A DNA stretch of 64,000 nucleotides from the IMG/VR virus record IMGVR_UViG_3300001580_000006, positions 32,001-96,000 of that record; one strand, given 5' to 3'. Positions within the stretch are counted from its first letter, which is position 1; each line of letters starts with the position of its first letter. The translations under genes were made by a program, and so were the position numbers. This document shows positions 1-64,000 of the stretch, piece after piece. The notes under the pieces were generated by a model that did not search any database, had not been told where the DNA came from, and saw only the letters and a list, made by a program, of their open reading frames with translations. This DNA comes from a virus. Taxonomy: Duplodnaviria; Caudoviricetes.

Positions 1-1
1 A

Positions 2-1531
2 AGCGGTGGAGATTTCATCAATGCTGCTGATCTCGGACACAACTACACAATAACCTGGGAAGAGCTACCAGGCCAGGAACCAACAGCCAAGGTGACGTTC
101 GACGACACTGGCGCAGGCGGCCTACCAGACGCAAATACCTCCATATACATCGACTATAAGTCCCTACCAGGTAAACTGACACAGGTTAGCAATCTAATGT
201 CTGTCCTGAACAAGACTGGCTGGGATGCATGGAAAACCTATTTCATCGCAGGACGCAGACTGTACTTTGGTGGACCACTTCCAACAGCTCTTCAAATAGC
301 ATACTGCTTTGAGAAGAACTGGCATGTAGGTGGGGATGTGTCGGTGATAGATTACTCAGCTGGTATTCTTGAGTGGTCAGACCTATCTGATCAACCGGGA
401 ACTTCAATGAACCAGCCTATGCCAGTAATCATAACTCCAGAAAAAGCCGGCGCGGTTCCAGCACCAGATTGGTCGTCAGTATCTGACGCAGCCGATCATC
501 GTCCAGAGTGGTCCCGAATCACGCTCTACTACGATTATGACCCAGAGTGGTTAGACATCGGAATGTCATCTAGAACACTACAGGGTGGATCCGATGGTGC
601 TGTAATGTCAGCAGAAGACCTGTATGACACCATGGACTCTGCATATCTTATGCTATCTAACTACAACTTTGACCACCTGATTCTACCAGATGGCGCTTAT
701 CTAGACGCGGTCAAAACTGAGCCAAACCCCGTAACTGGTCTACAAGAAAGCGTAAACGCAGGCTTCCAGACTCAGTTAACTAGCTTCCTAGATGTGCTAT
801 TGACCAACGTGCATGAAACCATGGCCTATATGTCAGTAACGCCTCCTGCTGATACTAAGCTAGCTACTGTCCAGAAGTGGGTGCAGCGCCTAGTAACAGT
901 TGATCCTTCAGATCCTACCCGCGGCGCAAACTGGCAAAGCGTGCTAAGCAACAGGCTGGTTCACATGATGGCTTGCTACCCAATCGTTGCCAACCCATCA
1001 GTGGTGCGCTACGTATCAGATGGTATACCATCATTTGTTGGAACATATGCCGAACTGCCAATCAACCAGGGTATGACATATCGCCAGATTCCAACTTGGG
1101 TTGGACTTGCCTTTGAGTTATCACCTGGGCAGCTGGAAACTATGACAGCTATGAGGTATATTACTGGAAAAACTGACGTATACACTGGCTCTCTAGTAGT
1201 AACTGATGTGCCATCATGCGCAGCTGCTGGTAGCGACTATACCCGTTCGACCACAACCCGTATCGTCCGCAGAGTAGTCGACCAAGTACGAAAGGCTGCA
1301 ATACCGTTCCTAGGGCGGCTATCAGAGCCGGCCATCTACAATGCCTGCGCTACTCAAGTAAGCAACGTGCTGAAGCAGAACATAACAGATGGCTCCCTAC
1401 GCAACAACAGCACTTTCACGCTCAACGCAACTCAAGCTGACAGAATTCGTGGATACCTGAATATCGGGCTTTCTCTAGCTGTCAACTTCGAGATCCGCAT
1501 AATCAACATTAGGGTAGCTCTCTCAAAGTAA
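2..1531 (+). CDS. Contractile tail sheath protein, 5'-truncated by the window edge
   Basis: Frame is open from base 2, so the GTG at 92 is probably internal. The C-terminus (TTTRIVRRVVDQVR...FLG...DRIRGYLNIGLSLAVNFEIRIINIRVAL) resembles the sheath C-terminal domain, and tube-like genes follow. Confidence 0.8.
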   Translation, partial: SGGDFINAADLGHNYTITWEELPGQEPTAKVTFDDTGAGGLPDANTSIYIDYKSLPGKLTQVSNLMSVLNKTGWDAWKTYFIAGRRLYFGGPLPTALQIAYCFEKNWHVGGDVSVIDYSAGILEWSDLSDQPGTSMNQPMPVIITPEKAGAVPAPDWSSVSDAADHRPEWSRITLYYDYDPEWLDIGMSSRTLQGGSDGAVMSAEDLYDTMDSAYLMLSNYNFDHLILPDGAYLDAVKTEPNPVTGLQESVNAGFQTQLTSFLDVLLTNVHETMAYMSVTPPADTKLATVQKWVQRLVTVDPSDPTRGANWQSVLSNRLVHMMACYPIVANPSVVRYVSDGIPSFVGTYAELPINQGMTYRQIPTWVGLAFELSPGQLETMTAMRYITGKTDVYTGSLVVTDVPSCAAAGSDYTRSTTTRIVRRVVDQVRKAAIPFLGRLSEPAIYNACATQVSNVLKQNITDGSLRNNSTFTLNATQADRIRGYLNIGLSLAVNFEIRIINIRVALSK

Positions 1532-1540
1532 GGAATATAA

Positions 1541-1566
1541 GCCAGGGGAGGTAACACTCCCCTGGC
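1541..1566 (+). other. GC-rich intergenic hairpin without a U-tract
   Basis: GCCAGGGGAG-GTAACA-CTCCCCTGGC, a perfect 10-bp stem between the sheath stop and the GGAGG RBS of the next gene. Confidence 0.7.
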
Positions 1567-1590
1567 AACCCCAATAGGAGGATACGATAA

Positions 1591-2304
1591 ATGGCCCAGA
1601 TGGATCTACTAACAAGTAGCTTTACTAGAACATACGACACGTTCTCTGGAGCTGACATCATTCTGGTGATACACGATATGGTAATTGGAAATGCAAATGG
1701 TATTTCCTTCTCCATTACTCGTGAAAAGGCACCTCTATATGCACTAGGTTCGGTCGATCCTATCTCAATATCCCGTGGAAAACGTGGTATTGCGGGTTCG
1801 ATGATCATGTACAACACCGACCGTTCTGCTATGTACGACTACATGGCTCGTGCTTGGTATGCCTCTCACCGTTCTGATTTGCCAGCTTCTGGTGGACGCG
1901 CTCGTCCGTTCAGACCTACCGATACTTCTAGCCTTCCACAGGCTTTGGCTACAGCAACTACTGCTACACAGTTTGCTTCAACAACTAACGACACAAACCT
2001 AGAGTTGCGCAACCCAAACTATTCCGATCAGATACCACCATTTGACATTACTCTGACTGCAATGAATGAATATGGTCAGGCTACTTCAATGGCTATCTTC
2101 GGTGTAGAAATCCTGAACGAAGGCGAGGGTCACTCAGTAGACGATATCACATCAGAAACTCAGATGACTTGGATATGCCGCGCTCTAACTCTATGGCATC
2201 CAGCCAGCGGTAATGATCGTGGTATGGACACTACCTTTGAGGCTACTCCTCTAGAAGGCGAGGCAGCTGAACAGGTAGGCTTGTTCGATTTCGTAAATAC
2301 ATAA
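1591..2304 (+). CDS. Tail tube protein (paralogue 1)
   Basis: Directly after the sheath, with an AGGAGG RBS. Motifs TFSGAD, REKAPLYALG, RGKRGIAGS, DQIPPFDITL..NEYG, G.EILNEG are of large-myophage tube type. Confidence 0.75.
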   Translation: MAQMDLLTSSFTRTYDTFSGADIILVIHDMVIGNANGISFSITREKAPLYALGSVDPISISRGKRGIAGSMIMYNTDRSAMYDYMARAWYASHRSDLPASGGRARPFRPTDTSSLPQALATATTATQFASTTNDTNLELRNPNYSDQIPPFDITLTAMNEYGQATSMAIFGVEILNEGEGHSVDDITSETQMTWICRALTLWHPASGNDRGMDTTFEATPLEGEAAEQVGLFDFVNT

Positions 2305-2313
2305 GATGATTAT

Positions 2314-2340
2314 GGGGGCCGGCCCAAAAAGCCGGCTCCC
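2314..2340 (+). other. GC-rich intergenic hairpin without a U-tract
   Basis: GGGGGCCGGC-CCAAAAA-GCCGGCTCCC, a 10-bp stem with one G-U pair. Confidence 0.65.
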
Positions 2341-2348
2341 AGCTTAAG

Positions 2349-3371
2349 ATGATTAATAGAGACGAGTTTACTGGTTTAAACAACCAGGCAGCCGAGGGCG
2401 TAGATAATTACTATCCACGCATTAGAGGTGATATGGCCCCTATGTGGGAGCCAACTCAGCGAAGCTACGCTGGCGTCGACATTATAGCTACTGGCTATAT
2501 CGATGGCAGGCTTGTCCTATTTGACAACATTTCAGCAATCTCTTATTCAACCCACAGAGAAAAGGTAAACGTACCTACTCTTGGTCGGTCATATGCAAGA
2601 CGTAGAACCAGAGGCATGCGCACTATTGCCGGGTCTATAATCTGGGCAGTTAAGGACCGCACACCACTATACTCTTTTCTAGGCCAGTATAAATATGATG
2701 GTCAGGCATTTATGCATCTACCGATGTCTGACTCTATTCCACCATTCGACATTACTCTTACCTATGCAAACGAGTATGGACACGTTTCTGTAATGAGGAT
2801 ATACGGAGTTGACATTATGTCTGAGGGGCAAGTCCACTCTATACAAGATATTATTACAGAGAACGTAATGGAGTACCAGGCATTTGACATGGATGTCATG
2901 ATGCCAATTGATGCAGAGGCCGGTGAGCTGCCATGGATGCAATCCTCTAGTGGAATCTTCTACCGCGACATCTCCAAGCTATCTACTCCAGCTAACGAAG
3001 GCAATGCGGCTGGTTGGGCAGACTATCAGAAGTATCAAAGAGCGGTGTCGTGGTTATCCATATTCATATCAGACTACGACAACGGAACCATGGCCTATTG
3101 GGTAACTGGTCAAAACTCTGATGGTAGCATTCTTTACTCACTGGCTGCCCCAGATGAAATAGCAAACTATTTCAAGGAACTAGGATATGACGTAACCAAC
3201 GGACGGTATCAGGAACTAGTAAACTTGATGAACAATATACGACAAAGAATCACGGAAATAAGGACTGAAAACGGACTATTCTGGAACTTGGAAGAGAACC
3301 GTCAAGGTATTTCTGATGGCACAATAAGTACCGCAAGTCCTTTTGATTTAAGCGCTTACACGTTCGAATAA
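2349..3371 (+). CDS. Tail tube-like protein (paralogue 2) with C-terminal extension
   Basis: Shares SYAGVDI, ISYSTHREK, RGMRTIAGS, DSIPPFDITLTYANEYG and GVDIMSEG with 1591..2304. Confidence 0.7.
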   Translation: MINRDEFTGLNNQAAEGVDNYYPRIRGDMAPMWEPTQRSYAGVDIIATGYIDGRLVLFDNISAISYSTHREKVNVPTLGRSYARRRTRGMRTIAGSIIWAVKDRTPLYSFLGQYKYDGQAFMHLPMSDSIPPFDITLTYANEYGHVSVMRIYGVDIMSEGQVHSIQDIITENVMEYQAFDMDVMMPIDAEAGELPWMQSSSGIFYRDISKLSTPANEGNAAGWADYQKYQRAVSWLSIFISDYDNGTMAYWVTGQNSDGSILYSLAAPDEIANYFKELGYDVTNGRYQELVNLMNNIRQRITEIRTENGLFWNLEENRQGISDGTISTASPFDLSAYTFE

Positions 3372-3373
3372 TT

Positions 3374-3472
3374 ACCCGGTCCCCTCCTCAAGGTCCCCGG
3401 GTGCTGGCCTAACTCTCCTCCACAGGTTAGGTCAACGGAGCCCCAACGATGCAAATCTGCGGGGCTTCCGTT
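3374..3472 (+). ncRNA. Putative structured small RNA: three tandem hairpins, two with CUCCUC anti-SD loops
   Basis: H1 ACCCGG/CCGGGT (3374-3402) with loop CCCCTCCTC. H2 TGGCCTAAC/GTTAGGTCA (3405-3434) with loop TCTCCTCCACAG. H3 AACGGAGCCCC/GGGGCTTCCGTT capped by GAT-GCAA-ATC (GNRA). Strand is inferred. Confidence 0.5.
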
Positions 3473-3499
3473 CGGTAAAGTGGTATTCTACATAAACTT

Positions 3500-3892
3500 A
3501 TGAGGTACGAATTTATGCTATGCATTCGATGTAATCAAGACAAATCAGAATCAAATTTTCGATATGGTAGAAAGTGGTGTATAGACTGCAGAATAACTTA
3601 TAATCGACAGTGGCGACATAACAACTTAAACAAAGAAAACATACGCCGCAAGACGCTAAAGCCAAGATTAGTGGCTGAGTTTGGTGGCAAGTGTAATAAA
3701 TGCGGCGGAGTTTTTGTACCAGCTGTGTATGATTTTCATCATACTGATCCTACCGCTAAAGAATTCTCACTGCGACACGGTATTAGCAAACGTTACAGTT
3801 GGAAACGATTGTTAATCGAAGCCAGCAAGTGTATTCTACTTTGTTCTAATTGTCATCGATCTTTGCACGCTAATGACCATATCGAGTTATGA
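3500..3892 (+). CDS. HNH endonuclease (family 2)
   Basis: CxxC pairs plus GGKCNKCG...DFHHTDP..KEF...KCILLCSNCHR; paralogous to 57279..57815. Confidence 0.8.
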   Translation: MRYEFMLCIRCNQDKSESNFRYGRKWCIDCRITYNRQWRHNNLNKENIRRKTLKPRLVAEFGGKCNKCGGVFVPAVYDFHHTDPTAKEFSLRHGISKRYSWKRLLIEASKCILLCSNCHRSLHANDHIEL

Positions 3893-3897
3893 GCATT

Positions 3898-3926
3898 TTC
3901 GCTTTACACCTTAATTATGGTATAAT
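3898..3926 (+). promoter_or_regulatory. Sigma70/SigA-type promoter with extended -10
   Basis: TTCGCT-17 bp-TATAAT, with TG at the extended -10 position, upstream of 3954. Confidence 0.6.
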
Positions 3927-3953
3927 TAATCATACACAAGTCGTTGAGGGATA

Positions 3954-5798
3954 ATGGCAAACGCACTACGTTTAAATGAGCAATCCTTAGCTGGATACCG
4001 TGCAGACTGTTTTTCAGGCGCACAAATCTCCCTATATATAGGCGGTATATGGGTTGAGGATGCAGTCTCTATTCAATACACTCTAAGCGATCCTAAGTCT
4101 CCAGTATATGGCTATAATAGTCGCTATTATGATATGGTTGCGTTTGGCAATCGTGTAGTACAAGGACAAATAGCCATTGCTTATACTGAGGAGGGCTACC
4201 TATCATCTATTCTATATGCACACAAAAAGATGATGGGAGAACTTGATGGTGAAGAGGATGAAGGATACTCTGGAACCTTTCTGGCGACCAACAAAACTGA
4301 CAAAGCAGCTACCTGGACCACACAGGACGAGTGGGGGTCTAGAGCTATTGTCAGCATCAAAGCTAAGGCCAAGGCTCTTGAGCAACAGATAGCTACCAAT
4401 CCTCCCCCAGACAATGTAGTAGACCTAAAGAAAGATCTTGAGAGATACAACAGACAAATTGCTGATATGGAGAAGATCTCCAATGGCAAGTCTATGCCAA
4501 CTCTATATACAAGACAGAACATACAGGGGTTTCTCGGTGACCTGCGTGGTGTATCATCATACGAGGATTTTGTAGAACTGATCGAGGACGCCCTAGTAGA
4601 CGCAGATAAGATGGCTGCACTATCAAAAAGGTACCCATGGTTAGTAATCCGTGGCAACAATGGAAACAAGATCCGCAGGGGCACAGAGTTTGACGTAGTT
4701 GAAGGTATTACTCAGAAAAACAAGGTCCCGTATTTATACCCAGGCTCAGGCTTCGATATAATAATAGCATATGGCGATATGAGCATTGGGTCAGCTGAGC
4801 ACACAATGAAGACAATTACTGATGTGCACCTAACCACTGAAACGCAAGTAGTCGAGGCGAACGGTAATCCTGTATTAGAGATATACACATTCTTTGCTAA
4901 GGATGTCGATGATCTAAGCACAATGGCTCGTTCAAGATCAAAGGGCTACTCTGGTCAAACAGAAAGCGGCTATGGCACTGGTGCTCCATCTCCTGACGAA
5001 AATGTTACAGAGTTTGACGTATTTGTGAACGCATTATCGTCTAAAGGCGTAGCAACTACTGAGGTTGCTCACCACAGGTTTCCTGTATCCGGAGAAGAAG
5101 TGCAGGTTGGTGTGCAGAGTGGTGATGACGTTCGTATGACATCATCTACACAGTCTGCAGATTTATCCCAGCCGGCTGACTCAGGATTTGTTTCGTCTGT
5201 GTATCAACTAGATGCTGCAATAACTGTAGCTGAGTACCAAAAGGCAAACGCCTACCAATATGCAGTTTCAGACTTCAGGTCCATAGTTCCTAATATATTA
5301 GTAGCCCCGGTTGGCTATACTAAGACTCTTGTATTACGAACCAAAAATGGATCAGAGAAGATAGTCCTTACCGAAACTGTTGGTACTGGCTCAGCTAGAG
5401 ACAATATGTATGATGTAGATGGCGTTGCCGCAATAATAGTTGCTATTGCTGAAGATGCATTGGAGCACAAAGTTGCTATTTTAGATTGGAAGCACGGTAC
5501 TAAGCAGCCTTCGACTGGTAAGTCGCTGGCCGTCACGATAGATCAAATACCTGTTGATGAGTTGACATATGTTGCCTACACTGGGGTTGCATACACTGAA
5601 TCGGCTAAGTCTAGCGTAACAACCAATTCGTACCAAGGCTCTAAGGCTTACAAAAATATAAAAGAATACATAGATTTCGTAAAAACATATCTAGGTATAC
5701 ACGCTGAGCATAAACTAACTTATGCATCGGCATACGTATACTTAGTGGTTACCAAACCCAACATTGGCCACGAGGCTATGAAGGTGGAGGAGCTGTGA
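3954..5798 (+). CDS. Tail tube-like protein (paralogue 3) with insertions and a C-terminal domain
   Basis: FSGAQISLY, PVYGY, GNRVVQGQIAI, GFDIIIAYG and YTFFAKD motifs align with the two upstream tube paralogues. Confidence 0.6.
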   Translation: MANALRLNEQSLAGYRADCFSGAQISLYIGGIWVEDAVSIQYTLSDPKSPVYGYNSRYYDMVAFGNRVVQGQIAIAYTEEGYLSSILYAHKKMMGELDGEEDEGYSGTFLATNKTDKAATWTTQDEWGSRAIVSIKAKAKALEQQIATNPPPDNVVDLKKDLERYNRQIADMEKISNGKSMPTLYTRQNIQGFLGDLRGVSSYEDFVELIEDALVDADKMAALSKRYPWLVIRGNNGNKIRRGTEFDVVEGITQKNKVPYLYPGSGFDIIIAYGDMSIGSAEHTMKTITDVHLTTETQVVEANGNPVLEIYTFFAKDVDDLSTMARSRSKGYSGQTESGYGTGAPSPDENVTEFDVFVNALSSKGVATTEVAHHRFPVSGEEVQVGVQSGDDVRMTSSTQSADLSQPADSGFVSSVYQLDAAITVAEYQKANAYQYAVSDFRSIVPNILVAPVGYTKTLVLRTKNGSEKIVLTETVGTGSARDNMYDVDGVAAIIVAIAEDALEHKVAILDWKHGTKQPSTGKSLAVTIDQIPVDELTYVAYTGVAYTESAKSSVTTNSYQGSKAYKNIKEYIDFVKTYLGIHAEHKLTYASAYVYLVVTKPNIGHEAMKVEEL

Positions 5799-6310
5799 GC
5801 AGACTTGCGCCCAATAAGCACTACAGCAACTTCAAAGACCTTACTGGGCAACGATTTGGTAAATTATTAGTACTTCAGTGTGATAAACGTAACGGACGCG
5901 AGCAATATTGGTTTTGCAGGTGTGATTGCGGAAGAGATGCTATAGTGCTAGGACGTAGTCTAAAGAACGGAGACAGTAAGTCTTGTGGCTGCTACTTAAA
6001 GAGAACTGGCGAATCTAGCCACAGATGGAAGGGCGGTATTACCAAACTTACACAGGCTATACGCAGCTGTTTGCGATATCGTCAATGGCGCAGCGATGTA
6101 CTTCATATTGCTAACTATATTTGCCAAGACTGTCTACGGCGTAGAGCAGAACTGCACGCACACCATATCAAGTCTTTTCAAGATATCATTAACGAATATA
6201 ATATTACCACAGTCGAGCAAGCAATAGCTTGTGAAGAGCTGTGGAACATTAACAACGGAGTCTGTCTGTGTATAGATTGTCATCGCAGCAGGCACAACAA
6301 ACACAAGTAA
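5795..6310 (+). CDS. HNH homing endonuclease (family 1, copy A)
   Basis: N-terminal DLTGQRFG...CRCDCG...SCGC module; C-terminal WKGG...CQDC...LHAHH...ELWNINNG..LC..CH. GTGA overlap with the upstream stop. Confidence 0.85.
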   Translation: MSRLAPNKHYSNFKDLTGQRFGKLLVLQCDKRNGREQYWFCRCDCGRDAIVLGRSLKNGDSKSCGCYLKRTGESSHRWKGGITKLTQAIRSCLRYRQWRSDVLHIANYICQDCLRRRAELHAHHIKSFQDIINEYNITTVEQAIACEELWNINNGVCLCIDCHRSRHNKHK

Positions 6311-6329
6311 TTTGTGGAGGGAGAGAACC

Positions 6330-6704
6330 ATGGAAGAAGCATTATGGCCAGGAGGCCCAACCCAGACTGAGCTAGATAGTATTAAAGCTGGACTAGCTAG
6401 CAAAAACTTACCCACCGACCTATTCGAAGTATCAGCCGGTAACGTGACAGTAGTCGCTAGGCTAGTTACTAAGGTAGAGTACATGAATCTTAGCAATCAA
6501 GTGTTCAAAGAAGTGCAAGGCAAGCGCATCCCGCCACAGCAGGCTGATGATATGTTCAACATCGCCATGCTTAACGCCGCAGTGGTTTGGAAACAACCAG
6601 AGCTAAGCTTCAATGATCAGACGGCGTGCGGAGTTATCCCAACCCTGATAGACAAGGTAATGAAGCTTAACGGCTTTGACGATGTCGCGCCTCGGAGACT
6701 ATAA
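6330..6704 (+). CDS. Probable tail assembly chaperone
   Basis: Small gene between the tubes and the giant tape-measure-like gene; GGAGG RBS before ATG 6330; ends GVIPTLIDKVMKLNGF. Positional inference. Confidence 0.45.
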   Translation: MEEALWPGGPTQTELDSIKAGLASKNLPTDLFEVSAGNVTVVARLVTKVEYMNLSNQVFKEVQGKRIPPQQADDMFNIAMLNAAVVWKQPELSFNDQTACGVIPTLIDKVMKLNGFDDVAPRRL

Positions 6705-7488
6705 TCTTCCAGATAGCATAAGGGAGAAGCTTCTAGACTGGAAAGTAGAGCATGGGCATCTGTACATTGCGCAGTTTCGTAAGCAACGCTTAAGTGAGAC
6801 TGGTCAGTATGAGACAGATGCCCTAGCTCCCTGGCTATTTGCCATACTTCGAGAGCTTAAACTTAAGGAGTATATGGCCTATTGTGATATCGCTACGTAC
6901 GATAACACAGCTGCCGCATTTAGTCTGGTTAGGCGGTGCCTACTAACTTGCGAAAATGAAAATGGCGAGCACCACTCTATATCAAACGAACCTCATACTA
7001 TGGACTATCTGTTTGGCGTATTGGTCAGTATGTCTGGGTTCTTTGAGGGTAAGGTGCACGCTGCACAGGTAGAGGCCAGGGCAAGCTATGGTAAGTTATA
7101 CAAAAACTTCATAGTACCTCTAATATCTAATTATGGCTTTAGTTTGGACTATCTTGGTAATTCAACTGACACAGATATAGCTGAGATTGCCATAATTCTG
7201 CAGAAACAACGTAGAGAGCGTCCACCAATAAACGGTGAGCGTGACAAGACTAAGGCGTTAACGCTTATGTCAGCCGATCATTCATCCGAGTTGCTACGAG
7301 AAAAGATGGAACACGATAGAAACGGCGGCGGAGAACGCATAAATACCGACGTAGAGAACCTAGCAATACGTGCTAACTTTGGCGAAATCGTAACAAATAG
7401 ACCTGTTCCTGATGTCACAAAATTAAAGAAATTCGACCCAAAAACAATGATGCCAAAGTTTACCCATAAGAAAGTAGATGGCAGATAG
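6682..7488 (+). CDS. Probable second tail assembly chaperone / hypothetical protein
   Basis: Overlaps the previous gene; WKVEHG..Y and RELKLKEY motifs; lies before the giant proteins. Confidence 0.4.
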   Translation: MSRLGDYNLPDSIREKLLDWKVEHGHLYIAQFRKQRLSETGQYETDALAPWLFAILRELKLKEYMAYCDIATYDNTAAAFSLVRRCLLTCENENGEHHSISNEPHTMDYLFGVLVSMSGFFEGKVHAAQVEARASYGKLYKNFIVPLISNYGFSLDYLGNSTDTDIAEIAIILQKQRRERPPINGERDKTKALTLMSADHSSELLREKMEHDRNGGGERINTDVENLAIRANFGEIVTNRPVPDVTKLKKFDPKTMMPKFTHKKVDGR

Positions 7489-8074
7489 TAGAGGGCAATA
7501 TCAGGCTCAAAGAGGGGCCGGCCAAAACCTAGTAAAGGCGGTGGTCGGCCTTCGCCCTAAGTGCTCAGAGGAAACTAAGGCAAAAATAAGAGCGGCACTA
7601 ACTGGCAAAAGCTTTATTACAGATAGTGGTAGGGCAAGGATACGTGAGGCCAACAAAAGGCGTAAAGTTTCTCCAGAAACTAGGGCTCGGCTAAGCGCAG
7701 CGCTTATTGGAAACAAACGTAGTGCTGGTAAAAACCAAAAGCCGCACTCAACGTATTGTGGCCATAAAAATCACTTCTGGAAAGGTGGAGTTACTATTAT
7801 TAACCACGGGTTAAGACTGGCTGTAGTTGCTACTCACAAGTATGGCATATGGAGATTATCTATTTTTGTTAGAGATAGCTTTATCTGTCAGGATTGTAAG
7901 CGTAAAAATCTGCGCCTACACGCACACCATAAGAAGCATTTCCAGACTATTATTGACGAATACAACATAACCACAGTAGAGCAAGCAATAGCTTGCGAAG
8001 AACTATGGGATATAAACAACGGTATTACACTCTGCAAACGTTGTCACAGAAAGCGACATAATGCGCAACAATGA
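7478..8074 (+). CDS. HNH homing endonuclease (family 1, copy B) with NUMOD3-like repeats
   Basis: SEETKAKI and SPETRARLS repeats followed by the family-1 HNH core; ATGA overlap with the downstream gene. Confidence 0.85.
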   Translation: MADSRGQYQAQRGAGQNLVKAVVGLRPKCSEETKAKIRAALTGKSFITDSGRARIREANKRRKVSPETRARLSAALIGNKRSAGKNQKPHSTYCGHKNHFWKGGVTIINHGLRLAVVATHKYGIWRLSIFVRDSFICQDCKRKNLRLHAHHKKHFQTIIDEYNITTVEQAIACEELWDINNGITLCKRCHRKRHNAQQ

Positions 8075-11000
8075 TAAATAGGGATCCAAATAACGAGCAA
8101 CGGCAAACTAGTAGTAATCTAGTAAAGGCGGTTGCTGGTATAGGTTTTAGCTTAGTAGCCTTCACGCTTCTGGAGCGCCCGCTCAGAGGTGTGGGACTAG
8201 CTTTGTCTCAGAGGGCTGGTCTAGCAATGAAGGGTGCGTCTTCTACTTTAAGCACAGCTTGGAAAGCAGCTGCTAGCGAAGCCGTAGAGATGCCATCTGG
8301 AGTAGCCGGCACGATTGGTAGATCAGCTGCTGGCTGGAGCCGCACTGCAGAAGCGTTGGCCGCCGAGGGGCAAAAAGGCAAATACGTTCTTCCTGGTCCG
8401 GCAAGAGTTCTTGATCACTGGATGCGCGGCGCATCTGCAGAGTACTCTAACCTTAGACAAAGTGCTTCTGGGGCCTATAAATCATTTACATCTGCATGGA
8501 AGCCTGGAGGGGCTGCAGCCGAAGCTGCAACAAGAAATGTACCAGCCGAGCTACGTGAAAGAGCAACGTCTATTGGTAAGTTCAAGGCCTTCTTTGGCAA
8601 TACCAACGATAGGGGTATGCGCTGGGCCGGTGCCGGCCAGAAGTGGTTTGGTCAGTATCTCACAACCTTGCCCTCCTTCTATCTAGCTGAAAAAGCCACT
8701 GGTTTAATAACCAGACGCGAGGGCGAGTCTAAGAAGAGAGCTTTCTGGAATCTTCCAGGGCACGCTTACGATTTTGCCAAGTTTGCAGTTTCGTTTGCCC
8801 CAGGTGACCTTCTATTCCGTGGTGCTGGAAAAGCAATGAGCGCTGCTCTACATGGCGGGGCCTACAAAGTAGGTATGGCAGCCCGCACACCAGAAGGGCA
8901 GAAGATAGCAGGAAGCTTTGCTGGACTAATATCAAAAGCTGGTGACTTTGGATACAGGGTACAGCAGGCATCCAAAGCGTTTAGTGAAGGCTACCACTCA
9001 CACAACTCCTATACGAATTCTGGATCCACTGTTACTAGAGTTGCAGAAAAAGCTGCTAATGTATTTGCTGGTGCGCTGCGTGGGGCTACCAATTTCTTAG
9101 TAAAAGCTTCTGATAGCAGTATACGCCGTAAGTCCCTTTCATCTCAGGCTGCTAGCCGCCTACACGGGGCGTGGACAGAGGCCGCCTCCTTGGGTGGAAG
9201 CACTTCTGCTGCAAACCAGGCCGTAAGAATAGTTGGACGACAGGGTGGCTTATTTGAGTTTGGGCAGGTAAAGAAATATAATATGATGGAGCAGTTGCTT
9301 GGTGTTAAACAGCAGCGTCGCTCAGCAGATGATTTTATAGGGCTAGTCACCAAGGAGTATGGCCAAGGCGGCTTCGCTGATGCCGTGGCAGGGGTATTTA
9401 AGAGTGGAGCAGGTAGACGAAGCGGGTACCACGCCAACTACAGACTTCCAGGCGACTACACCCAAGGCGACCTATCTTGGATTCTACCAGAGAACTTAAA
9501 GAAGGGTGCCGCGTCGGTTCTTGCGTCTGCCTCTATTACAATACCAAAAATAGGGACGATACGCCCATTCCAGTTTATGCGCGTGCACAGCGTCCTTACC
9601 CCAAAACACTATATTGGCGGAGAACGAGACCAATACTTTGCTACGCTTGCCGAGCAGGACCCACGTCTGAAGAAAATAGCGGAAACATTCCACCCTGGCG
9701 ATCCAGCTAGTGTAGCATATAATAAAATAACAAGTGACAGTGGTATATTTTCCGGTGTTCAGGCTGAGCAACTGGGAACTCAGTTCCAGATACTTAAAGG
9801 CTGGAATCCTGGAGTTCTTCACGCAAGTAGAGGCGGCCTTACCGTGGCTGCTGGTGAAAAGTTGTTCTTTGTCAATAGTGGAGGAAAGGCTGCCACTCTT
9901 AGTGGGTTTAAAGCATTTCCAGTACAGGAACACGAACGCCGCATAATGAGCAATCTTATCTTTGGTAAAGCTGAGGATAAGTTTAAGACTACTGCCGAGC
10001 TGTCCGCAGAAAAGAGTTGGAATCCTTTACGTGGTTTGCTCGACGGTATTAATAGAAAGCTAGAGATCGGAAGATACGCCAATAAAGAAATGGCGTTTGG
10101 TGCGCACGCTCTTCCAACCGGATACCGCAATCTAACAGATAGACGATCTATTCTAAATATATTCTCAGCCGTACCTACTGATAATGCTGGCTGGGAAGCA
10201 GCTGTTGAACACTATAGGACTATTGCTGGTAGAACCCAGACTGGGGTTAGATCTAGGTCTGCTTGGTTTATCGAAGATTTAGCAGACTTAGTGCATAACA
10301 AAGAAGTACAAGACATAATAGGCAGTAAGGATGCTGGCCTAAGAAAAGCTATTACCGACGAAGCCGAGGCAGCGCGCTATTTGCGGGAGCTGTCTGTGTC
10401 ACAAACTGGCAAGGCGTCGAACCTAGTTGCAACTAGAGTTGGCTGGCTGGCCCGTGAGTTAAACGCAGATGTAGGAGCAGGAGTAGTATCATCCGGTCAT
10501 CGCGGTCTTAATCAAGGTCAGCTTGTAAGATCTGCGAGCTTATTTGCTGGCATAGAGAACCGCGCAGACAAGGCAGAGATATTTGACCAGCTGCTGTCGC
10601 TTAACAGTTTAGATAGAAGAGCAAAAGATTCTCTGCGTGTTGCCAAATTTGATGCTATGCTAGAGGATTCTCTACAGCAAAGGTTATTAGATCTAAGGGG
10701 TGACTTTACGCCGCAGAATATGCAGCGTCAAGCCTTTGAGGCACACCGCACCATCAAAGAAGCTATGATAGATAGCAACATCTCTGGCTCATTACACAGA
10801 ATGACCAAAGATAGATCTGTCAGCTTAGCGTTTGAAAACTCTAGTACGGCCATGGACTTCCTCAGCGATGAATATCGCAGGGGAAGACCCGGGTTAGCCA
10901 GTGTACTACTAGAGGACCGTGGCGCAACTAGAACAGTAATGGACTGGATAAACCCAACAGCTAGTGAGCAACTTACTAGAACCGGGTTGACCAGCCGTAT

Positions 11001-14000
11001 GTTTCTTGAGCGCTTTACCAACATTCTTGGCTTAAGGTCGGATAATGTTTCCAGCAACGCAGCATTATTTGGTAAGGTATTTACTCATAGAATTCTACCT
11101 ATGGCTGGAGCCATTTATGGGCTCAGAGCATTAGACACGTTCACCGACGCCAATCCTCTATTTGCTGGTACTATGCTAGATGAGGGTATATTTGTTGCTG
11201 CCGGCGAACAGGTTGCTAAGACACACTTGCTATCATCTAGGGTTCTGGATGCATCTGGTTTGACTCATGCTTCTAAGTGGGCAGAGGGTTTAATGCCAGG
11301 CTTTATAAACTCTCCGATGGCCCGCTTTACGCGAACAGTAGGTATGCCTTTGGCTGGGTATGGCCTAGGAATGAAATATGGTGGGCTGCATAGTGCAAAA
11401 ACAGGGCTAATAGCTGGTCTTGCATTAGATGCCACCTTAGGCTTTGGTTTAACCGATCTTACAAAGACACATGGCGAGCTGGTAGATGAATACGCCGGCC
11501 GTACAGAGGTTCCTGTCAAGAAAGGTCGTTGGTGGGAATTCGGAAAGACCCCATATGAAGGCACACAGATACAGTATTTCCGGCCGAATTGGTTTGCTAG
11601 GTTAAAGAGTCAGCATCAGTATACACCAGAAGGATTTGGCACTAAATGGGAATCGCTATTATTCCAACCAATTCCATTTATAGATGCTGCTCCTGGTATG
11701 TTAATAGAGCCAGACTGGTACGCTAGGAAGAACTACTTAACAAGACCGTATCCAGTCACATCAAATCCATTTAGCGAAGCAGCAATAGTAGGGCCTTTGG
11801 CTGGTGCTACCATTGGTAGTGTGTTAAACCCACCAAGCGTAATGCACGGGAGGGAGCTTGAATCAGCGCTAACTAATCCTGGCTCAAACGCCAACATGTT
11901 TGGCGGTACCGGGCTAGGAACTAGCGGTAACTATATGGCCGGCACACCACAAGGTGCACAAATTTCAGGGCCATCTGATTGGCAGCAGACGCTTAGTAGA
12001 CAGTTCTACTACGGCATAACCGAACCAGGTGGTTTATTTGGGTGGGCGGCTTCAAACTTGGCGGGCGGGCAGATGCCGCTAGCAAAACCAAATGAGCTGG
12101 CAAGCGCTACAGCAGCACAATCCCAGATTAAGAGGTTTTGGGATCTGAACCTTGGCGGATTTGGTCTCCTTAGCGAACCAATTCGTAGGCTACTTCCTAG
12201 AGAGCTGGCCGCCATCAACAAGATTAACCCAATAATGAATACAATGGCCGACTGGCTACCAGAGAATATGCAGCGAGGTGATCAGTTTGCTTCCATGCCT
12301 GAGGGATCGTTGCGGCTGCCTGGCACTGGTTATGAGACAATGCGTGCCGTAACGCATGCGTTTCCATCTCGTGAATCCCAGCTTGGCAAATCAATGTCTG
12401 AGATTGTGCAAGGTATGCTTGGTATGCCACAATCTATGTCTGAAGAACAAGAAGAAATAATGTCTGGTGGCACTGAAATTCACAGACAGATACAAGAGGA
12501 GCTAACTAGGCAAAACCTTGCTGTAGCAATAGAACAGAACATATATGACCCGTACCACGATATATCTGGTACAGCTGACTTAATACTAAGATATGGTCGT
12601 GAGCAAGCTGTTGGCGAAATCAAGACAAAATCTTTAGAAGCTATGCAGAAACTGTCGGGTCCGCAACAGTCGCACATGAGCCAGCTCAACTTCTACTTAC
12701 ATACTACAAAGATGCGTCGTGGATTCCTTATTTATGCAGCCAGAGAAGACCCGTCAGTGCGCAAAGTGTACGAGTTCAATTATTCTCGTAATATGTTTGA
12801 GCGTGATATGGCAAAGGTTGAGCAGGCTAGAGCTGCGGCAGCTGATTTGCTGACCACCGTTCCAACAACGCACGGAGCATCCTACTCCCACGCCGACCGT
12901 CTAAAGATTCTCGCTGACGTAGCACCAACCTCTGACCAGTACTACAGAGAATTGATGATGACTACAAAGCAGAGCAAGATGGGGCTAATGTCACCAGAGG
13001 AGCAGTACACATACGAGACTGCGTTAAAGCAGCGCAATAGCCAAATGCGCGGCATGGACTTGTATCCAAATAGGTTCCTTGGGAAGATGATGAGCCCAGA
13101 GGCTACTTATAATCTGCAGTCTGAGAACACTAACATTAAGGCTGCCTCCGAATATAATATAGCCGAACGAGCTATGGGTGCTGCCTGGGAAGGACTTCAG
13201 GCTGTGCCAAACCCGCTATCAACCAAGTTCTTTAACTATCAGACACCCGAACAGGCATATCAGCGAGCTCAGATGTATGGCAATCTGGAGCAATCCTGGG
13301 ATCACCCAGTACGTAGCTTTGTTACACCATATGGTCAAAGGTTTCTTGGTTCTAGCAATCCAGTATCAGGTGCTTGGAGAGGAGGTATGGCTGGCTTTCT
13401 GATGGGCGGTCCTGCCGGCGCTGCACTGTTAGGAAGCATGGGTGCTATGTATGGTGGCGGTTATAGTGCTGTAAAGGCCACTACTGGGTGGTCATACCTG
13501 CCAAGCGAAGTTAAAAAAGAACGTGCTTTAAATCAGACATTTGATAGGCTAGCTTTTGCGAAAGGCATGGTGGACAATCAAATGACGGGCAGCCCAGAGT
13601 CGTTTGAGATGGCGCAAAATACCTATACTGCGTGGAACACTGGTAGGTCTAGCTCAATGGCTAACTTTATGAGAGCTACTCCGCACCAGGAACGACAATT
13701 TATGGGGGCGTTTATTAATACCACCGATCCTGCCGAGCGCAATAGAATATTAAAGATGTTGCCTACTCCAGCCGCCGAGGGCTTAGAGCGTGTATGGAAT
13801 AACCAAGAAGGAGCCAGCTTTGCATCACACTCCGGAGCAGAAGACTATGTCGCCTCCCAAGGCATGATGAACCAAGCAAGAAACTGGCAGGCTTTCACTC
13901 CACAGACTATGCAGGCTACCAAAGTTAAGATGATTAAAAACGAAGGGCTGAAGGTCCAAGACTTTGGTCTTGGCTACGCGTCACAACTATATGGTGTACA

Positions 14001-14256
14001 AAACAACCCAAACGTTCCAGATTCTATGAACCTAAGTGATCCGCTAGGGGTGGGGGCTGCCCCATCGGTGCAGTTTGACTCAGTCCAAATTAAGAGACAA
14101 ATAGAGCAGATGCTTATTAATAGGGGTGCTAGAAGCATACAAGTATCGGTCAATGAAGTATCTGGCGTAGAGGCCAGAGGAACTCTCACTATTAACTGTC
14201 GCCAAGATAGAACACAAGACATGCTATCTGTGTTGAGATCAACGAGCAATGATTAA
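8071..14256 (+). CDS. Giant tape-measure/ejection-like virion protein with an internal PD-(D/E)XK (Cas4/RecB-like) nuclease domain
   Basis: 2061 aa, Ala/Gly-rich with glycine-zipper hydrophobic segments, at the tape-measure position. GTEIH...IEQ...SGTADL...GEIKT...QLNFYL...GFLIY lies at ~12470-12740. Confidence 0.7.
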   Translation: MINRDPNNEQRQTSSNLVKAVAGIGFSLVAFTLLERPLRGVGLALSQRAGLAMKGASSTLSTAWKAAASEAVEMPSGVAGTIGRSAAGWSRTAEALAAEGQKGKYVLPGPARVLDHWMRGASAEYSNLRQSASGAYKSFTSAWKPGGAAAEAATRNVPAELRERATSIGKFKAFFGNTNDRGMRWAGAGQKWFGQYLTTLPSFYLAEKATGLITRREGESKKRAFWNLPGHAYDFAKFAVSFAPGDLLFRGAGKAMSAALHGGAYKVGMAARTPEGQKIAGSFAGLISKAGDFGYRVQQASKAFSEGYHSHNSYTNSGSTVTRVAEKAANVFAGALRGATNFLVKASDSSIRRKSLSSQAASRLHGAWTEAASLGGSTSAANQAVRIVGRQGGLFEFGQVKKYNMMEQLLGVKQQRRSADDFIGLVTKEYGQGGFADAVAGVFKSGAGRRSGYHANYRLPGDYTQGDLSWILPENLKKGAASVLASASITIPKIGTIRPFQFMRVHSVLTPKHYIGGERDQYFATLAEQDPRLKKIAETFHPGDPASVAYNKITSDSGIFSGVQAEQLGTQFQILKGWNPGVLHASRGGLTVAAGEKLFFVNSGGKAATLSGFKAFPVQEHERRIMSNLIFGKAEDKFKTTAELSAEKSWNPLRGLLDGINRKLEIGRYANKEMAFGAHALPTGYRNLTDRRSILNIFSAVPTDNAGWEAAVEHYRTIAGRTQTGVRSRSAWFIEDLADLVHNKEVQDIIGSKDAGLRKAITDEAEAARYLRELSVSQTGKASNLVATRVGWLARELNADVGAGVVSSGHRGLNQGQLVRSASLFAGIENRADKAEIFDQLLSLNSLDRRAKDSLRVAKFDAMLEDSLQQRLLDLRGDFTPQNMQRQAFEAHRTIKEAMIDSNISGSLHRMTKDRSVSLAFENSSTAMDFLSDEYRRGRPGLASVLLEDRGATRTVMDWINPTASEQLTRTGLTSRMFLERFTNILGLRSDNVSSNAALFGKVFTHRILPMAGAIYGLRALDTFTDANPLFAGTMLDEGIFVAAGEQVAKTHLLSSRVLDASGLTHASKWAEGLMPGFINSPMARFTRTVGMPLAGYGLGMKYGGLHSAKTGLIAGLALDATLGFGLTDLTKTHGELVDEYAGRTEVPVKKGRWWEFGKTPYEGTQIQYFRPNWFARLKSQHQYTPEGFGTKWESLLFQPIPFIDAAPGMLIEPDWYARKNYLTRPYPVTSNPFSEAAIVGPLAGATIGSVLNPPSVMHGRELESALTNPGSNANMFGGTGLGTSGNYMAGTPQGAQISGPSDWQQTLSRQFYYGITEPGGLFGWAASNLAGGQMPLAKPNELASATAAQSQIKRFWDLNLGGFGLLSEPIRRLLPRELAAINKINPIMNTMADWLPENMQRGDQFASMPEGSLRLPGTGYETMRAVTHAFPSRESQLGKSMSEIVQGMLGMPQSMSEEQEEIMSGGTEIHRQIQEELTRQNLAVAIEQNIYDPYHDISGTADLILRYGREQAVGEIKTKSLEAMQKLSGPQQSHMSQLNFYLHTTKMRRGFLIYAAREDPSVRKVYEFNYSRNMFERDMAKVEQARAAAADLLTTVPTTHGASYSHADRLKILADVAPTSDQYYRELMMTTKQSKMGLMSPEEQYTYETALKQRNSQMRGMDLYPNRFLGKMMSPEATYNLQSENTNIKAASEYNIAERAMGAAWEGLQAVPNPLSTKFFNYQTPEQAYQRAQMYGNLEQSWDHPVRSFVTPYGQRFLGSSNPVSGAWRGGMAGFLMGGPAGAALLGSMGAMYGGGYSAVKATTGWSYLPSEVKKERALNQTFDRLAFAKGMVDNQMTGSPESFEMAQNTYTAWNTGRSSSMANFMRATPHQERQFMGAFINTTDPAERNRILKMLPTPAAEGLERVWNNQEGASFASHSGAEDYVASQGMMNQARNWQAFTPQTMQATKVKMIKNEGLKVQDFGLGYASQLYGVQNNPNVPDSMNLSDPLGVGAAPSVQFDSVQIKRQIEQMLINRGARSIQVSVNEVSGVEARGTLTINCRQDRTQDMLSVLRSTSND

Positions 14257-17200
14257 ATATAGTCAACGAAATCGTACATATCATAAGGACGACAAGAAGC
14301 TTTACCATATAGGCTTCTCTGCTGCTGGGCTTGGCCTAACAGCCTTTAGTGCGTGGTCTGGCTATAAGTACTTTATGCAGAAGTACGCAACCTCTTCCAT
14401 TGGCGTGGCTGGCTTTATTAACCATATGCGCAGCAACGTTACCAACATGGTGAGGCAGACTGTTGCTCCAAGCGGAGCTAAGGTTAGCAAAATAAGGTCC
14501 CCTTATATGATGGCTACTAGAGCGCTGCACCCAGAAATCAATAAATTGCATGATGTCGCCGTCGCCGTCCGCAGTAGAGTAGTGGTGGAGTCTTCTGAAA
14601 AACAACTAAGCAACTACTACTCACAGATTGCTAAGATAGTTAAGAAATACAACCTCAACATGACACTAGATGAAATTCGTACTGTCGTTGAGGAGTCGGC
14701 TGCTAATACACAACGCAACGCTTATAATTATATAAATGTTGGTTGGGAAAGCGTTTCTGTTGCTGATTCAAAGAAGAACGCAGCCAAGAGATTTCTACGA
14801 ACAATCGAAGAGTCAATCGAGGCCCCAAAGGCTAAGTTTAGAATGAATAGATATCGCCTATCTAATTATGATGAAGCAGTTAGAACTGGCGAACCACTAC
14901 AACGTAGTGTAGAATTTAAAAAGCATTGGTGGAGGCAATATAAGGATGAACTCAGCACCACTATACTAGCTGGTAGGCAGTCAATTACCGCCACCTCTAT
15001 TGGCAGAACTGCTGGACTTATATATGACAAGGAGGGCGATAAAGCCATAGGTTCTCTGGCAGAACCATTCCGTGCATCTATTGAGCAAGCCTTGGGGCTA
15101 GCTAAACGCACATCACTTACTGGGCAGTCAGGCACAGAGTTTATAAAGCAATATACTAGTGAGCTAGAGGCTAGGCAGTATGCGTTACGAGGAGTTGTTG
15201 GGTCGAGCATAGAAACTGGCACCAAAGATGGATATAACCTGCAGTCTATTATTAATCGAATGAAATCCAATCTAAATAGTCTGAAGAACTATAGACCAGA
15301 TGGCGTGCCAGTAATTGGCGATTATAACATAGAGGCCGTAGAGATGAAGGATGGCTATCGCTATCTAAAACTTACTATTGACGATAGCCCATATTATTTT
15401 GGCCTAACCAAGAAGAGAGGGTTTGACTTCAAGCGTTCTCCTTTTGCTATGGAGACCGACTTATCGCGTCTTACGTATGGCGCTAAAATGGGTACAACTG
15501 CCTCAGAACTAGAAATACTTAGAGACGTGACTGAGAGATTGAATTCACTTCCAGGCCAAATATTAGGTGAACGAAATAGACTATCTGAGAAGACGGGTCT
15601 TGATAAAGTATTTGACAAGTCCAACCTGCGGCTAAAAGTAAAAGATATATTAAACAGAACGCTGAAGTTTGATAGACATGAGACAGGAAGGGAAGCTACA
15701 AACTTCCAGTTTAATACCCGTGCTATGTCTAGAGCAAACGTTGCCCAAGATTGGTTTGGGCGGGTTATGACCGCACACAGCAACAACCCATCTAGGCTTA
15801 CTGAATCTCTAAAAACTATAATGGAGCTAGCTTCAGATAAGTCTAAGGTGGCTACAATAGATATCGAGACCGACATAAGCTCAAAAGGTAAGCCCATAAC
15901 CAAACTTGCTGTATACAAAGAGGGTGCAGCGCCGCTGGTTCTATACACCGAAGCGTTTGGAAAGCAAAGTGCTGAAGCCTATATGCTAACCCAGGGAGGC
16001 ATGGAAATAAAGAACGCCGGCACTAGAGCAGTATTACAGGTAAGAGACGCCCACTATATGGCTCTTGAGAAAGCAGGAGTTGTTAGCAAAAGCACCACGG
16101 CTATGGCACAACAGGTGCAGGATTATCTAAAAGGTGTTTCGACAGTTACATACCATGGTGGTAAAATCGGCGACATCACCCAGTTGGCGGCTGCAGGAAT
16201 TAACTTACAAGGCAAGTATAAGACAGTTGATAGCTACAAGCTAGCAAAATCGTTTGATTTGGGAAGCAAGTCTCTACAGGCTTTGATGGATCTGCACGTT
16301 ACAGAACAAGAATTTGCAGAGATACAACTACAAGCTGAAAATGGGATAATGAAGCATCTTCCAGGAGAAGTACGTGGAAAAGTGCAAGCACACCTCCACC
16401 AACCTGAAATAGATGCCATGGTTACTCATAAATATATGTTTGGCCGTAAGGGCGTAGTTAACCAAGTATTAACGGAGCTTCTTGGTAGCTCAACATACAC
16501 AAATGCCCAAATTGGGGAACTTAGAGCCGTACTTGGCGAGGGGTTTGCCACTACTGAGCTGCTGGCCAAGATTAGACAAAGGGTTGGAGCAAAGATGGCG
16601 TCGCTGTCATACTTAAGCTCTACCGGTAAGAAACAGAAGGCGCAGACTATACTTAATTTAAGATCACCTATGACTGCGCCACAGGTAACTGCACAGTTTT
16701 TTAAAGACCACCATCCGATAATAGTTAATGAAAAGCTTGCTGGAAGGATGAGAATAACCGGACTATCCTCCGCCTTTTCTATACTTGAGGATGGGTCTAT
16801 TAATGAGTCTCAGGCTAGTCGTCTATATGAAAGACTAGCAAAACCAGGCATGAGCCAGATGTTCACCGGTGATGCAATTAAGTCAGACGTTATGACTATC
16901 ATAGGCCACCCCGGAATGCAGTTAGGCGGTGCTGTTGTTTCTAAGACTGCTGCTAAATCATTGATGCCTGTAGTAGAGCACACTGTAGATTTGGAGCCAG
17001 GCGACTCGCTATCAGGATTTGTTATAGATTATCAAAAGCTAATTAACAAGCCATCACGCACACAAGCCGACGAATTGCGCTTGTCAGATCTTGGTAGAGA
17101 GTTAAAGCGTGGATTTGCTAAGCGCGCCAATATATCAGACGAGGACCTGGTGGCCAACTTTGACAACATCACTTTCGATATTGGAACCAAAGAAGGAGGG

Positions 17201-20194
17201 CTACCGAGGGTATCGCTGCAGACACCGGTTGGTATAGAGGGCAGCTCCATAATTATGCAGCGCGGTAAGTTTACATTATCCCCGGCCAACAAACAGTTTG
17301 ATGCACTTTTCAGATACTCACGGCGCAAATATGGCCACGAGGCAGCACTGGCCGTTGGCGGAGAATTCGGCCGTACAAACTCCATGCAGCTATTTATTGA
17401 GGGAACTGCAATGAACGCAGTTGCCTCTGGTAGAGACTCTACGAGCAGACAGGTCAGGGACAAAACTGCAGCAACTATGAGGTTACTTCGTAAGGTAGAA
17501 AGAAACCCAGATGACCTCGATTCCTACCAGAAACTTCTTCAAACTACTAAGGATCTACGTAAAGAACTAGGCCTGAGATATACTGCTACTAATAATCTAG
17601 GATCGGCGGAAGAGAAGCAGATGCTAAGACAGCACTTCCAGTTACCTGAATCTGATGCTCGTTGGGACAAGATTGTTGATACCTTGGTAAACGATAAGGC
17701 TGGTGAAGGTGTTATTCTAGAGCGTTTTGCGCAGAAGGGTTCGAAGCCGCTATACTACGCGTTGCAGTCGGAGTTATGGAAAACAAAGAGTCCACCGTGG
17801 TTTCAACTTTATGCTAACGAAGGAAACGTTAGGGCTGGTATTAAAATCACCAATGACATGTTGGTTGGTTTGCAAAATACGCACATGGTATCATACTTGA
17901 AAAGCCAGCTGGGGCAGACTAGAGAGTATCGTGAGATAGCCAACCTTAACGACGTTATGCGCAAGATGGGCGTAAGCGCCCGCGGCAACAGTGGCGGAAT
18001 GATGGCTCAACTCAGCACTGCGGCAGAAATGCCAGAGAATGCTGGCTTCTTCCAAGATGTCACTGATAGAATAAATGGTATGATACATCAGGTTAGGGAG
18101 GGCGGTGCCAGGGGCTCTGACATTATTAAAGCACGAAATGAATTGCTCGACGAAATACTGAAGGCCGGCAAGGTTCCAATATATACTGCACCAGGAATTA
18201 AGGTTCCAGTAGTGGTTAGCAATTTGGTAAACCCTGATCCTGTTGGCAACGTCCACCTTGGCGAAGGAGCCAGGACCTTATATAGTGCTATGAGCGAGGC
18301 TATTACTAGCCACAACGGTAGAGTTATTGACTGGGCCGAGAACGCGTCTATGGTACTTCCAAGGGCTCTTAATGAATACGGAGACTGGCTAAAAGATGTA
18401 ATTAAATCCGGTCGTCAGCTTGAGGGATCATACATGCCCGGCTTTGCTGCAAAGCCTATGGCTGATGTAAACTTCTATGATAAGGTAAAGACCGGTCAGT
18501 CGCCATTCACTATTGGTGTTGGAAAGAAAGAATGGAACACTATAGAGAAGCATTTTGGCAACCCAGCAGACCTAAAGTCTTGGCTGTTTCGTTACCCCAC
18601 CACTGGCTCCCCAAGCATTGTAAATTTCGTTCAAGCTGAGGCCGAGTCAGGCATATTTGTAAATCCTGTGCTAGAACTACTAATGAATATAGACACCGAT
18701 GATGATAAAATTTATACATCAATTTACTCTAAGAAACTCGACCAAGAAGCAATTAGTTCACTAGAAAAAGAAATAGCCGGCCTAAGTGGCGACAGCACTA
18801 GATTACCTATTGCAAAGAGGGAACTATTTAACATAAAACGACATATGGGTAGAATGGAGAAGGAGCTTAGTCGTCGCTCCATTACGCAGGCTCAGCAGTA
18901 TAATCACCTAGTCCGTACCTTTGAAAGGTCCAATGCAACCACCGCAGAGGGAATCCTTGCCGAGATGCAGGGAGCATATACGCAATTTGCAGGAAAGGAA
19001 TATAATATACTGCAGACAGTGGCGGCCTCTCGTCTGCCAGTTGTGCCACTGGTTGGTAACGAACTAGGTATGTTTGATACCGAGTCAGGCAGGCTTATAA
19101 CTAAGAGGTTCCAAGGTACCACAAATGCTGCAATATTTGGTGTGTCTAAGTCACACGCCCGGGCACTAAAAAGTATAGCCTCTAGAGCAGGGATGACGGC
19201 TAGTGAAGAGATTGTTAGGGCAGCCGCTGGCTTTGAGGACCCAGTAATAGAGGCATTGCGCACCCAAGGCTTGATTGGGCAATATACCAACGTAATGACT
19301 AATCTTACAGATTTGTACGGTTCTATGCGCAGAAACCCAGAAGCGCGTTGGGGCCTACTAACCTCCTGTAGGTTAGATGGTGAGACTATGGGTGATGCCA
19401 GCAAAAGGTTCAATACTGACATTGAGCTACTTCGTACTATGACAGATCTTCGAGAAGATGTCATAAAGCAAGTGAAGGGTAATGATCAACAGAAGTTAGG
19501 AACCTATCGTCAGATGGTTAATAAGCTGTCTAAAATAGGTACTAGTGAGAAGCTAGCTGAAGGCGGCGAGCCATGGCTCGAAGAATTGGCTGGACAGTTT
19601 GGCCCAAATGCCGAGAAAATGATTGAGGCTATGAATAGAGTCAACCGCGTGCTCTATGCTCATACTGGTGGAGCAGGAGTTAGAGATAAACTATTTGGTC
19701 GCCCTCTATACAACGAACTCGGTGAACGTATGTTTATGAAGGACTTTACAGAATTATCTGCTGGCTCCATTATGGCAAAGAAAGTCGAAGAGCAGGCGTC
19801 TAAGTCGAAACTTAAACTACCCAGAGAGGTAGCTATAGGTTTGGGTGTTCTTGGCCTAGTTAAGTTCTTCTCCCCCAATCAGATGAAGGTGTTGGGTGAA
19901 ATGCCTGGACAAGGCGGAGAGTTGTGGGACTACAGAAGCGGTAAGTCAGAACTACCATTCTTTACCCCAGTAGATGTGCCGCAATATACCTGGGAGTCTG
20001 ATGCCAGGGTATCTGGAATTGGCCTATCGGACCGTTTTAATAAGATAGCGGCATCTATTATACCAAAGATCCGTCGTGGATACGGAGATCACTCTAATGC
20101 CAGAACAGCTAGCAACGTTACTTATGACAATCGTCGACGCCTAAGTAGCCGGTTTGATTCTAAGTCGGTGTGGCAGGACGTCAATAGATTCTAA
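14249..20194 (+). CDS. Giant virion protein: putative single-chain two-barrel RNA polymerase fused to a DEDDh 3'-5' exonuclease
   Basis: Beta'-like barrel IGVGKKEW...WLFRYPTTG...GIFVNP....MNIDTDDDKIY (about 18431-18727). DEDDh motifs IDIET / HGGKIGD / HQPEID (15860-16414). Hydrophobic segments near both ends. Confidence 0.65.
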   Translation: MIKYSQRNRTYHKDDKKLYHIGFSAAGLGLTAFSAWSGYKYFMQKYATSSIGVAGFINHMRSNVTNMVRQTVAPSGAKVSKIRSPYMMATRALHPEINKLHDVAVAVRSRVVVESSEKQLSNYYSQIAKIVKKYNLNMTLDEIRTVVEESAANTQRNAYNYINVGWESVSVADSKKNAAKRFLRTIEESIEAPKAKFRMNRYRLSNYDEAVRTGEPLQRSVEFKKHWWRQYKDELSTTILAGRQSITATSIGRTAGLIYDKEGDKAIGSLAEPFRASIEQALGLAKRTSLTGQSGTEFIKQYTSELEARQYALRGVVGSSIETGTKDGYNLQSIINRMKSNLNSLKNYRPDGVPVIGDYNIEAVEMKDGYRYLKLTIDDSPYYFGLTKKRGFDFKRSPFAMETDLSRLTYGAKMGTTASELEILRDVTERLNSLPGQILGERNRLSEKTGLDKVFDKSNLRLKVKDILNRTLKFDRHETGREATNFQFNTRAMSRANVAQDWFGRVMTAHSNNPSRLTESLKTIMELASDKSKVATIDIETDISSKGKPITKLAVYKEGAAPLVLYTEAFGKQSAEAYMLTQGGMEIKNAGTRAVLQVRDAHYMALEKAGVVSKSTTAMAQQVQDYLKGVSTVTYHGGKIGDITQLAAAGINLQGKYKTVDSYKLAKSFDLGSKSLQALMDLHVTEQEFAEIQLQAENGIMKHLPGEVRGKVQAHLHQPEIDAMVTHKYMFGRKGVVNQVLTELLGSSTYTNAQIGELRAVLGEGFATTELLAKIRQRVGAKMASLSYLSSTGKKQKAQTILNLRSPMTAPQVTAQFFKDHHPIIVNEKLAGRMRITGLSSAFSILEDGSINESQASRLYERLAKPGMSQMFTGDAIKSDVMTIIGHPGMQLGGAVVSKTAAKSLMPVVEHTVDLEPGDSLSGFVIDYQKLINKPSRTQADELRLSDLGRELKRGFAKRANISDEDLVANFDNITFDIGTKEGGLPRVSLQTPVGIEGSSIIMQRGKFTLSPANKQFDALFRYSRRKYGHEAALAVGGEFGRTNSMQLFIEGTAMNAVASGRDSTSRQVRDKTAATMRLLRKVERNPDDLDSYQKLLQTTKDLRKELGLRYTATNNLGSAEEKQMLRQHFQLPESDARWDKIVDTLVNDKAGEGVILERFAQKGSKPLYYALQSELWKTKSPPWFQLYANEGNVRAGIKITNDMLVGLQNTHMVSYLKSQLGQTREYREIANLNDVMRKMGVSARGNSGGMMAQLSTAAEMPENAGFFQDVTDRINGMIHQVREGGARGSDIIKARNELLDEILKAGKVPIYTAPGIKVPVVVSNLVNPDPVGNVHLGEGARTLYSAMSEAITSHNGRVIDWAENASMVLPRALNEYGDWLKDVIKSGRQLEGSYMPGFAAKPMADVNFYDKVKTGQSPFTIGVGKKEWNTIEKHFGNPADLKSWLFRYPTTGSPSIVNFVQAEAESGIFVNPVLELLMNIDTDDDKIYTSIYSKKLDQEAISSLEKEIAGLSGDSTRLPIAKRELFNIKRHMGRMEKELSRRSITQAQQYNHLVRTFERSNATTAEGILAEMQGAYTQFAGKEYNILQTVAASRLPVVPLVGNELGMFDTESGRLITKRFQGTTNAAIFGVSKSHARALKSIASRAGMTASEEIVRAAAGFEDPVIEALRTQGLIGQYTNVMTNLTDLYGSMRRNPEARWGLLTSCRLDGETMGDASKRFNTDIELLRTMTDLREDVIKQVKGNDQQKLGTYRQMVNKLSKIGTSEKLAEGGEPWLEELAGQFGPNAEKMIEAMNRVNRVLYAHTGGAGVRDKLFGRPLYNELGERMFMKDFTELSAGSIMAKKVEEQASKSKLKLPREVAIGLGVLGLVKFFSPNQMKVLGEMPGQGGELWDYRSGKSELPFFTPVDVPQYTWESDARVSGIGLSDRFNKIAASIIPKIRRGYGDHSNARTASNVTYDNRRRLSSRFDSKSVWQDVNRF

Positions 20195-20200
20195 GTATTT

Positions 20201-20228
20201 TTGATTACAATCACTTATGTGGTATAAT
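20201..20228 (+). promoter_or_regulatory. Sigma70-type promoter, probably giving a leaderless mRNA
   Basis: TTGATT-16 bp-TATAAT with extended TG; the ATG at 20234 is only 5 nt downstream of the -10. Confidence 0.6.
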
Positions 20229-20233
20229 AAAGT

Positions 20234-20428
20234 ATGTTGAACATCGTAATTTCTTGTGGGTATGATGGCGATGCTGGGGCTTTAGCCTCAGCGATTGCAG
20301 ACTACATTAGGTCGCAAAGTGGCCAGGACATAACTGTTCGTGTAAATACACTTGATGACCCAAACACCGTGTCCAAGATAGCTGCACTAAACGCAGCACA
20401 ACTAGTTAAACGGAGACCCAATATTTAA
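20234..20428 (+). CDS. Small hypothetical protein (64 aa)
   Basis: Fills the gap between the promoter and the hub gene; TAATG coupling with 20428. Confidence 0.55.
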   Translation: MLNIVISCGYDGDAGALASAIADYIRSQSGQDITVRVNTLDDPNTVSKIAALNAAQLVKRRPNI

Positions 20429-23400
20429 TGGCATTTAAAGGCAAAGATAGTAGCAACGTACGCTGGGCAAGCCTACATGCAGTTCTAAAAGATAAGCTTA
20501 CTAAGCTCGAAGAACTTGTCAGCAAAGACGTCGATATGCCTCAGTTCCAAATAACTGACGGCCTTCGCACTATTCGCGAGCAGGCAGAGCTGTATGCTAA
20601 GGGCCGCACTAAGCCAGGTACTATAGTAACGTATGCGAAAACCCCACAGGCCCACGGGTTTGGTTTAGCCGTAGACGTAGTTCCACTTAAGGATGGTAAG
20701 AAGGACTACAACAACAAATCCGCTTACGATAAGTTAGCAGCCTATGCAACACAAGTTGGATTAAGATCTGGGCATAATCAGCCGTTTAAGAAGAAAGACG
20801 GATCTCTTTTTTATGACCACCCTCACATAGAGGTGTGGAACTGGAATACATATGTAGATAAAAACGCACAGCTCATCGGTGATGAGTTTGTATTTGACTC
20901 CAACGTACAGCAGAACCTTGATGTATATAGCCAGAATGGATTCTTCACAGACGCTAATTCTACCACTGTTTATGGTCTAGGTGCGTACGGCGACGCCATA
21001 ACATCGAAAGTAGATGTGTTGGTAGAAGATGATGCCTATTTCTATGAGGCTGTATCTAGCGCCAATGCTTATAAGGACGGTGCGTTTAGATTTGGCGATG
21101 TGTGGCTGTCCGTTCCACCAACAACCATAGATATAGCCAGCTTTTCAGCAAACCAAGAAATACCTGCATTTCGTACTCCTGGCAACCCAACTAAGCAGGG
21201 TGATCTTAGGGAGATGCGGTTTGATGTGCAGATGATATTTCCGCACGCCCAGACTATCAACGGCGAGCTAAGACCACTTATTGCACAGTTCTTTGCATCA
21301 CCCATTATTAGTGTTGAGAACCAGTTTGTGCAGATGGCTGCTGCTCCAGACATACAGCCAGCAGAAAGTGAAGTTAACTATGAACTAGAAAAGCAAACTA
21401 GTGCAGCTGACCTTACTGGTGCTAACTTCGCTACGGAGATCGACGCCTGGCAAAAGACGCAGGCAGATAATGCCAAGCTGTTTAGGGAAGGCAAATTTAA
21501 GGAACTAATAGATAAGTTTGACGGTGTGCCCAAATCGGAGAAGGAGCAGGTTGATCGTCTAATAGCCAAAGCCAAGAAAGACAGGAAGGTTCGATATTCT
21601 AGGTATGGGTGGGCGCTCAATGATGAACCACTTTTGTTTTGTTTCAAAGAATTACACATAAATACTGTATCAGGTTTTCCATCAGCTATTCAGGCACACG
21701 CCGTACTAAACTTGTTTAACTCACGCCCATTTTGCAAGCAAGTAGCGTGGCTAAAGGATTGGAGTGACGTCTCTGCACAGCTAACATACGGCGATCAACT
21801 TAAAAGTTGCTTACGTGAGGCTAAGGACGCAAGTACTGTAGAGCCCCCTGTAGTAAATCATGTATCTAGCCCAGAATTCTCAACTCCTTATAAAGACTAT
21901 TACTCTCATTGGCTTATAGAAGGCAAGGCTCTGCGCGAGGCTGATGGGCACACAGTGCCACCACTTAGTTCTAGCTTGAGTTCACCGCTACACCAAACCC
22001 TTGGAATGCTGTATCTAGACGAGTTTGATAATACCAACTTTGTCAATAACATTGTGATGTCTTGGCGAGGCGCGTCAAAAAGTATGCTTCAGTCAGAGCT
22101 GGAAAGAATTCGTAATACCAAAAACCGCCTTGTTAAAATTAAGGCTCAATTGTTAGATTATAGGGCAAAAGACTTTCCTGATATATCTAGTGGTTTTAGG
22201 GATGGTATAGCTGCTCTGTGGAAAACTCCAGCACTGTTAAAGCAATATTTTGATAGAGTGGTAGAAAAAACTGGTGGTCTTGTTTGGATAACAGCCGCAA
22301 CCTTAAAGGGTGATCTTGGGTTTAACAGCAAAGACGCAGAAGATAAATTCAAAAAATACTTTGTCAACACTACCGGCATAACAGCTTATGATTTGTATCA
22401 ATACGTAACTACTAAGGTTGAGGATAAAGACAAGCGCTGGCTTCTTACTAGGCTAACTGATCTCGTACTTCGAAGTAACACCACCCAGGAGCACGCCAAG
22501 ATAATAGATCAGTGTATTGAGCTTTCCAATGAAGCCGATAAACAACTCGGTGTATATAAAGATGGCGCCAGTTCTATCCACAGTATAGACCTATCAGAAT
22601 ACAGCGGCACGACCATATCTGGTATGTCAGCTAGCATAGCAAATAAATTTGCTAGAATACCGCTGTTGTCTGAGTTCATACCTACTTATCAACACATGGG
22701 TAGGTCAAACATTAGTGTTACAATGAGTCTTCAGACAGAAAATCTGGAGATAGTATCTGAGCTGCGCAGGCTAGAACTGGAGACATCTATAGCTCAGCAG
22801 ATGAGAGACCTTATTACGCCAATAGAGTTACAAAAGTTTATTCCAGGAAGTGTAGTCGCTGTTACTGGTAATGCGTTCTTTAGCATGTTAGGTGTACATA
22901 ACGTAGTGGTTGGCAATGTTCAAACCTCCACTGTTCCTAATAGACCAGGACTGTGTAACGTAACTATTGAATTTATTCAAGCAGACTATGTTCTTCACGA
23001 ACACGAGCAAATTCAACCATATAATATACTTCCAGCTAATCTTGTTGCTATCACAGCAAAAAGTATTCTTGATGCCGGTGATACAAAGGTAGTTGGCTGG
23101 CTTAATACGATTAAGAATTCTAAACCTGATTTATACAATCAGTTAGACTGGGAAGTAATGCCAGCATATAATGGGGTATTGGATCTTATTAAAGAATATG
23201 GGCAGCAGATAAATTATGATGTTGTTAATAAACTAACTACTGAGGCTACAGCCACAGCACCGCCATCCACAAAATCTAATGTATTATCTATAAGTGGCAC
23301 AACAAGCGACAATTTTTGGCAGAGTGCCGTAGAAAGAGCAGAACAGGCAACGCCACGCCCATATACTATTGGATCTGAACTTAAGAAAGTAAATACTTTA

Positions 23401-26400
23401 TCTTTTTTAAGTAGGGCCAATATAGTCTTCCTGGTGGTTATGGGGCACATTACCCTTTGGCAGACCATCAGAATTCTTTTAAGCAATAGACAGTATCGTA
23501 CTGATCTTAAGGAGATGTTACAAACATTAGTACCAAATCCTGAAAAGATAGTTAAAATATATGAAGACTCTGAAGTATACATAACCGATAGAGAGCGTGC
23601 GGCACATCAGGGGCGCTGTGCGCTACCAGATATACTACAAATACAAATACCAGGTTCACCGCCTAATAAAGAATTATATACACCAGGTGATTTATACTTC
23701 TATCGTGACTACTACATTAATAAGCAAGTAGTAGACCTAGCTGAGAGTATAATAGAGTGTGAGCATGGCCTACTGACTGAAACCTTCCACGATTTACTGA
23801 CAATTGACCTAGCCAAAACCAAGGATTTGTTGGCTGAGTACCGTGTTAAACTAGAGAGTAGCGCAGCCGATATTAAGGGCCTCGGTGCTACTAACAAACA
23901 GCTATTACTAAAACACGATCAGCTCCTAAAAATGTATAATGACCTAGAAGCAACATATAAGAAGTATGAGGATACTAGAAAACTACCACTGGGAATTAAT
24001 ATAGAAGCTATTGAGGGAAGCACCAATATATCTCCGGCCATGCTATATAAATATCAAGAGCTTCTTATAGGAATGGAGTCCTTTGGTAAAGTAGTGGAGG
24101 CTGTTGAAGCTGGTAAAGAATATAATTATGAGGTTAGTAAACCAAAGCCAGATGCTAATAGACTGAAGATGCTGGAAAAAAGATATAACTTTTTAAGTAC
24201 AAGAATCCTGGCTGGGATGAACAGCATAGACGTTTTGGATAGCACGTTTAATCCAGAGGTTGGCAGTGTTGGCGCGTCAGAGGGCTTGCGCATGATTAGC
24301 AAAACCCTAGGAGCGCTTCCACGAGATGTCGCAGAGACCGAACGGGGTATACTAAATGACGTTAAAGTAGCCATGGCCGCTGATAGCACGTTTTCACTAT
24401 CCAGGGCTTTTCCAGCTGTGAAAATATATCTTATAGAAAAAGATTCTCCTGCATGGATGCTTTTTGATGATTTTTATTCATATAATGCAGTTGTATCTAT
24501 TGATGTTCTTAAAAATGCGTACTCTGCCTCAGAGACCGCTATAATTAGGTTAAGCAACGTTACTAACAACTTGGCCAATACGACATCAAAGAACTATGAA
24601 AGACATGGGTTGCAAGATACAGCATCTGAGCAAACAGTCTTTTCTATTGACCTAAAACCTGGTGCCGATATTGCACTTAAATATGGTTATGAGGCGGACC
24701 CGTCTCAAATGCCATTTAAATTCCGTGGCACCATAGTAGAGGTGTCACCTGGCCCAATTACAGAGATTGTTGCGCAGTCTGCTGGCGCTCAGCTAAATCA
24801 AGTACCTTATCCAGTAAAGGATAAGAAGGCCGGATTGAATAGCACAACCAGATCTCTAGGTAACGTGGCCCTTAGCGTATTGGACGACATGCCAGGAAGA
24901 CTTCGTGGTCTTGGGGGCTGGGGATTAGACCAGGCCATACAAAAGAATGTGGACTCAAACAGATCAGATTCTAAGGAAGAGTGGGCCGAACTTGCACAAA
25001 AGCTGATAGGTATGCCAAGACCAATTGGAGCGTCTAGCAACGTTGGCGAGAATATATTTCTTCCTTTCGGTTTTAGTTTTATACCACTATGGCCCGCTAC
25101 TGAGTCTAAAACGTCCAAAAGAAATTCTGGTAATAATTTTGACTGGGTGTGCTCTGCTGGAAAAACTGGATGGGAACTTCTACAAGATATAGCATTATAT
25201 AATAGAGACTATATAGTTAAAGTGCCTATCTACAACGCCTGGCTAGACCCCAGATCAGTAGACTGTGATCTAAGATATACTGTTTATCTTGGGCCGCGTG
25301 ATGGTGTATATAAAAGCTCAAGCAAATCCACCGAAACCTCTGAAGCCGCCATCAGAAGGATTGTGGACTCGTTTGACACGAATTTTGCTTCTGCAAAGGA
25401 GCAGATGAAAGAACTACCAAAACTACTAAAGGTAGTTGATAAAAGGCTTTCTGCAAAGCAAGCTACAGCCTTACTAATGACTAAAGGTTTTGTACCATTA
25501 GTACACTCTGATAGCCCAGACAACACCAATATTTGGGGAATTGATTTTAGTGGCGCTGTAGACTATTTATACGATAAGCAATTTCTAGTAACGTGTTTGC
25601 ACACTTATGATAAAGATCTTGGCGCCGCCGCAACGTCTGGCGGTGTGTGGAGAGGCTGGGCACATAAGTTGATAAAAGTTTCACCTCCGAATACAATAGA
25701 GGTGTTCCCAGAAGCACTAGATAAAATAAGTGAGCAGATCAAAGAGCAACTCAAAATAGCTGCTAACGTATCAGCATCACTACTAGGCAGCCCAATTCCG
25801 CCCGAACAGAGTGGGCTGACTCACGCTGCTGGTGTGTATGAGCCAATCATAAGAAAGCACCTAGTGGACTCATACCACCACATAATATCCAACGGCCTGG
25901 TGGCCTCATCTAATAATTTCTATAATAGATTGCGTCTAATTTATCCAAATGCGGAACCTATTGGCGAAAGCAAGATGCGTGAGCTTGAGCTAGACCATGA
26001 ATTAAGCCACGACGTTAGGATAGATAAAGCGACTATAGACGCAATAAAATTATATCTTGGTACCATCAATACTGGGCTAAGAGAGGCGGTAGTGTCTATT
26101 GATGACGACATTAACCCAGATCAAATTAAAGAGCAGATATTGTGGTATGGCAATATCGATACTAATTTTTATGATAGCCCGTGGGTGCTTAGAGACAGTA
26201 GCCCATCTGGATACAACGTTCCTGAGCTGCACGAGGAGCAACTAACGCGATTGAAAGAGGACGGAGGTGTTGCTAAACCATGGTTTGTTGCAGCACAAGC
26301 TCTAGCCAAGCTTGCAGCAAGGATGTACTCTGGCTCACTGGTACTAGTTGGCAATCCAAACATAGAACCATTTGATGAGGTATACCTGACTGATGTGGCA

Positions 26401-27099
26401 TCTGATATGTTTGGTCCCATAGTTGTTGAACAAGTACATGACCACATAGATGGTGAGACTGGATTTACTACAACAATTACGCCAAATGCTTATATAAGAG
26501 TAGCCAGTTTAGCAAACTCATTCAACCAGTCATATATGAGCAACATTGGAAAGGTGGCTACTGCCACATCAATGCTAAAGCTCGGTGAAAACATCCTTGG
26601 CGGTATCGCAGCCTACGGAATAGCTAAGAAGGCGGCGCCAATAGTAGCACCTGCTGCCGGTATGGTCAAGGCGTCGGCAACTGGTGCCCTGTCCTCGGCG
26701 GCTAATAGTGTAAAAGAGGCTATATACGCCTATAACTCCCTGGATTACGGACGATCTATTGGTCTAAATCCAACAGGGGTTAAGCAAATGGCGGTATTTA
26801 ATAATGTTAAGAAAGTTGGTGGAGCACTAAGCAGATTATCACTGAAAACAATTGGTACTTATATACTTGCATTTAAGGTTGTATCTGATTCACACATCCA
26901 ATATGCTCAAACATTTAATAGAATGATGGGTACTCTGTTTGGTAGGCAAGCAATAGATGTTGTCCCGGTGTGGTATCGAGGTGAGCCACTGCTTGCAGGA
27001 ATGGACGGCGCAATGAAAAACGATTGGTGGACACACGCACAATACCAGTATTATGGTAAAGTACTATCGTTGGTCGATAAGATAACAGAAGGAACTTAA
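20428..27099 (+). CDS. Baseplate hub-like protein with an N-terminal M15 (L-Ala-D-Glu type) peptidoglycan peptidase
   Basis: N-terminal GLRTIREQAELYAKGRT...HGFGLAVD...DHPHIE (M15 Zn ligands H/D/H). C-terminal YSGSLVLVGNPNIEPFDEVYL...VEQVHDH...GFTTTITP is hub/gpD-like. Confidence 0.7.
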   Translation: MAFKGKDSSNVRWASLHAVLKDKLTKLEELVSKDVDMPQFQITDGLRTIREQAELYAKGRTKPGTIVTYAKTPQAHGFGLAVDVVPLKDGKKDYNNKSAYDKLAAYATQVGLRSGHNQPFKKKDGSLFYDHPHIEVWNWNTYVDKNAQLIGDEFVFDSNVQQNLDVYSQNGFFTDANSTTVYGLGAYGDAITSKVDVLVEDDAYFYEAVSSANAYKDGAFRFGDVWLSVPPTTIDIASFSANQEIPAFRTPGNPTKQGDLREMRFDVQMIFPHAQTINGELRPLIAQFFASPIISVENQFVQMAAAPDIQPAESEVNYELEKQTSAADLTGANFATEIDAWQKTQADNAKLFREGKFKELIDKFDGVPKSEKEQVDRLIAKAKKDRKVRYSRYGWALNDEPLLFCFKELHINTVSGFPSAIQAHAVLNLFNSRPFCKQVAWLKDWSDVSAQLTYGDQLKSCLREAKDASTVEPPVVNHVSSPEFSTPYKDYYSHWLIEGKALREADGHTVPPLSSSLSSPLHQTLGMLYLDEFDNTNFVNNIVMSWRGASKSMLQSELERIRNTKNRLVKIKAQLLDYRAKDFPDISSGFRDGIAALWKTPALLKQYFDRVVEKTGGLVWITAATLKGDLGFNSKDAEDKFKKYFVNTTGITAYDLYQYVTTKVEDKDKRWLLTRLTDLVLRSNTTQEHAKIIDQCIELSNEADKQLGVYKDGASSIHSIDLSEYSGTTISGMSASIANKFARIPLLSEFIPTYQHMGRSNISVTMSLQTENLEIVSELRRLELETSIAQQMRDLITPIELQKFIPGSVVAVTGNAFFSMLGVHNVVVGNVQTSTVPNRPGLCNVTIEFIQADYVLHEHEQIQPYNILPANLVAITAKSILDAGDTKVVGWLNTIKNSKPDLYNQLDWEVMPAYNGVLDLIKEYGQQINYDVVNKLTTEATATAPPSTKSNVLSISGTTSDNFWQSAVERAEQATPRPYTIGSELKKVNTLSFLSRANIVFLVVMGHITLWQTIRILLSNRQYRTDLKEMLQTLVPNPEKIVKIYEDSEVYITDRERAAHQGRCALPDILQIQIPGSPPNKELYTPGDLYFYRDYYINKQVVDLAESIIECEHGLLTETFHDLLTIDLAKTKDLLAEYRVKLESSAADIKGLGATNKQLLLKHDQLLKMYNDLEATYKKYEDTRKLPLGINIEAIEGSTNISPAMLYKYQELLIGMESFGKVVEAVEAGKEYNYEVSKPKPDANRLKMLEKRYNFLSTRILAGMNSIDVLDSTFNPEVGSVGASEGLRMISKTLGALPRDVAETERGILNDVKVAMAADSTFSLSRAFPAVKIYLIEKDSPAWMLFDDFYSYNAVVSIDVLKNAYSASETAIIRLSNVTNNLANTTSKNYERHGLQDTASEQTVFSIDLKPGADIALKYGYEADPSQMPFKFRGTIVEVSPGPITEIVAQSAGAQLNQVPYPVKDKKAGLNSTTRSLGNVALSVLDDMPGRLRGLGGWGLDQAIQKNVDSNRSDSKEEWAELAQKLIGMPRPIGASSNVGENIFLPFGFSFIPLWPATESKTSKRNSGNNFDWVCSAGKTGWELLQDIALYNRDYIVKVPIYNAWLDPRSVDCDLRYTVYLGPRDGVYKSSSKSTETSEAAIRRIVDSFDTNFASAKEQMKELPKLLKVVDKRLSAKQATALLMTKGFVPLVHSDSPDNTNIWGIDFSGAVDYLYDKQFLVTCLHTYDKDLGAAATSGGVWRGWAHKLIKVSPPNTIEVFPEALDKISEQIKEQLKIAANVSASLLGSPIPPEQSGLTHAAGVYEPIIRKHLVDSYHHIISNGLVASSNNFYNRLRLIYPNAEPIGESKMRELELDHELSHDVRIDKATIDAIKLYLGTINTGLREAVVSIDDDINPDQIKEQILWYGNIDTNFYDSPWVLRDSSPSGYNVPELHEEQLTRLKEDGGVAKPWFVAAQALAKLAARMYSGSLVLVGNPNIEPFDEVYLTDVASDMFGPIVVEQVHDHIDGETGFTTTITPNAYIRVASLANSFNQSYMSNIGKVATATSMLKLGENILGGIAAYGIAKKAAPIVAPAAGMVKASATGALSSAANSVKEAIYAYNSLDYGRSIGLNPTGVKQMAVFNNVKKVGGALSRLSLKTIGTYILAFKVVSDSHIQYAQTFNRMMGTLFGRQAIDVVPVWYRGEPLLAGMDGAMKNDWWTHAQYQYYGKVLSLVDKITEGT

Positions 27100-27104
27100 G
27101 GTAT

Positions 27105-27710
27105 ATGGATTCTATAATATCTACTATAGTTGAGTACTTTCCACCAACTGGAACAAGGCCGGCGGCTGTACTACTAACACACGACGCTGAACCAGAAGCC
27201 GCTAAGCGCCACTATTTTGTACCAGCAGCGCTGCCGCCCGGCCTGGGCATAGAATCGCTGAACATTGGTAATCATTATGCTATTCACAATATGCTTGATG
27301 ACTCGCCAACTCAGATTAACACCCTTCGGGTTAACGAAAATGCCATTATTATCCGTAAGGAGGCTGCCACTACACCGGGTGGCCCCAGCCACGCCCTGCT
27401 CACTGGATCCCTGATGAGTTCAGCGGACGACTCGTACAACATAGCCAACTTTGCAACCGTTACAAAGGACGGCATGCAGGCTGGCAACACCGCCATAGGA
27501 CCAAAGGGAGCAGTAGTTGAGCAGGTTGGGCCTAAAACCGGAAGGACATACGGTGGAGTTATGCAAGAGAACCCCTTAAACTTTCTACCATCTTTTGCGT
27601 TTCTTCCTTTACCAAAATACCTACCATCTATGACTATCTTTTCGACAGTAGCCGGCATCGCCACTCTTATAAAAGATACTATGAAGGTCATACAAGACAC
27701 TACAAAATGA
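27105..27710 (+). CDS. Hypothetical baseplate protein (spike position)
   Basis: Lies between the hub and gp25-like genes; no clear motif recognised. Confidence 0.4.
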   Translation: MDSIISTIVEYFPPTGTRPAAVLLTHDAEPEAAKRHYFVPAALPPGLGIESLNIGNHYAIHNMLDDSPTQINTLRVNENAIIIRKEAATTPGGPSHALLTGSLMSSADDSYNIANFATVTKDGMQAGNTAIGPKGAVVEQVGPKTGRTYGGVMQENPLNFLPSFAFLPLPKYLPSMTIFSTVAGIATLIKDTMKVIQDTTK

Positions 27711-28393
27711 GTGGTACTGTAAAAGAAATAGTTAGGCAAAGATTTGGTCGACTGCTAGTAATATCTCGTGCTGGATCAATTGGATCAATTAGAAGTAGGC
27801 GCTCTACGTGGCTGTGCAGATGCGATTGTGGTACAGAAAAGATAATCGCTGGTGACGTGCTTAGGAGAGGTGACACCAGATCTTGCGGTTGTCTGCGAGT
27901 CGGCAGTGCTACTGTAGACCTTACTGGACAAACTTTCGGGTTGCTCGTGGTTGTTTCCTTAGCTGGGGTTGATAAGCACAAACGCGCACTGTGGCATTGT
28001 AAGTGTAACTGTGGCACAGAGGTAGTTGTATCTAGCAGTGGCCTTCGAGCAGGAAGCACTAAATCGTGTGGTTGCACTCATTATAGGCACGGAGAGCAGC
28101 ATCATAGCTGGCGAGGCGGCATTACTGAACTTAGGCACGCTATACGTAATCTATTGGTTTATCGAGAGTGGCGAGACGCGGTATTTCATAGAGATAACTT
28201 CACATGCCAGAAATGCGGCGGTGGTGCCGGTGGAAACCTGAACGCTCATCACCTGAAACCATTTCAACAAATAATCGATGAGTATAAAATAACTACAGTA
28301 GAGCAAGCAATAGCTTGTGCAGAACTATGGGATATCTGGAATGGTATTACGTTGTGCAAAACCTGTCACGATAAAATTCATACCAAGGAGTAA
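27707..28393 (+). CDS. HNH homing endonuclease (family 1, copy C)
   Basis: Two tandem FG.L.V...W.C.C.CG...SCGC modules plus the family-1 HNH core; ATGA overlap upstream. Confidence 0.85.
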   Translation: MSGTVKEIVRQRFGRLLVISRAGSIGSIRSRRSTWLCRCDCGTEKIIAGDVLRRGDTRSCGCLRVGSATVDLTGQTFGLLVVVSLAGVDKHKRALWHCKCNCGTEVVVSSSGLRAGSTKSCGCTHYRHGEQHHSWRGGITELRHAIRNLLVYREWRDAVFHRDNFTCQKCGGGAGGNLNAHHLKPFQQIIDEYKITTVEQAIACAELWDIWNGITLCKTCHDKIHTKE

Positions 28394-28396
28394 GCA

Positions 28397-28855
28397 ATGT
28401 CTTGTGATTTGAAAATCAGTTACCAAGGAAATTTTGTTATAGAAAACGGTGACTTGGCCATGGCGTCTGGTAGTGATTTTATCGCCAGGGCAATTGGGCT
28501 TAGGGTGCGCACCCCTCTAAAGAATACTTATTGGCCGGGGTGCAGTATTACTTCGTTTATAGGCAAGCTAGATCAGACCGCCGGCGTTCGTGAGATGCAA
28601 TCCGTTGTGCGGCAAGCACTTGTAAAAGATGGTCTGCTAGAATCTGCCTCTGTAGTAGCAGAGCCAATGGGAGAAGCTGGTATCAAAGTAACCATCCAAG
28701 CCCTAACAGGAGAAGATACAGTTACAAAGCGAATATTTTACATAGAGAATGGCGTTGTAGAGACCATTGACGACCTAGACATAAGCGAAATAATATCTAC
28801 TGACACCAGCCAGGCTCGGCCTGTAATCAATAAGTATTTGCGTAGGAACAGATAA
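28397..28855 (+). CDS. gp25/GPW-like baseplate wedge protein
   Basis: DLKISYQGNFVIENGDLAMASG...RVRT pattern, size, and position upstream of baseplate J. Confidence 0.6.
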   Translation: MSCDLKISYQGNFVIENGDLAMASGSDFIARAIGLRVRTPLKNTYWPGCSITSFIGKLDQTAGVREMQSVVRQALVKDGLLESASVVAEPMGEAGIKVTIQALTGEDTVTKRIFYIENGVVETIDDLDISEIISTDTSQARPVINKYLRRNR

Positions 28856-29376
28856 TGGCTGGGACGCACATTAGAACGGAGCCAGAGAAGGAGAAGCATC
28901 GTATTGCTATGAAGGCCTTCTACTCCAACAAGTCTATGCCTAAAGAGCATCGTGATAAAATAAGTGCTGCTCTAGCTGGTAAGCCAAAGAGTGCAGCACA
29001 TAGGGAGTCTACTCGTAGAGCGGCACTGCTACGAGATCACAAATCATATTGTGGTAAGAACAACTCTAACTGGAAGGGCGGAATTACTGCGATAAATCAT
29101 GGGTTGCGCGATGCTATACAGAACACTTTTGAATATCGACAATGGCGGTCGGATGTATACATGCGCGATAACTTCCAGTGCAAGAGATGCGGTTCTTCGG
29201 CAAGCGGCACCTTAAACGCACATCATAAAAAGCTGTTTCAACAAATCCTTGATGAGCATAGAGTTACAACTGTAGAGCAGGCCATTTTATGTGAGGAGCT
29301 TTGGAATATCAACAATGGTATGACTTTATGTCTAGATTGTCACAAGAAGCGGCATAAGAAACCGGCCGGCAACTAA
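28855..29376 (+). CDS. HNH homing endonuclease (family 1, copy D)
   Basis: NUMOD3-like PKEHRDKISAAL.GK plus the family-1 core; TAATG overlap upstream. Confidence 0.85.
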   Translation: MAGTHIRTEPEKEKHRIAMKAFYSNKSMPKEHRDKISAALAGKPKSAAHRESTRRAALLRDHKSYCGKNNSNWKGGITAINHGLRDAIQNTFEYRQWRSDVYMRDNFQCKRCGSSASGTLNAHHKKLFQQILDEHRVTTVEQAILCEELWNINNGMTLCLDCHKKRHKKPAGN

Positions 29377-29393
29377 TTATTACACTAATCATT

Positions 29394-29422
29394 TTGCTTT
29401 TTAACGATATTTGTGCTATAAT
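29394..29422 (+). promoter_or_regulatory. Sigma70-type promoter with extended -10
   Basis: TTGCTT-17 bp-TATAAT preceded by TG, upstream of baseplate J. Confidence 0.65.
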
Positions 29423-29445
29423 TCTATTATAAGCTTAAGGAATAT

Positions 29446-30714
29446 ATGCTGATACCCAAAACACAACAAGATATTGTTAGGGAGACTGTCGAGCTTCTAT
29501 CCGGCTCTCCTTTTAGCAAAGTAGATAGCCCTAACAGCTTAGCCGGCGCTTTAATACAAGTGCTAGCTAAGTACCAATCCGACCTGTATACGTTTACGTC
29601 TGCTGGGCTGCTTGAATCAGTATTGTCAGCTGCTAGTGGGGCTGCGTTGGATAGACTTGGCGTCTTACTTGGTAGACCAAGATCTAACTCAACTACAGCA
29701 TTTGACGATACCACTACTAATGTTATATTTAGCGTCGATCCGGTTTTGGGCACCGATATCTCAGGTCTTGTTAAGCTAATTGACCCGACTACGGCCCCTG
29801 GCAGTCCGCCAGCATTTAGTCTTACAGCACCTATATATGTAAGAATCCCACAAGGCACCAGATTATCCAAGCCAGATACAGCTATTGAGTATGTCACGAC
29901 CCAGGAAGTTCTTATTACCATGGAGGATCCTGATAAGACAACCTCGGTTGGGGTTCCAGTTATAGCAACAGCGCCTGGCGACCTGTATAATGTCTCTGGT
30001 GGAGAGCTTAGTACACACAACCTCGACGAATCTCAGCCGGCTCTACAATCTATATCGAAGTATATACTATGTACAAATACACAGGACATAGTAAATGGTT
30101 TTGGCGTAGAGTCTGACGATAACTATCGTTACTTTCTATCTAAGCAAGTAAATAGTGCTGAGGCTGCAAATGAGGCCGCTATACGCATTGCTGCACTAGC
30201 CGTTCCTGGTGTATCCGATATATATCTACGCAGGTGGACTTATGGTATTGGCACTTTTTCGGTGCACATAGTGTCTACTACGCCAGTTGTAGGTCAGGGT
30301 CTAATAAATGCCGTTAGTGAGTCTGTAGGCAGGGTAGCGGCATATCCAGAGAAATTTACAGTAGCTGGTCCAGATTATATTGGGGTTAAGTTAGTTGTTG
30401 GTTTGACATTTATCCCTTCTACTACACAAGCCGAGCGCGACGGGTTAGTGAGCTCCGCAGCGAGGGTAGTAGTTGATTATATAAATAACATAGAACTGGG
30501 TGGAAGTCTGATAATTAACGAGATAATACAAAGAGTTATGGATTTATCAGACAAAATTCTAGACACCACACTAACAGACATGAATCTTGGTAGGTACAAC
30601 ATTAAGCTTAATAAACTTGAGTACCTTCGCCCAGTGATTATCGGTAATCAAAAAGCAGGCACACATCAGAAGTTTTACACCACGTTTGGCTACATTGTAG
30701 CCTGCGCAAACTAA
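29446..30714 (+). CDS. Baseplate J-like protein
   Basis: ASGAALDRLG..LGRPR, IPQGT, PGDLYNV, G..VESDDNYR, AL.VPGV motifs. Confidence 0.85.
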   Translation: MLIPKTQQDIVRETVELLSGSPFSKVDSPNSLAGALIQVLAKYQSDLYTFTSAGLLESVLSAASGAALDRLGVLLGRPRSNSTTAFDDTTTNVIFSVDPVLGTDISGLVKLIDPTTAPGSPPAFSLTAPIYVRIPQGTRLSKPDTAIEYVTTQEVLITMEDPDKTTSVGVPVIATAPGDLYNVSGGELSTHNLDESQPALQSISKYILCTNTQDIVNGFGVESDDNYRYFLSKQVNSAEAANEAAIRIAALAVPGVSDIYLRRWTYGIGTFSVHIVSTTPVVGQGLINAVSESVGRVAAYPEKFTVAGPDYIGVKLVVGLTFIPSTTQAERDGLVSSAARVVVDYINNIELGGSLIINEIIQRVMDLSDKILDTTLTDMNLGRYNIKLNKLEYLRPVIIGNQKAGTHQKFYTTFGYIVACAN

Positions 30715-30726
30715 GAGGGACGACTA

Positions 30727-30969
30727 ATGGCCACCAAGTCACCCGCACTACAAAAAACCATTGATAAGCTTAAAGCTTGTCTACAGCAGATAGAGGACAA
30801 CAATGCCATCCTCAAAGAGCGCTTCCCGACAACCCGCCCCATACTCGAAGAAGACGCAAGTGGAGCAGCTATTCGAGCTTTTGCTAGACGTTCAGGCAAG
30901 GTCAACGCAACAGCTATCAGCCGTGACGCGTGCCTTGGGAGAGTTGCAAAATTATTTAGATCAGAATAA
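30727..30969 (+). CDS. Hypothetical protein; possibly the N-terminal half of a frameshifted gene with 30803..31333
   Basis: GAGGGA RBS; helical N-terminus; overlaps the next ORF by 167 nt in another frame. Confidence 0.35.
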   Translation: MATKSPALQKTIDKLKACLQQIEDNNAILKERFPTTRPILEEDASGAAIRAFARRSGKVNATAISRDACLGRVAKLFRSE

Positions 30970-31333
30970 CAACGCTCTGCGTAACGATAATCTACTTGTC
31001 CGCGCAGACATGCAAGCCACCAATAACTGCATATCTGCCCTTACGCAGCAGATCCAGACCAGCTGTAATATGATCGACTCCCAAGTAAAGTCACTTCAGA
31101 TGGTCATAGTCGGAACCGATCAAGCTGTTAAATCTGCTATTAACTCCATGAAGGGCCCAGACCAGTTCTGGAAGGACCGTCAGTGGTGGATGATTATTAC
31201 TATTGTAATGCTTGTTATCCTACTAGGCCTTACTTGGGGATTTGATCTACCAAATAAGGTTAACGAACTGCGTGGCGGTGGTCACAAGGTTGAACAAGTT
31301 CTACCTGATATACAACCTAAGCTTTTAAAATAA
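30803..31333 (+). CDS. Coiled-coil membrane protein with one C-terminal TM helix (holin-like?)
   Basis: Helical Q/L-rich region followed by WWMIITIVMLVILLGLTWGF. Confidence 0.5.
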   Translation: MPSSKSASRQPAPYSKKTQVEQLFELLLDVQARSTQQLSAVTRALGELQNYLDQNNNALRNDNLLVRADMQATNNCISALTQQIQTSCNMIDSQVKSLQMVIVGTDQAVKSAINSMKGPDQFWKDRQWWMIITIVMLVILLGLTWGFDLPNKVNELRGGGHKVEQVLPDIQPKLLK

Positions 31334-34300
31334 TGTATCCAGATAAGAACGTACTTAGAATATTTGCTGGCTGGCCGCCTAATGTCAGAACAGCTTACGA
31401 TCCGCAAGACCCACTCCATATTCTTATAAGAGCTGCTTGGGGAGCCGGGCTATATAACTTTGAATATAGGTCTAAGCGCGAGCTAGATAATAGATTTCCA
31501 CACACCGCAAACCTAGCCCAGGCCCGTGAGCTATACAAAGTATCAGCTCCAGCTGCATGGTCCAACCCAAAAGTAACTGGTGTAATAAGAGCTCGCGATG
31601 AGGAAGAGTTCTGGTTTGGAAAACCTACTGGGTTTGACTATGTAGGGTCGGAGACACTTACACTACCTGTTCTTTGTAACCAGCTTTCTGGTCTACTATA
31701 TACTAGACCTAGCAGTGCCGACCAGGGCAAATTATATTATTTAACACACAATATTACTAGCTCTCCATACTATGACGATGGAACATTATGTTATGTTCCA
31801 CTACAGTCGGTGTATGGAGATTTAGAATTTGATGCAGAAAGAACTGACACCGAATACCAATACGCTACACAGGATTATGCTACTACTGGGTTTGATCAAA
31901 TACTAGAGCTATCTCCAGAAGAGGATTTAGACCCACACCCTGGCTATATGCCAATGACCAATTTTTTGGCAAAGCTGCCGCAGGTAGATATTGATCCTGA
32001 TTCGCTTAAAATATATGACATATTGAACTTGGACGCAAGCGGAAACGCTACCGAGGTTCCAAGACTAGTAGACATTCCACCAATAGAAATGCCCTACAGT
32101 CAGTGGTCGTTTGATCCTGACACAAGTACCATTACCTTTTTGTCCTTTAGCGGCCTTGACAGGCCAGACTATCGCGTCGGCACGCAAACCGCCGACCCAG
32201 GCTGGAACTCTACTTATATTGCCGAATATTGTTATAAAACATATCAGCAGGCTCACGGCCTATCGCCACTCAACTATATACAGGAGTACGGGCTTGACGG
32301 CCAACTAATAGCTGGCACCATGCCCAACGTCACAGCCAAGCGTATAATCAATGACTTTGAGTCATATTCCTATACAGCTGGAACTACTACCTATCATGTT
32401 GTAAGTAGATCGACTATTAAGCCAAATTCGACATTTACAGGCTCAATATTCTATTCTAATTCAGTTGAGTTTACCTGGGACGGCTCCACGCCACTAGCTC
32501 TATCAGAAAAAATAGCTAGCAGCATAGATGAAGTTCGTACAGCTAGCACCGACGATGCCGCTCGCATCCTAATGCATAATACCAGCATAGGCTACAAGAT
32601 ATCTATAATGGTGGACGATATTGAGTACGAGCTTCCAAGCGATAAATATACTGTTACGTCAGATTGGAATACCGCAACAGCCTCTATCGTAGTAGATCTA
32701 GACGCCGGTGCTAAATTTAAATTCTACTATCAAAGCATCTATATTTGGGCTGACAGCGCAGTATCTGCTAGAAGCCTAGGTGATGCTTATGATCTAGTAC
32801 CAGATTCCGCTGGTAGATTAATAAAGGTGTACAAGACACTGCTTCCTCTGGACAAATCATTGATGAGCCTAGAGGAACAGGCTCTTACGTTTGCCATTAC
32901 GGACTACATATACACTACTGATAGAGATATTCGCAGTGGCGTGGCGGTAGACCAGTACAGAGACTTAGTTTGGGTAATAGAGAACTACGACCTAGTAGCG
33001 CACAATAAGCAAGGTATAGAAGTTGGCAGATTCTTCCTTCCATATCTAGATAGTATAACTACCGAGGATGGTGAGTCATTCCCGGTGCTACAAGATACTG
33101 TAAGTAGTAGTATTTATTCAGGACTTTGTGCCTGGAGAAACTACCTACTAACACTTAGGCTATATACTGAGGACTTGAGCCCACATACTGCACTATGTGT
33201 AATAGATCCAAATAAGCCAGAAGTTGGAGTTGTGTGGGAATACGTAATATCTGAAGATACCCACTATAATCAACTAACTATCGGTCCCAGTGACCACCTA
33301 TTGCTTTCTACTGCTGCAGGCATTGTAGACTACTTCAAGATACGATATGATTATTTTATGGTTGATTATAATGAACTGTATTTTAGAGAGTGGTATAGTT
33401 CGATAACTGTCGATGATGCGCACGTTATAACCACCTACAATAATCTGCTCAAAATACCAGTAGCTACCTCCATAGACAATATGCTATCACTAATGTCAAT
33501 GGATAGGTTGCCGGCTCTCAGAAACGACGAGGATGTTGCCCGTATTAAGAACCGTTTGCTTCGTAGGTCAAATTCTACCCAGCAAGGTTTGGTAAACGCT
33601 CTATTAAATGAATTTGCTATTACCGAAGATGTTGTCGTATCTAATCGTAATGTTTATATATTACAGCACCAACCATTAGGTTATGACTCAAGAGCAGTTG
33701 ACTTTGGGTTTACTGATTATTTTCCAATAGACGTACAGTTTCTATCGTCAAGCATATCAACTGGTCGACAGGGTGTCAATATTCCAACCGAAATAACAAC
33801 CACCATTCCGGCCAGCTCAATTCGTATATATGACGCAAACGGTAACTGGGTTATCGGATGGAGATGGATAGTCTGGATGGATGAGTCCCTCAAGTATACG
33901 CAGTTCTTAGAATTCAATAGTTCTCCTCCTCAGTCCAATAGTACGCCAGTGGCCTTCAAGGCTGTGTACTGGATAAGCGGGCCAGACGGAGAGCCAGTTA
34001 AATACTCTGAGGTGTTCTACCCAAAAGTAACGCACACCACTGCCCAACCGGTAGAGTTGGAGTATAAGAACAAGTCATATAATACAAATGTGTTTGGCGT
34101 GTGGGGGCTGAATAACACTACCGAGATGAAGCGCCTAGGCTACATTGACTTTTATAATAGACCCACAAAGAAACTTAGGCTCTTGATCAAGCAACAAGAG
34201 GACATAACAAAACTGAAATGGGGTAACGGTGTGTGGGACTTCACTCCTTGGGCTAACGAACAACTGCAACTTATTGGAGCAGAAACCCTACCAGCTCTAT

Positions 34301-34359
34301 TTGATCAGGACTATTTAGCAGATAAACCAACACCAGAACATCCAGACGAAATAGATTAA
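31333..34359 (+). CDS. Large baseplate/virion structural protein, possibly with a gpI-like wedge segment
   Basis: 1008 aa in the baseplate operon; DRLP..RNDEDVARIK...SNSTQQGL resembles wedge I-type motifs (weak). Confidence 0.5.
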   Translation: MYPDKNVLRIFAGWPPNVRTAYDPQDPLHILIRAAWGAGLYNFEYRSKRELDNRFPHTANLAQARELYKVSAPAAWSNPKVTGVIRARDEEEFWFGKPTGFDYVGSETLTLPVLCNQLSGLLYTRPSSADQGKLYYLTHNITSSPYYDDGTLCYVPLQSVYGDLEFDAERTDTEYQYATQDYATTGFDQILELSPEEDLDPHPGYMPMTNFLAKLPQVDIDPDSLKIYDILNLDASGNATEVPRLVDIPPIEMPYSQWSFDPDTSTITFLSFSGLDRPDYRVGTQTADPGWNSTYIAEYCYKTYQQAHGLSPLNYIQEYGLDGQLIAGTMPNVTAKRIINDFESYSYTAGTTTYHVVSRSTIKPNSTFTGSIFYSNSVEFTWDGSTPLALSEKIASSIDEVRTASTDDAARILMHNTSIGYKISIMVDDIEYELPSDKYTVTSDWNTATASIVVDLDAGAKFKFYYQSIYIWADSAVSARSLGDAYDLVPDSAGRLIKVYKTLLPLDKSLMSLEEQALTFAITDYIYTTDRDIRSGVAVDQYRDLVWVIENYDLVAHNKQGIEVGRFFLPYLDSITTEDGESFPVLQDTVSSSIYSGLCAWRNYLLTLRLYTEDLSPHTALCVIDPNKPEVGVVWEYVISEDTHYNQLTIGPSDHLLLSTAAGIVDYFKIRYDYFMVDYNELYFREWYSSITVDDAHVITTYNNLLKIPVATSIDNMLSLMSMDRLPALRNDEDVARIKNRLLRRSNSTQQGLVNALLNEFAITEDVVVSNRNVYILQHQPLGYDSRAVDFGFTDYFPIDVQFLSSSISTGRQGVNIPTEITTTIPASSIRIYDANGNWVIGWRWIVWMDESLKYTQFLEFNSSPPQSNSTPVAFKAVYWISGPDGEPVKYSEVFYPKVTHTTAQPVELEYKNKSYNTNVFGVWGLNNTTEMKRLGYIDFYNRPTKKLRLLIKQQEDITKLKWGNGVWDFTPWANEQLQLIGAETLPALFDQDYLADKPTPEHPDEID

Positions 34360-34372
34360 CTAGGAGACAATA

Positions 34373-34891
34373 ATGGGATATAACCAATACAAGGAAGCCA
34401 TGGACAGCGGTGTAGGCCTAAACCTGTCCGACGTGGTAGAGCGCGGGTCTGACCCAACTGCACCCGAAGACGCACCTATAGGCTATTTTGTAAACAACGA
34501 GTCAGGGATTACGCCAACCATATCCAGCCAAGGTAGTCTGTCTAACACTCTAGTAGGTGCCGAGACCGCTGGCGATGTATGGACTGTTGTCTCCGGCGGC
34601 TCTACTAGCAGATACGTTAAGTTGCGTGCACTAACAAAGCTTCGCCGGATAAACATTAGGACGGCTACTCCTTTAGCAGTCGATGACCACTTAAAGGTGG
34701 AGTATCACACCAGCAATGAAACCGACGCTACGTCGCTAACTAGTGGGTGGCAGGCACTCAATACCACAGAGGTTAGGGATCCTCAGTCGGGCGCCTATAC
34801 ATTTTCGGCGCCATCTGCTGAGTTCTCTGCTGTGTGGATCAAGATTACACTTTATAATAGCAAACTCCTACAAGAGAGGTATGTACTATAA
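34373..34891 (+). CDS. Virion structural protein
   Basis: GGAG RBS, beta-rich, operon context. Confidence 0.5.
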   Translation: MGYNQYKEAMDSGVGLNLSDVVERGSDPTAPEDAPIGYFVNNESGITPTISSQGSLSNTLVGAETAGDVWTVVSGGSTSRYVKLRALTKLRRINIRTATPLAVDDHLKVEYHTSNETDATSLTSGWQALNTTEVRDPQSGAYTFSAPSAEFSAVWIKITLYNSKLLQERYVL

Positions 34892-35778
34892 TGGGCAGCA
34901 TCACAGTAAAGCACATTGAGTTAATCGTAGACCAGTCTGTAGCTAGTGACGACCTAGAGTTTTGGGCTGGCCCATCCGGCCTAAGCGAAGTCGCCTTAGC
35001 AGAGACCGGCGCCGGCAGAATACCAGAGGACGAATATAATGTGGTGGTAACCAACATAACACCACTTGGAGAATCTCGTCCTACTCCTGTAGCCGATATT
35101 ACCCTATCTGACTCACTGCAAACCCTAACAGTCTCTGACATTCCAGTTGTTGACTACTACAAACAACCGAATGGCGGAGGCACTGCTGTTCAGGTTAATA
35201 TCACAGAGCGCCGTGTGTACATCAAAGCTCATGATTCTAGTGAGTGGAGACTAGCAGCTATTCTAACCGATGGCACTATTGGTACGGTGTACATAAACTG
35301 GAACCCAGATCCACTTATTCTACAGTGGATGTACAGCACCGACACTGTTACCTGGTACAACGTAACCGATGTTAGCACAAAGACAGTTCTTGGAGACGAG
35401 CTAACCCTTGACTCTATTAGTAAACTATTTGCTGCCTCTATCGGTAGCTATTTGCCTGGAGAAGCTAACCCAGAGTGTTGCCAAGTCGAAGTAAATAACA
35501 ACACAAGCTATGCTATCAACTCGCTTAAAGCATTTATTCTTACCAACAACACTGATAGCAACTCGCCAACAATTGCCGACTGCCTGCAGATTGCAAACCC
35601 AACCGACGCATTTACCGACAAAGCTACTTTAGATGCAGCAGCGGACAACTTCATTGTTCTTGGCACAAGCATTGCTATCGGGTCTTCTGCAGGTCTATAC
35701 CTAAGATATAAGCATGATGATCTACCGCTTGGCACTATAACAAGCTTCATAGGAATTACAGCTGAGCTAAACACCTAA
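34891..35778 (+). CDS. Virion structural protein (beta-sandwich-like)
   Basis: YNVVVT...LGESRP pattern, Thr/Asp-rich, translationally coupled. Confidence 0.5.
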   Translation: MGSITVKHIELIVDQSVASDDLEFWAGPSGLSEVALAETGAGRIPEDEYNVVVTNITPLGESRPTPVADITLSDSLQTLTVSDIPVVDYYKQPNGGGTAVQVNITERRVYIKAHDSSEWRLAAILTDGTIGTVYINWNPDPLILQWMYSTDTVTWYNVTDVSTKTVLGDELTLDSISKLFAASIGSYLPGEANPECCQVEVNNNTSYAINSLKAFILTNNTDSNSPTIADCLQIANPTDAFTDKATLDAAADNFIVLGTSIAIGSSAGLYLRYKHDDLPLGTITSFIGITAELNT

Positions 35779-37317
35779 ATGGCTACTACTCTCTATAGAC
35801 AACTACAGGTAATTTCGACTCCTGTTGCTGGCACGCGAATTGTTAGACAACTAGTGGTTACAGGAAGCTCGGAGCTACATGGTATAATATATCGACAGGT
35901 ATCGGTACAGGCGGTTGGTACGCCAGTACCTGCTCCTTTTGTTGTTCATAGGGAGTTAAAGATATCTGGCGAAGGCACTGAAGTAAGGACAACTTTAGTA
36001 TTTAGAGAGTTGTCTATAAGCGCAGTTAAGTACCCAGAACCGCCAGAGTTAAGCGTTACAGTTCTAGACAGCAAGGTAGTGTTGTGGGGCAACTATGATA
36101 AGACCAGTCCAACTTATGAGTTGTATGGGTCTAATGACGGAGCCACCTTTACAAAAATAGGCACCACCAATAATCAAGTGCAGATTTCAAACTTTAATGG
36201 CTATAGCCAATATAAGATAGTTGCTAACCACGATCTAGACGGTGATGGTATTAAAGAATACTCTGCAGAATCTGTATATACTGGGTTTCAGCTGCCACCA
36301 AACGCATCCATCTATTGGGCTGGAACTGCACTTAATACAACCGATCTGGCTTTAGTTGGTGCCGTGTTGGACGGCTCTGAGATAGTAGCAAAGCTAGACC
36401 CTGGTGTAGCGTACCTGCCAAACGGCTTCGGTTACTGGATTGGTAGTGGTGACCACTATGCTATTAGTACTGCAGATTTTTCCGTGCTTAACCCAAGACC
36501 AGAGTACTACCCAGTAATAACAATACCATTTAGTACTTTGATCGCTCTAAATGCCGACTTCGCAATAGATGCTGCCACCTGGCCAGTTTCGGTGTACACT
36601 ATTCGTGATGAAGAACAAGTAGCATCTCATATGCCTACGTACTCAGGTTACTTTATATATGATACACCTCCTACCAACCAAGAGTACAATACCGCTGTTA
36701 GGGTGCCAGATCCAGGCCTAGATAGACAGATAGACTCTATTCCAGTTAGAAACTGGAATACTGGAATTATATCAGATTACTCTATTCACGGCTCCAGCGT
36801 AGACTTTGATAATATTGAAGTAAATCAATTTGTGGTTGACTGGGCCAACGAAAGACTAGTTATGTGTCTTAAAGATTATTCAATTACTGGTATGGTTCAC
36901 ATCTGTATAGGAAAGAGCTCATTAGTTTCATCTAGAGATATTACCGCCGGCACACACAGAATTGGTCAATCATATTTAATATTGAAAGACAGTGACAGAT
37001 CTCAAGGCGCCAACCGACTATGTAAGTTATTGGCAGAGGTGTCACGCGGAGAGGCTGGTAGGGCTGGTATGCCAACGCAACTAACAGTATATGCCCTAGA
37101 TGAAACAGACAGCCCGGTAAGTAATATCAATATTAGTATCACCAACTCGTTGGGCTCAGGTTCATTAGCCGGCACAACAAATAGTGATGGCCTGTGCGTG
37201 GCATCATTAGATTTTATTACAGCTGGATTGGCCACTATTAAAGTAACTGCCACCGATACCCTAGGCGTCGAAGAATTAAGTCGTATTGTGCGCACTATTT
37301 ATTATGAGGTTAGGTAA
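35779..37317 (+). CDS. Virion protein with a C-terminal Ig-like (Big-1 type) domain
   Basis: TQLTVYALDETDSPVSNINISIT...GTTNSDGLCVA...AG.ATIKVTA. Confidence 0.55.
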   Translation: MATTLYRQLQVISTPVAGTRIVRQLVVTGSSELHGIIYRQVSVQAVGTPVPAPFVVHRELKISGEGTEVRTTLVFRELSISAVKYPEPPELSVTVLDSKVVLWGNYDKTSPTYELYGSNDGATFTKIGTTNNQVQISNFNGYSQYKIVANHDLDGDGIKEYSAESVYTGFQLPPNASIYWAGTALNTTDLALVGAVLDGSEIVAKLDPGVAYLPNGFGYWIGSGDHYAISTADFSVLNPRPEYYPVITIPFSTLIALNADFAIDAATWPVSVYTIRDEEQVASHMPTYSGYFIYDTPPTNQEYNTAVRVPDPGLDRQIDSIPVRNWNTGIISDYSIHGSSVDFDNIEVNQFVVDWANERLVMCLKDYSITGMVHICIGKSSLVSSRDITAGTHRIGQSYLILKDSDRSQGANRLCKLLAEVSRGEAGRAGMPTQLTVYALDETDSPVSNINISITNSLGSGSLAGTTNSDGLCVASLDFITAGLATIKVTATDTLGVEELSRIVRTIYYEVR

Positions 37318-39809
37318 TGGGAGCTCCAATCATTACCATAGGAAATAAGTTCTCTCCAATCGTAGCCGCTCCGTTGGTTCAGCTAGAGCTGGCGCGTAGC
37401 CAGGACCCAATAGTTAGTAGCGTTTCTAGTATACTGGACTCAGCTACGGTATATCCATATAGTAGCATAATACCTACCTTGATTAGTGGTGGACTTGTAG
37501 GCACAGCCTGGCACTACAGCGGAGTATCGGTTAGTGGTAGTAGTCTACTACTAACACCTACTGGGTATCTAACCACCAATATCACAACTGGGGTGTGTGC
37601 CGGAACAGACTACACAGTTACCTTAGCTACGACTGCCTCTGATAGACAAGTGGGTGTTACTGTGAACGACGTCGTATTGCAGCCAACACTAGTTCTTAGT
37701 GGCACTACAAACATAATACAATATAAACTGTCACTTAGCAACAGTCAGCCATATATTAAGCTGTTGATAAGATCGTCTGCCAATATAAGTATAGCTGGTA
37801 TCGAGGCGCGGTGCGACGAGCTTCTCTACACTAATAAGTCAATTGGCGATGATCAATTCTTCTATCAGTATCAGGCGCTGTGGCACCATAGGGTGAGCTC
37901 AGCCAAAAGGCTTGACGTAATAGGGCCGTATGGTGAAACCATTCCAGCATCTGAATATGTTGTTGAATACTCAGCCACCGCGTATACTGATCTGCCGCGA
38001 TACAGCCCACTGCGTACCTGGGTAGACTATATGCCAGAAGCCACTTGCGTTGTTCGTATACTATTTAAACAGCGTCTAGTCTCTGCATACAAAGGCAAAC
38101 CTCTATATCTTAAGTACAATAAAGTTCCTCCGGCCAGCAGCGCAAACAAAGAAGTTATATATGGTTTTAGAGAACTAATAGACTCAACTGGTATCGACGT
38201 TCTGCCGTTCTACTCTGCTGCTGTCACCCACGTAACCGCTACAAAGTGGGGGGGGCTATCGGTAGAGGATAGCGGGTACGATATGCGTAGCTCAAGGCCA
38301 AAGATAGGCAGCGCTCTGTTTTTTGTACCAAAAAGCATGGCCTCCTCTACTGCCTTCCCTCACACCACAAGTGATGAACTATTTTGGCATATAACTGAAG
38401 CAGCCAACCAAGGGTCCCACAACTCTACTGGGTGCACCAAGATATCATGGCAGCCTGTAAAGCTTATGGGCTCAAATCTAATAAAGGTTGATGCTCTTCG
38501 CGTGGCGCGTAATCCATATCCAGACAACCGCATTAAGTTGTTATACGATTACGATCCTGACACTGGTGTATACGAGCCAGCCGATATGCAGAACAAGTCT
38601 ATGGCTGATGTCGATGGAACCTTACTAGTATATACCACTCATAGTCTAAACACAAGCGTTATAGCTGGTGTTGACTCTAATAATGGCCTAATACACTGCA
38701 ACGAGCAGTTAAATGGCAGAGAAGCATACATTAGTTATTTGCGACCTAAATCTTGGTGGACGTTTGATAGACCATATCTTGTTGGGCCTACTGGGCTCAA
38801 AAGAGACATAGACGGCTCTGAGACAGCAGACTTGCCAATCATTGCTACTATAAAACTATTGCCATCATACTATGCACTTACTAATTGCTCATACACAGTA
38901 GACGGTGATTCTGTGTCAATAGCAGCTACCAATCTTAAGTATAAAGATACTGCGTGGCTTAACAGGTTGGCATTATTCGGAAGCGGTATAGGACTAAAGG
39001 CCGTGTTTCTAAATAACGGTATTCTGCCTTCTATATCAATACTAGTTACTGGCGCAACCTATAGTGATTCCATAATAACTTTATCACTGGCATCTACGCC
39101 ACCAAACGGGTATACGCTAGTACTAGTGCCTGACTTATTCGAGCATATTAAACTACTATATAGTTATAAAGATAGCAGTGATGACGTAGTTACAAAGTCT
39201 GCCTGGTACGACAGCACGGTTCCTACTGAGTTCTACACGCCAGAGAACCCATACTATGATCAAGCCATTGTGCTAGGAACATATCATGTACCAGACAGAG
39301 TTCCTGGTGACTACAAACTTACCAAGATTACAGTCGATGGCGGAGGGCTTTTGCCAGATGAATTCTATGGACCAGGCGAGCTTCAGGCTATGTATCCTGC
39401 AAACAATAACTTTGCAGACATAGCTAGGTGGCAGGGTAATCCATATCAGGCAGAATCTACTGTAATAGTGGGTGTTACGTCTGATTGGTTAGCAGCCTAC
39501 TCTACTAAAGTGCAGGCTGAATTAGGGATTGCCAACGCTCAGGAGTATGTATTAAACAAGATTAAAGAGGTGGCAAGCAAATACTGCTCTTACGGTGCGT
39601 GGGTAGAGGTAATTGTTATACCAAGAACTGGAATATTGCCACTGCCTTGGGGCCAAGGAAGCTTTATGCCAGACGCTACAGATACTAGTAATGATACTGA
39701 TTATAGTTTAGTGGATATGTGTATAGACTTTGTACCAAACTCAGCCGATACCACCACTCAGCCAACAGATATGCAAATATATGGTTTACTAAAACCACTG
39801 GAGCCTTAA
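37317..39809 (+). CDS. Large baseplate/virion structural protein
   Basis: 830-aa ORF, TAATG-coupled, structural operon. Confidence 0.5.
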   Translation: MGAPIITIGNKFSPIVAAPLVQLELARSQDPIVSSVSSILDSATVYPYSSIIPTLISGGLVGTAWHYSGVSVSGSSLLLTPTGYLTTNITTGVCAGTDYTVTLATTASDRQVGVTVNDVVLQPTLVLSGTTNIIQYKLSLSNSQPYIKLLIRSSANISIAGIEARCDELLYTNKSIGDDQFFYQYQALWHHRVSSAKRLDVIGPYGETIPASEYVVEYSATAYTDLPRYSPLRTWVDYMPEATCVVRILFKQRLVSAYKGKPLYLKYNKVPPASSANKEVIYGFRELIDSTGIDVLPFYSAAVTHVTATKWGGLSVEDSGYDMRSSRPKIGSALFFVPKSMASSTAFPHTTSDELFWHITEAANQGSHNSTGCTKISWQPVKLMGSNLIKVDALRVARNPYPDNRIKLLYDYDPDTGVYEPADMQNKSMADVDGTLLVYTTHSLNTSVIAGVDSNNGLIHCNEQLNGREAYISYLRPKSWWTFDRPYLVGPTGLKRDIDGSETADLPIIATIKLLPSYYALTNCSYTVDGDSVSIAATNLKYKDTAWLNRLALFGSGIGLKAVFLNNGILPSISILVTGATYSDSIITLSLASTPPNGYTLVLVPDLFEHIKLLYSYKDSSDDVVTKSAWYDSTVPTEFYTPENPYYDQAIVLGTYHVPDRVPGDYKLTKITVDGGGLLPDEFYGPGELQAMYPANNNFADIARWQGNPYQAESTVIVGVTSDWLAAYSTKVQAELGIANAQEYVLNKIKEVASKYCSYGAWVEVIVIPRTGILPLPWGQGSFMPDATDTSNDTDYSLVDMCIDFVPNSADTTTQPTDMQIYGLLKPLEP

Positions 39810-39810
39810 A

Positions 39811-40338
39811 ATGAAGCTACTCTACAGATTTAACTTAATGGGTCTCGACTCTTTACGCTATTATAATCCTAACTTAGAAGTTAGGCTATATCCGGCTGGC
39901 TCGTCAGTCACCCCAATAGTGGCCACGCCGAATGTAGATCTTCCTGGGGAGTACACTGTGGTTATAGACCCAACCGAGGTTGGTTTTGACTCGTCATTTA
40001 TCTGCCCACGCTATGATGTAAAGCTCTATGATTCTGAGACCCTTACTGAGACTATGCTTTACTCTAACAAGAATTTAGGTGGGTGGCGCTGGGTGATTCG
40101 CAATGTTGCAGTGCTAACAGAGCCAGAGGATTCAATAGTGTTTGCTGATTTAACAGATACAATGGGTGACGCTCTGCCTGCTAATATACCAAACGCACTT
40201 GTTCTTGTATTAGCCCACCACACGGACAGGGCTATGTATGCAAAAGATATTACGTCAACAGGGTTTACACTAGGAATTGCAGTGGCTGGCTCGTCAGATC
40301 CTGGTGAATGCGATATTGCTATTGAAGTGACAGACTAA
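39811..40338 (+). CDS. Virion structural protein
   Basis: 175-aa beta-rich ORF in the operon. Confidence 0.45.
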   Translation: MKLLYRFNLMGLDSLRYYNPNLEVRLYPAGSSVTPIVATPNVDLPGEYTVVIDPTEVGFDSSFICPRYDVKLYDSETLTETMLYSNKNLGGWRWVIRNVAVLTEPEDSIVFADLTDTMGDALPANIPNALVLVLAHHTDRAMYAKDITSTGFTLGIAVAGSSDPGECDIAIEVTD

Positions 40339-40352
40339 TTGGAGTGCTATAA

Positions 40353-42323
40353 ATGCTCCCAGGATCTCAAATATCATCAATTAATGAAAACCTTGCTATC
40401 TCTAACTCTGCAAGAAGCATACTTCTTGGTAGGTTCCCACAACTAAGCGCCTCCGCGCTTCGCCAAGAAATAGCTACTCTGCTAGAAACTGTAAACAAGC
40501 TACAGTTTAAAATAGTTACAGCAAGATTAGTAGTTCAAGAAGATGCTATAATGGACTCGGCCTCTTACAACGACTTTATGATGTCTGTTAGTATAGATAT
40601 TGCTAGCCTATATGAGCGCATTATGCTAATCGAAGATATCATAGGTAGGGTTCAGAACTTATCGGTGGCCTCGTCCAAAGACATAAGAGTACAACTAGCT
40701 AGCGTAGAGCGAACAATTGGAGAGCTTCTTGCTACCCAGGCAGATAGCAGCCTTTTTGGCGCATTGCTGCTTACTGACCAAATAACCAATATGTCTGGCG
40801 ACGCTGGCTTTTCTCCTGATGGCGCACTCGTAATAAAATATAAAGAGAGCCTGTTTAACAATAATACTACAGTTAAGTCAGTTGAGATAGATAGACCAGA
40901 GGATGTTGTTGGGTATGATATTCTTGGAGTAGACCCAGTACAAGACTATTCTGGTGGAACCTTTAGTTGTTTTATCAAAGGCATGGCCAACGGAGTGTGG
41001 TATGAAAATGTGTACAAAACTACACCTGACCCAGATGGGCTAGAATACTATGTAACTCTTAACTTTCGCTCAGCCGTAAGATTAAATGGGCTATACTACT
41101 CCATGGTAGATAGGGAGCACAACAGAGTAGTTAAGATAGAATGCTTAGCTGTTACTAGTAATGATGTGCAGTGGATGACTGCTGTTAAAGGCGGCATGCT
41201 TTATGACTATGATTTTGGTTGGGCTCCTTCTATAACAGACCCGATGGAGTGCCCAGTAACAGGGTTATTCTATAATGGTAGCTTATACACTTTTGATAAT
41301 GAATCAGTTGATAAAACCGTATACGGCATTAAGGCAGTACGGCTATCAATAAGAAATTCGTTCTATGACTATGAATCAGTAGAGGAGCTAATCGAAGGCA
41401 CTACGGTGCCCACTAGCATTAGTCAGTTGTCTGATATGGCTCCAAAGACTACTGTAAAAACATATGTGCGGTATAAGGTTGGTGCGTACTATATAGCTCC
41501 TTATATGCACAGTTATGGCAGCTCTTGTTCGGTAGAAACAAAGAGATTTAAACAAAGCTATATGCTAGAAGATAAGAGGTCGTTTGCGAACAACCTCACG
41601 GTATATATGCGTAAGCTGCTGCTTAGCAGCAATAACGAAATAAACTCTAGGATGCACTTTTGGCTAGATGGGCAAGGTCCAGCTCGTAGAGTTGAGCCCG
41701 TTACTCCTGGCACAACACTTACATACTATAACTATTCTTCTGCCTCTGGTACTGACCCGTATGACCCAGCAAACAGAGAGTGGGACCAGAGTCGACCAGT
41801 ACGAAGGGTTGAGACTATCGATCTTAGTAATGATATCAACGAGCAGGTAGGCCCAGGATATGTTCATACCTCAACTTCCGCTTATATTGATTACGCATAC
41901 TGGTACCAAGATTCTGCACAGCAGTGGTACTACACAGACCGTAAAATAATAGACGGCACTGGTCAGTTTGTTGAGCAGCGAGCAACGGTAGGTACAACAG
42001 TAATGGCTTTTGATCCAACGGCGGTTGACGCTGAGGGCAGAATGGAGTTCTACTTTGGCGCTATTCCAGGTGAGGCAAATGTAGAGCTTGTAGACTCAGA
42101 CAAGGAACAAACACTATCATTTGATTACATATCCAACACCACTGCCACTAGAACTGTGAATTATATTTTCCGTGGGGCCGACAAAACAACCGGTATAGAG
42201 TGTGTGGAGAGCGGCGAGCTGTCTCTGCTTAGCCCAACCTCCGAAGCAAAATCAGAAGCTATAAAATTTAGTCTAGAGACTAAGAACGCAAAAGGTAAAC
42301 TCACTATATTTATTGAGATATGA
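40353..42323 (+). CDS. Baseplate/fibre-associated protein with a helical N-terminus
   Basis: SASYNDFM..V..DI..LY N-terminal motif shared with 44903, 50660 and 53203. Confidence 0.5.
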   Translation: MLPGSQISSINENLAISNSARSILLGRFPQLSASALRQEIATLLETVNKLQFKIVTARLVVQEDAIMDSASYNDFMMSVSIDIASLYERIMLIEDIIGRVQNLSVASSKDIRVQLASVERTIGELLATQADSSLFGALLLTDQITNMSGDAGFSPDGALVIKYKESLFNNNTTVKSVEIDRPEDVVGYDILGVDPVQDYSGGTFSCFIKGMANGVWYENVYKTTPDPDGLEYYVTLNFRSAVRLNGLYYSMVDREHNRVVKIECLAVTSNDVQWMTAVKGGMLYDYDFGWAPSITDPMECPVTGLFYNGSLYTFDNESVDKTVYGIKAVRLSIRNSFYDYESVEELIEGTTVPTSISQLSDMAPKTTVKTYVRYKVGAYYIAPYMHSYGSSCSVETKRFKQSYMLEDKRSFANNLTVYMRKLLLSSNNEINSRMHFWLDGQGPARRVEPVTPGTTLTYYNYSSASGTDPYDPANREWDQSRPVRRVETIDLSNDINEQVGPGYVHTSTSAYIDYAYWYQDSAQQWYYTDRKIIDGTGQFVEQRATVGTTVMAFDPTAVDAEGRMEFYFGAIPGEANVELVDSDKEQTLSFDYISNTTATRTVNYIFRGADKTTGIECVESGELSLLSPTSEAKSEAIKFSLETKNAKGKLTIFIEI

Positions 42324-44902
42324 GTACTGTAGGAACATACTGCCAAAACTCTAGTGTATTAGTGTATAACTGGTCTGGACGCATATATACACCAGAAGAA
42401 CTAAACAGAGCCATTGTAGCCCTTACTGCTGTAGCTAACAACTCAAATAGCGTAGTGTCAAAGTTTGCTATAGTACTAGGCGACTACAACGCTGCAATGA
42501 GCAGTGTGCCGGTCTCTGATATTGAGCTGTTCTACGAGTGGTACACAGGAGCTGGCAAGAGGAGTTCATTTGCACAGCTGGACTCGCACATTAGGCTGCT
42601 TATTAGTGTACCAACGGTAGCACAGTGGGCGGTAAGTGACGAGGTGTGGTTATATGCCGGTGACGTAGACTCCTATAATCTCTTTCCTGGAGCAGGCAAG
42701 GTATCAGATGTATTTGATGACTTAGCTGACTCGTCATGGCCACATTACGGCTCGTCATGGCTAGGCCTTCCAATGAGTGGCGCAGCATCTAGGGCGGTGT
42801 ACTCTACCATTGTCGCTAAAATAGGAAACTCTGTCTATATGTACTCCCCGTCGCTGAAGAGCTTTGACATAGTACAGAACGAGTCTGCAGTAAGTATACT
42901 AACTAAGCCTTATTACTATATTATAAATACAGATATCACATCTATAGATACTCCGCCGCTTGGCAGAGCATCCTGTGTAGTAGCTCCGGATACAGAAGAC
43001 AATATTCCTCTGTTACACATGGGCGCGCATGCTGGGCTAAATGATCCACACGTTGGAGCCTGGAGGATGATGCTAGGTGCTGATCTAATAGGAACACCTC
43101 CAGCCTACCTAAGTGTACTATATCGCAGAAGCTACTATCCAGAATATTACGCAGCAAATGACATAGATGCCAGCTTATATTGGTCTAAGGAGGCGCTACA
43201 GCCATCATTACTGCGTACAAGGTACTCAGTTGTAGAGGTAGCGCAAGCTCAGGACACGGTGCAGCAGATACACGATAACGCCACTATTGTTGGCATTTCT
43301 GAGCCGGACGGCGTGAGGGCAAATCTATTTTTCGAAGTACCAGTATACAGTGGTCCTATGCCTAGCGACTCTGGGTTCGCTGGTGGAAAAGCTCTACTTG
43401 CCTACCAAGTATCTGTTAATATTAGACATAGAGATACTGGTAGCTTAATATTTCAGCAAACAATATCAGCTCCTATTATCTCACAGTGGACCATTCCGTA
43501 CCAAACATATCCAGTTTATTTCCGAGTTCCTATAACTGATATCACTGGTGTTTCTGAGGAGCAGGGTGTACAACGCTGGGGAGCTTTTGCCGAGCACAAC
43601 GATCCTGATGGCATTTATGGCATACATGGAAAGTATGATGCGACTACCCTCGGTAATACTGTGGTAAGACTAAGCACCTACACTAATACAATACCTTGCT
43701 ATGATACTATAAACAACAGCAGGGCCTGGCTAAGCACACCCCCAACTATAAATAAGCCTATTAGGTTTCCAGGCACAGGGGCGTACACGCTACAAATATC
43801 ATATAAGGGGTTTGCTGTAAGTAGTGGGTCTTTGGTAGCAACTTCCGACGCCTCATTTGGTAGTTTTGGTAGCGGCATGCATGATGTTATAAAGGGCTGG
43901 CTAGAAAGAAACATTGGTGCAGACTTCAGCGATCTATTTGACAAAAGATTCGATCTGCTTGGATACTATGATTCATTTAATAATATAGATTGCACAAAGA
44001 TTGGTGGAGCAGTCGGGGTCAGCAGCGATGGGGCTAACCTAATGATTACTCCAATAGCTAGTGCTGATATGTCAGGAATGATAGAGCACGAGTTCTTTGT
44101 AACAGATAGTATAACCAACAACCTTATAATAGATCCTGGGCTAATGGTAGGCGAGCAGGTGGTAACTCAAAACCCCACCATTAGGTGGCACTGGCAAGAT
44201 GCAGCTGAAGCACCAAACATAGACTATTATGTATTCGAGGCGTGGAGAAACGGTGTCAGCATGGATTTGGGCAACGACATAGGTAAAACGCTGTACACTG
44301 ACGAGATGTCTTTTCAACTGCTTACCGATGCTACACCTGCTAGTTACACAATAAGAGTACGAGGTATACCAGTTGACCAGCCATTTGCATACCTAGCCGA
44401 GAAAACATTCGCCTTAAGCCCAGTATCAGCACCGGAGTTGGCAGTAAGCAATATAACTCTAACCTGCGAAGTAGAGAAACCAAGATTCCAACCTATTAGG
44501 CTTCTTTGCTACAATCAAGAGCCTAGTTCGGAGTCTCCTGGCTACTATTCTCCTGATATAGAGGGAGCGGATAAAACTGACTGGCAGACGCTAACTCCTC
44601 CAGTACTAAACACTTACAACGGCATACTAGAATTCTACTACAGCGACGGCAAAATATACACTAATGCGGATTTGCGTTCTGTCGCAAAATATGTTATAAT
44701 TATATATTATAGGCTGTATGACTTCATTAGTTTAGAGCTAGATCTAGAACGCTCTAACGAGCACAGCCCACGAGTCTATGGCTACACCATAGCGTGTTCA
44801 CCAGACGTATTCACTCCTCCTCCAAGTCAACTTACTGCACCATCTACGCCTACTAAGCGGCCAACGGTGAGAAAAGATTTAACAGAGCGAGCTACGGCTT
44901 AA
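42320..44902 (+). CDS. Tail fibre/baseplate protein with an FN3-like segment
   Basis: PTIRWHW...IDYYVF...YTIRVRG is FN3-like; ATGA overlap. Confidence 0.45.
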   Translation: MSTVGTYCQNSSVLVYNWSGRIYTPEELNRAIVALTAVANNSNSVVSKFAIVLGDYNAAMSSVPVSDIELFYEWYTGAGKRSSFAQLDSHIRLLISVPTVAQWAVSDEVWLYAGDVDSYNLFPGAGKVSDVFDDLADSSWPHYGSSWLGLPMSGAASRAVYSTIVAKIGNSVYMYSPSLKSFDIVQNESAVSILTKPYYYIINTDITSIDTPPLGRASCVVAPDTEDNIPLLHMGAHAGLNDPHVGAWRMMLGADLIGTPPAYLSVLYRRSYYPEYYAANDIDASLYWSKEALQPSLLRTRYSVVEVAQAQDTVQQIHDNATIVGISEPDGVRANLFFEVPVYSGPMPSDSGFAGGKALLAYQVSVNIRHRDTGSLIFQQTISAPIISQWTIPYQTYPVYFRVPITDITGVSEEQGVQRWGAFAEHNDPDGIYGIHGKYDATTLGNTVVRLSTYTNTIPCYDTINNSRAWLSTPPTINKPIRFPGTGAYTLQISYKGFAVSSGSLVATSDASFGSFGSGMHDVIKGWLERNIGADFSDLFDKRFDLLGYYDSFNNIDCTKIGGAVGVSSDGANLMITPIASADMSGMIEHEFFVTDSITNNLIIDPGLMVGEQVVTQNPTIRWHWQDAAEAPNIDYYVFEAWRNGVSMDLGNDIGKTLYTDEMSFQLLTDATPASYTIRVRGIPVDQPFAYLAEKTFALSPVSAPELAVSNITLTCEVEKPRFQPIRLLCYNQEPSSESPGYYSPDIEGADKTDWQTLTPPVLNTYNGILEFYYSDGKIYTNADLRSVAKYVIIIYYRLYDFISLELDLERSNEHSPRVYGYTIACSPDVFTPPPSQLTAPSTPTKRPTVRKDLTERATA

Positions 44903-46087
44903 ATGAATAAGTTCAATCCAATAATGCTTGTCGAGCGCAATAGACTAATATCGGACTTGTTGTATTCTGTAGCTAAAGAACAGCCCGAGCTTAGCCAAAT
45001 GCAGTTGCTTTTAATAGCACAGCAGTTATTGTCCAAACTAACAGAGGAGCCAGAATCCAACCTTGGTACTCTTGTAGATAATAGTGTAGATGCAGAGGCC
45101 TTTCCTGATGCAGCTAGATTTAATGATATGATTAATGCTGTACGCACTGATCTAATAGATCTTACTAAATGGCAAGCACAGCTGACATCTTATGCTGGAA
45201 CATTTCTACAGGACCACGTAGGTAAGTCCCGCGGAGAATCATCTCTTATTAGTTTACTCAAAGCCGAGCTGTATGCCACCGCACTAAGAACAGCTGGTCT
45301 TATTTCAAATGAATGGGCTATTAACCTAGCCGTTAGTAATGCTATCGCTGACCAGGCACAAACAACCGCCTATATAGACTCAGTGCTGCAAGAGGCCATG
45401 GCTACTATTACAACTAGAATTAAGGCAGAAGTAGCGGCGATAGAGTGCGTGCTTCTTAGCCCTGATCCAAATATAGTTCATGCTGGCTTTGGTAAGAAAT
45501 TTGGTGTACGGGACACCGCCACCGATGACGCTATAAGAAGTGCAGATACTAGAGGAGTAGAGAATTTAACCACTGAGTCTCTAGTAGACGCCATGGAGTA
45601 CGAGGCTGTATTTAAGGAAGATATAAAGGATAACCCTAATTGTCCTATTACTGAGCGCAATATTAGCATTTTGCAGACTGACCCAACTGGATCCCATCCG
45701 ATCAATTTTTGGGAGCCTATTTATATACAAGAGGAGCCCATCAGGCCTGTTGGGGCTTCTACCTATGATCTTCAGCTACAGCTTACTGTTCTATTAAAAA
45801 GCCTATCTCTTGTTGATAGAGTTGAAGTTCTACAGAACAACGTAAACGGCTATGCACTAGTCGGAGGCTTTGGAGTTACCGAGAGCGGCTCTATAAAATT
45901 CGATGTCTCTACGGCTGATGGTAAAACCGTTATGACATGCCCTCCCACAGAGCTAACTAAGGTAGTTATTAAATTAACAAAAAGTGCATCGTATAGACAG
46001 CGATATGAGCTGTATAGATACCTCGGTAAAATAGGAAACTCTAATCCCCCAATGTATACTAATCTACTTAGCGACAAAGAGTTATGA
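44903..46087 (+). CDS. Baseplate/fibre-associated protein
   Basis: AARFNDMINAVRTDLIDL N-terminal motif; coupled. Confidence 0.5.
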   Translation: MNKFNPIMLVERNRLISDLLYSVAKEQPELSQMQLLLIAQQLLSKLTEEPESNLGTLVDNSVDAEAFPDAARFNDMINAVRTDLIDLTKWQAQLTSYAGTFLQDHVGKSRGESSLISLLKAELYATALRTAGLISNEWAINLAVSNAIADQAQTTAYIDSVLQEAMATITTRIKAEVAAIECVLLSPDPNIVHAGFGKKFGVRDTATDDAIRSADTRGVENLTTESLVDAMEYEAVFKEDIKDNPNCPITERNISILQTDPTGSHPINFWEPIYIQEEPIRPVGASTYDLQLQLTVLLKSLSLVDRVEVLQNNVNGYALVGGFGVTESGSIKFDVSTADGKTVMTCPPTELTKVVIKLTKSASYRQRYELYRYLGKIGNSNPPMYTNLLSDKEL

Positions 46088-49000
46088 GCAACATTTTAGA
46101 CAAGCACGAATTTGTAGTATTCGCTGATCTGCACAGATCTCATCCGCCCAGCGATAACGATCAGTATACTGCTGATGTCATCGACGACGGCGCTGTAGAT
46201 ATGCCAGTTGGTGTAATTTGGGGAGTTGACACAAGTTGGAACTATTTACCAGGCACTACGCAGCCTAAGGGGTTTATAGCCACCCAGGTAGTTCCTGAAG
46301 ACTCTACTTATAAGGACGTGCCCATTACCTCATGTTTATCTAGAGGAGAATACCTAGAGCAAGTATACCCAATAACTGATTACTCGTCATCGCTATTTTG
46401 GATTAAGCAAACTATTACGCCAGATGGCCTGGCTGGTAAATCCATCGCTATTCATTTTAATGGACAGTATGGACGAGTAGACGAGGACGGCAACCCTGTT
46501 GTGGTAATTGATCACCGCTCTGCAGGTAGGGAGATATTCGGCGCATATGATGATGCGAGATTTTCGTACGAGGATTGGACTCAATATGCTAATATTGATT
46601 TTGCTGGCGGGTCTGTAAACCCACCATATGCCACTAATGATAATGTAGAGTTTATTAGTATTGCCGGCAGTGAGCTATCAACTGAGTTGTCGGCCACCAG
46701 TGGGTACTCTGCTATCTACGGGCTTCTTCCTATTTTAAGCAATGGTGCCGACTGTGGGCTAGCGTCAAGAAATGAAGTAGACAGAAAGCCTCCATGGCTA
46801 CGATATAGACACACCGACTCGCACATAGCAGATATTATAGAATTTGGCTTTGTACCTTCTGGCAGATATAGTTGGGCACCAGATGACTATACGTGTGGCA
46901 CAATGCTAGCAGTTATGGGTGGCACCCCAGACAACCTAACTACCACTGCTGCTGGGGTAGCCACCACTTCTTCCTCTACCCACGCTGTTATACAAGCTTA
47001 TAAAACTAATTGGTATAGCAGTGCAGCTGGACAGCTTTTTACAAAAATTAGCGGTAATGAGGAAAATTCATTCCTAGTTACAAAGCCTCTTCCAGGCAAC
47101 CAAAAGTGGACCACCTACAAAGATAGAGTGTTCGGTATAGCTGGTTTCATGTGGCAGAGAATAGACAATGAGGATGGCGCAACCGACAGCCTATATATTA
47201 GCACACAGTTAGGCAGGCTAGCCACCTACAATACTCTAAGCTATCTATACGGTGAGCTTGGTCAGCAATACGACCTCCAGACTCCAGAAGTTGCCGGTTT
47301 TGCTGTAGGCAACATTGCGCATGACGATGACTTTGGTCATCTTCTGTATCATATGTACCCAACCGCTGGGTCCCTAAATAGTGCAAACCTAGCATGGATT
47401 AGATCACGAAGAACATTTGTTAAACAATTGTCAGCCGGCACTATTACACCAATAGATTTATTTGGGTTAGTTAAAACGCATCCCATACCCAAGGTTTATA
47501 CAATAGAGCCAACAGGCACAGAGGTCGGTAGCGCCAGCAACCCAGCCATAAGTGGAAATGTATTTATTAGGCTGACTACCCCCGGCACGTATACCGGAGA
47601 TGTATCTAGTGCGCTAAGCTATCAAATAGAAGTTAAGAACCAGCATGGCGCAGTAACTATAACAAAAAATATATATCCAAGTATCAACACAGTAGATGCT
47701 TTTACGTGGGGCGACGGCAGTTTTGTGTATACTGGCGATGGCTGGTCGAATGGGCTGAACTATGTTCGTATTGGTGCATACCAAACAGGCTTTGATGAGC
47801 TACACCCTGATTGGGTGGCACGGGCCGACTGGACGCCAATCTACGTAACTGGAGCCGACGACAGGCTAGAACCATTGGTATATGCAATAAAACCAGATAC
47901 TAGCGCCTCAACTAGGTGCGGTGGTAGCCTAAGTGGTAGCACACAGTTTGTACCTGGCGTGGCTGGAGCATACTCTGACCACTACGTACATAGATTTTTT
48001 GAAACTGCAATTAATCAGTACGTAACTGACAATGAAATACTTGTTGGTATTGAAAACCCTCATCCAGCAAAGAGACTAAAGCTTGATAACACAAAAGATC
48101 AAATAGCCTTTCCTGAAAATGTTGAGATAGTAACATCTTACATAGAGACAGTATCGAGTTGGAAGAGTAGTGATAAAACTCTTCTGAGCAGTGAACCAAC
48201 ACGCCAAGTATCTAGTGATTCTATAAAGGAAGTTGTTACTAACTGCGATCATATGCTATGGTGGCCAGTTAGGGTAAACCTTGTTATACCTGATGAGCTT
48301 GCTTCATATGGGTCTCGTGGAACTGACAGCATAAACTATGATGGTACTCAAGACCCAGCCATTCTCAGCTTGTTTAATATAAGACTTACCCCCAACGCTC
48401 TTAATAAAATACGCATTAGGTTTTATACTACTGAGCCTGGCGACTACATGTTTCCAGACGGCGGATTATCAGATTTCTCCGAGCAGATAATTTATATTCC
48501 ATACTACCCAGAGTTACAGGAAATAGTTAGCAACGGAGAAAGAACCCTGCAGCTGCCTAGGTCATACGCAGATTGCATTATGCCTACTGGTAATCAACTG
48601 GTGTTTGATATAAATGAGTTAGTAAATCCAACTATAAACCCTGTTGCGTATAGCGGCATAAAGTATGATTATAGAGTAGTGGAGACCACTATCGATGGTA
48701 GCCTGGTACCACTTATATATTCTACTTGGGCTGGACCAAACACTATTGTGCCAATAATTAAATACATTAAGCCAAACGTTAAGTTGATTATGGATACCAA
48801 GATCTGGGTCCAGAGCGTAAACTTCTCTGATGGCAGTACGTGGCTTAACTTTCGTAATGTGTATACTAAGAGCAATGAATTTGTATACGCTAAGCTGCCT
48901 GGGTCTGGACACAACTATCCATATAACAACCTATGCCAGATAATATCCTCTACTGATACTGACTACACCATTACTACTATGACCCAAGGGGACGCTACCT

Positions 49001-50124
49001 TCTATAGATTTTTTGTGTGGTCGCTACCAAATTCGTCTAACCCAGCAGAGTATTTAAATCTAGCTAGAACAGGGCCGTTTGATACAGCCAACGGCATTGC
49101 TGTCAGTAATATAGCCGTAGCCCCAGAGTCCTCACTCATGAGTACTGCTTCGCTGCATGTTAGCCAAGCAATCTCTTTATTGGACAACACCTTGTATGCT
49201 TGGGCTGCCAAACCATCTAATGAATCCAATGCAGACTCACAGCTCAGACCATATAATCTAGATCCATGGTCTACTATGGCCCAAGGCCCAATAGTAGGCT
49301 TAGTGTGGAAGTCAGATCAGGCTACTACAACTCACCCGATACAGATTAGGGAGCCTAGCGGTATAACTAATCTGTCACCAAGACTTAGACTATTGGTGGC
49401 CGCTAGTGGCGACTACGTACAAAAGCTGTTGATTTTTAACACCGACAACAATGCGTGGGAGATTATCCCGGCTGGAAGCCCAACTACTCCTATCTCAGCA
49501 ACTGGTGGTCAGGAGTTCGTACGAAATATACTACAGGATGGTTCACTGCTTAGTCAGGGTGCTACATACGCACTGGTAGTGCAACAAAGCGCAAGTCCAC
49601 TAACCATACCGCCAGCTATTGCCATATTTAAAACTAAGGCTACCACTCAAGAAGATTTTACAGATAGAATACCTGTTGGGTCTATTACAGTAAACCCCGA
49701 GGAGTCGAACCTAATTAGATATGCACTAGAGGTTGCTACTGTTGATGTTATGTACGGTACACAAGAACCAGGGTCAGTACTAGTAACTAAACCAGTTGGT
49801 ATATCAAAAGCGCTATCTGCGCTCTGCATAGAAGCTGGGAGGGTTGGGGCTAGTGGCCCCGATAGCATAACTTGCGAAGTGCAGTTTAATGATGAGAACA
49901 CCTGGCACCAAATATGCCCTCTAGGTTGGAATGATACTAGTAGGCCAACTACGTTGTTCCTTGGACAGTATGATAGTCAGCTAAAAAGTAAACTTGAATC
50001 AATGTATGGTACTGGCGCAGTGGCACAAACAACAGAATCAGTTTATAGCATACGGCTGCGGTTTACATTCAACGAGGCCAAAGCACGCCTATCAAAATTT
50101 GTTAAAATTAAGGGAATTTCGTAG
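46084..50124 (+). CDS. Large tail fibre / receptor-binding candidate
   Basis: 1346 aa, beta-rich, in the distal structural operon. Confidence 0.45.
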   Translation: MSNILDKHEFVVFADLHRSHPPSDNDQYTADVIDDGAVDMPVGVIWGVDTSWNYLPGTTQPKGFIATQVVPEDSTYKDVPITSCLSRGEYLEQVYPITDYSSSLFWIKQTITPDGLAGKSIAIHFNGQYGRVDEDGNPVVVIDHRSAGREIFGAYDDARFSYEDWTQYANIDFAGGSVNPPYATNDNVEFISIAGSELSTELSATSGYSAIYGLLPILSNGADCGLASRNEVDRKPPWLRYRHTDSHIADIIEFGFVPSGRYSWAPDDYTCGTMLAVMGGTPDNLTTTAAGVATTSSSTHAVIQAYKTNWYSSAAGQLFTKISGNEENSFLVTKPLPGNQKWTTYKDRVFGIAGFMWQRIDNEDGATDSLYISTQLGRLATYNTLSYLYGELGQQYDLQTPEVAGFAVGNIAHDDDFGHLLYHMYPTAGSLNSANLAWIRSRRTFVKQLSAGTITPIDLFGLVKTHPIPKVYTIEPTGTEVGSASNPAISGNVFIRLTTPGTYTGDVSSALSYQIEVKNQHGAVTITKNIYPSINTVDAFTWGDGSFVYTGDGWSNGLNYVRIGAYQTGFDELHPDWVARADWTPIYVTGADDRLEPLVYAIKPDTSASTRCGGSLSGSTQFVPGVAGAYSDHYVHRFFETAINQYVTDNEILVGIENPHPAKRLKLDNTKDQIAFPENVEIVTSYIETVSSWKSSDKTLLSSEPTRQVSSDSIKEVVTNCDHMLWWPVRVNLVIPDELASYGSRGTDSINYDGTQDPAILSLFNIRLTPNALNKIRIRFYTTEPGDYMFPDGGLSDFSEQIIYIPYYPELQEIVSNGERTLQLPRSYADCIMPTGNQLVFDINELVNPTINPVAYSGIKYDYRVVETTIDGSLVPLIYSTWAGPNTIVPIIKYIKPNVKLIMDTKIWVQSVNFSDGSTWLNFRNVYTKSNEFVYAKLPGSGHNYPYNNLCQIISSTDTDYTITTMTQGDATFYRFFVWSLPNSSNPAEYLNLARTGPFDTANGIAVSNIAVAPESSLMSTASLHVSQAISLLDNTLYAWAAKPSNESNADSQLRPYNLDPWSTMAQGPIVGLVWKSDQATTTHPIQIREPSGITNLSPRLRLLVAASGDYVQKLLIFNTDNNAWEIIPAGSPTTPISATGGQEFVRNILQDGSLLSQGATYALVVQQSASPLTIPPAIAIFKTKATTQEDFTDRIPVGSITVNPEESNLIRYALEVATVDVMYGTQEPGSVLVTKPVGISKALSALCIEAGRVGASGPDSITCEVQFNDENTWHQICPLGWNDTSRPTTLFLGQYDSQLKSKLESMYGTGAVAQTTESVYSIRLRFTFNEAKARLSKFVKIKGIS

Positions 50125-50126
50125 CC

Positions 50127-50660
50127 ATGCGCAGACGAAGTCCAATATCTAACGAGACGAGAACCAAAATGCGTCTTGCACGTTTGGGCAAGATTTGTTC
50201 TGCAGAAACCAAGGCGAAGATAAGCTCTACGCGGCTTGGTCAGCCGAGCCCGCGACGGGGTGCAAAGCTTTCGTTCGAAACTAAGGCCAAACTTCGCGCT
50301 GCTAATATTGGCAAACAACTGCTTCCGTCGACCAGAGCAAAGATGAGGTTACGGACTGGAGCAAAAGCTGGCAACTGGAAAGGCGGTATTACTTCGGTAA
50401 ACCATGGATTTAGGCGTGCTATCGCGGGCATGTTTGAGTACCGCCAATGGCGTTCCGATATATTCACTAGAGACAACTTTACTTGTCAGAAATGTTGGCG
50501 GCAGGGCGGCGAGCTGCACGCACACCACAAGAAACGGTTCCAAGTTATTATTGACCAGTACAAAATAACCACTATGGAACAGGCGGCGATTTGTGCAGAA
50601 TTGTGGGATATAAATAATGGCATTACGCTTTGCGTAGACTGCCATAAAGGCATCAGTTAA
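50127..50660 (+). CDS. HNH homing endonuclease (family 1, copy E) with four NUMOD3-like repeats
   Basis: SNETRTKM / SAETKAKI / SFETKAKL / PSTRAKM repeats plus the family-1 core. Confidence 0.85.
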   Translation: MRRRSPISNETRTKMRLARLGKICSAETKAKISSTRLGQPSPRRGAKLSFETKAKLRAANIGKQLLPSTRAKMRLRTGAKAGNWKGGITSVNHGFRRAIAGMFEYRQWRSDIFTRDNFTCQKCWRQGGELHAHHKKRFQVIIDQYKITTMEQAAICAELWDINNGITLCVDCHKGIS

Positions 50661-52933
50661 TGAAATCTATACGCCAAATACAGAGAGATATTCTACTAGA
50701 TGAAATACAGCAAGAGTTAGTATCTAGAGGAATCTCATTGCATAGTCAAGAGGCTAAAGCAGAGATCCAACTACGGCTTCTTAGAGCTTGTGGTAAGCCA
50801 GTATTTAGACCAAGCGTTGTATCTGGACCAATAGATGTTGGTGGCATCAACAATATGCTTATGGACATAACTGCCGATATAAACATAGTGTTACAGGCCA
50901 CTGAAGAGCTAGACAGAGCCATATCGCTAACAGCAATTCTTACTGATGTAGAACACAAGACGAATCAGCTTAGGCTTAACGATGCTATGTCCACCACGGC
51001 GTACCTAAAGGCCGGGGGTCTAGTGTTTGCCGATTCATTTGATTCGTCCAACAAGGTAGACCTATCACACTCAACTGCGATAGTGGATACGGCTATTGGT
51101 GCGGTAAAGCACAAATCGTCTTTGGCTAAGCAGGCTATACAGGTGCCCACAGACCAATCAATTATGCTAGAGCCGGGATCAGCATACACTGCAATCTCAG
51201 TTATTACGCCACCACAGGACCTACTGCTTGGAACTGGGCCGTTCACCACAGTCTATCAGACTAATTCTCCAGCAGGATTTAGCGTCCTTACTACAATAGC
51301 AGTTCCTATGTCCAACAAGACCTATACTCTTACTCTTAGTAGCGTCATTGGCTATATGGAGGTTGACTATACATTTTCTGGCAGCTATGCTGACACAAAG
51401 TGGCTGCAAACTAGGCTTGGTCCTGTCCCTACCCCTATACAAGTCCCAGCTGGAGTTGGCCTAATAAGACTGCGGCTTACTAAAACTATGCCAGACCTTG
51501 ATGAGCAAGGTGCAAATTATTATATATTCTCTCTAGACCAACTTAAGGCTTGGAACATAAATGAGTTTGGCACATCGTACGTGATTACCAATCCTATAAG
51601 GTTTGCTGATTTAAATGGTGCTGATATATCACTACACAATGTAGCTATTACGGCTAAGACCCAGGGCGGTGGCAGTGTAACTCCATTTGTGTCAATCTGT
51701 ACAGACAACCAGCCACCAGAAACTCTCAACTGGGTAGAAGCTCCACTGTCCAGCGTGGTAAAGATATCTAGTAGCTTCCAAGGCATAATAAGCCCAGATA
51801 GTATTACTGTTTTAAACACCAATCAGATTCAAATAGCCGAGTTTGATAGTAAGCTTAGCTCTACCAGAGTTACTGCTGGTATGGGTGTTATGCAGAGAAC
51901 AACATATGGAGTTAGCAATTCGTATATAGAGAAAGCTGCTACCGGTGTGGCTACACAAGAACTAATAAGTGGTGGTAAGCGTATATATATACCAATCGAT
52001 GCGTTTAATCTACAGAGCGATGAGAGCATAGCCACCACTGGCGCTATATCATATATTAAGGTTGGAAGAACTGTATACCCTACTACTATACCATACACAA
52101 TAGTTGGTGTAGCCGGCAATCAGTTTATGAGAATAACTCTTCCAGCTCTTCCCCCGAACCGCCGCTGGCGTCGTATTGTAGTTGATCCTGTCTTTTACGA
52201 AGATGATGCTACTAGCTACGCAATAAAGATTCGTGCTACAAAGTTTGTAGTCGACAACTCCATAGGCTCGTGGGTCGGCCAGTGCATACTAAAGTCTGGT
52301 GAATCCATTAGTATAACCTCCAATGCCACTAGTTGCGTGCTGCAGAATCTAGAAACCGGTGCTGTGCTGTCTATTAAACCAGGCACCACTAGAATAGATT
52401 ATCAGCAAGGGTGGAGAACATTTACCGTGCTGGTCACCGGCAACGACCAGCTTAATCGCCTAGTGTCATTTGATGATCCTAATAAAATTCTGGCGTTTGG
52501 CACACTTACTCAGGTAGTTAGCGCCCCGGCCCCAGGAGAATATATGGATAATGATGGTAAAATAATAGTTGGTAATCCGTGCAACTTAAAGCTTACAGAT
52601 GTAAGAACAGGCAATGACTTCAATATTGCATCACTAGAGCAGAACAGCAGCCTATTCTTTAAGGTAGAATATTTATACCAGGATGTTGATACAAAAACTG
52701 TGAGGCTTAAGTTTGAGTTAGATCCTGGTGTTGATACGGTGTCTCTACTTGAGTATGCTGCATCATTCCAGCCATCAACTGTGGCACTAGAGCCAATCTA
52801 CGATGATTTTGTAGAGAAGTTTGACCTATCCACTATACAACCCATTGGAGCATCTAATGGGACGCTGGGCCTTGTTACTGTTGGCCGCAAACAGGGTAAC
52901 AAAAATATCGTTACTAAGGTAGAATTAAAGTGA
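50660..52933 (+). CDS. Baseplate/fibre-associated structural protein
   Basis: GINNMLMDITADI N-terminal motif, then FADSF...VD...T.IVD. Confidence 0.5.
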   Translation: MKSIRQIQRDILLDEIQQELVSRGISLHSQEAKAEIQLRLLRACGKPVFRPSVVSGPIDVGGINNMLMDITADINIVLQATEELDRAISLTAILTDVEHKTNQLRLNDAMSTTAYLKAGGLVFADSFDSSNKVDLSHSTAIVDTAIGAVKHKSSLAKQAIQVPTDQSIMLEPGSAYTAISVITPPQDLLLGTGPFTTVYQTNSPAGFSVLTTIAVPMSNKTYTLTLSSVIGYMEVDYTFSGSYADTKWLQTRLGPVPTPIQVPAGVGLIRLRLTKTMPDLDEQGANYYIFSLDQLKAWNINEFGTSYVITNPIRFADLNGADISLHNVAITAKTQGGGSVTPFVSICTDNQPPETLNWVEAPLSSVVKISSSFQGIISPDSITVLNTNQIQIAEFDSKLSSTRVTAGMGVMQRTTYGVSNSYIEKAATGVATQELISGGKRIYIPIDAFNLQSDESIATTGAISYIKVGRTVYPTTIPYTIVGVAGNQFMRITLPALPPNRRWRRIVVDPVFYEDDATSYAIKIRATKFVVDNSIGSWVGQCILKSGESISITSNATSCVLQNLETGAVLSIKPGTTRIDYQQGWRTFTVLVTGNDQLNRLVSFDDPNKILAFGTLTQVVSAPAPGEYMDNDGKIIVGNPCNLKLTDVRTGNDFNIASLEQNSSLFFKVEYLYQDVDTKTVRLKFELDPGVDTVSLLEYAASFQPSTVALEPIYDDFVEKFDLSTIQPIGASNGTLGLVTVGRKQGNKNIVTKVELK

Positions 52934-53199
52934 ACGTAGACAGTTTAAACTCCTATAATTATGTGCAGCAGCCACAGGTGTGCCAGATGAGGCAGCGCAG
53001 ACGGGCGCCAATCCGCTCCATAATAATATCAGCTTTATTTGGTGGTCTTTACGGAAGTTTCCTAGACTTGTCAACCATTATAGCCGGCTGTGGTACTGAT
53101 ATAGATAATATTGCAACTGAGAGAACTACTCTTATGAACAACCAGTTGCCTACTGTGTGCTATGCCTTGCGCACATTAAACAGATTTTGTGGAGTCTAA
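52930..53199 (+). CDS. Small structural protein
   Basis: GTGA overlap; RRRAPIRS motif similar to the FRGSIK start of 53203. Confidence 0.4.
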   Translation: MNVDSLNSYNYVQQPQVCQMRQRRRAPIRSIIISALFGGLYGSFLDLSTIIAGCGTDIDNIATERTTLMNNQLPTVCYALRTLNRFCGV

Positions 53200-53202
53200 C
53201 CA

Positions 53203-54351
53203 ATGATTATTCGCTTAGCCGACTTCCTCGCTCCATTTCGCGGTAGCATAAAACACGATGAAATATCTAGACTGTCCAAGGCAGCCGCTGAAGATGTCGC
53301 TGATCTATATACCGAACAGCTTAGTATAAATGAGCGTATAGTTAATGAGCTTAGGGCCGTCAATGCAGAGAACGCAGGCCTTACATCTCTTGTAAATAGT
53401 CTTACATCCAGTATTAACGCCATGTCCATTGAGTATACAGCCGCCGCGGCTGCTGGCGTAGCACACTATAAGCTGATACACGATCCAGCTGTGCACTCCA
53501 TAACTACCACTAATACTGATCGTTCCCCGCTTTATGGTCAGGTGGTTCTAGTAGAGAACTCCGGCACCATTAATAGAATACCATACTATACAGATGACAG
53601 AGGGATTAGACGCGCATCAACCAGCGTGGTGGTGTCTGTAGTAGACGGTAATGACAGCCCAGTGACTCTAGCTGGGGACCCTAAAAATGCTATGGTAGAT
53701 GATCCCAAACAGTATTGGCTAGAGCCAAACCCAATCTCTACCAGCAAGTATAAAGTTACGGTTGAAGTGCCAACTGTTCGTGGTATAGGCGCTAACATGG
53801 TATCCTTCTGCCCGATACCGGCCGCAGGTACAATATGCGAGAACATAGAATATAGATCTACCTCAGGACTGTGGGTATCTATAGGCGCCCCATCGACTTA
53901 TGGAGCACAAAGGGTATATTTCTATGCCCCAGATTTTGGCGATGCAGTTAGATTATCATTCGACACCGGCTCTGGAGAGCATCTTGTTGGTCTATACAAC
54001 CTTAGCATTAAGCAGGTTGCTTATAACTCTACCGGATCGTTCTACTTTAGGCTGCCTAGCACTGGCGCACACGATGCTAGAATAGCTACAAGCTTCGAAG
54101 TAGATTATGATTTGGTAGGGCTAGATCGAACTTATAGGCCTGAGGAGTTTGTAGACTTTAAGCTATATGCCGGCAATGCGTCTGCTCCACTGAGCCCACT
54201 AGACGTACCAGTAGGACTTACGCAGGATATGCCATCGATTGAACTATCTAGTGGCGATCCTGTTTCATACTTGTGGCTTAAGGCTACCTTTAATAACTAC
54301 AACGGAGTCACACCAGTCTATCGTGGCTGCCTGGTGACATATCTAAAATAA
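53203..54351 (+). CDS. Baseplate/fibre-associated structural protein
   Basis: N-terminal coiled coil (EDVADLY) followed by beta domains. Confidence 0.5.
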   Translation: MIIRLADFLAPFRGSIKHDEISRLSKAAAEDVADLYTEQLSINERIVNELRAVNAENAGLTSLVNSLTSSINAMSIEYTAAAAAGVAHYKLIHDPAVHSITTTNTDRSPLYGQVVLVENSGTINRIPYYTDDRGIRRASTSVVVSVVDGNDSPVTLAGDPKNAMVDDPKQYWLEPNPISTSKYKVTVEVPTVRGIGANMVSFCPIPAAGTICENIEYRSTSGLWVSIGAPSTYGAQRVYFYAPDFGDAVRLSFDTGSGEHLVGLYNLSIKQVAYNSTGSFYFRLPSTGAHDARIATSFEVDYDLVGLDRTYRPEEFVDFKLYAGNASAPLSPLDVPVGLTQDMPSIELSSGDPVSYLWLKATFNNYNGVTPVYRGCLVTYLK

Positions 54352-54362
54352 TGGAGGAGAGA

Positions 54363-55187
54363 ATGAAAACAACCCTTTCACTTATTGGAGCAGCAGGTGC
54401 TGGCTTCCTTATTGCGTTCCTAATATGGGGTGTGTTCTTGCGGGTTAATATCCCAACAACCAGCACGGCCGGAACAAGCAGCCCACTTGGCGGCACCACT
54501 GATACTGGCACAACCATCGTCAATGTTCCACCCGAAATAGACCAACTCAAGGTAGATAATAGGAAGCTTAAGGCTAGCTATGACAAGCTTAAGGAAGAGC
54601 TAAACAACGCCAAATTCCTATTGGATCTGACGCAGCAGGCCAATATGGAGCTGGATGAGGCTTATGCTAAACTGATATCTGATACTACGTTGACCAACCA
54701 AGAGCGCGCAAAACGGCTAAAAGTAGTACAAGATAGCCTGGCAGTTGTTAGAGAGAGCGGTAAAGTGCTAGCTAATATGATTGGCAAGCTGCAGTCAGAT
54801 CTACTGAACTTAAGCACCATGGAGCTGTCGTTCGTATACCCCAGCTATATGTTTAAGCTACGCCCAGGAGTAGCTGTTGGCCTCGGGTACGGTGATCCAC
54901 GTACGTGGTCTGGTGTGTCTGAAGCTACGCCAAACAGGCTATATACTGATGCCCTGCTAAGATGCCAATTCTTTACCGCCTTTACTCCGATTGGTATATA
55001 TACCCTGGCTGCGGAGCAGAGCATTATACGCCCTAAGGCCGGCCTAACCATGGGTCGATACATCAATGATGTCTACGGTGGATTCCGTAATGTGCAAATA
55101 GAGATTGGTGTGACTAAGGACGAATATAACCTTCTACCAGTTAAGAACGGCATCAACGTAAAGACAGGAATAGCTGTTAACTTCTAA
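54363..55187 (+). CDS. Spanin-like protein: N-terminal TM, coiled coil, C-terminal amphipathic beta strands ending in Phe
   Basis: GGAGGAG RBS before ATG 54363 (ORF open from 54351); TM LIGAAGAGFLIAFLIWGVFL; about 100-aa coiled coil; ends GINVKTGIAVNF. Confidence 0.45.
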   Translation: MKTTLSLIGAAGAGFLIAFLIWGVFLRVNIPTTSTAGTSSPLGGTTDTGTTIVNVPPEIDQLKVDNRKLKASYDKLKEELNNAKFLLDLTQQANMELDEAYAKLISDTTLTNQERAKRLKVVQDSLAVVRESGKVLANMIGKLQSDLLNLSTMELSFVYPSYMFKLRPGVAVGLGYGDPRTWSGVSEATPNRLYTDALLRCQFFTAFTPIGIYTLAAEQSIIRPKAGLTMGRYINDVYGGFRNVQIEIGVTKDEYNLLPVKNGINVKTGIAVNF

Positions 55188-55200
55188 TTTTAGACAGCAG

Positions 55201-55229
55201 AAAGCCCCCGATAATCTCGGGGGCTTTTT
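55201..55229 (+). terminator. Intrinsic terminator ending the structural operon at the convergence point
   Basis: AAAGCCCCCGA-TAATC-TCGGGGGCTTT followed by further Ts. Confidence 0.85.
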
Positions 55230-55232
55230 ATT

Positions 55233-55320
55233 TGGTAGCGGAGGCGGGTCTTGATCCACTTATGTGCATTTGCAACCTTCAGGTTATGAACCTGACGAGA
55301 CACTTTTTCTCTACTCCGCG
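55233..55320 (-). tRNA. tRNA-Met(CAT), initiator-like but aberrant (long variable region, irregular T arm)
   Basis: CGCGGAG/CTCCGCT acceptor stem with a C1 mismatch, TCAGG-TTCATAA-CCTGA anticodon arm, ACCA end. Confidence 0.6.
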
Positions 55321-55324
55321 GTGT

Positions 55325-55408
55325 TGGTGCTGCCGGCTGGAATCGAACCAGCACACTTTTGGTACGAAGTTCTTAGCCTCGCGCGTCTTCCTGCTCCGCC
55401 ACGACAGC
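55325..55408 (-). tRNA. trnL: tRNA-Leu(AAG)
   Basis: GCTGTCG/CGGCAGC acceptor, CGAGG-CTAAGAA-CTTCG anticodon arm, long variable arm, GCTGG-TTCGATT-CCAGC, ACCA. Confidence 0.85.
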
Positions 55409-55735
55409 ATTTAGCTTTTCCATTAACTTTGATGCAAAGCCAGGGCTTTTACCGTCCGTGGCACCTGCAACCCACTCATCATGATGCTTTATTGTTCTAA
55501 CTAGTTCTATAGTAAGGGCTTCCAGAAATTTTATATTCCACTCGTTTTCAAGCTGGTCTATTAATTGTCTTGCTGATTCTTCCTCAGAGCCCCACGGTTC
55601 GCGACGAAAGTCTCTTTCGTCGTAGGTCCAGCAGTCCTCCAGGTGATTTTTAGCCTTGAACACCCTTAGCAGCACTAGTGTATGCTCATTTATTGCTATT
55701 GGGGCTCTACATCGTTCTTCCTTAAGACTCTTCAT
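55373..55735 (-). CDS. Hypothetical protein (stop lies inside tRNA-Leu(AAG))
   Basis: 120-aa ORF overlapping the upstream gene; 3' end overlaps the tRNA. Confidence 0.45.
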   Translation of the reverse strand: MKSLKEERCRAPIAINEHTLVLLRVFKAKNHLEDCWTYDERDFRREPWGSEEESARQLIDQLENEWNIKFLEALTIELVRTIKHHDEWVAGATDGKSPGFASKLMEKLNAVVAEQEDARG

Positions 55736-56021
55736 GTATCTTTATAACTCTCCCAAATACTTTCTTTGTCCAGCCATTATTGTGGCCGTGGTTATTCCCT
55801 ATAAGCACTCCGCGGTTAGCATCACCAGCTTTCACTAAATGAGTATAAAAATTTCCTCGTACTCTGCAGTATACTATGTCGCCTGGCTCTACATCTTGCC
55901 AATTTACTGGTTGTAGAGTAACAGCCTGCCTAGACTTCAGTATTGGAGTCATAGAATTGCCAGGCTCTTTGGATATTATCGTTTCGCCATCTAATAGGCG
56001 TTGCATTTTACTTTTAAACAT
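55722..56021 (-). CDS. Peptidase S24/S26-like domain protein
   Basis: GNSMTP...GDIVYCRV..N.YTHLV. Start moved to ATG 56021 (AGGA RBS just after the tRNA-Tyr CCA). Confidence 0.6.
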   Translation of the reverse strand: MFKSKMQRLLDGETIISKEPGNSMTPILKSRQAVTLQPVNWQDVEPGDIVYCRVRGNFYTHLVKAGDANRGVLIGNNHGHNNGWTKKVFGRVIKIHEES

Positions 56022-56028
56022 ACTTCCT

Positions 56029-56114
56029 TGGTGCCAAGGAGAGGATTCGAACCTCTTCACCCATAGGGAACAGATTTACAGTCTGCCGCCGCTCTCCAAC
56101 TCGACCGCCTTGGC
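56029..56114 (-). tRNA. trnY: tRNA-Tyr(GTA)
   Basis: GCCAAGG/CCTTGGC, GCAGA-CTGTAAA-TCTGT, long variable arm, AGAGG-TTCGAAT-CCTCT, ACCA. Confidence 0.9.
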
Positions 56115-56115
56115 G

Positions 56116-56191
56116 TGGTGGGCGATGAGGGCTTCGATCCCCCTACCTCCTCGGTGTAAACGAGGCGCTCTACCGATTGAGCTAATCGCCC
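56116..56191 (-). tRNA. trnV: tRNA-Val(TAC)
   Basis: GGGCGAT/ATCGCCC, CCTCG-TTTACAC-CGAGG; T loop is ATCGAAG. Confidence 0.9.
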
Positions 56192-56196
56192 TTATT

Positions 56197-56823
56197 TTAC
56201 GCAGTATCAATAGCGTGGGAGGGTATACATGTTGACTCTACTCCGCAATATGCATAATACGGTGGCAGCCTAAACGACGTCTCCACAGTATTTTCATCTC
56301 CTTGGTTCGCCCTTACATCAAAATTTGGTGGTAGGAGGTGGTCGAAAGCTAGTCTTTCTGCTGCTCTATTTATACCTTCTTGGATAGTCATATCTAAGTA
56401 TTCGTTGACGTTTTCAGCTAGAACCACCTCTTGGTGTCTTGCCATTGCAGTGGCCACCATTTGGATCCACTGGTCCGTAATGTTATCAAACCAGGCAGCC
56501 TCTACCACAAACTCTGGTTTTAGCTGCAGCGGCACTTCCTGCACCTCTGGTAGGTTATCCGCAGTTGGGCGAAACTCTTCTATATCGTCGTTTATTCCAC
56601 ACTCTTTACAGGAATCCCATATAAGCGAGGCTGCCGACTTTACTTCCTCTGGCCACCCTGGTGGTAGGTCAACTTCCCAATCTCCATAGCCTAGAAAGGA
56701 GCAGTATCCGTTTTCTTGGTTTGGTCTTGTTTTGTCTATGCTATGGTACGGACAATGCCCATTCTCATCATAGCAGTAAATACCTTTTGGTATTACTGAG
56801 ATATCCTTATTCGATTCCGACAT
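56197..56823 (-). CDS. Hypothetical protein with an N-terminal Cys-rich domain
   Basis: IPKGIYCY...CPY...GYC...WD.CKECG. Confidence 0.55.
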   Translation of the reverse strand: MSESNKDISVIPKGIYCYDENGHCPYHSIDKTRPNQENGYCSFLGYGDWEVDLPPGWPEEVKSAASLIWDSCKECGINDDIEEFRPTADNLPEVQEVPLQLKPEFVVEAAWFDNITDQWIQMVATAMARHQEVVLAENVNEYLDMTIQEGINRAAERLAFDHLLPPNFDVRANQGDENTVETSFRLPPYYAYCGVESTCIPSHAIDTA

Positions 56824-57022
56824 CTAGTGGCTCCTTTGGTGGACGGCTGCATTTTGGGCAAACATCTGGGTTTAGTTTCCAGCGCATACGCCCTATCAAA
56901 GCTGTTAGCTCTCCATCAGCCCACACCGAGGCGGTACCAAATGTTTCTACTATGTTACATTTACTACAATGAAGGTCTATCCAGTATGGACTCCCTTCTA
57001 CGTGTTCTTTTCGTGTAAACAT
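56807..57022 (-). CDS. Small zinc-ribbon-like protein
   Basis: CSKC...CPKC pairs. Confidence 0.5.
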   Translation of the reverse strand: MFTRKEHVEGSPYWIDLHCSKCNIVETFGTASVWADGELTALIGRMRWKLNPDVCPKCSRPPKEPLDVGIE

Positions 57023-57054
57023 TCTTTGGGCCGCTCTGCTATGTTACTACTTTA

Positions 57055-57130
57055 TGGTAGTCCGTCCTGGGATTGAACCAGGGACCACCAGCTTATAAGG
57101 TTGGTGCTCTACCAACTGAGCTAACGGACT
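57055..57130 (-). tRNA. trnI: tRNA-Ile(TAT)
   Basis: AGTCCGT/ACGGACT, CCAAC-CTTATAA-GCTGG (one A.C mismatch), CCTGG-TTCAATC-CCAGG, ACCA. Confidence 0.85.
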
Positions 57131-57131
57131 G

Positions 57132-57210
57132 TGGCGCGCCTGCAGGGATTCAAACCCCGAAAACCTCTTGGTTCGTAGCCAAGTGCTCTATTCAGTTGAG
57201 CTACAGGCGC
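57132..57210 (-). tRNA. trnR: tRNA-Arg(ACG)
   Basis: GCGCCTG/CAGGCGC, CTTGG-CTACGAA-CCAAG, GCCA end. Confidence 0.9.
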
Positions 57211-57211
57211 A

Positions 57212-57288
57212 TGGTGGGCAAAGACTGAATCGAACAGTCCACCTCGTCCTTATCAGAGACGCGCTCTAACCAACTGAGCTACTTGCCC
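57212..57288 (-). tRNA. trnI: tRNA-Ile(GAT)
   Basis: GGGCAAG/TTTGCCC, anticodon loop CTGATAA, GACTG-TTCGATT-CAGTC, ACCA. Confidence 0.9.
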
Positions 57289-57815
57289 GTTTTCGGAAAC
57301 TGACCGGTTATGTGGAAAGTGCGGTGGCAGTTTGGGCAAAGAACTATGCATTTATCAAGTTCGCCCTTAATAACAGACCATGATTTTGTTAGACTATTGC
57401 CAATAGCAAAGTCTTTCTCGTTTGGGTCGCGGTGATGGTACTCCATAATCCTATGCTCCCTATCAAATCCACACGATGCACAAATACAACCTGTATATTC
57501 AATAGCGCGGGCTCGCATCATATGCCTTGATTCATTGAGCCTACAGGTCGTACATTTGGTAGTACTAGACCCACGACGTAGAATATAATCTTTCTTACAA
57601 ACTATACATGTACAAATATCACCGTAGTGGTGTTTTAGTGGTCTACATTGGATACAATATGCCAGCCCTGCCTTAATACTTGCACCACAAATCCTGCATA
57701 CTCCGGTTGGGAGCATGTGTCTTCGGCCCGGTGTTTTATTATGACTGATTGCCGCACAGCTACGCGAGCAGAACTTCGGATTCTTTGTCTCTTTACCGCA
57801 AGTAGCGCACCTCAT
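57279..57815 (-). CDS. HNH endonuclease (family 2) in the tRNA cluster
   Basis: N-terminal KFCSRSCAA and multiple CxxC; EYHHRDPNEKDF...ELDKCIVLCPNCHR. Confidence 0.8.
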   Translation of the reverse strand: MRCATCGKETKNPKFCSRSCAAISHNKTPGRRHMLPTGVCRICGASIKAGLAYCIQCRPLKHHYGDICTCIVCKKDYILRRGSSTTKCTTCRLNESRHMMRARAIEYTGCICASCGFDREHRIMEYHHRDPNEKDFAIGNSLTKSWSVIKGELDKCIVLCPNCHRTFHITGQFPKTGK

Positions 57816-57859
57816 AGTATCTCCAGTTTCGAACTTATTATGGTAGCGTTATTGTTATA

Positions 57860-57889
57860 ATTATAACACACCTTGTGGTTCGAAACCAA
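57860..57889 (-). promoter_or_regulatory. Sigma70-type promoter for the HNH/tRNA cluster
   Basis: TTGGTT-18 bp-TATAAT with extended TG; the -10 lies in a 16-bp palindrome. Confidence 0.55.
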
Positions 57890-57901
57890 AATGCTCGCGA
57901 C

Positions 57902-58177
57902 CTATTTTAGCATTTTATTTTCTCTCAATACCTGGAATATTACCGTAGATAGTGCGGTTATCTGTGGGTGTTCCAATTTTAATTCTAGGTGGGAATTGAT
58001 AGCCTCCACTATCTCGTGCATCAACACAGACTCCTGGACTGACTGCGGCATACCAGTTGATAGCCTAATAACACTGTGCTTTGGATCCATAGTTCCTATG
58101 TTGTCGATGTCGCTTACATCTAAGTGGACGATTTTGAACGCGTGCCCCAAGATATTAATGCTTTTTGGAATCACCAT
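57902..58177 (-). CDS. ImmA/IrrE-like zincin-fold small protein (HEIVE variant)
   Basis: IP.SI.ILG..F...G......IRL...M......VLMHEIVEAI. Confidence 0.55.
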   Translation of the reverse strand: MVIPKSINILGHAFKIVHLDVSDIDNIGTMDPKHSVIRLSTGMPQSVQESVLMHEIVEAINSHLELKLEHPQITALSTVIFQVLRENKMLK

Positions 58178-58190
58178 CTTGTCTCCTTAT

Positions 58191-58273
58191 TGGTGGTAGA
58201 GGGGGGAATTGAACCCCCACGGTTGCCCACTAGTTCCTAAGACTAGCGCGTCTGCCAGTTCCGCCACCCTACC
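58191..58273 (-). tRNA. trnL: tRNA-Leu(TAG)
   Basis: GGTAGGG/CTCTACC, CTAGT-CTTAGGA-ACTAG, long variable arm, ACCA. Confidence 0.9.
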
Positions 58274-58275
58274 AA

Positions 58276-58413
58276 TTATTTAGAATCTATTTTCTTTGCG
58301 TATGACTGTAACGTGTCTACGGCTACCTTAGTTAGTGTAAAGGTATAAGTATCGGTAGTTGGGTCGTGCACAGCATAGGACAGCAGTAAGTCTATCATCT
58401 CTGTTGCTTGCAT
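58276..58413 (-). CDS. Small hypothetical protein (45 aa, not in the ORF track)
   Basis: ATG immediately after the stop of 58414..58788; reads MQATEMIDLLLSYAVHDPTT...KIDSK*. Confidence 0.4.
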   Translation of the reverse strand: MQATEMIDLLLSYAVHDPTTDTYTFTLTKVAVDTLQSYAKKIDSK

Positions 58414-58788
58414 TTATTGCTCCTTGTACCACTCTACTATTAATTCTGTTAGGACTGGTGGGAAGAACAGCTCGAACTCTATTTGATCTACGTCCCATGC
58501 TTGTATTGCTTTATAGATCATTATATATAAGTCCTGCCTCTTGTCCTCTATTAGTATATTGCTTAACCTATCTATCGAGCCACTTTTCCACTGCAACTCG
58601 TTAGCAACCAAAGATGCTATAAAGAACCCTATCGACGTACAATTAACTAGCACTGGTTGATATGTGTTTTCGTGCAGCAACCCTAGCAGGCCGGGCATCA
58701 AATCCCTATCTATATGGGCTTGTAGCTCTCGATACTTGTTTGGGTCGCCTTTGTAGGCTAGTACTGCGTCGTAGAATGAAGTATTCAT
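58414..58788 (-). CDS. Hypothetical protein
   Basis: 124-aa ORF, GGAGG RBS, ATGA overlap. Confidence 0.5.
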   Translation of the reverse strand: MNTSFYDAVLAYKGDPNKYRELQAHIDRDLMPGLLGLLHENTYQPVLVNCTSIGFFIASLVANELQWKSGSIDRLSNILIEDKRQDLYIMIYKAIQAWDVDQIEFELFFPPVLTELIVEWYKEQ

Positions 58789-59420
58789 GTTGCCTCCGTG
58801 GCGTGAAAGCCTAGTTCCTTATGACAGTCCTTGCAGAGCGTTGTTCCGTTAGCTATATCCCACAACTCCTGGCAAGCTATGGCCTGTTCGACGGATTCGA
58901 CATTGTGTGCGCGAATGATTTTACTGAAGGCTTTCTTGTGGTGTGCGTGAAGATAGCCAGCCGCACCACACTTTCGACACTTAAAACCATCTCTTGCAAA
59001 TACAGACTGCCGCCAGACTTGGTATTCTTCAGTCTTAGCAACTGCTTTTCTAAGTCCGTGATTGGCCATAGTTATTCCACCTTGCCAGTTAGCGGCATCT
59101 TTTCCTCGTCGGCGCATCCACGGTGCTGGCCGGCCGCACATCGCCTTACTAATCTTTTTTCTGGTTGCAAGGGAGTGGCTACAACCGAGACTGTTTTTGT
59201 TGCCCATTAATGCTCGACGTATTCTATCTTTGGACTCCACAGTATGGTGTTTTCCCTTAGCAGCTGCATGAAGTTTGGCCCTACTTGCACTTGCAGCTGC
59301 ACTACTTTTGAGCACAATGCTTAGTTTCTTCCTAGTCTTTGCCGAAACCACATGGCCAATTTTTGCCATGCTAATCTTGGCCCTAGTTTCTGGAGACACG
59401 ATGCCCCCCTTTATTGGCAT
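58785..59420 (-). CDS. HNH homing endonuclease (family 1, copy F) with NUMOD3-like repeats
   Basis: SPETRAKIS / SAKTRKKLS / HTVESKDRI / HSLATRKKIS plus the family-1 core. Confidence 0.85.
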   Translation of the reverse strand: MPIKGGIVSPETRAKISMAKIGHVVSAKTRKKLSIVLKSSAAASASRAKLHAAAKGKHHTVESKDRIRRALMGNKNSLGCSHSLATRKKISKAMCGRPAPWMRRRGKDAANWQGGITMANHGLRKAVAKTEEYQVWRQSVFARDGFKCRKCGAAGYLHAHHKKAFSKIIRAHNVESVEQAIACQELWDIANGTTLCKDCHKELGFHATEAT

Positions 59421-59827
59421 TCCTGGCCCCTTGGTTTCTCAAACTCCAGGCTCTTCCAAGACATCTGTTCTCGGTTAATCGGTATTCCAAGTCGATGCGC
59501 CTCTCTCATTACCGTATGCAGTCTTTTCTCGTCTAGGAGGCCATTTCTATAGGCGGCGTCTACCAACATCTCCCACTGCTGTTCGTCAGTTACATACACT
59601 AAGTGAAGATCCATTTTATGCGAACTGGTATTATACTGCTGTAGAACTTCCTCGACATGAACCTTTCCATTAGTCGCATCTACCACAATAGCAAACACTT
59701 CTCCAGGAAAGCCGCCCATCTTTAATTCACCTAGCTTAAAGAAGTTGGTTCCGTGCACTCGTTCGATCTCCTTGCTCTTGAGCCCTATCTTGACTCCACG
59801 CAGTGCATTTGTAAGTTTTGGTTTCAT
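59411..59827 (-). CDS. Hypothetical protein
   Basis: 138-aa coupled ORF. Confidence 0.5.
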   Translation of the reverse strand: MKPKLTNALRGVKIGLKSKEIERVHGTNFFKLGELKMGGFPGEVFAIVVDATNGKVHVEEVLQQYNTSSHKMDLHLVYVTDEQQWEMLVDAAYRNGLLDEKRLHTVMREAHRLGIPINREQMSWKSLEFEKPRGQECQ

Positions 59828-60174
59828 TGCCTGTGCTCCCTATATGCTTGTTCCTTACGCTTGTAAATCCTTGCCTGGTCTTGGGTTAGCTCAGAGAACA
59901 TTATTATGGCCGTATCAGGTTTGTTGTTAAAACCCATGCTGCTCATAGTAGTGCTTCTGTTCTTTACACCGTACCCGACTAGAAACTGCCTACCGTTGGT
60001 ACCGTCTCGGACGACCTTGATGCCAAGATCGTCCGTTACCTTCCTCTTCATTATATCCTCTGGATCAGTGGCCTCGTATATTACTGGGTGAAGCGTGTCC
60101 TGCGTAGTATTAAGTTTTAGTAGCGTGCGCACAGGCCCAGGAATCTCAAGATGTAGATTTTTCGGTTTCAGCAT
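59824..60174 (-). CDS. Hypothetical protein
   Basis: 116-aa coupled ORF. Confidence 0.5.
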   Translation of the reverse strand: MLKPKNLHLEIPGPVRTLLKLNTTQDTLHPVIYEATDPEDIMKRKVTDDLGIKVVRDGTNGRQFLVGYGVKNRSTTMSSMGFNNKPDTAIIMFSELTQDQARIYKRKEQAYREHRQ

Positions 60175-61123
60175 TTTTCAAAGCCTCTGGTAAATCTGGT
60201 ACTTCTTTATAGAGCTGTTTTACTTGCTCCGTTATTGTGGCGGATTCCTTGGTGTCAGGAAACATTGCCGCTAGTGTGGCAACTATGCCCCTATGTAGGG
60301 CTGTGCGCCTCTCGTCCCAACCACTGGTATCGCCAACTACTCCTAGGAAGAACGCAGCTTCTGGTGATTCGATTACAACCTCACAACCCTCGACTACCTT
60401 AAGCAGCTCTTCTCTGGTGTGGGCAGTTACTGACCTCAGTGTGCAATCCTTGTCTCGCAAGGTCTTTGGCACTTCGGTTGATGCCACGTTTAGCTCTACA
60501 AAGCCAAATGGGTCGAACACCTTGACTTGTTTGCCTTTCTCTATCTTCTCTGATATATCCTTAAGCCTGCGCAGAGTCTTGTCAAAGAGCACCACGTCGC
60601 TATTGCCAGTAAAGCTGGAAATGGCTGGCTGTATTGGAACAGGTCTCCAAAACGCTGAGGCTGTGCCCTCGATACCAGCGTCGTTGATTGGTATTACCTC
60701 TACTCCGTTAGACGCAAATGACCGTATAGCTTTGATACCTTCCTCAGATATCTCACCGTTCTCGTCTTGTAGCGGGGCGCACAATACTATGATTGCTGGT
60801 TGAACTCCCTTGCTTTGAATGCTTACCAAGAACTCATCGCTAGGTAGCCCCTCTACGAACAGAACCCCAACCGGCTGCCCTGACTGGATGGTTTCAAACG
60901 TCCTTTTTGACGCCGAAGCCCGGGTAAAGAATGCTGACTCCTTTGGGCTAGCCATGTAATATGGAGCATCTATTTGTGGGTATGACATTATTGATAGGCT
61001 GTTGGTGGCACACCATGGCGCCTGGTCAAGATCGTGCTGCATGCTGTTTAGGAACCTGCGGAAGCACTCTCCAGCAGCACTTAGGCTGAAGTAAGGTCCT
61101 ATGTATACTGTATTCCAAACCAT
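60146..61123 (-). CDS. Degenerate GT-B glycosyltransferase-like protein
   Basis: GGAGGAG RBS before ATG 61123; V.YIGP.....G..FR start and EELLKVVEGCEVVI.S. Confidence 0.4.
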   Translation of the reverse strand: MVWNTVYIGPYFSLSAAGECFRRFLNSMQHDLDQAPWCATNSLSIMSYPQIDAPYYMASPKESAFFTRASASKRTFETIQSGQPVGVLFVEGLPSDEFLVSIQSKGVQPAIIVLCAPLQDENGEISEEGIKAIRSFASNGVEVIPINDAGIEGTASAFWRPVPIQPAISSFTGNSDVVLFDKTLRRLKDISEKIEKGKQVKVFDPFGFVELNVASTEVPKTLRDKDCTLRSVTAHTREELLKVVEGCEVVIESPEAAFFLGVVGDTSGWDERRTALHRGIVATLAAMFPDTKESATITEQVKQLYKEVPDLPEALKNAETEKSTS

Positions 61124-61124
61124 G

Positions 61125-62330
61125 TTATTTCTCCTCCACAAGATTGAATAGTGTCTGTGCAATGGATGGGTAATTAGGCTTAAAGGCGTTTGACCTGCCC
61201 AGTTGGCTTCTATTCCTTACTAGACGTACAAGTTCCTTTATGGCTGATTCGGCAGAAAATGCCTTGCCGAACATATCCGACCCCACCGTGTCTACCGGCA
61301 CATTACCATACTGCGTATTCAGCACTGGCATGTCCCAGGCTAGTGCGGTATGTACCAACGGTGACCACACATGATCCCTACTGGCATCTACTACGATGTC
61401 TGCACAAGATAGATACTGAGATAGTGCGGCGTTCTCGAAGTAGAAATTGGTAGTGTCCTTCTTGCCAGCTATAATCATATGCTTATTTAGCATATCTGAT
61501 GGTAGGGCAGGATTCTTTAGAATATCCAGATAGGTGGATGATTGGAGCAGAACAAGCCACTTGAATTTTATTTGCTCCATTGCTCCAGCCATAACCTCAA
61601 GCAGCGTAATAACTTCTGGCTGGGTGATACCTATTTCGTCCATGGATGGCAGCAGTGTCACTACGACAGTGTCCTCTGGAGTTAGTGTTCCCGAGTTATC
61701 TGGCAAGCTTATGTTAGCTCTAATGCCCTTCTTGTCAAACGGTGCGGTTGCTAAAGTCGGGAACTTGGCTACCTCTATTTGATGCACGTCGGCTACCGTA
61801 ACTCCGTTAGATAGATGGCGCCGGCTGTCCTGATCTGGTACTATGACCACCTTTGCTCTATGGAAAGCATCTGAATAGATGGCGTCCCTGGCTGGCGAGT
61901 CCTTGAACACAGTGCGCGATCTTACCTCAAACCCTGACTTGGACCAAGGCACCGTACGTAGTATAATAGCCTCCGACTCTAGATCCGGCATTTTACACAG
62001 TAGAGTAGCCTCGGCTAGCGGTGAGTCAACCGTTAATATGTAGTCATACCTGTCTTCGTGCAGTAGTTGCTGTAGTAGTAGTGGCTCCATCCCACTACGA
62101 TATGCTACATTATAGATAGGCCATATATGCTTTATCTCGTTTGACGTCTCTGCACTTCCGCCAAGCATTCTGTCTTTTACCTGCAGTCCTAAGGAGTACT
62201 CACTAAGGCTTAGCGATGGAGTTAGAACATGAATTCTTCCTGTGTAGCTCGATAGAGAAGTTATGTCCTTAACGACTAGCTTCGCTAACTCTAGTGATCT
62301 TGGTTCAGTAATTATAAGCACTTTCTTCAT
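61125..62330 (-). CDS. GT-B (GT4-like) glycosyltransferase-like protein
   Basis: MKKVLII start; YLSCADIVVDAS...WSPLVHTALAWDMPVL corresponds to ADxxxxxS..E.......EA.A.G.PV. Confidence 0.55.
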   Translation of the reverse strand: MKKVLIITEPRSLELAKLVVKDITSLSSYTGRIHVLTPSLSLSEYSLGLQVKDRMLGGSAETSNEIKHIWPIYNVAYRSGMEPLLLQQLLHEDRYDYILTVDSPLAEATLLCKMPDLESEAIILRTVPWSKSGFEVRSRTVFKDSPARDAIYSDAFHRAKVVIVPDQDSRRHLSNGVTVADVHQIEVAKFPTLATAPFDKKGIRANISLPDNSGTLTPEDTVVVTLLPSMDEIGITQPEVITLLEVMAGAMEQIKFKWLVLLQSSTYLDILKNPALPSDMLNKHMIIAGKKDTTNFYFENAALSQYLSCADIVVDASRDHVWSPLVHTALAWDMPVLNTQYGNVPVDTVGSDMFGKAFSAESAIKELVRLVRNRSQLGRSNAFKPNYPSIAQTLFNLVEEK

Positions 62331-63283
62331 TTGCACAATTCCTCCACAACCGAACGTAGTGTTTTTCCCTCTGCCTCATTATACTCGGCTATTCTTTTTG
62401 AGATTTGTTCTAGGTCTGACTCTGCCTCTAGCGGCACCTGCTCCGATAAACGTCTTACTGAGATTAGTGGGCGTAGGTCTGCTGGAACACTGAGTATCCT
62501 CTCAAGTTCATAAAACAGCCCCTCCTCGAACTGTGACCCGATTACTGGATATAGACCGTGGCCAAAGAACTCAAGCATCTGCTCTACAGTAAGAGTCTTG
62601 TCTATTACAAAGCAGTCGGCCTCATCTACACTATCGTACTGACGAAACTTTGTAACTTCGCGGTCCTTATATAGAGGAACTACACGTCCAGCCGCCTCTA
62701 CCATGTTTGGCTGCACTAGGATAGTAACACCCTGTAGGCCCAAAGCAATCATCTTTGTCACACTAGCTGGAGTGTTGTTCAGTACGTTTAATCCCTCATG
62801 CTTCTGTCGACGACTACGACTCCAATTTACCTCTGGCAGACTGAGCTTTATGGTTTCTACTGGTTTGTCTGTGTACCTAGTAATCCAGTCTGCAGTTATC
62901 CTATCGAACGCAAATAGCCGCATTTCAGTTCCACTGTTTCCCATTTCGACCAATTTGCTTAGGCCAGCATAATCAGAGTAGTCTGCTTGCAACACTGGTG
63001 GGCACCACAGCCAGACATTCTTTGGTCTACCGTACTGAGCGTAGTGCATCACCATGGATGGCCTACCGATAATTACGAGTGTGTCGGCGCCACCATTTAT
63101 CTTCTCTAGCAGCTCGATGTAGTCGTCAGCTAGATATGGTAGTTGTTCTTGGATTGGTTGCGGCACAAACAGTATGTCGCTATCCTTCTCCCTCTTCAGT
63201 TCCGAATGAATCTGGTCAAACTGTGTTGCAATCAGGTGCGAGGCAGAAGCAGATTCATATTTGGGTGCTATGACTATTTTCAT
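62327..63283 (-). CDS. Degenerate GT-B glycosyltransferase-like protein
   Basis: MKIVI start; EADCFVI...MLEFFGHGLYPVI. Confidence 0.4.
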   Translation of the reverse strand: MKIVIAPKYESASASHLIATQFDQIHSELKREKDSDILFVPQPIQEQLPYLADDYIELLEKINGGADTLVIIGRPSMVMHYAQYGRPKNVWLWCPPVLQADYSDYAGLSKLVEMGNSGTEMRLFAFDRITADWITRYTDKPVETIKLSLPEVNWSRSRRQKHEGLNVLNNTPASVTKMIALGLQGVTILVQPNMVEAAGRVVPLYKDREVTKFRQYDSVDEADCFVIDKTLTVEQMLEFFGHGLYPVIGSQFEEGLFYELERILSVPADLRPLISVRRLSEQVPLEAESDLEQISKRIAEYNEAEGKTLRSVVEELCK

Positions 63284-63490
63284 TTATCTCCGTCCCCTCT
63301 TGTTTTTCTTTGTTCGCTTTTTCTCCACCTTTGGCGCCTCTACATTTACTTTTTTTGGTAACTCAGTGCTTGTGATGACATCCACCGGCACCTCTTTTAC
63401 CTCGGGTGCCCTGGCCTTACTGGCAACTGGCACTCCTCTGCCGATTTTATTAATCGGATCCGGCAAATTCCTCTTCAGTACTAACGGCAT
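63284..63490 (-). CDS. Small basic hypothetical protein
   Basis: K/R-rich tail; coupled to neighbours. Confidence 0.4.
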   Translation of the reverse strand: MPLVLKRNLPDPINKIGRGVPVASKARAPEVKEVPVDVITSTELPKKVNVEAPKVEKKRTKKNKRGRR

Positions 63491-63743
63491 CTTCGCTCCC
63501 CTCTATTGTGCTTACTTTATATTTTTTACCAAACTGGTTATCTGTTTCTTGCTTAATGTCTGCATAAATCGCCTTTAATCGTAGGCGTACATATTCAGGT
63601 GTGTGATGAAGTCGCTCAGCTATCTCGTGTGGCCTCATACCTGTGACCCACCTTGAGTAGAAGATAATCAAATCTATTCCAGGGCGCTTATCCAGAACAC
63701 TAGCAATAATAAATTGTATGTTTTCTGGAATTTCTACAGCCAT
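63450..63743 (-). CDS. Sigma-region-4/LuxR-like HTH protein
   Basis: IF..RW..GMRPHEIAERLH.T...VR.RL. Confidence 0.6.
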   Translation of the reverse strand: MAVEIPENIQFIIASVLDKRPGIDLIIFYSRWVTGMRPHEIAERLHHTPEYVRLRLKAIYADIKQETDNQFGKKYKVSTIEGSEDAVSTEEEFAGSD

Positions 63744-63744
63744 T

Positions 63745-63990
63745 TTATTTCCCTACGAGGAGGTCATCCTCAAATAGCTCTTTTGGCAGCGAAGTTACCT
63801 TTATTTCAGCAGTGTGGTTAATCACTAACAACTTGTGGTCCTTCAGGTGCAACTGCTCCTGTATTGTCTTGTTCCACTCGTCCAGTTGTTTTACGTCTGC
63901 TCCTTGAATTCTTACCACTACCAGCTGCTGGTCTCGCCTTTTTACTGGTTTCCACAGCCAGCTCACTAGATCCACTAGCTTCATCTTCAC
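63745..63990 (-). CDS. Hypothetical protein
   Basis: AAGGAGG RBS before GTG 63990. Confidence 0.5.
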   Translation of the reverse strand: MKMKLVDLVSWLWKPVKRRDQQLVVVRIQGADVKQLDEWNKTIQEQLHLKDHKLLVINHTAEIKVTSLPKELFEDDLLVGK

Positions 63991-64000
63991 CCTCCTTAAG

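What the first reader, a model, noticed from the sequence alone, without database searches (positions are those of the whole stretch)
14249..20194. Hidden single-chain two-barrel RNA polymerase in a giant tail-module protein, with a non-canonical DTDDD active site
Seen: MPGFAAK...FTIGVGKKEW...WLFRYPTTGSPSIVNFV...GIFVNPVLELLMNIDTDDDKIYTSI at about 18431-18727. This aligns element by element with the beta' double-psi barrel (CGLPKK...LNRAPTLH...IQLHP....NADFDGDQMAV). The R1448-to-D1482 spacing is 34, versus 35 for E. coli R425-D460. Downstream, GLIGQYTN (~19270) and EDVIKQVKG resemble bridge/trigger elements of YonO/RdRP-type enzymes (weaker). Established: virion-packaged single-chain two-barrel RNAPs occur in crAss-like phages, and a tape-measure-fused one in Thermus phage P23-45. 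Inference: this myovirus injects an RNAP encoded in its tail operon. The G-to-D change in DxDGD is unusual.
Basis: partly seen in the sequence, partly recalled or inferred. Interest (0 to 1): 0.9.

Follow-up and report, generated by a model that had tools for sequence, protein, structure and literature searches.

The report
Tail-module giant protein with RNA polymerase core
A 1981-residue protein encoded among the tail genes of an uncultured 223-kb contractile-tailed phage contains the catalytic core of a cellular-type RNA polymerase plus a 3'-5' exonuclease, so the phage probably delivers its own transcription enzyme with its DNA, using a protein family that has not been described in the literature.

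Summary
ORF 14249-20194 (+) encodes 1981 aa with WLFRYP (R1448, P1450) 34 residues before NIDTDDD (D1482/1484/1486).

About 20 homologues exist, all metagenomic and only 13-27% identical. They were found through an unrelated conserved C-terminal motif. Every member with this region keeps one RxP...DxDxD at the aligned position; several have canonical DFDGD or DVDGDQM. The fourth position varies (G/A/F/Y/D/R), so DTDDD is normal for the family.

Two things were not shown. The second (beta-like) barrel rests only on a basic-residue motif near 985-1062. The bridge and trigger helices found no support.

Residues ~500-760 are a DEDDh exonuclease. The flanking giant genes are homologues of virion proteins gp145 and gp147 of Bacillus phage 0305phi8-36, and this gene sits where that phage has its putative tape measure.

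The scan had already found this family on other DNA (e1-5377006, the 219-kb phage encoding P0020).

Verdict: a new family of tail-associated two-barrel RNA polymerase.

The parts
14249..20194 (+). Gene for the 1981-aa giant protein P0001 ('giant B'), the middle one of three giant tail-module genes
   Evidence: ORF list and translation. An 8-nt overlap with the upstream ORF suggests translational coupling.
15746..16528 (+). DEDDh (DnaQ/RNase T-like) 3'-5' exonuclease domain, aa ~500-760. Motifs: DIET at 537-540, H..GD, VDS and HQPEID.
   Evidence: In alignment A11 the D, E, H, D, D columns are invariant. The A11 profile hits DEDDh exonucleases, RNase T and DnaQ in the PDB (E 8e-5 to 0.06). Pfam itself finds nothing on P0001.
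17201..17434 (+). Candidate beta-like barrel segment, aa ~985-1062. It carries R1005-G-K1007 and GEFGR1042TNSMQ. This assignment is inferred, not shown.
   Evidence: The family keeps a basic / basic / basic pattern spaced about 9 and about 29 residues apart. This resembles E. coli beta K1065, K1073 and R1106, recalled from memory. Profiles A7 and A12 gave no RNA polymerase hit.
18416..18730 (+). Catalytic beta'-like double-psi beta-barrel, aa ~1390-1494. Key residues: MPG (G1398), R1448-Y-P1450 and D1482-T-D1484-D-D1486.
   Evidence: These columns are invariant in 19 homologues. Profile A6 aligns in register to beta' NRAPTLH...NADFDGDQ; 27 of 28 PDB hits are RNA polymerase large subunits or the P23-45 enzyme. 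P0001's own model matches double-psi barrels at residues 61-165 of the model. A confident model of homologue P0019 supports the same fold.
19262..19300 (+). Conserved block TQGLIGQYTNVM (aa 1672-1684) downstream of the barrel.
   Evidence: It aligns with the family consensus QKGxVGxxTSY, with both G nearly invariant. There is no sequence link to a bridge helix.
19709..20191 (+). C-terminal module, aa ~1821-1981. It has a Gly/Ala-rich hydrophobic stretch followed by the family hallmark FFxPNQMxxLGxxPGxGGExW...ELPxxxPxDxPxYTW.
   Evidence: This is the best conserved part of the family and the only part detectable by phmmer. The A2 HMM scores 1.9e-53 on P0001. Its function is unknown.
8071..14256 (+). 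Giant A (2061 aa), upstream partner. It has a PD-(D/E)XK/Cas4-like nuclease segment at aa 1447-1567.
   Evidence: PHROG hits. blastp to the 0305phi8-36 virion protein gp145 gives E 3e-31, colinear.
20428..27099 (+). Giant C (2223 aa), downstream partner. It has an N-terminal cell-wall peptidase/endolysin-like domain.
   Evidence: PHROG endolysin hits. tblastn hits to L-Ala-D-Glu peptidases and to Bacillus jumbo-phage virion proteins. blastp to 0305phi8-36 gp147 gives E 8e-11.

Best explanation
P0001 belongs to an undescribed family of ~1800-2300-aa proteins. They are encoded in the tail module of large, mostly uncultured contractile-tailed phages, at the position where the related Bacillus phage 0305phi8-36 has its putative tape measure.

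The C-terminal half contains a cellular-type ('two-barrel') nucleotide polymerase core. This comprises a beta'-like clamp region followed by the catalytic double-psi barrel. The barrel's loop D1482-x-D1484-x-D1486 would bind the catalytic Mg2+, and R1448/P1450 lie on the preceding strand. About 450 residues upstream is a segment that probably supplies the beta-like barrel with its basic residues. A DEDDh 3'-5' exonuclease sits in the N-terminal half.

The most likely working model has three steps:
1. The protein is built into the tail or virion together with its two giant neighbours, a nuclease-bearing one and a cell-wall-hydrolase-bearing one.
2. It enters the cell with the DNA.
3. It transcribes the first phage genes independently of the host polymerase. 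Later genes use host-type promoters.

What is shown: the conserved motifs, the beta'-like fold (on a homologue and weakly on P0001), the exonuclease homology and the synteny.

What is inferred: the second barrel, RNA (rather than DNA) synthesis, virion packaging and injection.
For: 1. Family and invariants. The homologues were found only through the C-terminal motif, plus loci. Every one whose sequence covers this region still carries one DxDxD at the aligned site, preceded 32-45 aa by R[YHFP]P and by an invariant G. Examples are GGDVDGDQMF (P0020), GGDFDGDQIF (P0013), KADFDGDI (P0008) and GDHDGDI (P0007).

2. Sequence profile. Profile A6 against PDB sequences gives 28 hits. Of these, 27 are beta', Rpb1, A190, the AR9 and phiKZ beta' subunits, an RPB1 homolog (8q3b) or the P23-45 tape-measure RNA polymerase. 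The alignment is in register at RxP and DxDxD. The best E is 0.09 (the earlier profile A1 gave a similar result).

4. Fold of homologue P0019 (aa 634-1394, mean pLDDT 77.6). The three Asp lie in the loop between H729-734 and E743-748.
- Foldseek against the PDB gives 270 hits at E<=1e-3, and the top 50 are all RNA polymerase largest subunits (best 1.7e-6).
- In the ESM Atlas, 9 of the 10 rows shown are RNA polymerase or RdRP clusters, including a viral fused Rpb2_6+Rpb1_2 cluster.

5. Context. The gene order is sheath, tube, giant A, giant B, giant C, baseplate. The same order is seen in four other contigs or genomes. Giant A and giant C are homologues of 0305phi8-36 gp145 and gp147. gp145 and gp146 were detected in virions by mass spectrometry according to the GenBank record; the gp147 record carries no such note.

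6. No other polymerase. No Rpb1, Rpb2 or T7-type RNA polymerase was found elsewhere in the 223-kb genome (though the T7-family search had no positive control). There is no paralogue of the barrel.
Against: - No statistically significant sequence match to any RNA polymerase exists. The best profile E is 0.09. hhalign against a crAss alignment gives E 0.08.
- P0001's own model is poor (mean pLDDT 38.5). The good model is of a homologue only ~15% identical.
- The second barrel was not detected by sequence profiles and was not tested structurally.
- The bridge helix was not detected.
- There is no evidence of packaging, injection or activity for this protein.
- sigma70-like promoters occur in this genome (plus first-reader notes), so host polymerase is clearly used for at least some genes.
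- Two-barrel enzymes also include RNA-dependent RNA polymerases and archaeal DNA polymerase D. The attached exonuclease would fit a DNA-synthesising enzyme as well.
Confidence: 0.72

Rival explanations
1. It is a two-barrel polymerase, but its job is not early mRNA synthesis. It could act as a primase or primer-making enzyme, as an RNA-dependent or DNA-synthesising polymerase working with its own 3'-5' exonuclease (as in proofreading replicases or PolD with its nuclease partner), or in genome-end processing after injection.
For: - A 3'-5' exonuclease is attached in most members. It comes in two unrelated forms at two different positions: DEDDh at ~aa 500-760 in P0001 and its kin, and an RNase_H_2/PolB-exo-like domain just before the clamp in P0011, P0015, L010 and L016. 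This points to selection for exonuclease plus polymerase together.
- Other nucleases travel with the module: a PD-(D/E)XK insert in P0014, a Cas4-like domain in giant A, and Endonuc_Holl genes next door.
- QDE-1 and RDR2 are among the structural matches.
Against: - The best structural matches are DNA-dependent RNA polymerase largest subunits, including the clamp.
- PolD does not appear among the 50 rows shown.
- All known virion-borne two-barrel enzymes (crAss gp66, P23-45 gp96, phiKZ/AR9 virion RNA polymerases) are transcriptases.
Confidence: 0.13
2. It is a structural tail or ejection protein (tape measure or inner tail protein) whose polymerase-like core is a catalytically dead relic, or a double-psi barrel used for another purpose such as cell-wall binding, as in expansin-, RlpA- or MltA-type barrels.
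For: - It sits at the position of the putative tape measure of 0305phi8-36.
- The most conserved part is the C-terminal motif, not the polymerase core.
- 0305phi8-36 gp146 itself has no DxDxD.
Against: - The three Asp, RxP and the Gly are the only invariant residues across the core at 13-27% identity. That is the pattern of a working active site.
- The matches extend to the beta' clamp and are highly specific for RNA polymerases.
- No lytic-transglycosylase-type hits were found.
Confidence: 0.1
3. The match is a chance motif in a fast-evolving giant protein, and there is no polymerase fold at all.
For: - All E-values against RNA polymerases at the sequence level are above 0.05.
- A DxDxD occurs by chance about once in three proteins of this size.
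Against: - The motif is positionally invariant in ~20 homologues retrieved by an independent region.
- Two independent models give double-psi barrel or RNA polymerase matches, with Foldseek E down to 1.7e-6.
Confidence: 0.03

Closest known systems
Thermus phage P23-45 gp96, virion RNA polymerase fused to the tail tape measure protein (PDB 8H2M/8H2N; Chaban et al. 2024, PMC10770324)
   Same: - It is a single-chain two-barrel enzyme encoded in the tail module at the tape-measure position.
- Sequence similarity to other polymerases is limited to the DxDxD neighbourhood.
   Different: - There is no detectable sequence homology.
- gp96 belongs to a siphovirus with 5002 aa, with the polymerase at the N-terminus and a long ruler behind it.
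- Here the virus is a myovirus, the polymerase core lies in the C-terminal half of a ~2000-aa protein, an exonuclease domain is present, and a distinct C-terminal motif ends the protein.
- Whether P0001 measures the tail is unknown.
Cellulophaga phage phi14:2 gp66 and crAss-like virion RNA polymerases (PDB 6VR4)
   Same: - A giant (~2200 aa) virion protein next to other giant cargo genes.
- A non-canonical fourth position in the motif (DFDID/DFDVD followed by K-hydrophobic-Y, compared with DTDDDKIY here).
- A colinear MPG...RxP...DxDxD pattern.
   Different: - The profile-profile score is not significant (E 0.08-0.15).
- crAss phages are podoviruses that pack the enzyme in the head.
- gp66 has no exonuclease domain and lacks the C-terminal FFxPNQM motif.
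Largest subunits (beta', Rpb1, A190, A') of multisubunit RNA polymerases, including jumbo-phage AR9 and phiKZ enzymes
   Same: - The alignment is in register at NRAPTLH and NADFDGDQ.
   Different: - The protein is a single chain, with no separate beta, alpha or omega subunits found.
- Identity is ~10%.
- It is embedded in a tail-module giant protein.
- No Pfam RNA polymerase domain is detected.
Bacillus phage 0305phi8-36 gp145 / gp146 / gp147 (NC_009760)
   Same: - The same three-giant-gene block lies between tail tube/chaperones and baseplate.
- gp145 and gp147 are sequence homologues of giants A and C.
- gp145 and gp146 are recorded as virion proteins by mass spectrometry.
   Different: - The middle protein gp146 ('hypothetical tape measure', 2537 aa) has no DxDxD and no detectable similarity to P0001.
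- According to Iyer et al. 2021 (PMC7824862), that phage has a YonO-like polymerase (ABS83659.1). I did not locate it; gp145 and gp146 carry no DxDxD.

Membership tests
Two-barrel (double-psi beta-barrel) RNA polymerase superfamily | A beta'-type double-psi barrel carrying an invariant DxDxD metal-binding loop | tested here: met
   DxDxD is invariant in 19 homologues. It lies in a loop in the P0019 model. Barrel matches come from both models, and Foldseek E to beta' is 1.7e-6.
Two-barrel (double-psi beta-barrel) RNA polymerase superfamily | A conserved R-x-P on the strand ~35 residues before the Asp triad (beta' NRAPTLH) | tested here: met
   R1448 and P1450 are 34 aa before D1482. P is invariant, and the R position is R in 17 of 19 and K in 2 of 19. 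The HMM alignment to beta' is in register.
Two-barrel (double-psi beta-barrel) RNA polymerase superfamily | A second (beta-type) double-psi barrel supplying conserved basic residues that face the Asp loop | tested here: inconclusive
   A conserved basic/basic/basic pattern exists at P0001 ~1005, 1007 and 1042. Profiles A7 and A12 hit no polymerase. The model's N-terminal part was not resolved by the fold searches. Atlas rows 8 and 10 span it only weakly.
Two-barrel (double-psi beta-barrel) RNA polymerase superfamily | A bridge helix and trigger loop after the catalytic barrel | tested here: inconclusive
   A conserved block QKGxVGxxTSY (TQGLIGQYTN in P0001) exists. Its profile finds no polymerase, and this region of P0001's model has pLDDT below 50.
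Two-barrel (double-psi beta-barrel) RNA polymerase superfamily | Template-dependent NTP polymerisation | not testable with these tools
   This needs biochemistry.
Virion-delivered phage RNA polymerases (crAss gp66, P23-45 gp96, N4 vRNAP, phiKZ/AR9 vRNAP) | The protein is present in the virion and ejected into the host | not testable with these tools
   Support is by context only. The gene lies in the tail module, and its flanking genes are homologous to 0305phi8-36 gp145 and gp147; gp145 is recorded as a virion protein by mass spectrometry.
crAss-like vRNAP family (phi14:2 gp66) | Detectable sequence or profile homology to gp66 relatives | tested here: not met
   tblastn of P0001 and of P0015 found no crAss-like RNA polymerase. 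hhalign against an 11-member crAss alignment gave E 0.08 and probability below 1%. Only the three short motifs line up.
DEDDh (DnaQ / RNase T-like) 3'-5' exonucleases (domain at aa ~500-760) | Exo I (DxE), Exo II (H/N..D) and Exo III (H-x4-D) motifs, plus profile similarity | tested here: met
   The D, E, H, D, D columns are invariant. The profile hits DEDDh enzymes at E 8e-5, RNase T at 0.004 and DnaQ at 0.06. Pfam finds nothing on the single sequence.
Tail tape measure proteins | A position between tail chaperones and baseplate hub, a long helical ruler, and length proportional to tail length | tested here: inconclusive
   The position is met. Most of the chain is taken up by globular enzyme domains. 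There is no similarity to 0305phi8-36 gp146, and the tail length is unknown.

The most novel reading that the evidence does not exclude
A whole clade of large contractile-tailed phages distantly related to Bacillus phage 0305phi8-36 has replaced or rebuilt its tape-measure-position protein. The new protein is a self-contained injected 'transcription and nuclease machine'. It is a beta-beta'-fusion-like RNA polymerase, closer in architecture (clamp plus barrel) to cellular enzymes than to the YonO or crAss types. It is permanently coupled to a 3'-5' exonuclease that has been acquired at least twice independently. If so, this would be a third, independent invention of tail- or virion-borne two-barrel transcription. 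It could also be a living example of a minimal single-chain cellular-type RNA polymerase with built-in RNA 3'-end cleavage or proofreading.
Probability: 0.3. Interest if true: 0.85.

Novelty: new variant of a known kind. Interest (0 to 1): 0.72.

Why it matters
Virion-delivered two-barrel RNA polymerases are known from only a few systems: crAss-like podoviruses, the Thermus siphovirus P23-45, and the phiKZ and AR9 jumbo phages. Each discovery changed how early phage transcription and the evolution of cellular RNA polymerases are understood.

This family adds four things:
- It extends the principle to large myoviruses of the 0305phi8-36 lineage.
- It places the enzyme at the tape-measure position.
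- It couples the enzyme to exonucleases.
- Its beta'-like part includes a clamp.

The family is invisible to Pfam, PHROGs and BLAST, so such phages are currently annotated as having no polymerase of their own. A compact (~900 aa) single-chain core with a canonical DVDGDQM or DFDGDQ site, as in homologues P0020 and P0013, would be an attractive object for structural and mechanistic work on minimal RNA polymerases.

Tried and rejected
Searches with P0001 itself that found nothing:
- Pfam and PHROGs.
- phmmer against PDB sequences.
- tblastn against 50,697 phage records. P0015 gave one unrelated weak hit. The P0019 barrel gave none even at E 10.

Searches for more family members that added little:
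- The word-based protein search on aa 1300-1800 found nothing.
- Searches with C-terminal alignments added only P0018, P0019 and P0021.
- IMG/VR scans found only one other genome.
- The full-length search of G001 with P0012 missed the homologue that the C-terminal profile then found.

Structure and embedding searches that were weak:
- AlphaFold of P0001 1330-1830 was poor outside the barrel.
- The ESM Atlas embedding search of aa 940-1800 gave only unnamed viral clusters below the noise level.

Tests of the other polymerase elements:
- Beta-like barrel profiles A7 and A12 against the PDB gave no polymerase hit.
- Bridge-helix profile A13 gave only chance lactate dehydrogenase hits.
- hhalign of the family against gp66 alone, a crAss alignment and MaMV-DC ORF65 gave E 0.08-0.15. 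The short motifs were in register but the scores were not significant.

Rejected idea: I considered whether 0305phi8-36 gp145 or gp146 is the YonO-like polymerase mentioned by Iyer et al. 2021. Neither has a DxDxD.

Not attempted: no complex prediction or read mapping was tried.
Full report
**Setting**

The window is bases 32001-96000 of a 223,464-bp IMG/VR phage record that is 94% complete. The + strand carries a contractile-tail module:
- A sheath gene (2-1531; the full gene encodes 1223 aa).
- Tail-tube paralogues interrupted by HNH endonuclease genes.
- Three giant ORFs of 2061, 1981 and 2223 aa (8071-14256, 14249-20194, 20428-27099).
- More HNH genes, a baseplate wedge/J-like gene (29446-30714), and further large structural genes.

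The finding concerns the middle giant ORF, stored as P0001. Its ATG overlaps the stop codon of giant A by 8 nt.

**Checking the observation**

MPGFAAK is at aa 1396, WLFRYPTT at 1445, NIDTDDD at 1480-1486, GLIGQYTN at 1674 and EDVIKQVKG at 1736. R1448 is 34 residues before D1482.

On its own this means little. A DxDxD is expected about 0.3 times in a protein of this size, and two other ORFs of the genome carry similar strings. P0001 has no Pfam or PHROG match, no match to PDB sequences and no tblastn match in 50,697 phage records.

**The family**

An exhaustive phmmer search of 1.84 billion cluster representatives with aa 800-1981 returned 16 proteins. Apart from a fragment identical to P0001 itself, they matched only the last ~100-170 residues. 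That region is a Gly/Ala-rich hydrophobic stretch followed by a striking motif, FFxPNQMxxLGxxPGxGGExW...ELPxxxPxDxPxYTW.

Ten hits are full-length (1858-2297 aa). Although they were retrieved through this unrelated region, every one has a single DxDxD about 450-730 residues from its C-terminus. More members came from:
- A degenerate DNA pattern search (the full gene is P0020).
- A metagenome scan.
- Word-based searches.

This gives about 20 distinct proteins, all from metagenomes. They are colinear over their whole length at 13-27% identity to P0001.

In the 19-member alignments, the invariant residues in the core are G1398 (in M-P-G), P1450, D1482, D1484 and D1486. R1448 is R in 17 members and K in 2. 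Several members have the textbook site: GGDVDGDQMF (P0020), GGDFDGDQIF (P0013), KADFDGDI (P0008) and GDHDGDI (P0007). The fourth motif position is G, A, F, Y, D or R. P0001's DTDDD is therefore ordinary for this family, just as crAss-like enzymes use DFDID or DFDVD.

**Link to RNA polymerases by sequence**

A profile of the ~145-column barrel region (A6) searched against all PDB sequences gave 28 hits. Of these, 27 are one of the following:
- Bacterial beta'.
- Rpb1 or A190, or an RPB1 homolog (8q3b).
- The beta' subunits of phages AR9 and phiKZ.
- The P23-45 tape-measure RNA polymerase.

The alignment is in register: the family's 'vvtRhPit' lies over 'VLLNRAPTLH', and 'kgDfDgDqi' lies over 'NADFDGDQM' (an 11-member profile behaved the same way).

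The E-values (0.09-1.7) are not significant one by one, and the hits are not independent of each other. This is corroboration, not proof. hhalign against phi14:2 gp66 and against an 11-member crAss alignment also lined up MPG, RxP and DxDxD-K-x-Y, but at E 0.08-0.15.

**Link by structure**

AlphaFold2 on P0001 1330-1830 with 19 sequences was poor overall (mean pLDDT 38.5). Residues 69-165 of the model (aa 1398-1494) reached pLDDT 50-74 and showed a strand/helix pattern that fits a double-psi barrel. An exhaustive VIA-align search matched exactly this part (model 61-165) to:
- P23-45 gp96 (6.2 and 5.6).
- Designed and Cdc48-type double-psi barrels.

The second job used homologue P0019 (aa 634-1394), which has closer relatives, as the query. 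It gave mean pLDDT 77.6. In that model:
- The RxP ends strand E689-696.
- The three Asp (model 738, 740, 742) sit in the loop between helix 729-734 and strand 743-748.

The fold searches on this model gave:
- **Foldseek against the PDB:** 270 hits at E<=1e-3, with the first 50 all RNA polymerase largest subunits (best 1.7e-6).
- **ESM Atlas:** 9 of the 10 rows shown were RNA polymerase or RdRP clusters, including a viral cluster of 911-aa proteins carrying both Rpb2_6 and Rpb1_2.
- **BFVD:** the best matches were unnamed long viral proteins, a 'minor tail protein' and ORF65 of Microcystis phage MaMV-DC, ahead of jumbo-phage and giant-virus RNA polymerase subunits.

The beta'-like half is therefore well supported for the family. 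Through the invariant columns, that support carries over to P0001.

**What is not shown**

*The second barrel.* About 475 residues upstream of the Asp triad, the family keeps a pattern of three basic residues inside a beta-rich segment. In P0001 these are R1005-G-K1007 and R1042 in GEFGRTNSMQ. In the better conserved subfamily the motifs read tRlRS..G..K/R and PLDFIVsGsIGKRmT. By eye this resembles the beta-subunit motifs RHGNKG...PVDIVLNPLGVPSRMN. The distance to the Asp triad also fits a compact beta-beta' fusion. However, profiles of this segment found no polymerase. In the model, part of the segment has pLDDT below 50, and the fold searches were dominated by the beta' part. I count the second barrel as inferred.

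*The bridge and trigger helices.* P0001's TQGLIGQYTN does align with a conserved family block QKGxVGxxTSY. Its profile hits only lactate dehydrogenases by chance.

**Other domains**

Residues ~500-760 of P0001 form a DEDDh exonuclease. The motif residues are invariant in nine members: DIET, H-x5-D as in HNxxFD, IDT/S, and H-x4-D. The profile finds DEDDh exonucleases (8e-5), RNase T (0.004) and DnaQ (0.06).

The members that lack this domain carry a different exonuclease (RNase_H_2/PolB-exo type, Pfam E 2.4e-25) inserted just before the clamp. P0014 has a PD-(D/E)XK-like insert near its C-terminus. A polymerase-plus-exonuclease combination therefore seems to be selected for, and it has been assembled at least twice.

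**Context and delivery**

The gene order giant A, giant B, giant C, baseplate recurs in four other contigs or genomes. In some of them, small genes for a Holliday-junction-type endonuclease and an M15 peptidase lie in between. In this window the peptidase appears to be fused to the N-terminus of giant C.

Bacillus phage 0305phi8-36 has the same block:
- gp145 (1930 aa).
- gp146 (2537 aa, 'hypothetical tape measure protein').
- gp147 (1903 aa, 'endolysin').

gp145 and gp146 are recorded as virion proteins by mass spectrometry. Giant A is homologous to gp145 (E 3e-31, colinear) and giant C to gp147 (E 8e-11). P0001 has no detectable similarity to gp146, and gp146 has no DxDxD.

P0001 therefore sits at the tape-measure position of a conserved virion module. 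That is the basis, by inference only, for expecting it to be in the particle and to enter the cell.

No other RNA polymerase was found in the genome, although the T7-family search had no positive control. A sigma70-type promoter with an extended -10 lies just downstream of the gene. Other such promoters were noted elsewhere in the genome. The host enzyme is therefore probably used for part of the programme, as in P23-45, where the virion enzyme makes only pre-early transcripts (PMC10770324).

**Literature and earlier notes**

Full-text searches found the P23-45, crAss, N4 and jumbo-phage multisubunit systems. They found nothing on a family like this one. The jumbo-phage survey of Iyer et al. 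2021 states that, outside the phiKZ-like group and two YonO-bearing phages, jumbo phages encode no RNA polymerase.

This scan had already met the same family on other DNA. Finding e1-5377006 describes the 2250-aa protein of the 219-kb phage, which I reached independently as P0020. It came to the same reading.

**Verdict**

The 'non-canonical DTDDD' is a family norm. The second barrel, the bridge and trigger elements, packaging and activity remain to be shown.

I file this as a new variant of a known kind: a virion- or tail-associated single-chain two-barrel RNA polymerase. My confidence is about 0.7 that it is an active injected transcriptase, and about 0.85-0.9 that it is a genuine two-barrel-type polymerase core of some kind.

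Noticed in passing
L036:1-5034 (-), Microcystis phage MaMV-DC ORF65L (KF356199 49224-54257): This 1677-aa 'hypothetical protein' of a cultured cyanophage carries GIQRTPMG...NEGDADGDQ at aa ~1320-1358. Its BFVD model matched the P0019 model (Foldseek E 8.9e-7). It looks like another unannotated two-barrel polymerase. It is not in the tail module and lacks the C-terminal motif.
   Followed up: partly
window 1591-8074: The tail-tube region holds three tube-like ORFs (1591-2304, 2349-3371, 3954-5798; phrog_9206, the family of 0305phi8-36 tube proteins gp140/141). They are interleaved with at least three HNH or homing endonuclease genes (3500-3892, 5795-6310, 7478-8074). More HNH genes lie after giant C (27707-28393, 28855-29376). 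The density of homing endonucleases in this structural operon is unusual.
   Followed up: no
window 20428-20860 (giant C aa ~7-145): In relatives (L003, L004) an M15 cell-wall peptidase is a separate ~130-aa gene between giants B and C. Here a peptidase/endolysin-like domain is fused to the N-terminus of giant C.
   Followed up: partly
window 20201-20228 (+): A strong sigma70-like promoter with an extended -10 (TTGATT-16-TG-TATAAT, 10 of 12 matches) lies in the 233-nt gap between giant B and giant C. Four promoter-like sites were found in 400 nt, against 0.8 expected.
   Followed up: no
window 12409-12771 (giant A aa 1447-1567): A Cas4 / PD-(D/E)XK-type nuclease segment (phrog_1706, E 7e-17) lies inside giant A, the homologue of virion protein gp145 of 0305phi8-36. 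If giant A is packaged, this would be a virion-borne nuclease.
   Followed up: no
P0014 aa ~1800-1870; P0011, P0015, L010, L016 just upstream of the clamp: Family members carry different accessory nuclease inserts at different sites. P0014 has a PD-(D/E)XK-like insert. The other four have an RNase_H_2/PolB-exo-like exonuclease. P0001 and its kin have the DEDDh domain.
   Followed up: partly
L010:1109-4918: This family member has only 1270 aa. It starts within the region before the beta-like segment, so it may be a split gene or a truncated form.
   Followed up: no

What the first reader, a model, noticed from the sequence alone, without database searches (positions are those of the whole stretch)
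15851..16420. Intact DEDDh 3'-5' exonuclease fused N-terminal to the RNAP-like region
Seen: ExoI IDIET (D538, E540), ExoII YHGGKIGD (D642), the intervening VDSYKLAK...SLQAL, and ExoIII HQPEID (H717, D722). All catalytic positions of DnaQ/RNase T-type enzymes are present. I know of no standard two-barrel RNAP with a covalently attached DEDD nuclease. It could proofread or trim transcripts, resect the injected genome end to expose ssDNA template, or degrade host nucleic acid or defence signals (inference).
Basis: partly seen in the sequence, partly recalled or inferred. Interest (0 to 1): 0.7.

Follow-up and report, generated by a model that had tools for sequence, protein, structure and literature searches.

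The report
Exonuclease-like motifs in giant tail protein
A 1,981-residue protein encoded where this 223-kb contractile-tailed phage should have its tail "tape measure" carries the five catalytic residues of a 3'-5' exonuclease; related phages have a clearer exonuclease in the same gene slot, but here no statistical or structural test could confirm the domain.

Summary

The protein is an orphan, with no hit in Pfam, PHROGs, NCBIfam, PDB sequences or two billion-scale protein searches. Its neighbours are clear orthologues of Bacillus phage 0305phi8-36 gp145 and gp147. It therefore sits in the gp146 ("hypothetical tape measure", a virion protein) slot.

I found DEDDh domains in the same-slot giants of four other phage lineages:
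- Moorella MTATph1 CDS0027 (Pfam RNase_T)
- Bacillus WH1 gp095
- KLEB27-3 gp034
- 0305phi8-36 gp146

None is annotated as an exonuclease in its record. WH1 and KLEB27-3 also carry an RYPT...DxDGD RNA-polymerase loop like this protein's FRYPTT...NIDTDDD.

The same block model that finds those domains scores this one at chance. hhalign, HMMER and Smith-Waterman give nothing, and AlphaFold2 failed (pLDDT 37). The ExoII Asn and aromatic residue and the ExoIII Ala-Leu are missing.

Verdict: probably (about 0.65) a strongly diverged copy of a lineage-wide exonuclease module. "Intact" is unproven.

This scan has already noted exonuclease plus RNA-polymerase giants on other genomes. I found no paper describing them.

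The parts
14249..20194 (+). Gene for P0001, a 1,981-aa orphan giant protein in the tape-measure slot of the tail module. Its ATG overlaps the stop of the upstream giant (AATGATTAA).
   Evidence: ORF list and translation. No relatives found. Flanked by BLAST-significant orthologues of 0305phi8-36 gp145 and gp147. Synteny.
15845..16438 (+). Candidate DEDDh-like exonuclease module, residues about 533-730.
   Evidence: Motifs. Language-model neighbours are all 3'-5' exonuclease families at 0.85-0.88, a lead only. Not significant by any profile or alignment test. AlphaFold2 pLDDT 37.
15857..15871 (+). ExoI-like IDIET (D538, E540), preceded by KVAT.
   Evidence: A de novo MAFFT alignment puts D538/E540 in the ExoI column of 10 known domains, but such matches are common in controls.
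16151..16174 (+). ExoII-like YHGGKIGD (D642). It lacks the family's Asn and aromatic residue. Its length matches the one-residue-longer ExoII of the phage giants (GQNVVGFD).
16226..16285 (+). VDSYKLAK and SLQAL blocks. They resemble the hDTxxLAR and SLxxL blocks between ExoII and ExoIII.
   Evidence: Block scores +2.4 to +4.8 bits. Aligned to the DT block by MAFFT.
16397..16414 (+). ExoIII-like HQPEID (H717, D722), followed by AMVT (compare KLEB27-3 HFGLSDAKVT). Pro and Glu replace the conserved Ala/Gly and Leu/Met.
Evidence: Alignment.
18404..18427 (+). KSGRQLEG (1386-1393), a possible basic motif of the second (beta-like) polymerase barrel. Compare WH1 and KLEB27-3 AKMDMSGRF[HR]I[EQ]G.
   Evidence: Motif level only; inference.
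18590..18706 (+). RYPT (1448-1451) followed by NIDTDDD (1480-1486), a beta-prime-type double-psi barrel catalytic loop signature.
   Evidence: WH1 gp095 and KLEB27-3 gp034 have NRYPTI...ADHDGD / ADYDGD with sub-threshold Pfam PF00623 hits. A BLAST sub-alignment to the catalytic loop of 0305phi8-36 orf99 has E 0.65. The fold is not confirmed.
14306..14368 (+). N-terminal Gly/Ala-rich hydrophobic segment (about residues 20-40).
   Evidence: Sequence. Below a Kyte-Doolittle cut-off of 1.6.
19829..19870 (+). C-terminal Gly-rich hydrophobic segment VAIGLGVLGLVKFF (1861-1874), about 110 residues before the end. The same feature occurs in gp146, P0003 and WH1 gp095.
   Evidence: by eye. An HMM of the relatives' C-termini does not reach significance.
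8071..14256 (+). Upstream giant (2,061 aa), orthologue of 0305phi8-36 gp145 and Moorella CDS0026. It has a Cas4 / PD-(D/E)XK-type nuclease domain at residues 1447-1567.
20428..27099 (+). Downstream giant (2,223 aa), orthologue of 0305phi8-36 gp147 (hub plus lysin), Moorella CDS0032 and WH1 gp094. It has an N-terminal peptidoglycan peptidase domain.

Best explanation
P0001 is this phage's version of the fast-evolving giant protein encoded between the gp145-like and gp147-like (hub/lysin) giants of 0305phi8-36-type contractile-tailed jumbo phages. That is the slot assigned to the tape measure, a virion protein in 0305phi8-36.

Same-slot proteins in four other phage lineages carry a DnaQ-type (DEDDh) 3'-5' exonuclease module. 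Residues about 533-730 of P0001 are most likely a strongly diverged descendant of that module. It keeps the five metal- and water-binding residues (D538, E540, D642, H717, D722) but has lost the ExoII Asn and aromatic residue and the ExoIII Ala-Leu.

Inferred mechanism: the protein is assembled in the tail lumen and leaves the virion ahead of or with the DNA. The nuclease module then acts on 3' ends at the entry site. It may act on the leading end of the phage genome or on host nucleic acid, next to the Cas4-type nuclease of the neighbouring giant. It is not a proofreader for the polymerase-like core that lies 750 residues downstream in the same chain.

Shown: the letters, the gene slot, and exonuclease modules in the relatives. 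Inferred: homology of this copy, its activity, virion location and ejection.
For: 1. Slot. The flanking giants are BLAST-significant, collinear orthologues of gp145/CDS0026 (E 1e-30, 2e-19) and of gp147/CDS0032/WH1 gp094 (E about 1e-15). Gene order is sheath, tube, tube paralogues, giant, giant, giant, baseplate, as in 0305phi8-36, Moorella MTATph1, WH1 and KLEB27-3. gp146 is a mass-spectrometry-verified virion protein assigned as tape measure (record note; PMC2147016).

2. Exonuclease modules in same-slot relatives:
- Moorella CDS0027 hits Pfam RNase_T at E 5.4e-5, 24.2 bits, at the cut-off (25.5 bits).
- My block model gives WH1 gp095 51.2 bits against a null of 1.2 +/- 4.6 (0 of 200 shuffles).
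- KLEB27-3 gp034 scores 17.5 bits (1 of 200 shuffles).
- gp146 scores 59.6 bits with relaxed gaps against a null of 17.7 +/- 6.1 (0 of 100).
- A profile of the five domains hits the exonuclease domain of RB69 DNA polymerase (E 0.005), over the stretch of the profile that holds ExoII.

3. P0001 is the only protein of the phage with the pentad pattern. The expected chance count for a protein of this size is about 0.01.

4. An independent language-model search of residues 515-745 returns only 3'-5' exonuclease families among the named neighbours (PF13482, PF01612, PF18136). Scores are 0.85-0.88, and 9 of the 10 best family-bearing hits share a family or clan with the best of them.

5. VSTVTYHGGKIGDITQL aligns without gaps to Moorella VDVLAGQNVVGFDIPQV, with the giants' unusual one-residue-longer ExoII. 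KTIMEL upstream of ExoI matches the giants' QTIQNM / QGLMNM. DAMVT matches KLEB27-3 DAKVT.

6. The low-confidence AlphaFold2 secondary structure has three N-terminal strands (535-540, 550-555, 564-567) and then helices that start at D642 and at P719, two residues after H717. This is roughly the DEDDh order.
Against: No test gives significance:
- Pfam, NCBIfam, PHROGs and PDB sequences give nothing.
- hhalign against DEDDh profiles, including the giants' own, gives probability below 1%.
- HMMs that include the giants give E 1.5 at best.
- Smith-Waterman z-scores are 2-3 at best, and the window ranks 50th of 580.
- The block model that finds the relatives' domains scores this one at chance.
- Alignment of catalytic columns by MAFFT is matched by about 10% of shuffled or unrelated windows.

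The ExoII Asn and aromatic residue are absent, as is the ExoIII small-hydrophobic pair. Both are present in all 14 reference domains I compared.

The fold is not predicted (pLDDT 37).

P0001 shows no sequence similarity to any same-slot relative. Orthology therefore rests on position only. Domain content of these giants is fluid: the exonuclease is N-terminal in WH1 and KLEB27-3 and central in gp146 and Moorella.
Confidence: 0.65

Rival explanations
1. Chance motif set. Residues 533-730 are just another part of a fast-evolving, largely helical tape-measure-slot protein. DxE, D and Hx4D fall at DEDDh-like spacing by accident, so there is no exonuclease fold here.
For: - The bare pentad is expected 0.31 times per shuffled proteome.
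- No profile, pairwise or fold support exists.
- The family's ExoII Asn and aromatic residue and ExoIII Ala-Leu are missing.
- The language-model hits share only 105-116 of 256 features. The tool says this range fits chance hits or distant relatives.
Against: - The motif falls in the one protein of the genome whose positional counterparts in four lineages carry this very domain.
- For one protein of this length the chance expectation is about 0.01.
- The extra DT, SL and DA-VT blocks and the giants' ExoII length are also matched.
- All named language-model neighbours are exonucleases.
Confidence: 0.25
2. Real but dead domain. The region descends from the lineage's exonuclease module but has lost activity and now serves only as a structural or spacer part of the tail-lumen protein.
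For: - Loss of the ExoII Asn and aromatic residue and of the ExoIII Ala-Leu.
- Extreme divergence, such that the model which finds the relatives fails here.
- Giant 1 may hold a second, clearly inactivated exo-like remnant. That similarity is weak: z = 6.5, not significant after correcting for the number of comparisons.
Against: A decayed domain would not be expected to keep all five catalytic residues while almost everything else changed. Retaining D538, E540, D642, H717 and D722 argues for selection on catalysis. This is inference and cannot be tested without relatives.
Confidence: 0.25
3. Transcript-proofreading or transcript-trimming nuclease. It would work in cis with the downstream two-barrel RNA-polymerase core.
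For: - Exonuclease-like and polymerase-like motifs lie in one chain in P0001, WH1 gp095 and KLEB27-3 gp034.
- A TMP-fused virion RNA polymerase is established in Thermus phage P23-45 gp96 (PMC10770324).
Against: - 0305phi8-36 gp146 and Moorella CDS0027/P0003 have the exonuclease without any DxDxD loop.
- 0305phi8-36 keeps its polymerase as a separate non-structural gene, orf99.
- The P23-45 paper does not mention an exonuclease; the word occurs 0 times in its text.
- From my own knowledge, two-barrel polymerases cleave backtracked RNA in their own active site.
Confidence: 0.1

Closest known systems
DnaQ-like DEDDh 3'-5' exonucleases (Pfam RNase_T PF00929: E. coli Pol III epsilon, RNase T, ExoI, ExoX, oligoribonuclease)
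   Same: The five catalytic residues occur in the same order and at similar spacing. There is a hydrophobic strand before DxE. The DT-like and SLxxL-like blocks lie between ExoII and ExoIII.
   Different: No significant profile match. The ExoII Asn and aromatic residue and the ExoIII Ala-Leu are absent. The module is embedded at residues 533-730 of a 1,981-residue tail-module protein rather than in a small enzyme or a polymerase subunit. The fold is not confirmed.
Exonuclease modules of same-slot giants: Moorella phage MTATph1 CDS0027 (and its relative P0003), Bacillus phages vB_BceM_WH1 gp095, vB_BauM_KLEB27-3 gp034 and 0305phi8-36 gp146 (found here; none is annotated as an exonuclease in its record)
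   Same: Same gene slot between orthologous giants, and similar protein size. A Gly-rich hydrophobic segment lies about 110 residues before the C-terminus in gp146, P0003 and WH1 gp095. The ExoII is one residue longer than canonical. WH1 and KLEB27-3 also have the RYPT...DxDGD loop.
   Different: Their modules are recognisable (Pfam, or 17-60 bits in the block model) and keep GQN/GYN...[FY]D and H-x-[AG]-[LM]-x-D (ExoIII is not clearly placed in gp146). P0001's module is not recognisable and does not keep them. P0001 shares no detectable sequence similarity with any of them.
Thermus phage P23-45 gp96, a tape-measure-fused virion two-barrel RNA polymerase (PMC10770324)
   Same: A giant tape-measure-slot protein that carries a nucleic-acid enzyme and is proposed to pass through the tail. 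It has a DxDxD loop and membrane segments.
   Different: It is a siphovirus protein of 5,002 residues with the polymerase at the N-terminus. No exonuclease is reported. P0001's polymerase nature is only at motif level and lies C-terminal to the exo-like region. There is no sequence similarity.
crAss-like phage phi14:2 gp66 and SPbeta YonO / 0305phi8-36 orf99 (single-chain two-barrel RNA polymerases)
   Same: Single-chain polymerases with an R-x-P...DxDxD loop. A short BLAST sub-alignment links P0001 1421-1488 to the orf99 catalytic loop (FRSP...ADTDGDKV against FRYP...IDTDDDKI).
   Different: That alignment is not significant (E 0.65). There is no PF05183 or orf99 homologue anywhere in this genome. 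None of these enzymes is reported with a DEDD nuclease.

Membership tests
DEDDh (DnaQ-like) 3'-5' exonuclease | ExoI: D-x-E at the end of a hydrophobic strand | tested here: met
   KVATIDIET with D538 and E540. Block score +1.8 to +4.7 bits.
DEDDh (DnaQ-like) 3'-5' exonuclease | ExoII: N-x2-3-[FY]-D | tested here: not met
   YHGGKIGD has the Asp (D642) but no Asn and no aromatic residue. All 14 reference domains, including the phage giants, have the Asn.
DEDDh (DnaQ-like) 3'-5' exonuclease | ExoIII: H-x4-D, in the context H-x-[AG]-[LM]-x-D-[AVT] | tested here: inconclusive
   H717 and D722 are present and followed by AMVT. Positions +2 and +3 are Pro and Glu. Block score in this register is -6.4 bits.
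DEDDh (DnaQ-like) 3'-5' exonuclease | Significant match to a family profile | tested here: not met
   Pfam and NCBIfam give nothing up to E 10. No PF00929 or PF13482 match in the whole genome. hhalign probability below 1%. HMMER E 1.5. The block model scores at chance.
DEDDh (DnaQ-like) 3'-5' exonuclease | RNase-H-like alpha/beta fold with the five residues at one site | tested here: inconclusive
   AlphaFold2 without an alignment gives mean pLDDT 37. No relatives exist to build an alignment.
DEDDh (DnaQ-like) 3'-5' exonuclease | Metal-dependent 3'-5' exonuclease activity | not testable with these tools
   Needs a biochemical assay.
Tape-measure-slot giant of 0305phi8-36-type myoviruses (gp146-like) | Encoded between the gp145-like and gp147-like giants, downstream of sheath, tube and chaperone genes | tested here: met
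Tape-measure-slot giant of 0305phi8-36-type myoviruses (gp146-like) | Detectable sequence similarity to gp146 or other slot proteins | tested here: not met
   PMC2147016 reports the same lack of similarity between gp146 and its BtI1/BwK1 counterparts, apart from the last 60 residues.
Tape-measure-slot giant of 0305phi8-36-type myoviruses (gp146-like) | Presence in the virion | not testable with these tools
   Mass spectrometry exists only for 0305phi8-36 (record notes). WH1 and KLEB27-3 are annotated as structural proteins.
Single-chain two-barrel RNA polymerase | Beta-prime-type barrel with R-x-P and a DxDxD metal loop about 35 residues later | tested here: inconclusive
   R1448-Y-P1450 and D1482-T-D-D-D1486 are present. 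The same signature in WH1 and KLEB27-3 gets sub-threshold PF00623 hits (E 0.09 and 0.015). There is no Pfam hit for P0001 itself. In the AlphaFold2 model the barrel part has pLDDT below 50.
Single-chain two-barrel RNA polymerase | Second barrel with the conserved basic residues | tested here: inconclusive
   Only a motif resemblance: KSGRQLEG against WH1/KLEB27-3 AKMDMSGRF[HR]I[EQ]G.

The most novel reading that the evidence does not exclude
Jumbo myoviruses of the 0305phi8-36 type load their tail lumen with a giant "tape measure" that is really an enzyme carrier. It would hold an active 3'-5' exonuclease and, in this phage and the WH1/KLEB27-3 group, a single-chain two-barrel RNA polymerase. 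Both would be ejected with the DNA and together prepare and transcribe the leading genome end, next to a Cas4-type nuclease on the neighbouring giant. No paper I could search describes an exonuclease in such a protein.
Probability: 0.3. Interest if true: 0.8.

Novelty: new variant of a known kind. Interest (0 to 1): 0.5.

Why it matters
Enzymes fused to tape measure proteins are known: muralytic domains, and the RNA polymerase of Thermus phage P23-45. A nuclease is not among them.

If the exonuclease module of these same-slot giants is active, it points to a nucleic-acid processing step at DNA entry in contractile-tailed jumbo phages. Such a step has not been described. It can be tested in cultured phages (0305phi8-36, WH1, KLEB27-3, Moorella MTATph1), where the protein is a known or annotated virion component.

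For this window alone the gain is smaller. It shows how far such a module can drift, and that motif reading by itself cannot settle it.

Tried and rejected
**Searches for relatives of P0001. All were empty.**
- Pfam, PHROGs, NCBIfam and PDB sequences.
- The 5.8-billion-protein word search over the whole length.
- Exhaustive phmmer of residues 500-1699 against 1.84 billion representatives, which found only a fragment of the same protein.
- tblastn against phages and a scan of viral contigs.

**Searches for relatives of the Moorella and WH1/KLEB27-3 proteins, to bridge to P0001.**
- These gave one homologue (P0003) and otherwise nothing.
- The genome-contig scan with DnaQ returned only close enterobacterial copies and was of no use.

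**Structure.**
- AlphaFold2 without an alignment failed for 500-770 (pLDDT 37).
- It also failed for 1395-1560. Only a C-terminal helical hairpin is confident and the barrel region is below 50.
- I did not search fold libraries with these models, because such matches would be meaningless.
- I did not fold P0001 on an alignment of known DEDDh proteins. That would impose the fold and test nothing.

**Statistics that gave no support.**
- hhalign, local and global.
- Small HMMs and Smith-Waterman with shuffles.
- Two versions of a 10-block chain model.
- MAFFT --add with shuffled and real-window controls.
- HMMs of the relatives' C-termini and polymerase cores against this proteome.

**Other points.**
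- A clean hhalign of WH1/KLEB27-3/gp146 against five E. coli DEDDh domains gave only a local ExoII match (E 0.008, probability 5%). The 99.7% result is inflated by shared sequences and should be ignored.
- Rejected idea: that "PLVLYTEAFG" (562-571), which hhalign and the block model prefer as ExoI, is the true first motif. It lacks the Asp, and the chain built on it has none of the catalytic residues.
- No complex prediction was run, because no binding claim is made.
Full report
**What is there**

The window is bases 32001-96000 of a 223,464-bp virus record. ORF 14249-20194(+) encodes a 1,981-residue protein, P0001.
- IDIET, residues 537-541
- YHGGKIGD, 635-642
- VDSYKLAK, 660-667
- SLQAL, 675-679
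- HQPEID, 717-722

The downstream NIDTDDD lies at 1480-1486. The start codon overlaps the stop of the preceding giant gene.

**Context**

The surrounding genes form the tail module of a contractile-tailed phage. The order is sheath, tube and tube paralogues (PHROG 9206, mislabelled "major head protein"), several HNH homing endonucleases, three giant ORFs of 2,061, 1,981 and 2,223 residues, then baseplate genes.

The same layout occurs in four cultured phages:
- Bacillus phage 0305phi8-36: gp145, gp146 "hypothetical tape measure protein", gp147. The record notes mark gp145 and gp146 as virion proteins by mass spectrometry; gp147 carries no such note.
- Moorella phage MTATph1: CDS0026, CDS0027, CDS0032.
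- Bacillus phage WH1: gp096, gp095, gp094.
- Bacillus phage KLEB27-3: gp033, gp034, gp035.

BLASTP shows that the first window giant is a collinear orthologue of gp145 (E 1e-30) and CDS0026 (E 2e-19). The third is an orthologue of gp147, CDS0032 and WH1 gp094 (E about 1e-15). P0001 hits nothing, so it is the positional counterpart of gp146.

The 0305phi8-36 comparative paper notes that this gene diverges beyond BLAST recognition even between relatives, and assigns it as tape measure mainly from tail length (PMC2147016).

P0001, gp146, P0003 and WH1 gp095 all have a Gly-rich hydrophobic segment about 110 residues before the C-terminus. This was seen by eye only. An HMM of those C-termini does not reach significance.

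**P0001 is an orphan**

- No Pfam, PHROGs, NCBIfam or PDB-sequence match.
- No hit in the 5.8-billion-protein search.
- Only its own fragment in the exhaustive 1.84-billion search with residues 500-1699.
- Nothing in the phage records or viral contigs.

**Direct tests of the exonuclease reading**

I built reference sets of genuine DEDDh domains. They comprised five E. coli paralogues, 30 diverse proteobacterial domains and the Moorella pair.

| Test | Result |
|---|---|
| hhalign | Probability below 1% |
| HMMER | Nothing |
| Smith-Waterman | z at most 3.2 |

In leave-one-out controls the block model recovers the Moorella domain at 74-81 bits, RNase T at 72 and ExoI at 37-54. It misses ExoX, so its reach is limited.

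A de novo MAFFT alignment places D538, E540, H717, D722 and the DT-block Asp in the right columns. The controlled version of that test shows that about 10% of shuffled or unrelated windows do as well.

A bare pentad pattern is expected 0.31 times per shuffled proteome. With the DT block added it occurred in none of 200 shuffled proteomes, but that pattern was defined after the fact.

AlphaFold2 without an alignment gives pLDDT 37. Its secondary structure (three strands, then helices that start at D642 and at P719, two residues after H717) is compatible with the fold but proves nothing.

A language-model feature search of residues 515-745 returns only 3'-5' exonuclease families among its named neighbours (PF13482, PF01612, PF18136). 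Scores are 0.85-0.88 with a low count of shared features. By the tool's own calibration this is a lead, not evidence.

Two family features are missing. The Asn and the aromatic residue of ExoII are absent (HGGKIGD against HNxxFD or GQNxxxFD). The small-hydrophobic pair after the ExoIII His is also absent (HQPEID against H-x-[AG]-[LM]-x-D).

**Indirect evidence from the same gene slot**

While comparing the slot proteins I noticed an ExoII-like string in Moorella CDS0027. Pfam confirms an RNase_T domain there (E 5.4e-5, 24.2 bits, at the cut-off; 25.5 bits), with textbook LDLETT, GQNVVGFDI and HEALTDV.

The block model then found DEDDh modules in three more slot proteins:

| Protein | Residues | Score (bits) | Null |
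|---|---|---|---|
| WH1 gp095 | 105-375 | 51.2 | 1.2 +/- 4.6; 0 of 200 shuffles |
| KLEB27-3 gp034 | 91-365 | 17.5 | 1 of 200 shuffles; all five catalytic residues present |
| 0305phi8-36 gp146 | from 1218 (ExoI to ExoII 1218-1452; ExoIII uncertain) | 59.6 with relaxed gaps | 17.7 +/- 6.1; 0 of 100 shuffles |

The gp146 module contains YLDIETTGL and GMLAGQNVADAD.

A profile of the five modules hits the exonuclease domain of RB69 DNA polymerase, over the stretch of the profile that holds ExoII, at E 0.005. A clean profile-profile comparison with E. coli DEDDh enzymes gives only a local ExoII match (E 0.008). The relatives' domains are therefore well but not overwhelmingly supported.

They share an ExoII that is one residue longer than canonical. 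P0001's VSTVTYHGGKIGDITQL aligns to Moorella VDVLAGQNVVGFDIPQV without a gap.

None of these modules is annotated as an exonuclease in the records. I found no paper that mentions an exonuclease in a tape-measure-slot or two-barrel polymerase protein.

**The polymerase-like part**

WH1 gp095 and KLEB27-3 gp034 give sub-threshold Pfam hits to RNA_pol_Rpb1_2 (E 0.09 and 0.015). The hits lie at NRYPTI...KADHDGD / KADYDGD.

P0001 has FRYPTT, and 34 residues after R1448 the loop NIDTDDD. Upstream it has KSGRQLEG, which resembles their AKMDMSGRF[HR]I[EQ]G. A non-significant BLAST sub-alignment (E 0.65) links the same stretch to the catalytic loop of 0305phi8-36 orf99, a YonO-type polymerase.

The genome has no separate orf99 or PF05183 homologue. 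The fold could not be predicted. The "RNAP-like region" is thus plausible at motif level only. A precedent for a tape-measure-fused virion polymerase exists in Thermus phage P23-45 gp96 (PMC10770324).

gp146 and Moorella CDS0027/P0003 have the exonuclease but no DxDxD. This argues against a dedicated proofreading role for the nuclease.

**Weighing**

- For one protein of this size the bare pentad is expected about 0.01 times by chance.
- It lies in the one gene whose positional counterparts carry this domain in four lineages.
- Several extra blocks and an unusual ExoII length also agree.
- Against this, every formal test fails, and two conserved second-shell features are gone.

My estimates:
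- About 0.65 that residues 533-730 descend from the lineage's DEDDh module.
- About 0.4 that the module is still an active exonuclease. Keeping all five catalytic residues in an otherwise unrecognisable sequence favours activity; the missing Asn and aromatic residue argue against it.
- About 0.25 that it is a chance pattern.

**Earlier notes of this scan**

Notes on other genomes describe exonuclease plus two-barrel polymerase giants in tape-measure slots. One of them gave me the P23-45 reference, which I then read myself. They agree with the picture but were not used as evidence. The kind of thing is therefore not new to this scan, although I found no publication of it.

Noticed in passing
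window 12409-12771 (giant 1, residues 1447-1567): The upstream 2,061-aa giant, an orthologue of 0305phi8-36 gp145, carries a Cas4 / PD-(D/E)XK-type nuclease domain (phrog_1706 E 7.4e-17; phrog_2506 and phrog_298 'exonuclease'). Two neighbouring tail-module giants may therefore both carry nucleases.
   Followed up: partly
window 10192-10425 (giant 1, residues 708-785): This stretch shows local similarity (Smith-Waterman 67, z = 6.5 against shuffles) to the second-strand, third-strand and insert region of the KLEB27-3 gp034 exonuclease module. The position matching ExoI reads NIFSAVPT, with no Asp or Glu. It is not significant after correcting for about 2,900 comparisons. It may be a dead exo-like remnant.
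   Followed up: partly
L007:14624-22237 (0305phi8-36 gp146, from residue 1218), L120:1862-9409 (WH1 gp095, residues 105-375 and 1958-2000), L121:2070-9374 (KLEB27-3 gp034, residues 91-365 and 1893-1937): Cultured Bacillus jumbo phages have DEDDh exonuclease modules in their tape-measure-slot virion proteins that are not annotated as such in the records. WH1 and KLEB27-3 also have an NRYPTI...AD[HY]DGD polymerase loop with weak PF00623 hits.
   Followed up: partly
L008:15513-21026 (Moorella phage MTATph1): The exonuclease-bearing CDS0027 (1,309 aa) ends just before a transposase gene (CDS0028). Its 71%-identical relative P0003 continues for about 200 more residues, including the C-terminal hydrophobic segment. 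The Moorella gene therefore looks interrupted by an insertion element.
   Followed up: no
window 3500-3892, 5795-6310, 7478-8074, 27707-28393, 28855-29376: Five HNH or homing-endonuclease ORFs are interleaved with the tail tube paralogues and lie just after the third giant. That is an unusually dense load of mobile nucleases in a structural module.
   Followed up: no
window 1591-2304, 2349-3371, 3954-5798: Three ORFs hit PHROG 9206, named 'major head protein'. By position, and by the 0305phi8-36 record notes for gp140 and gp141, they are tail tube protein and paralogues. The PHROG name is misleading.
   Followed up: partly
whole genome G000: There is no PF05183 match and no homologue of the 0305phi8-36 YonO-type polymerase orf99 anywhere in the 223-kb record. 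If this phage has its own polymerase, the P0001 motif region is the only candidate seen.
   Followed up: partly
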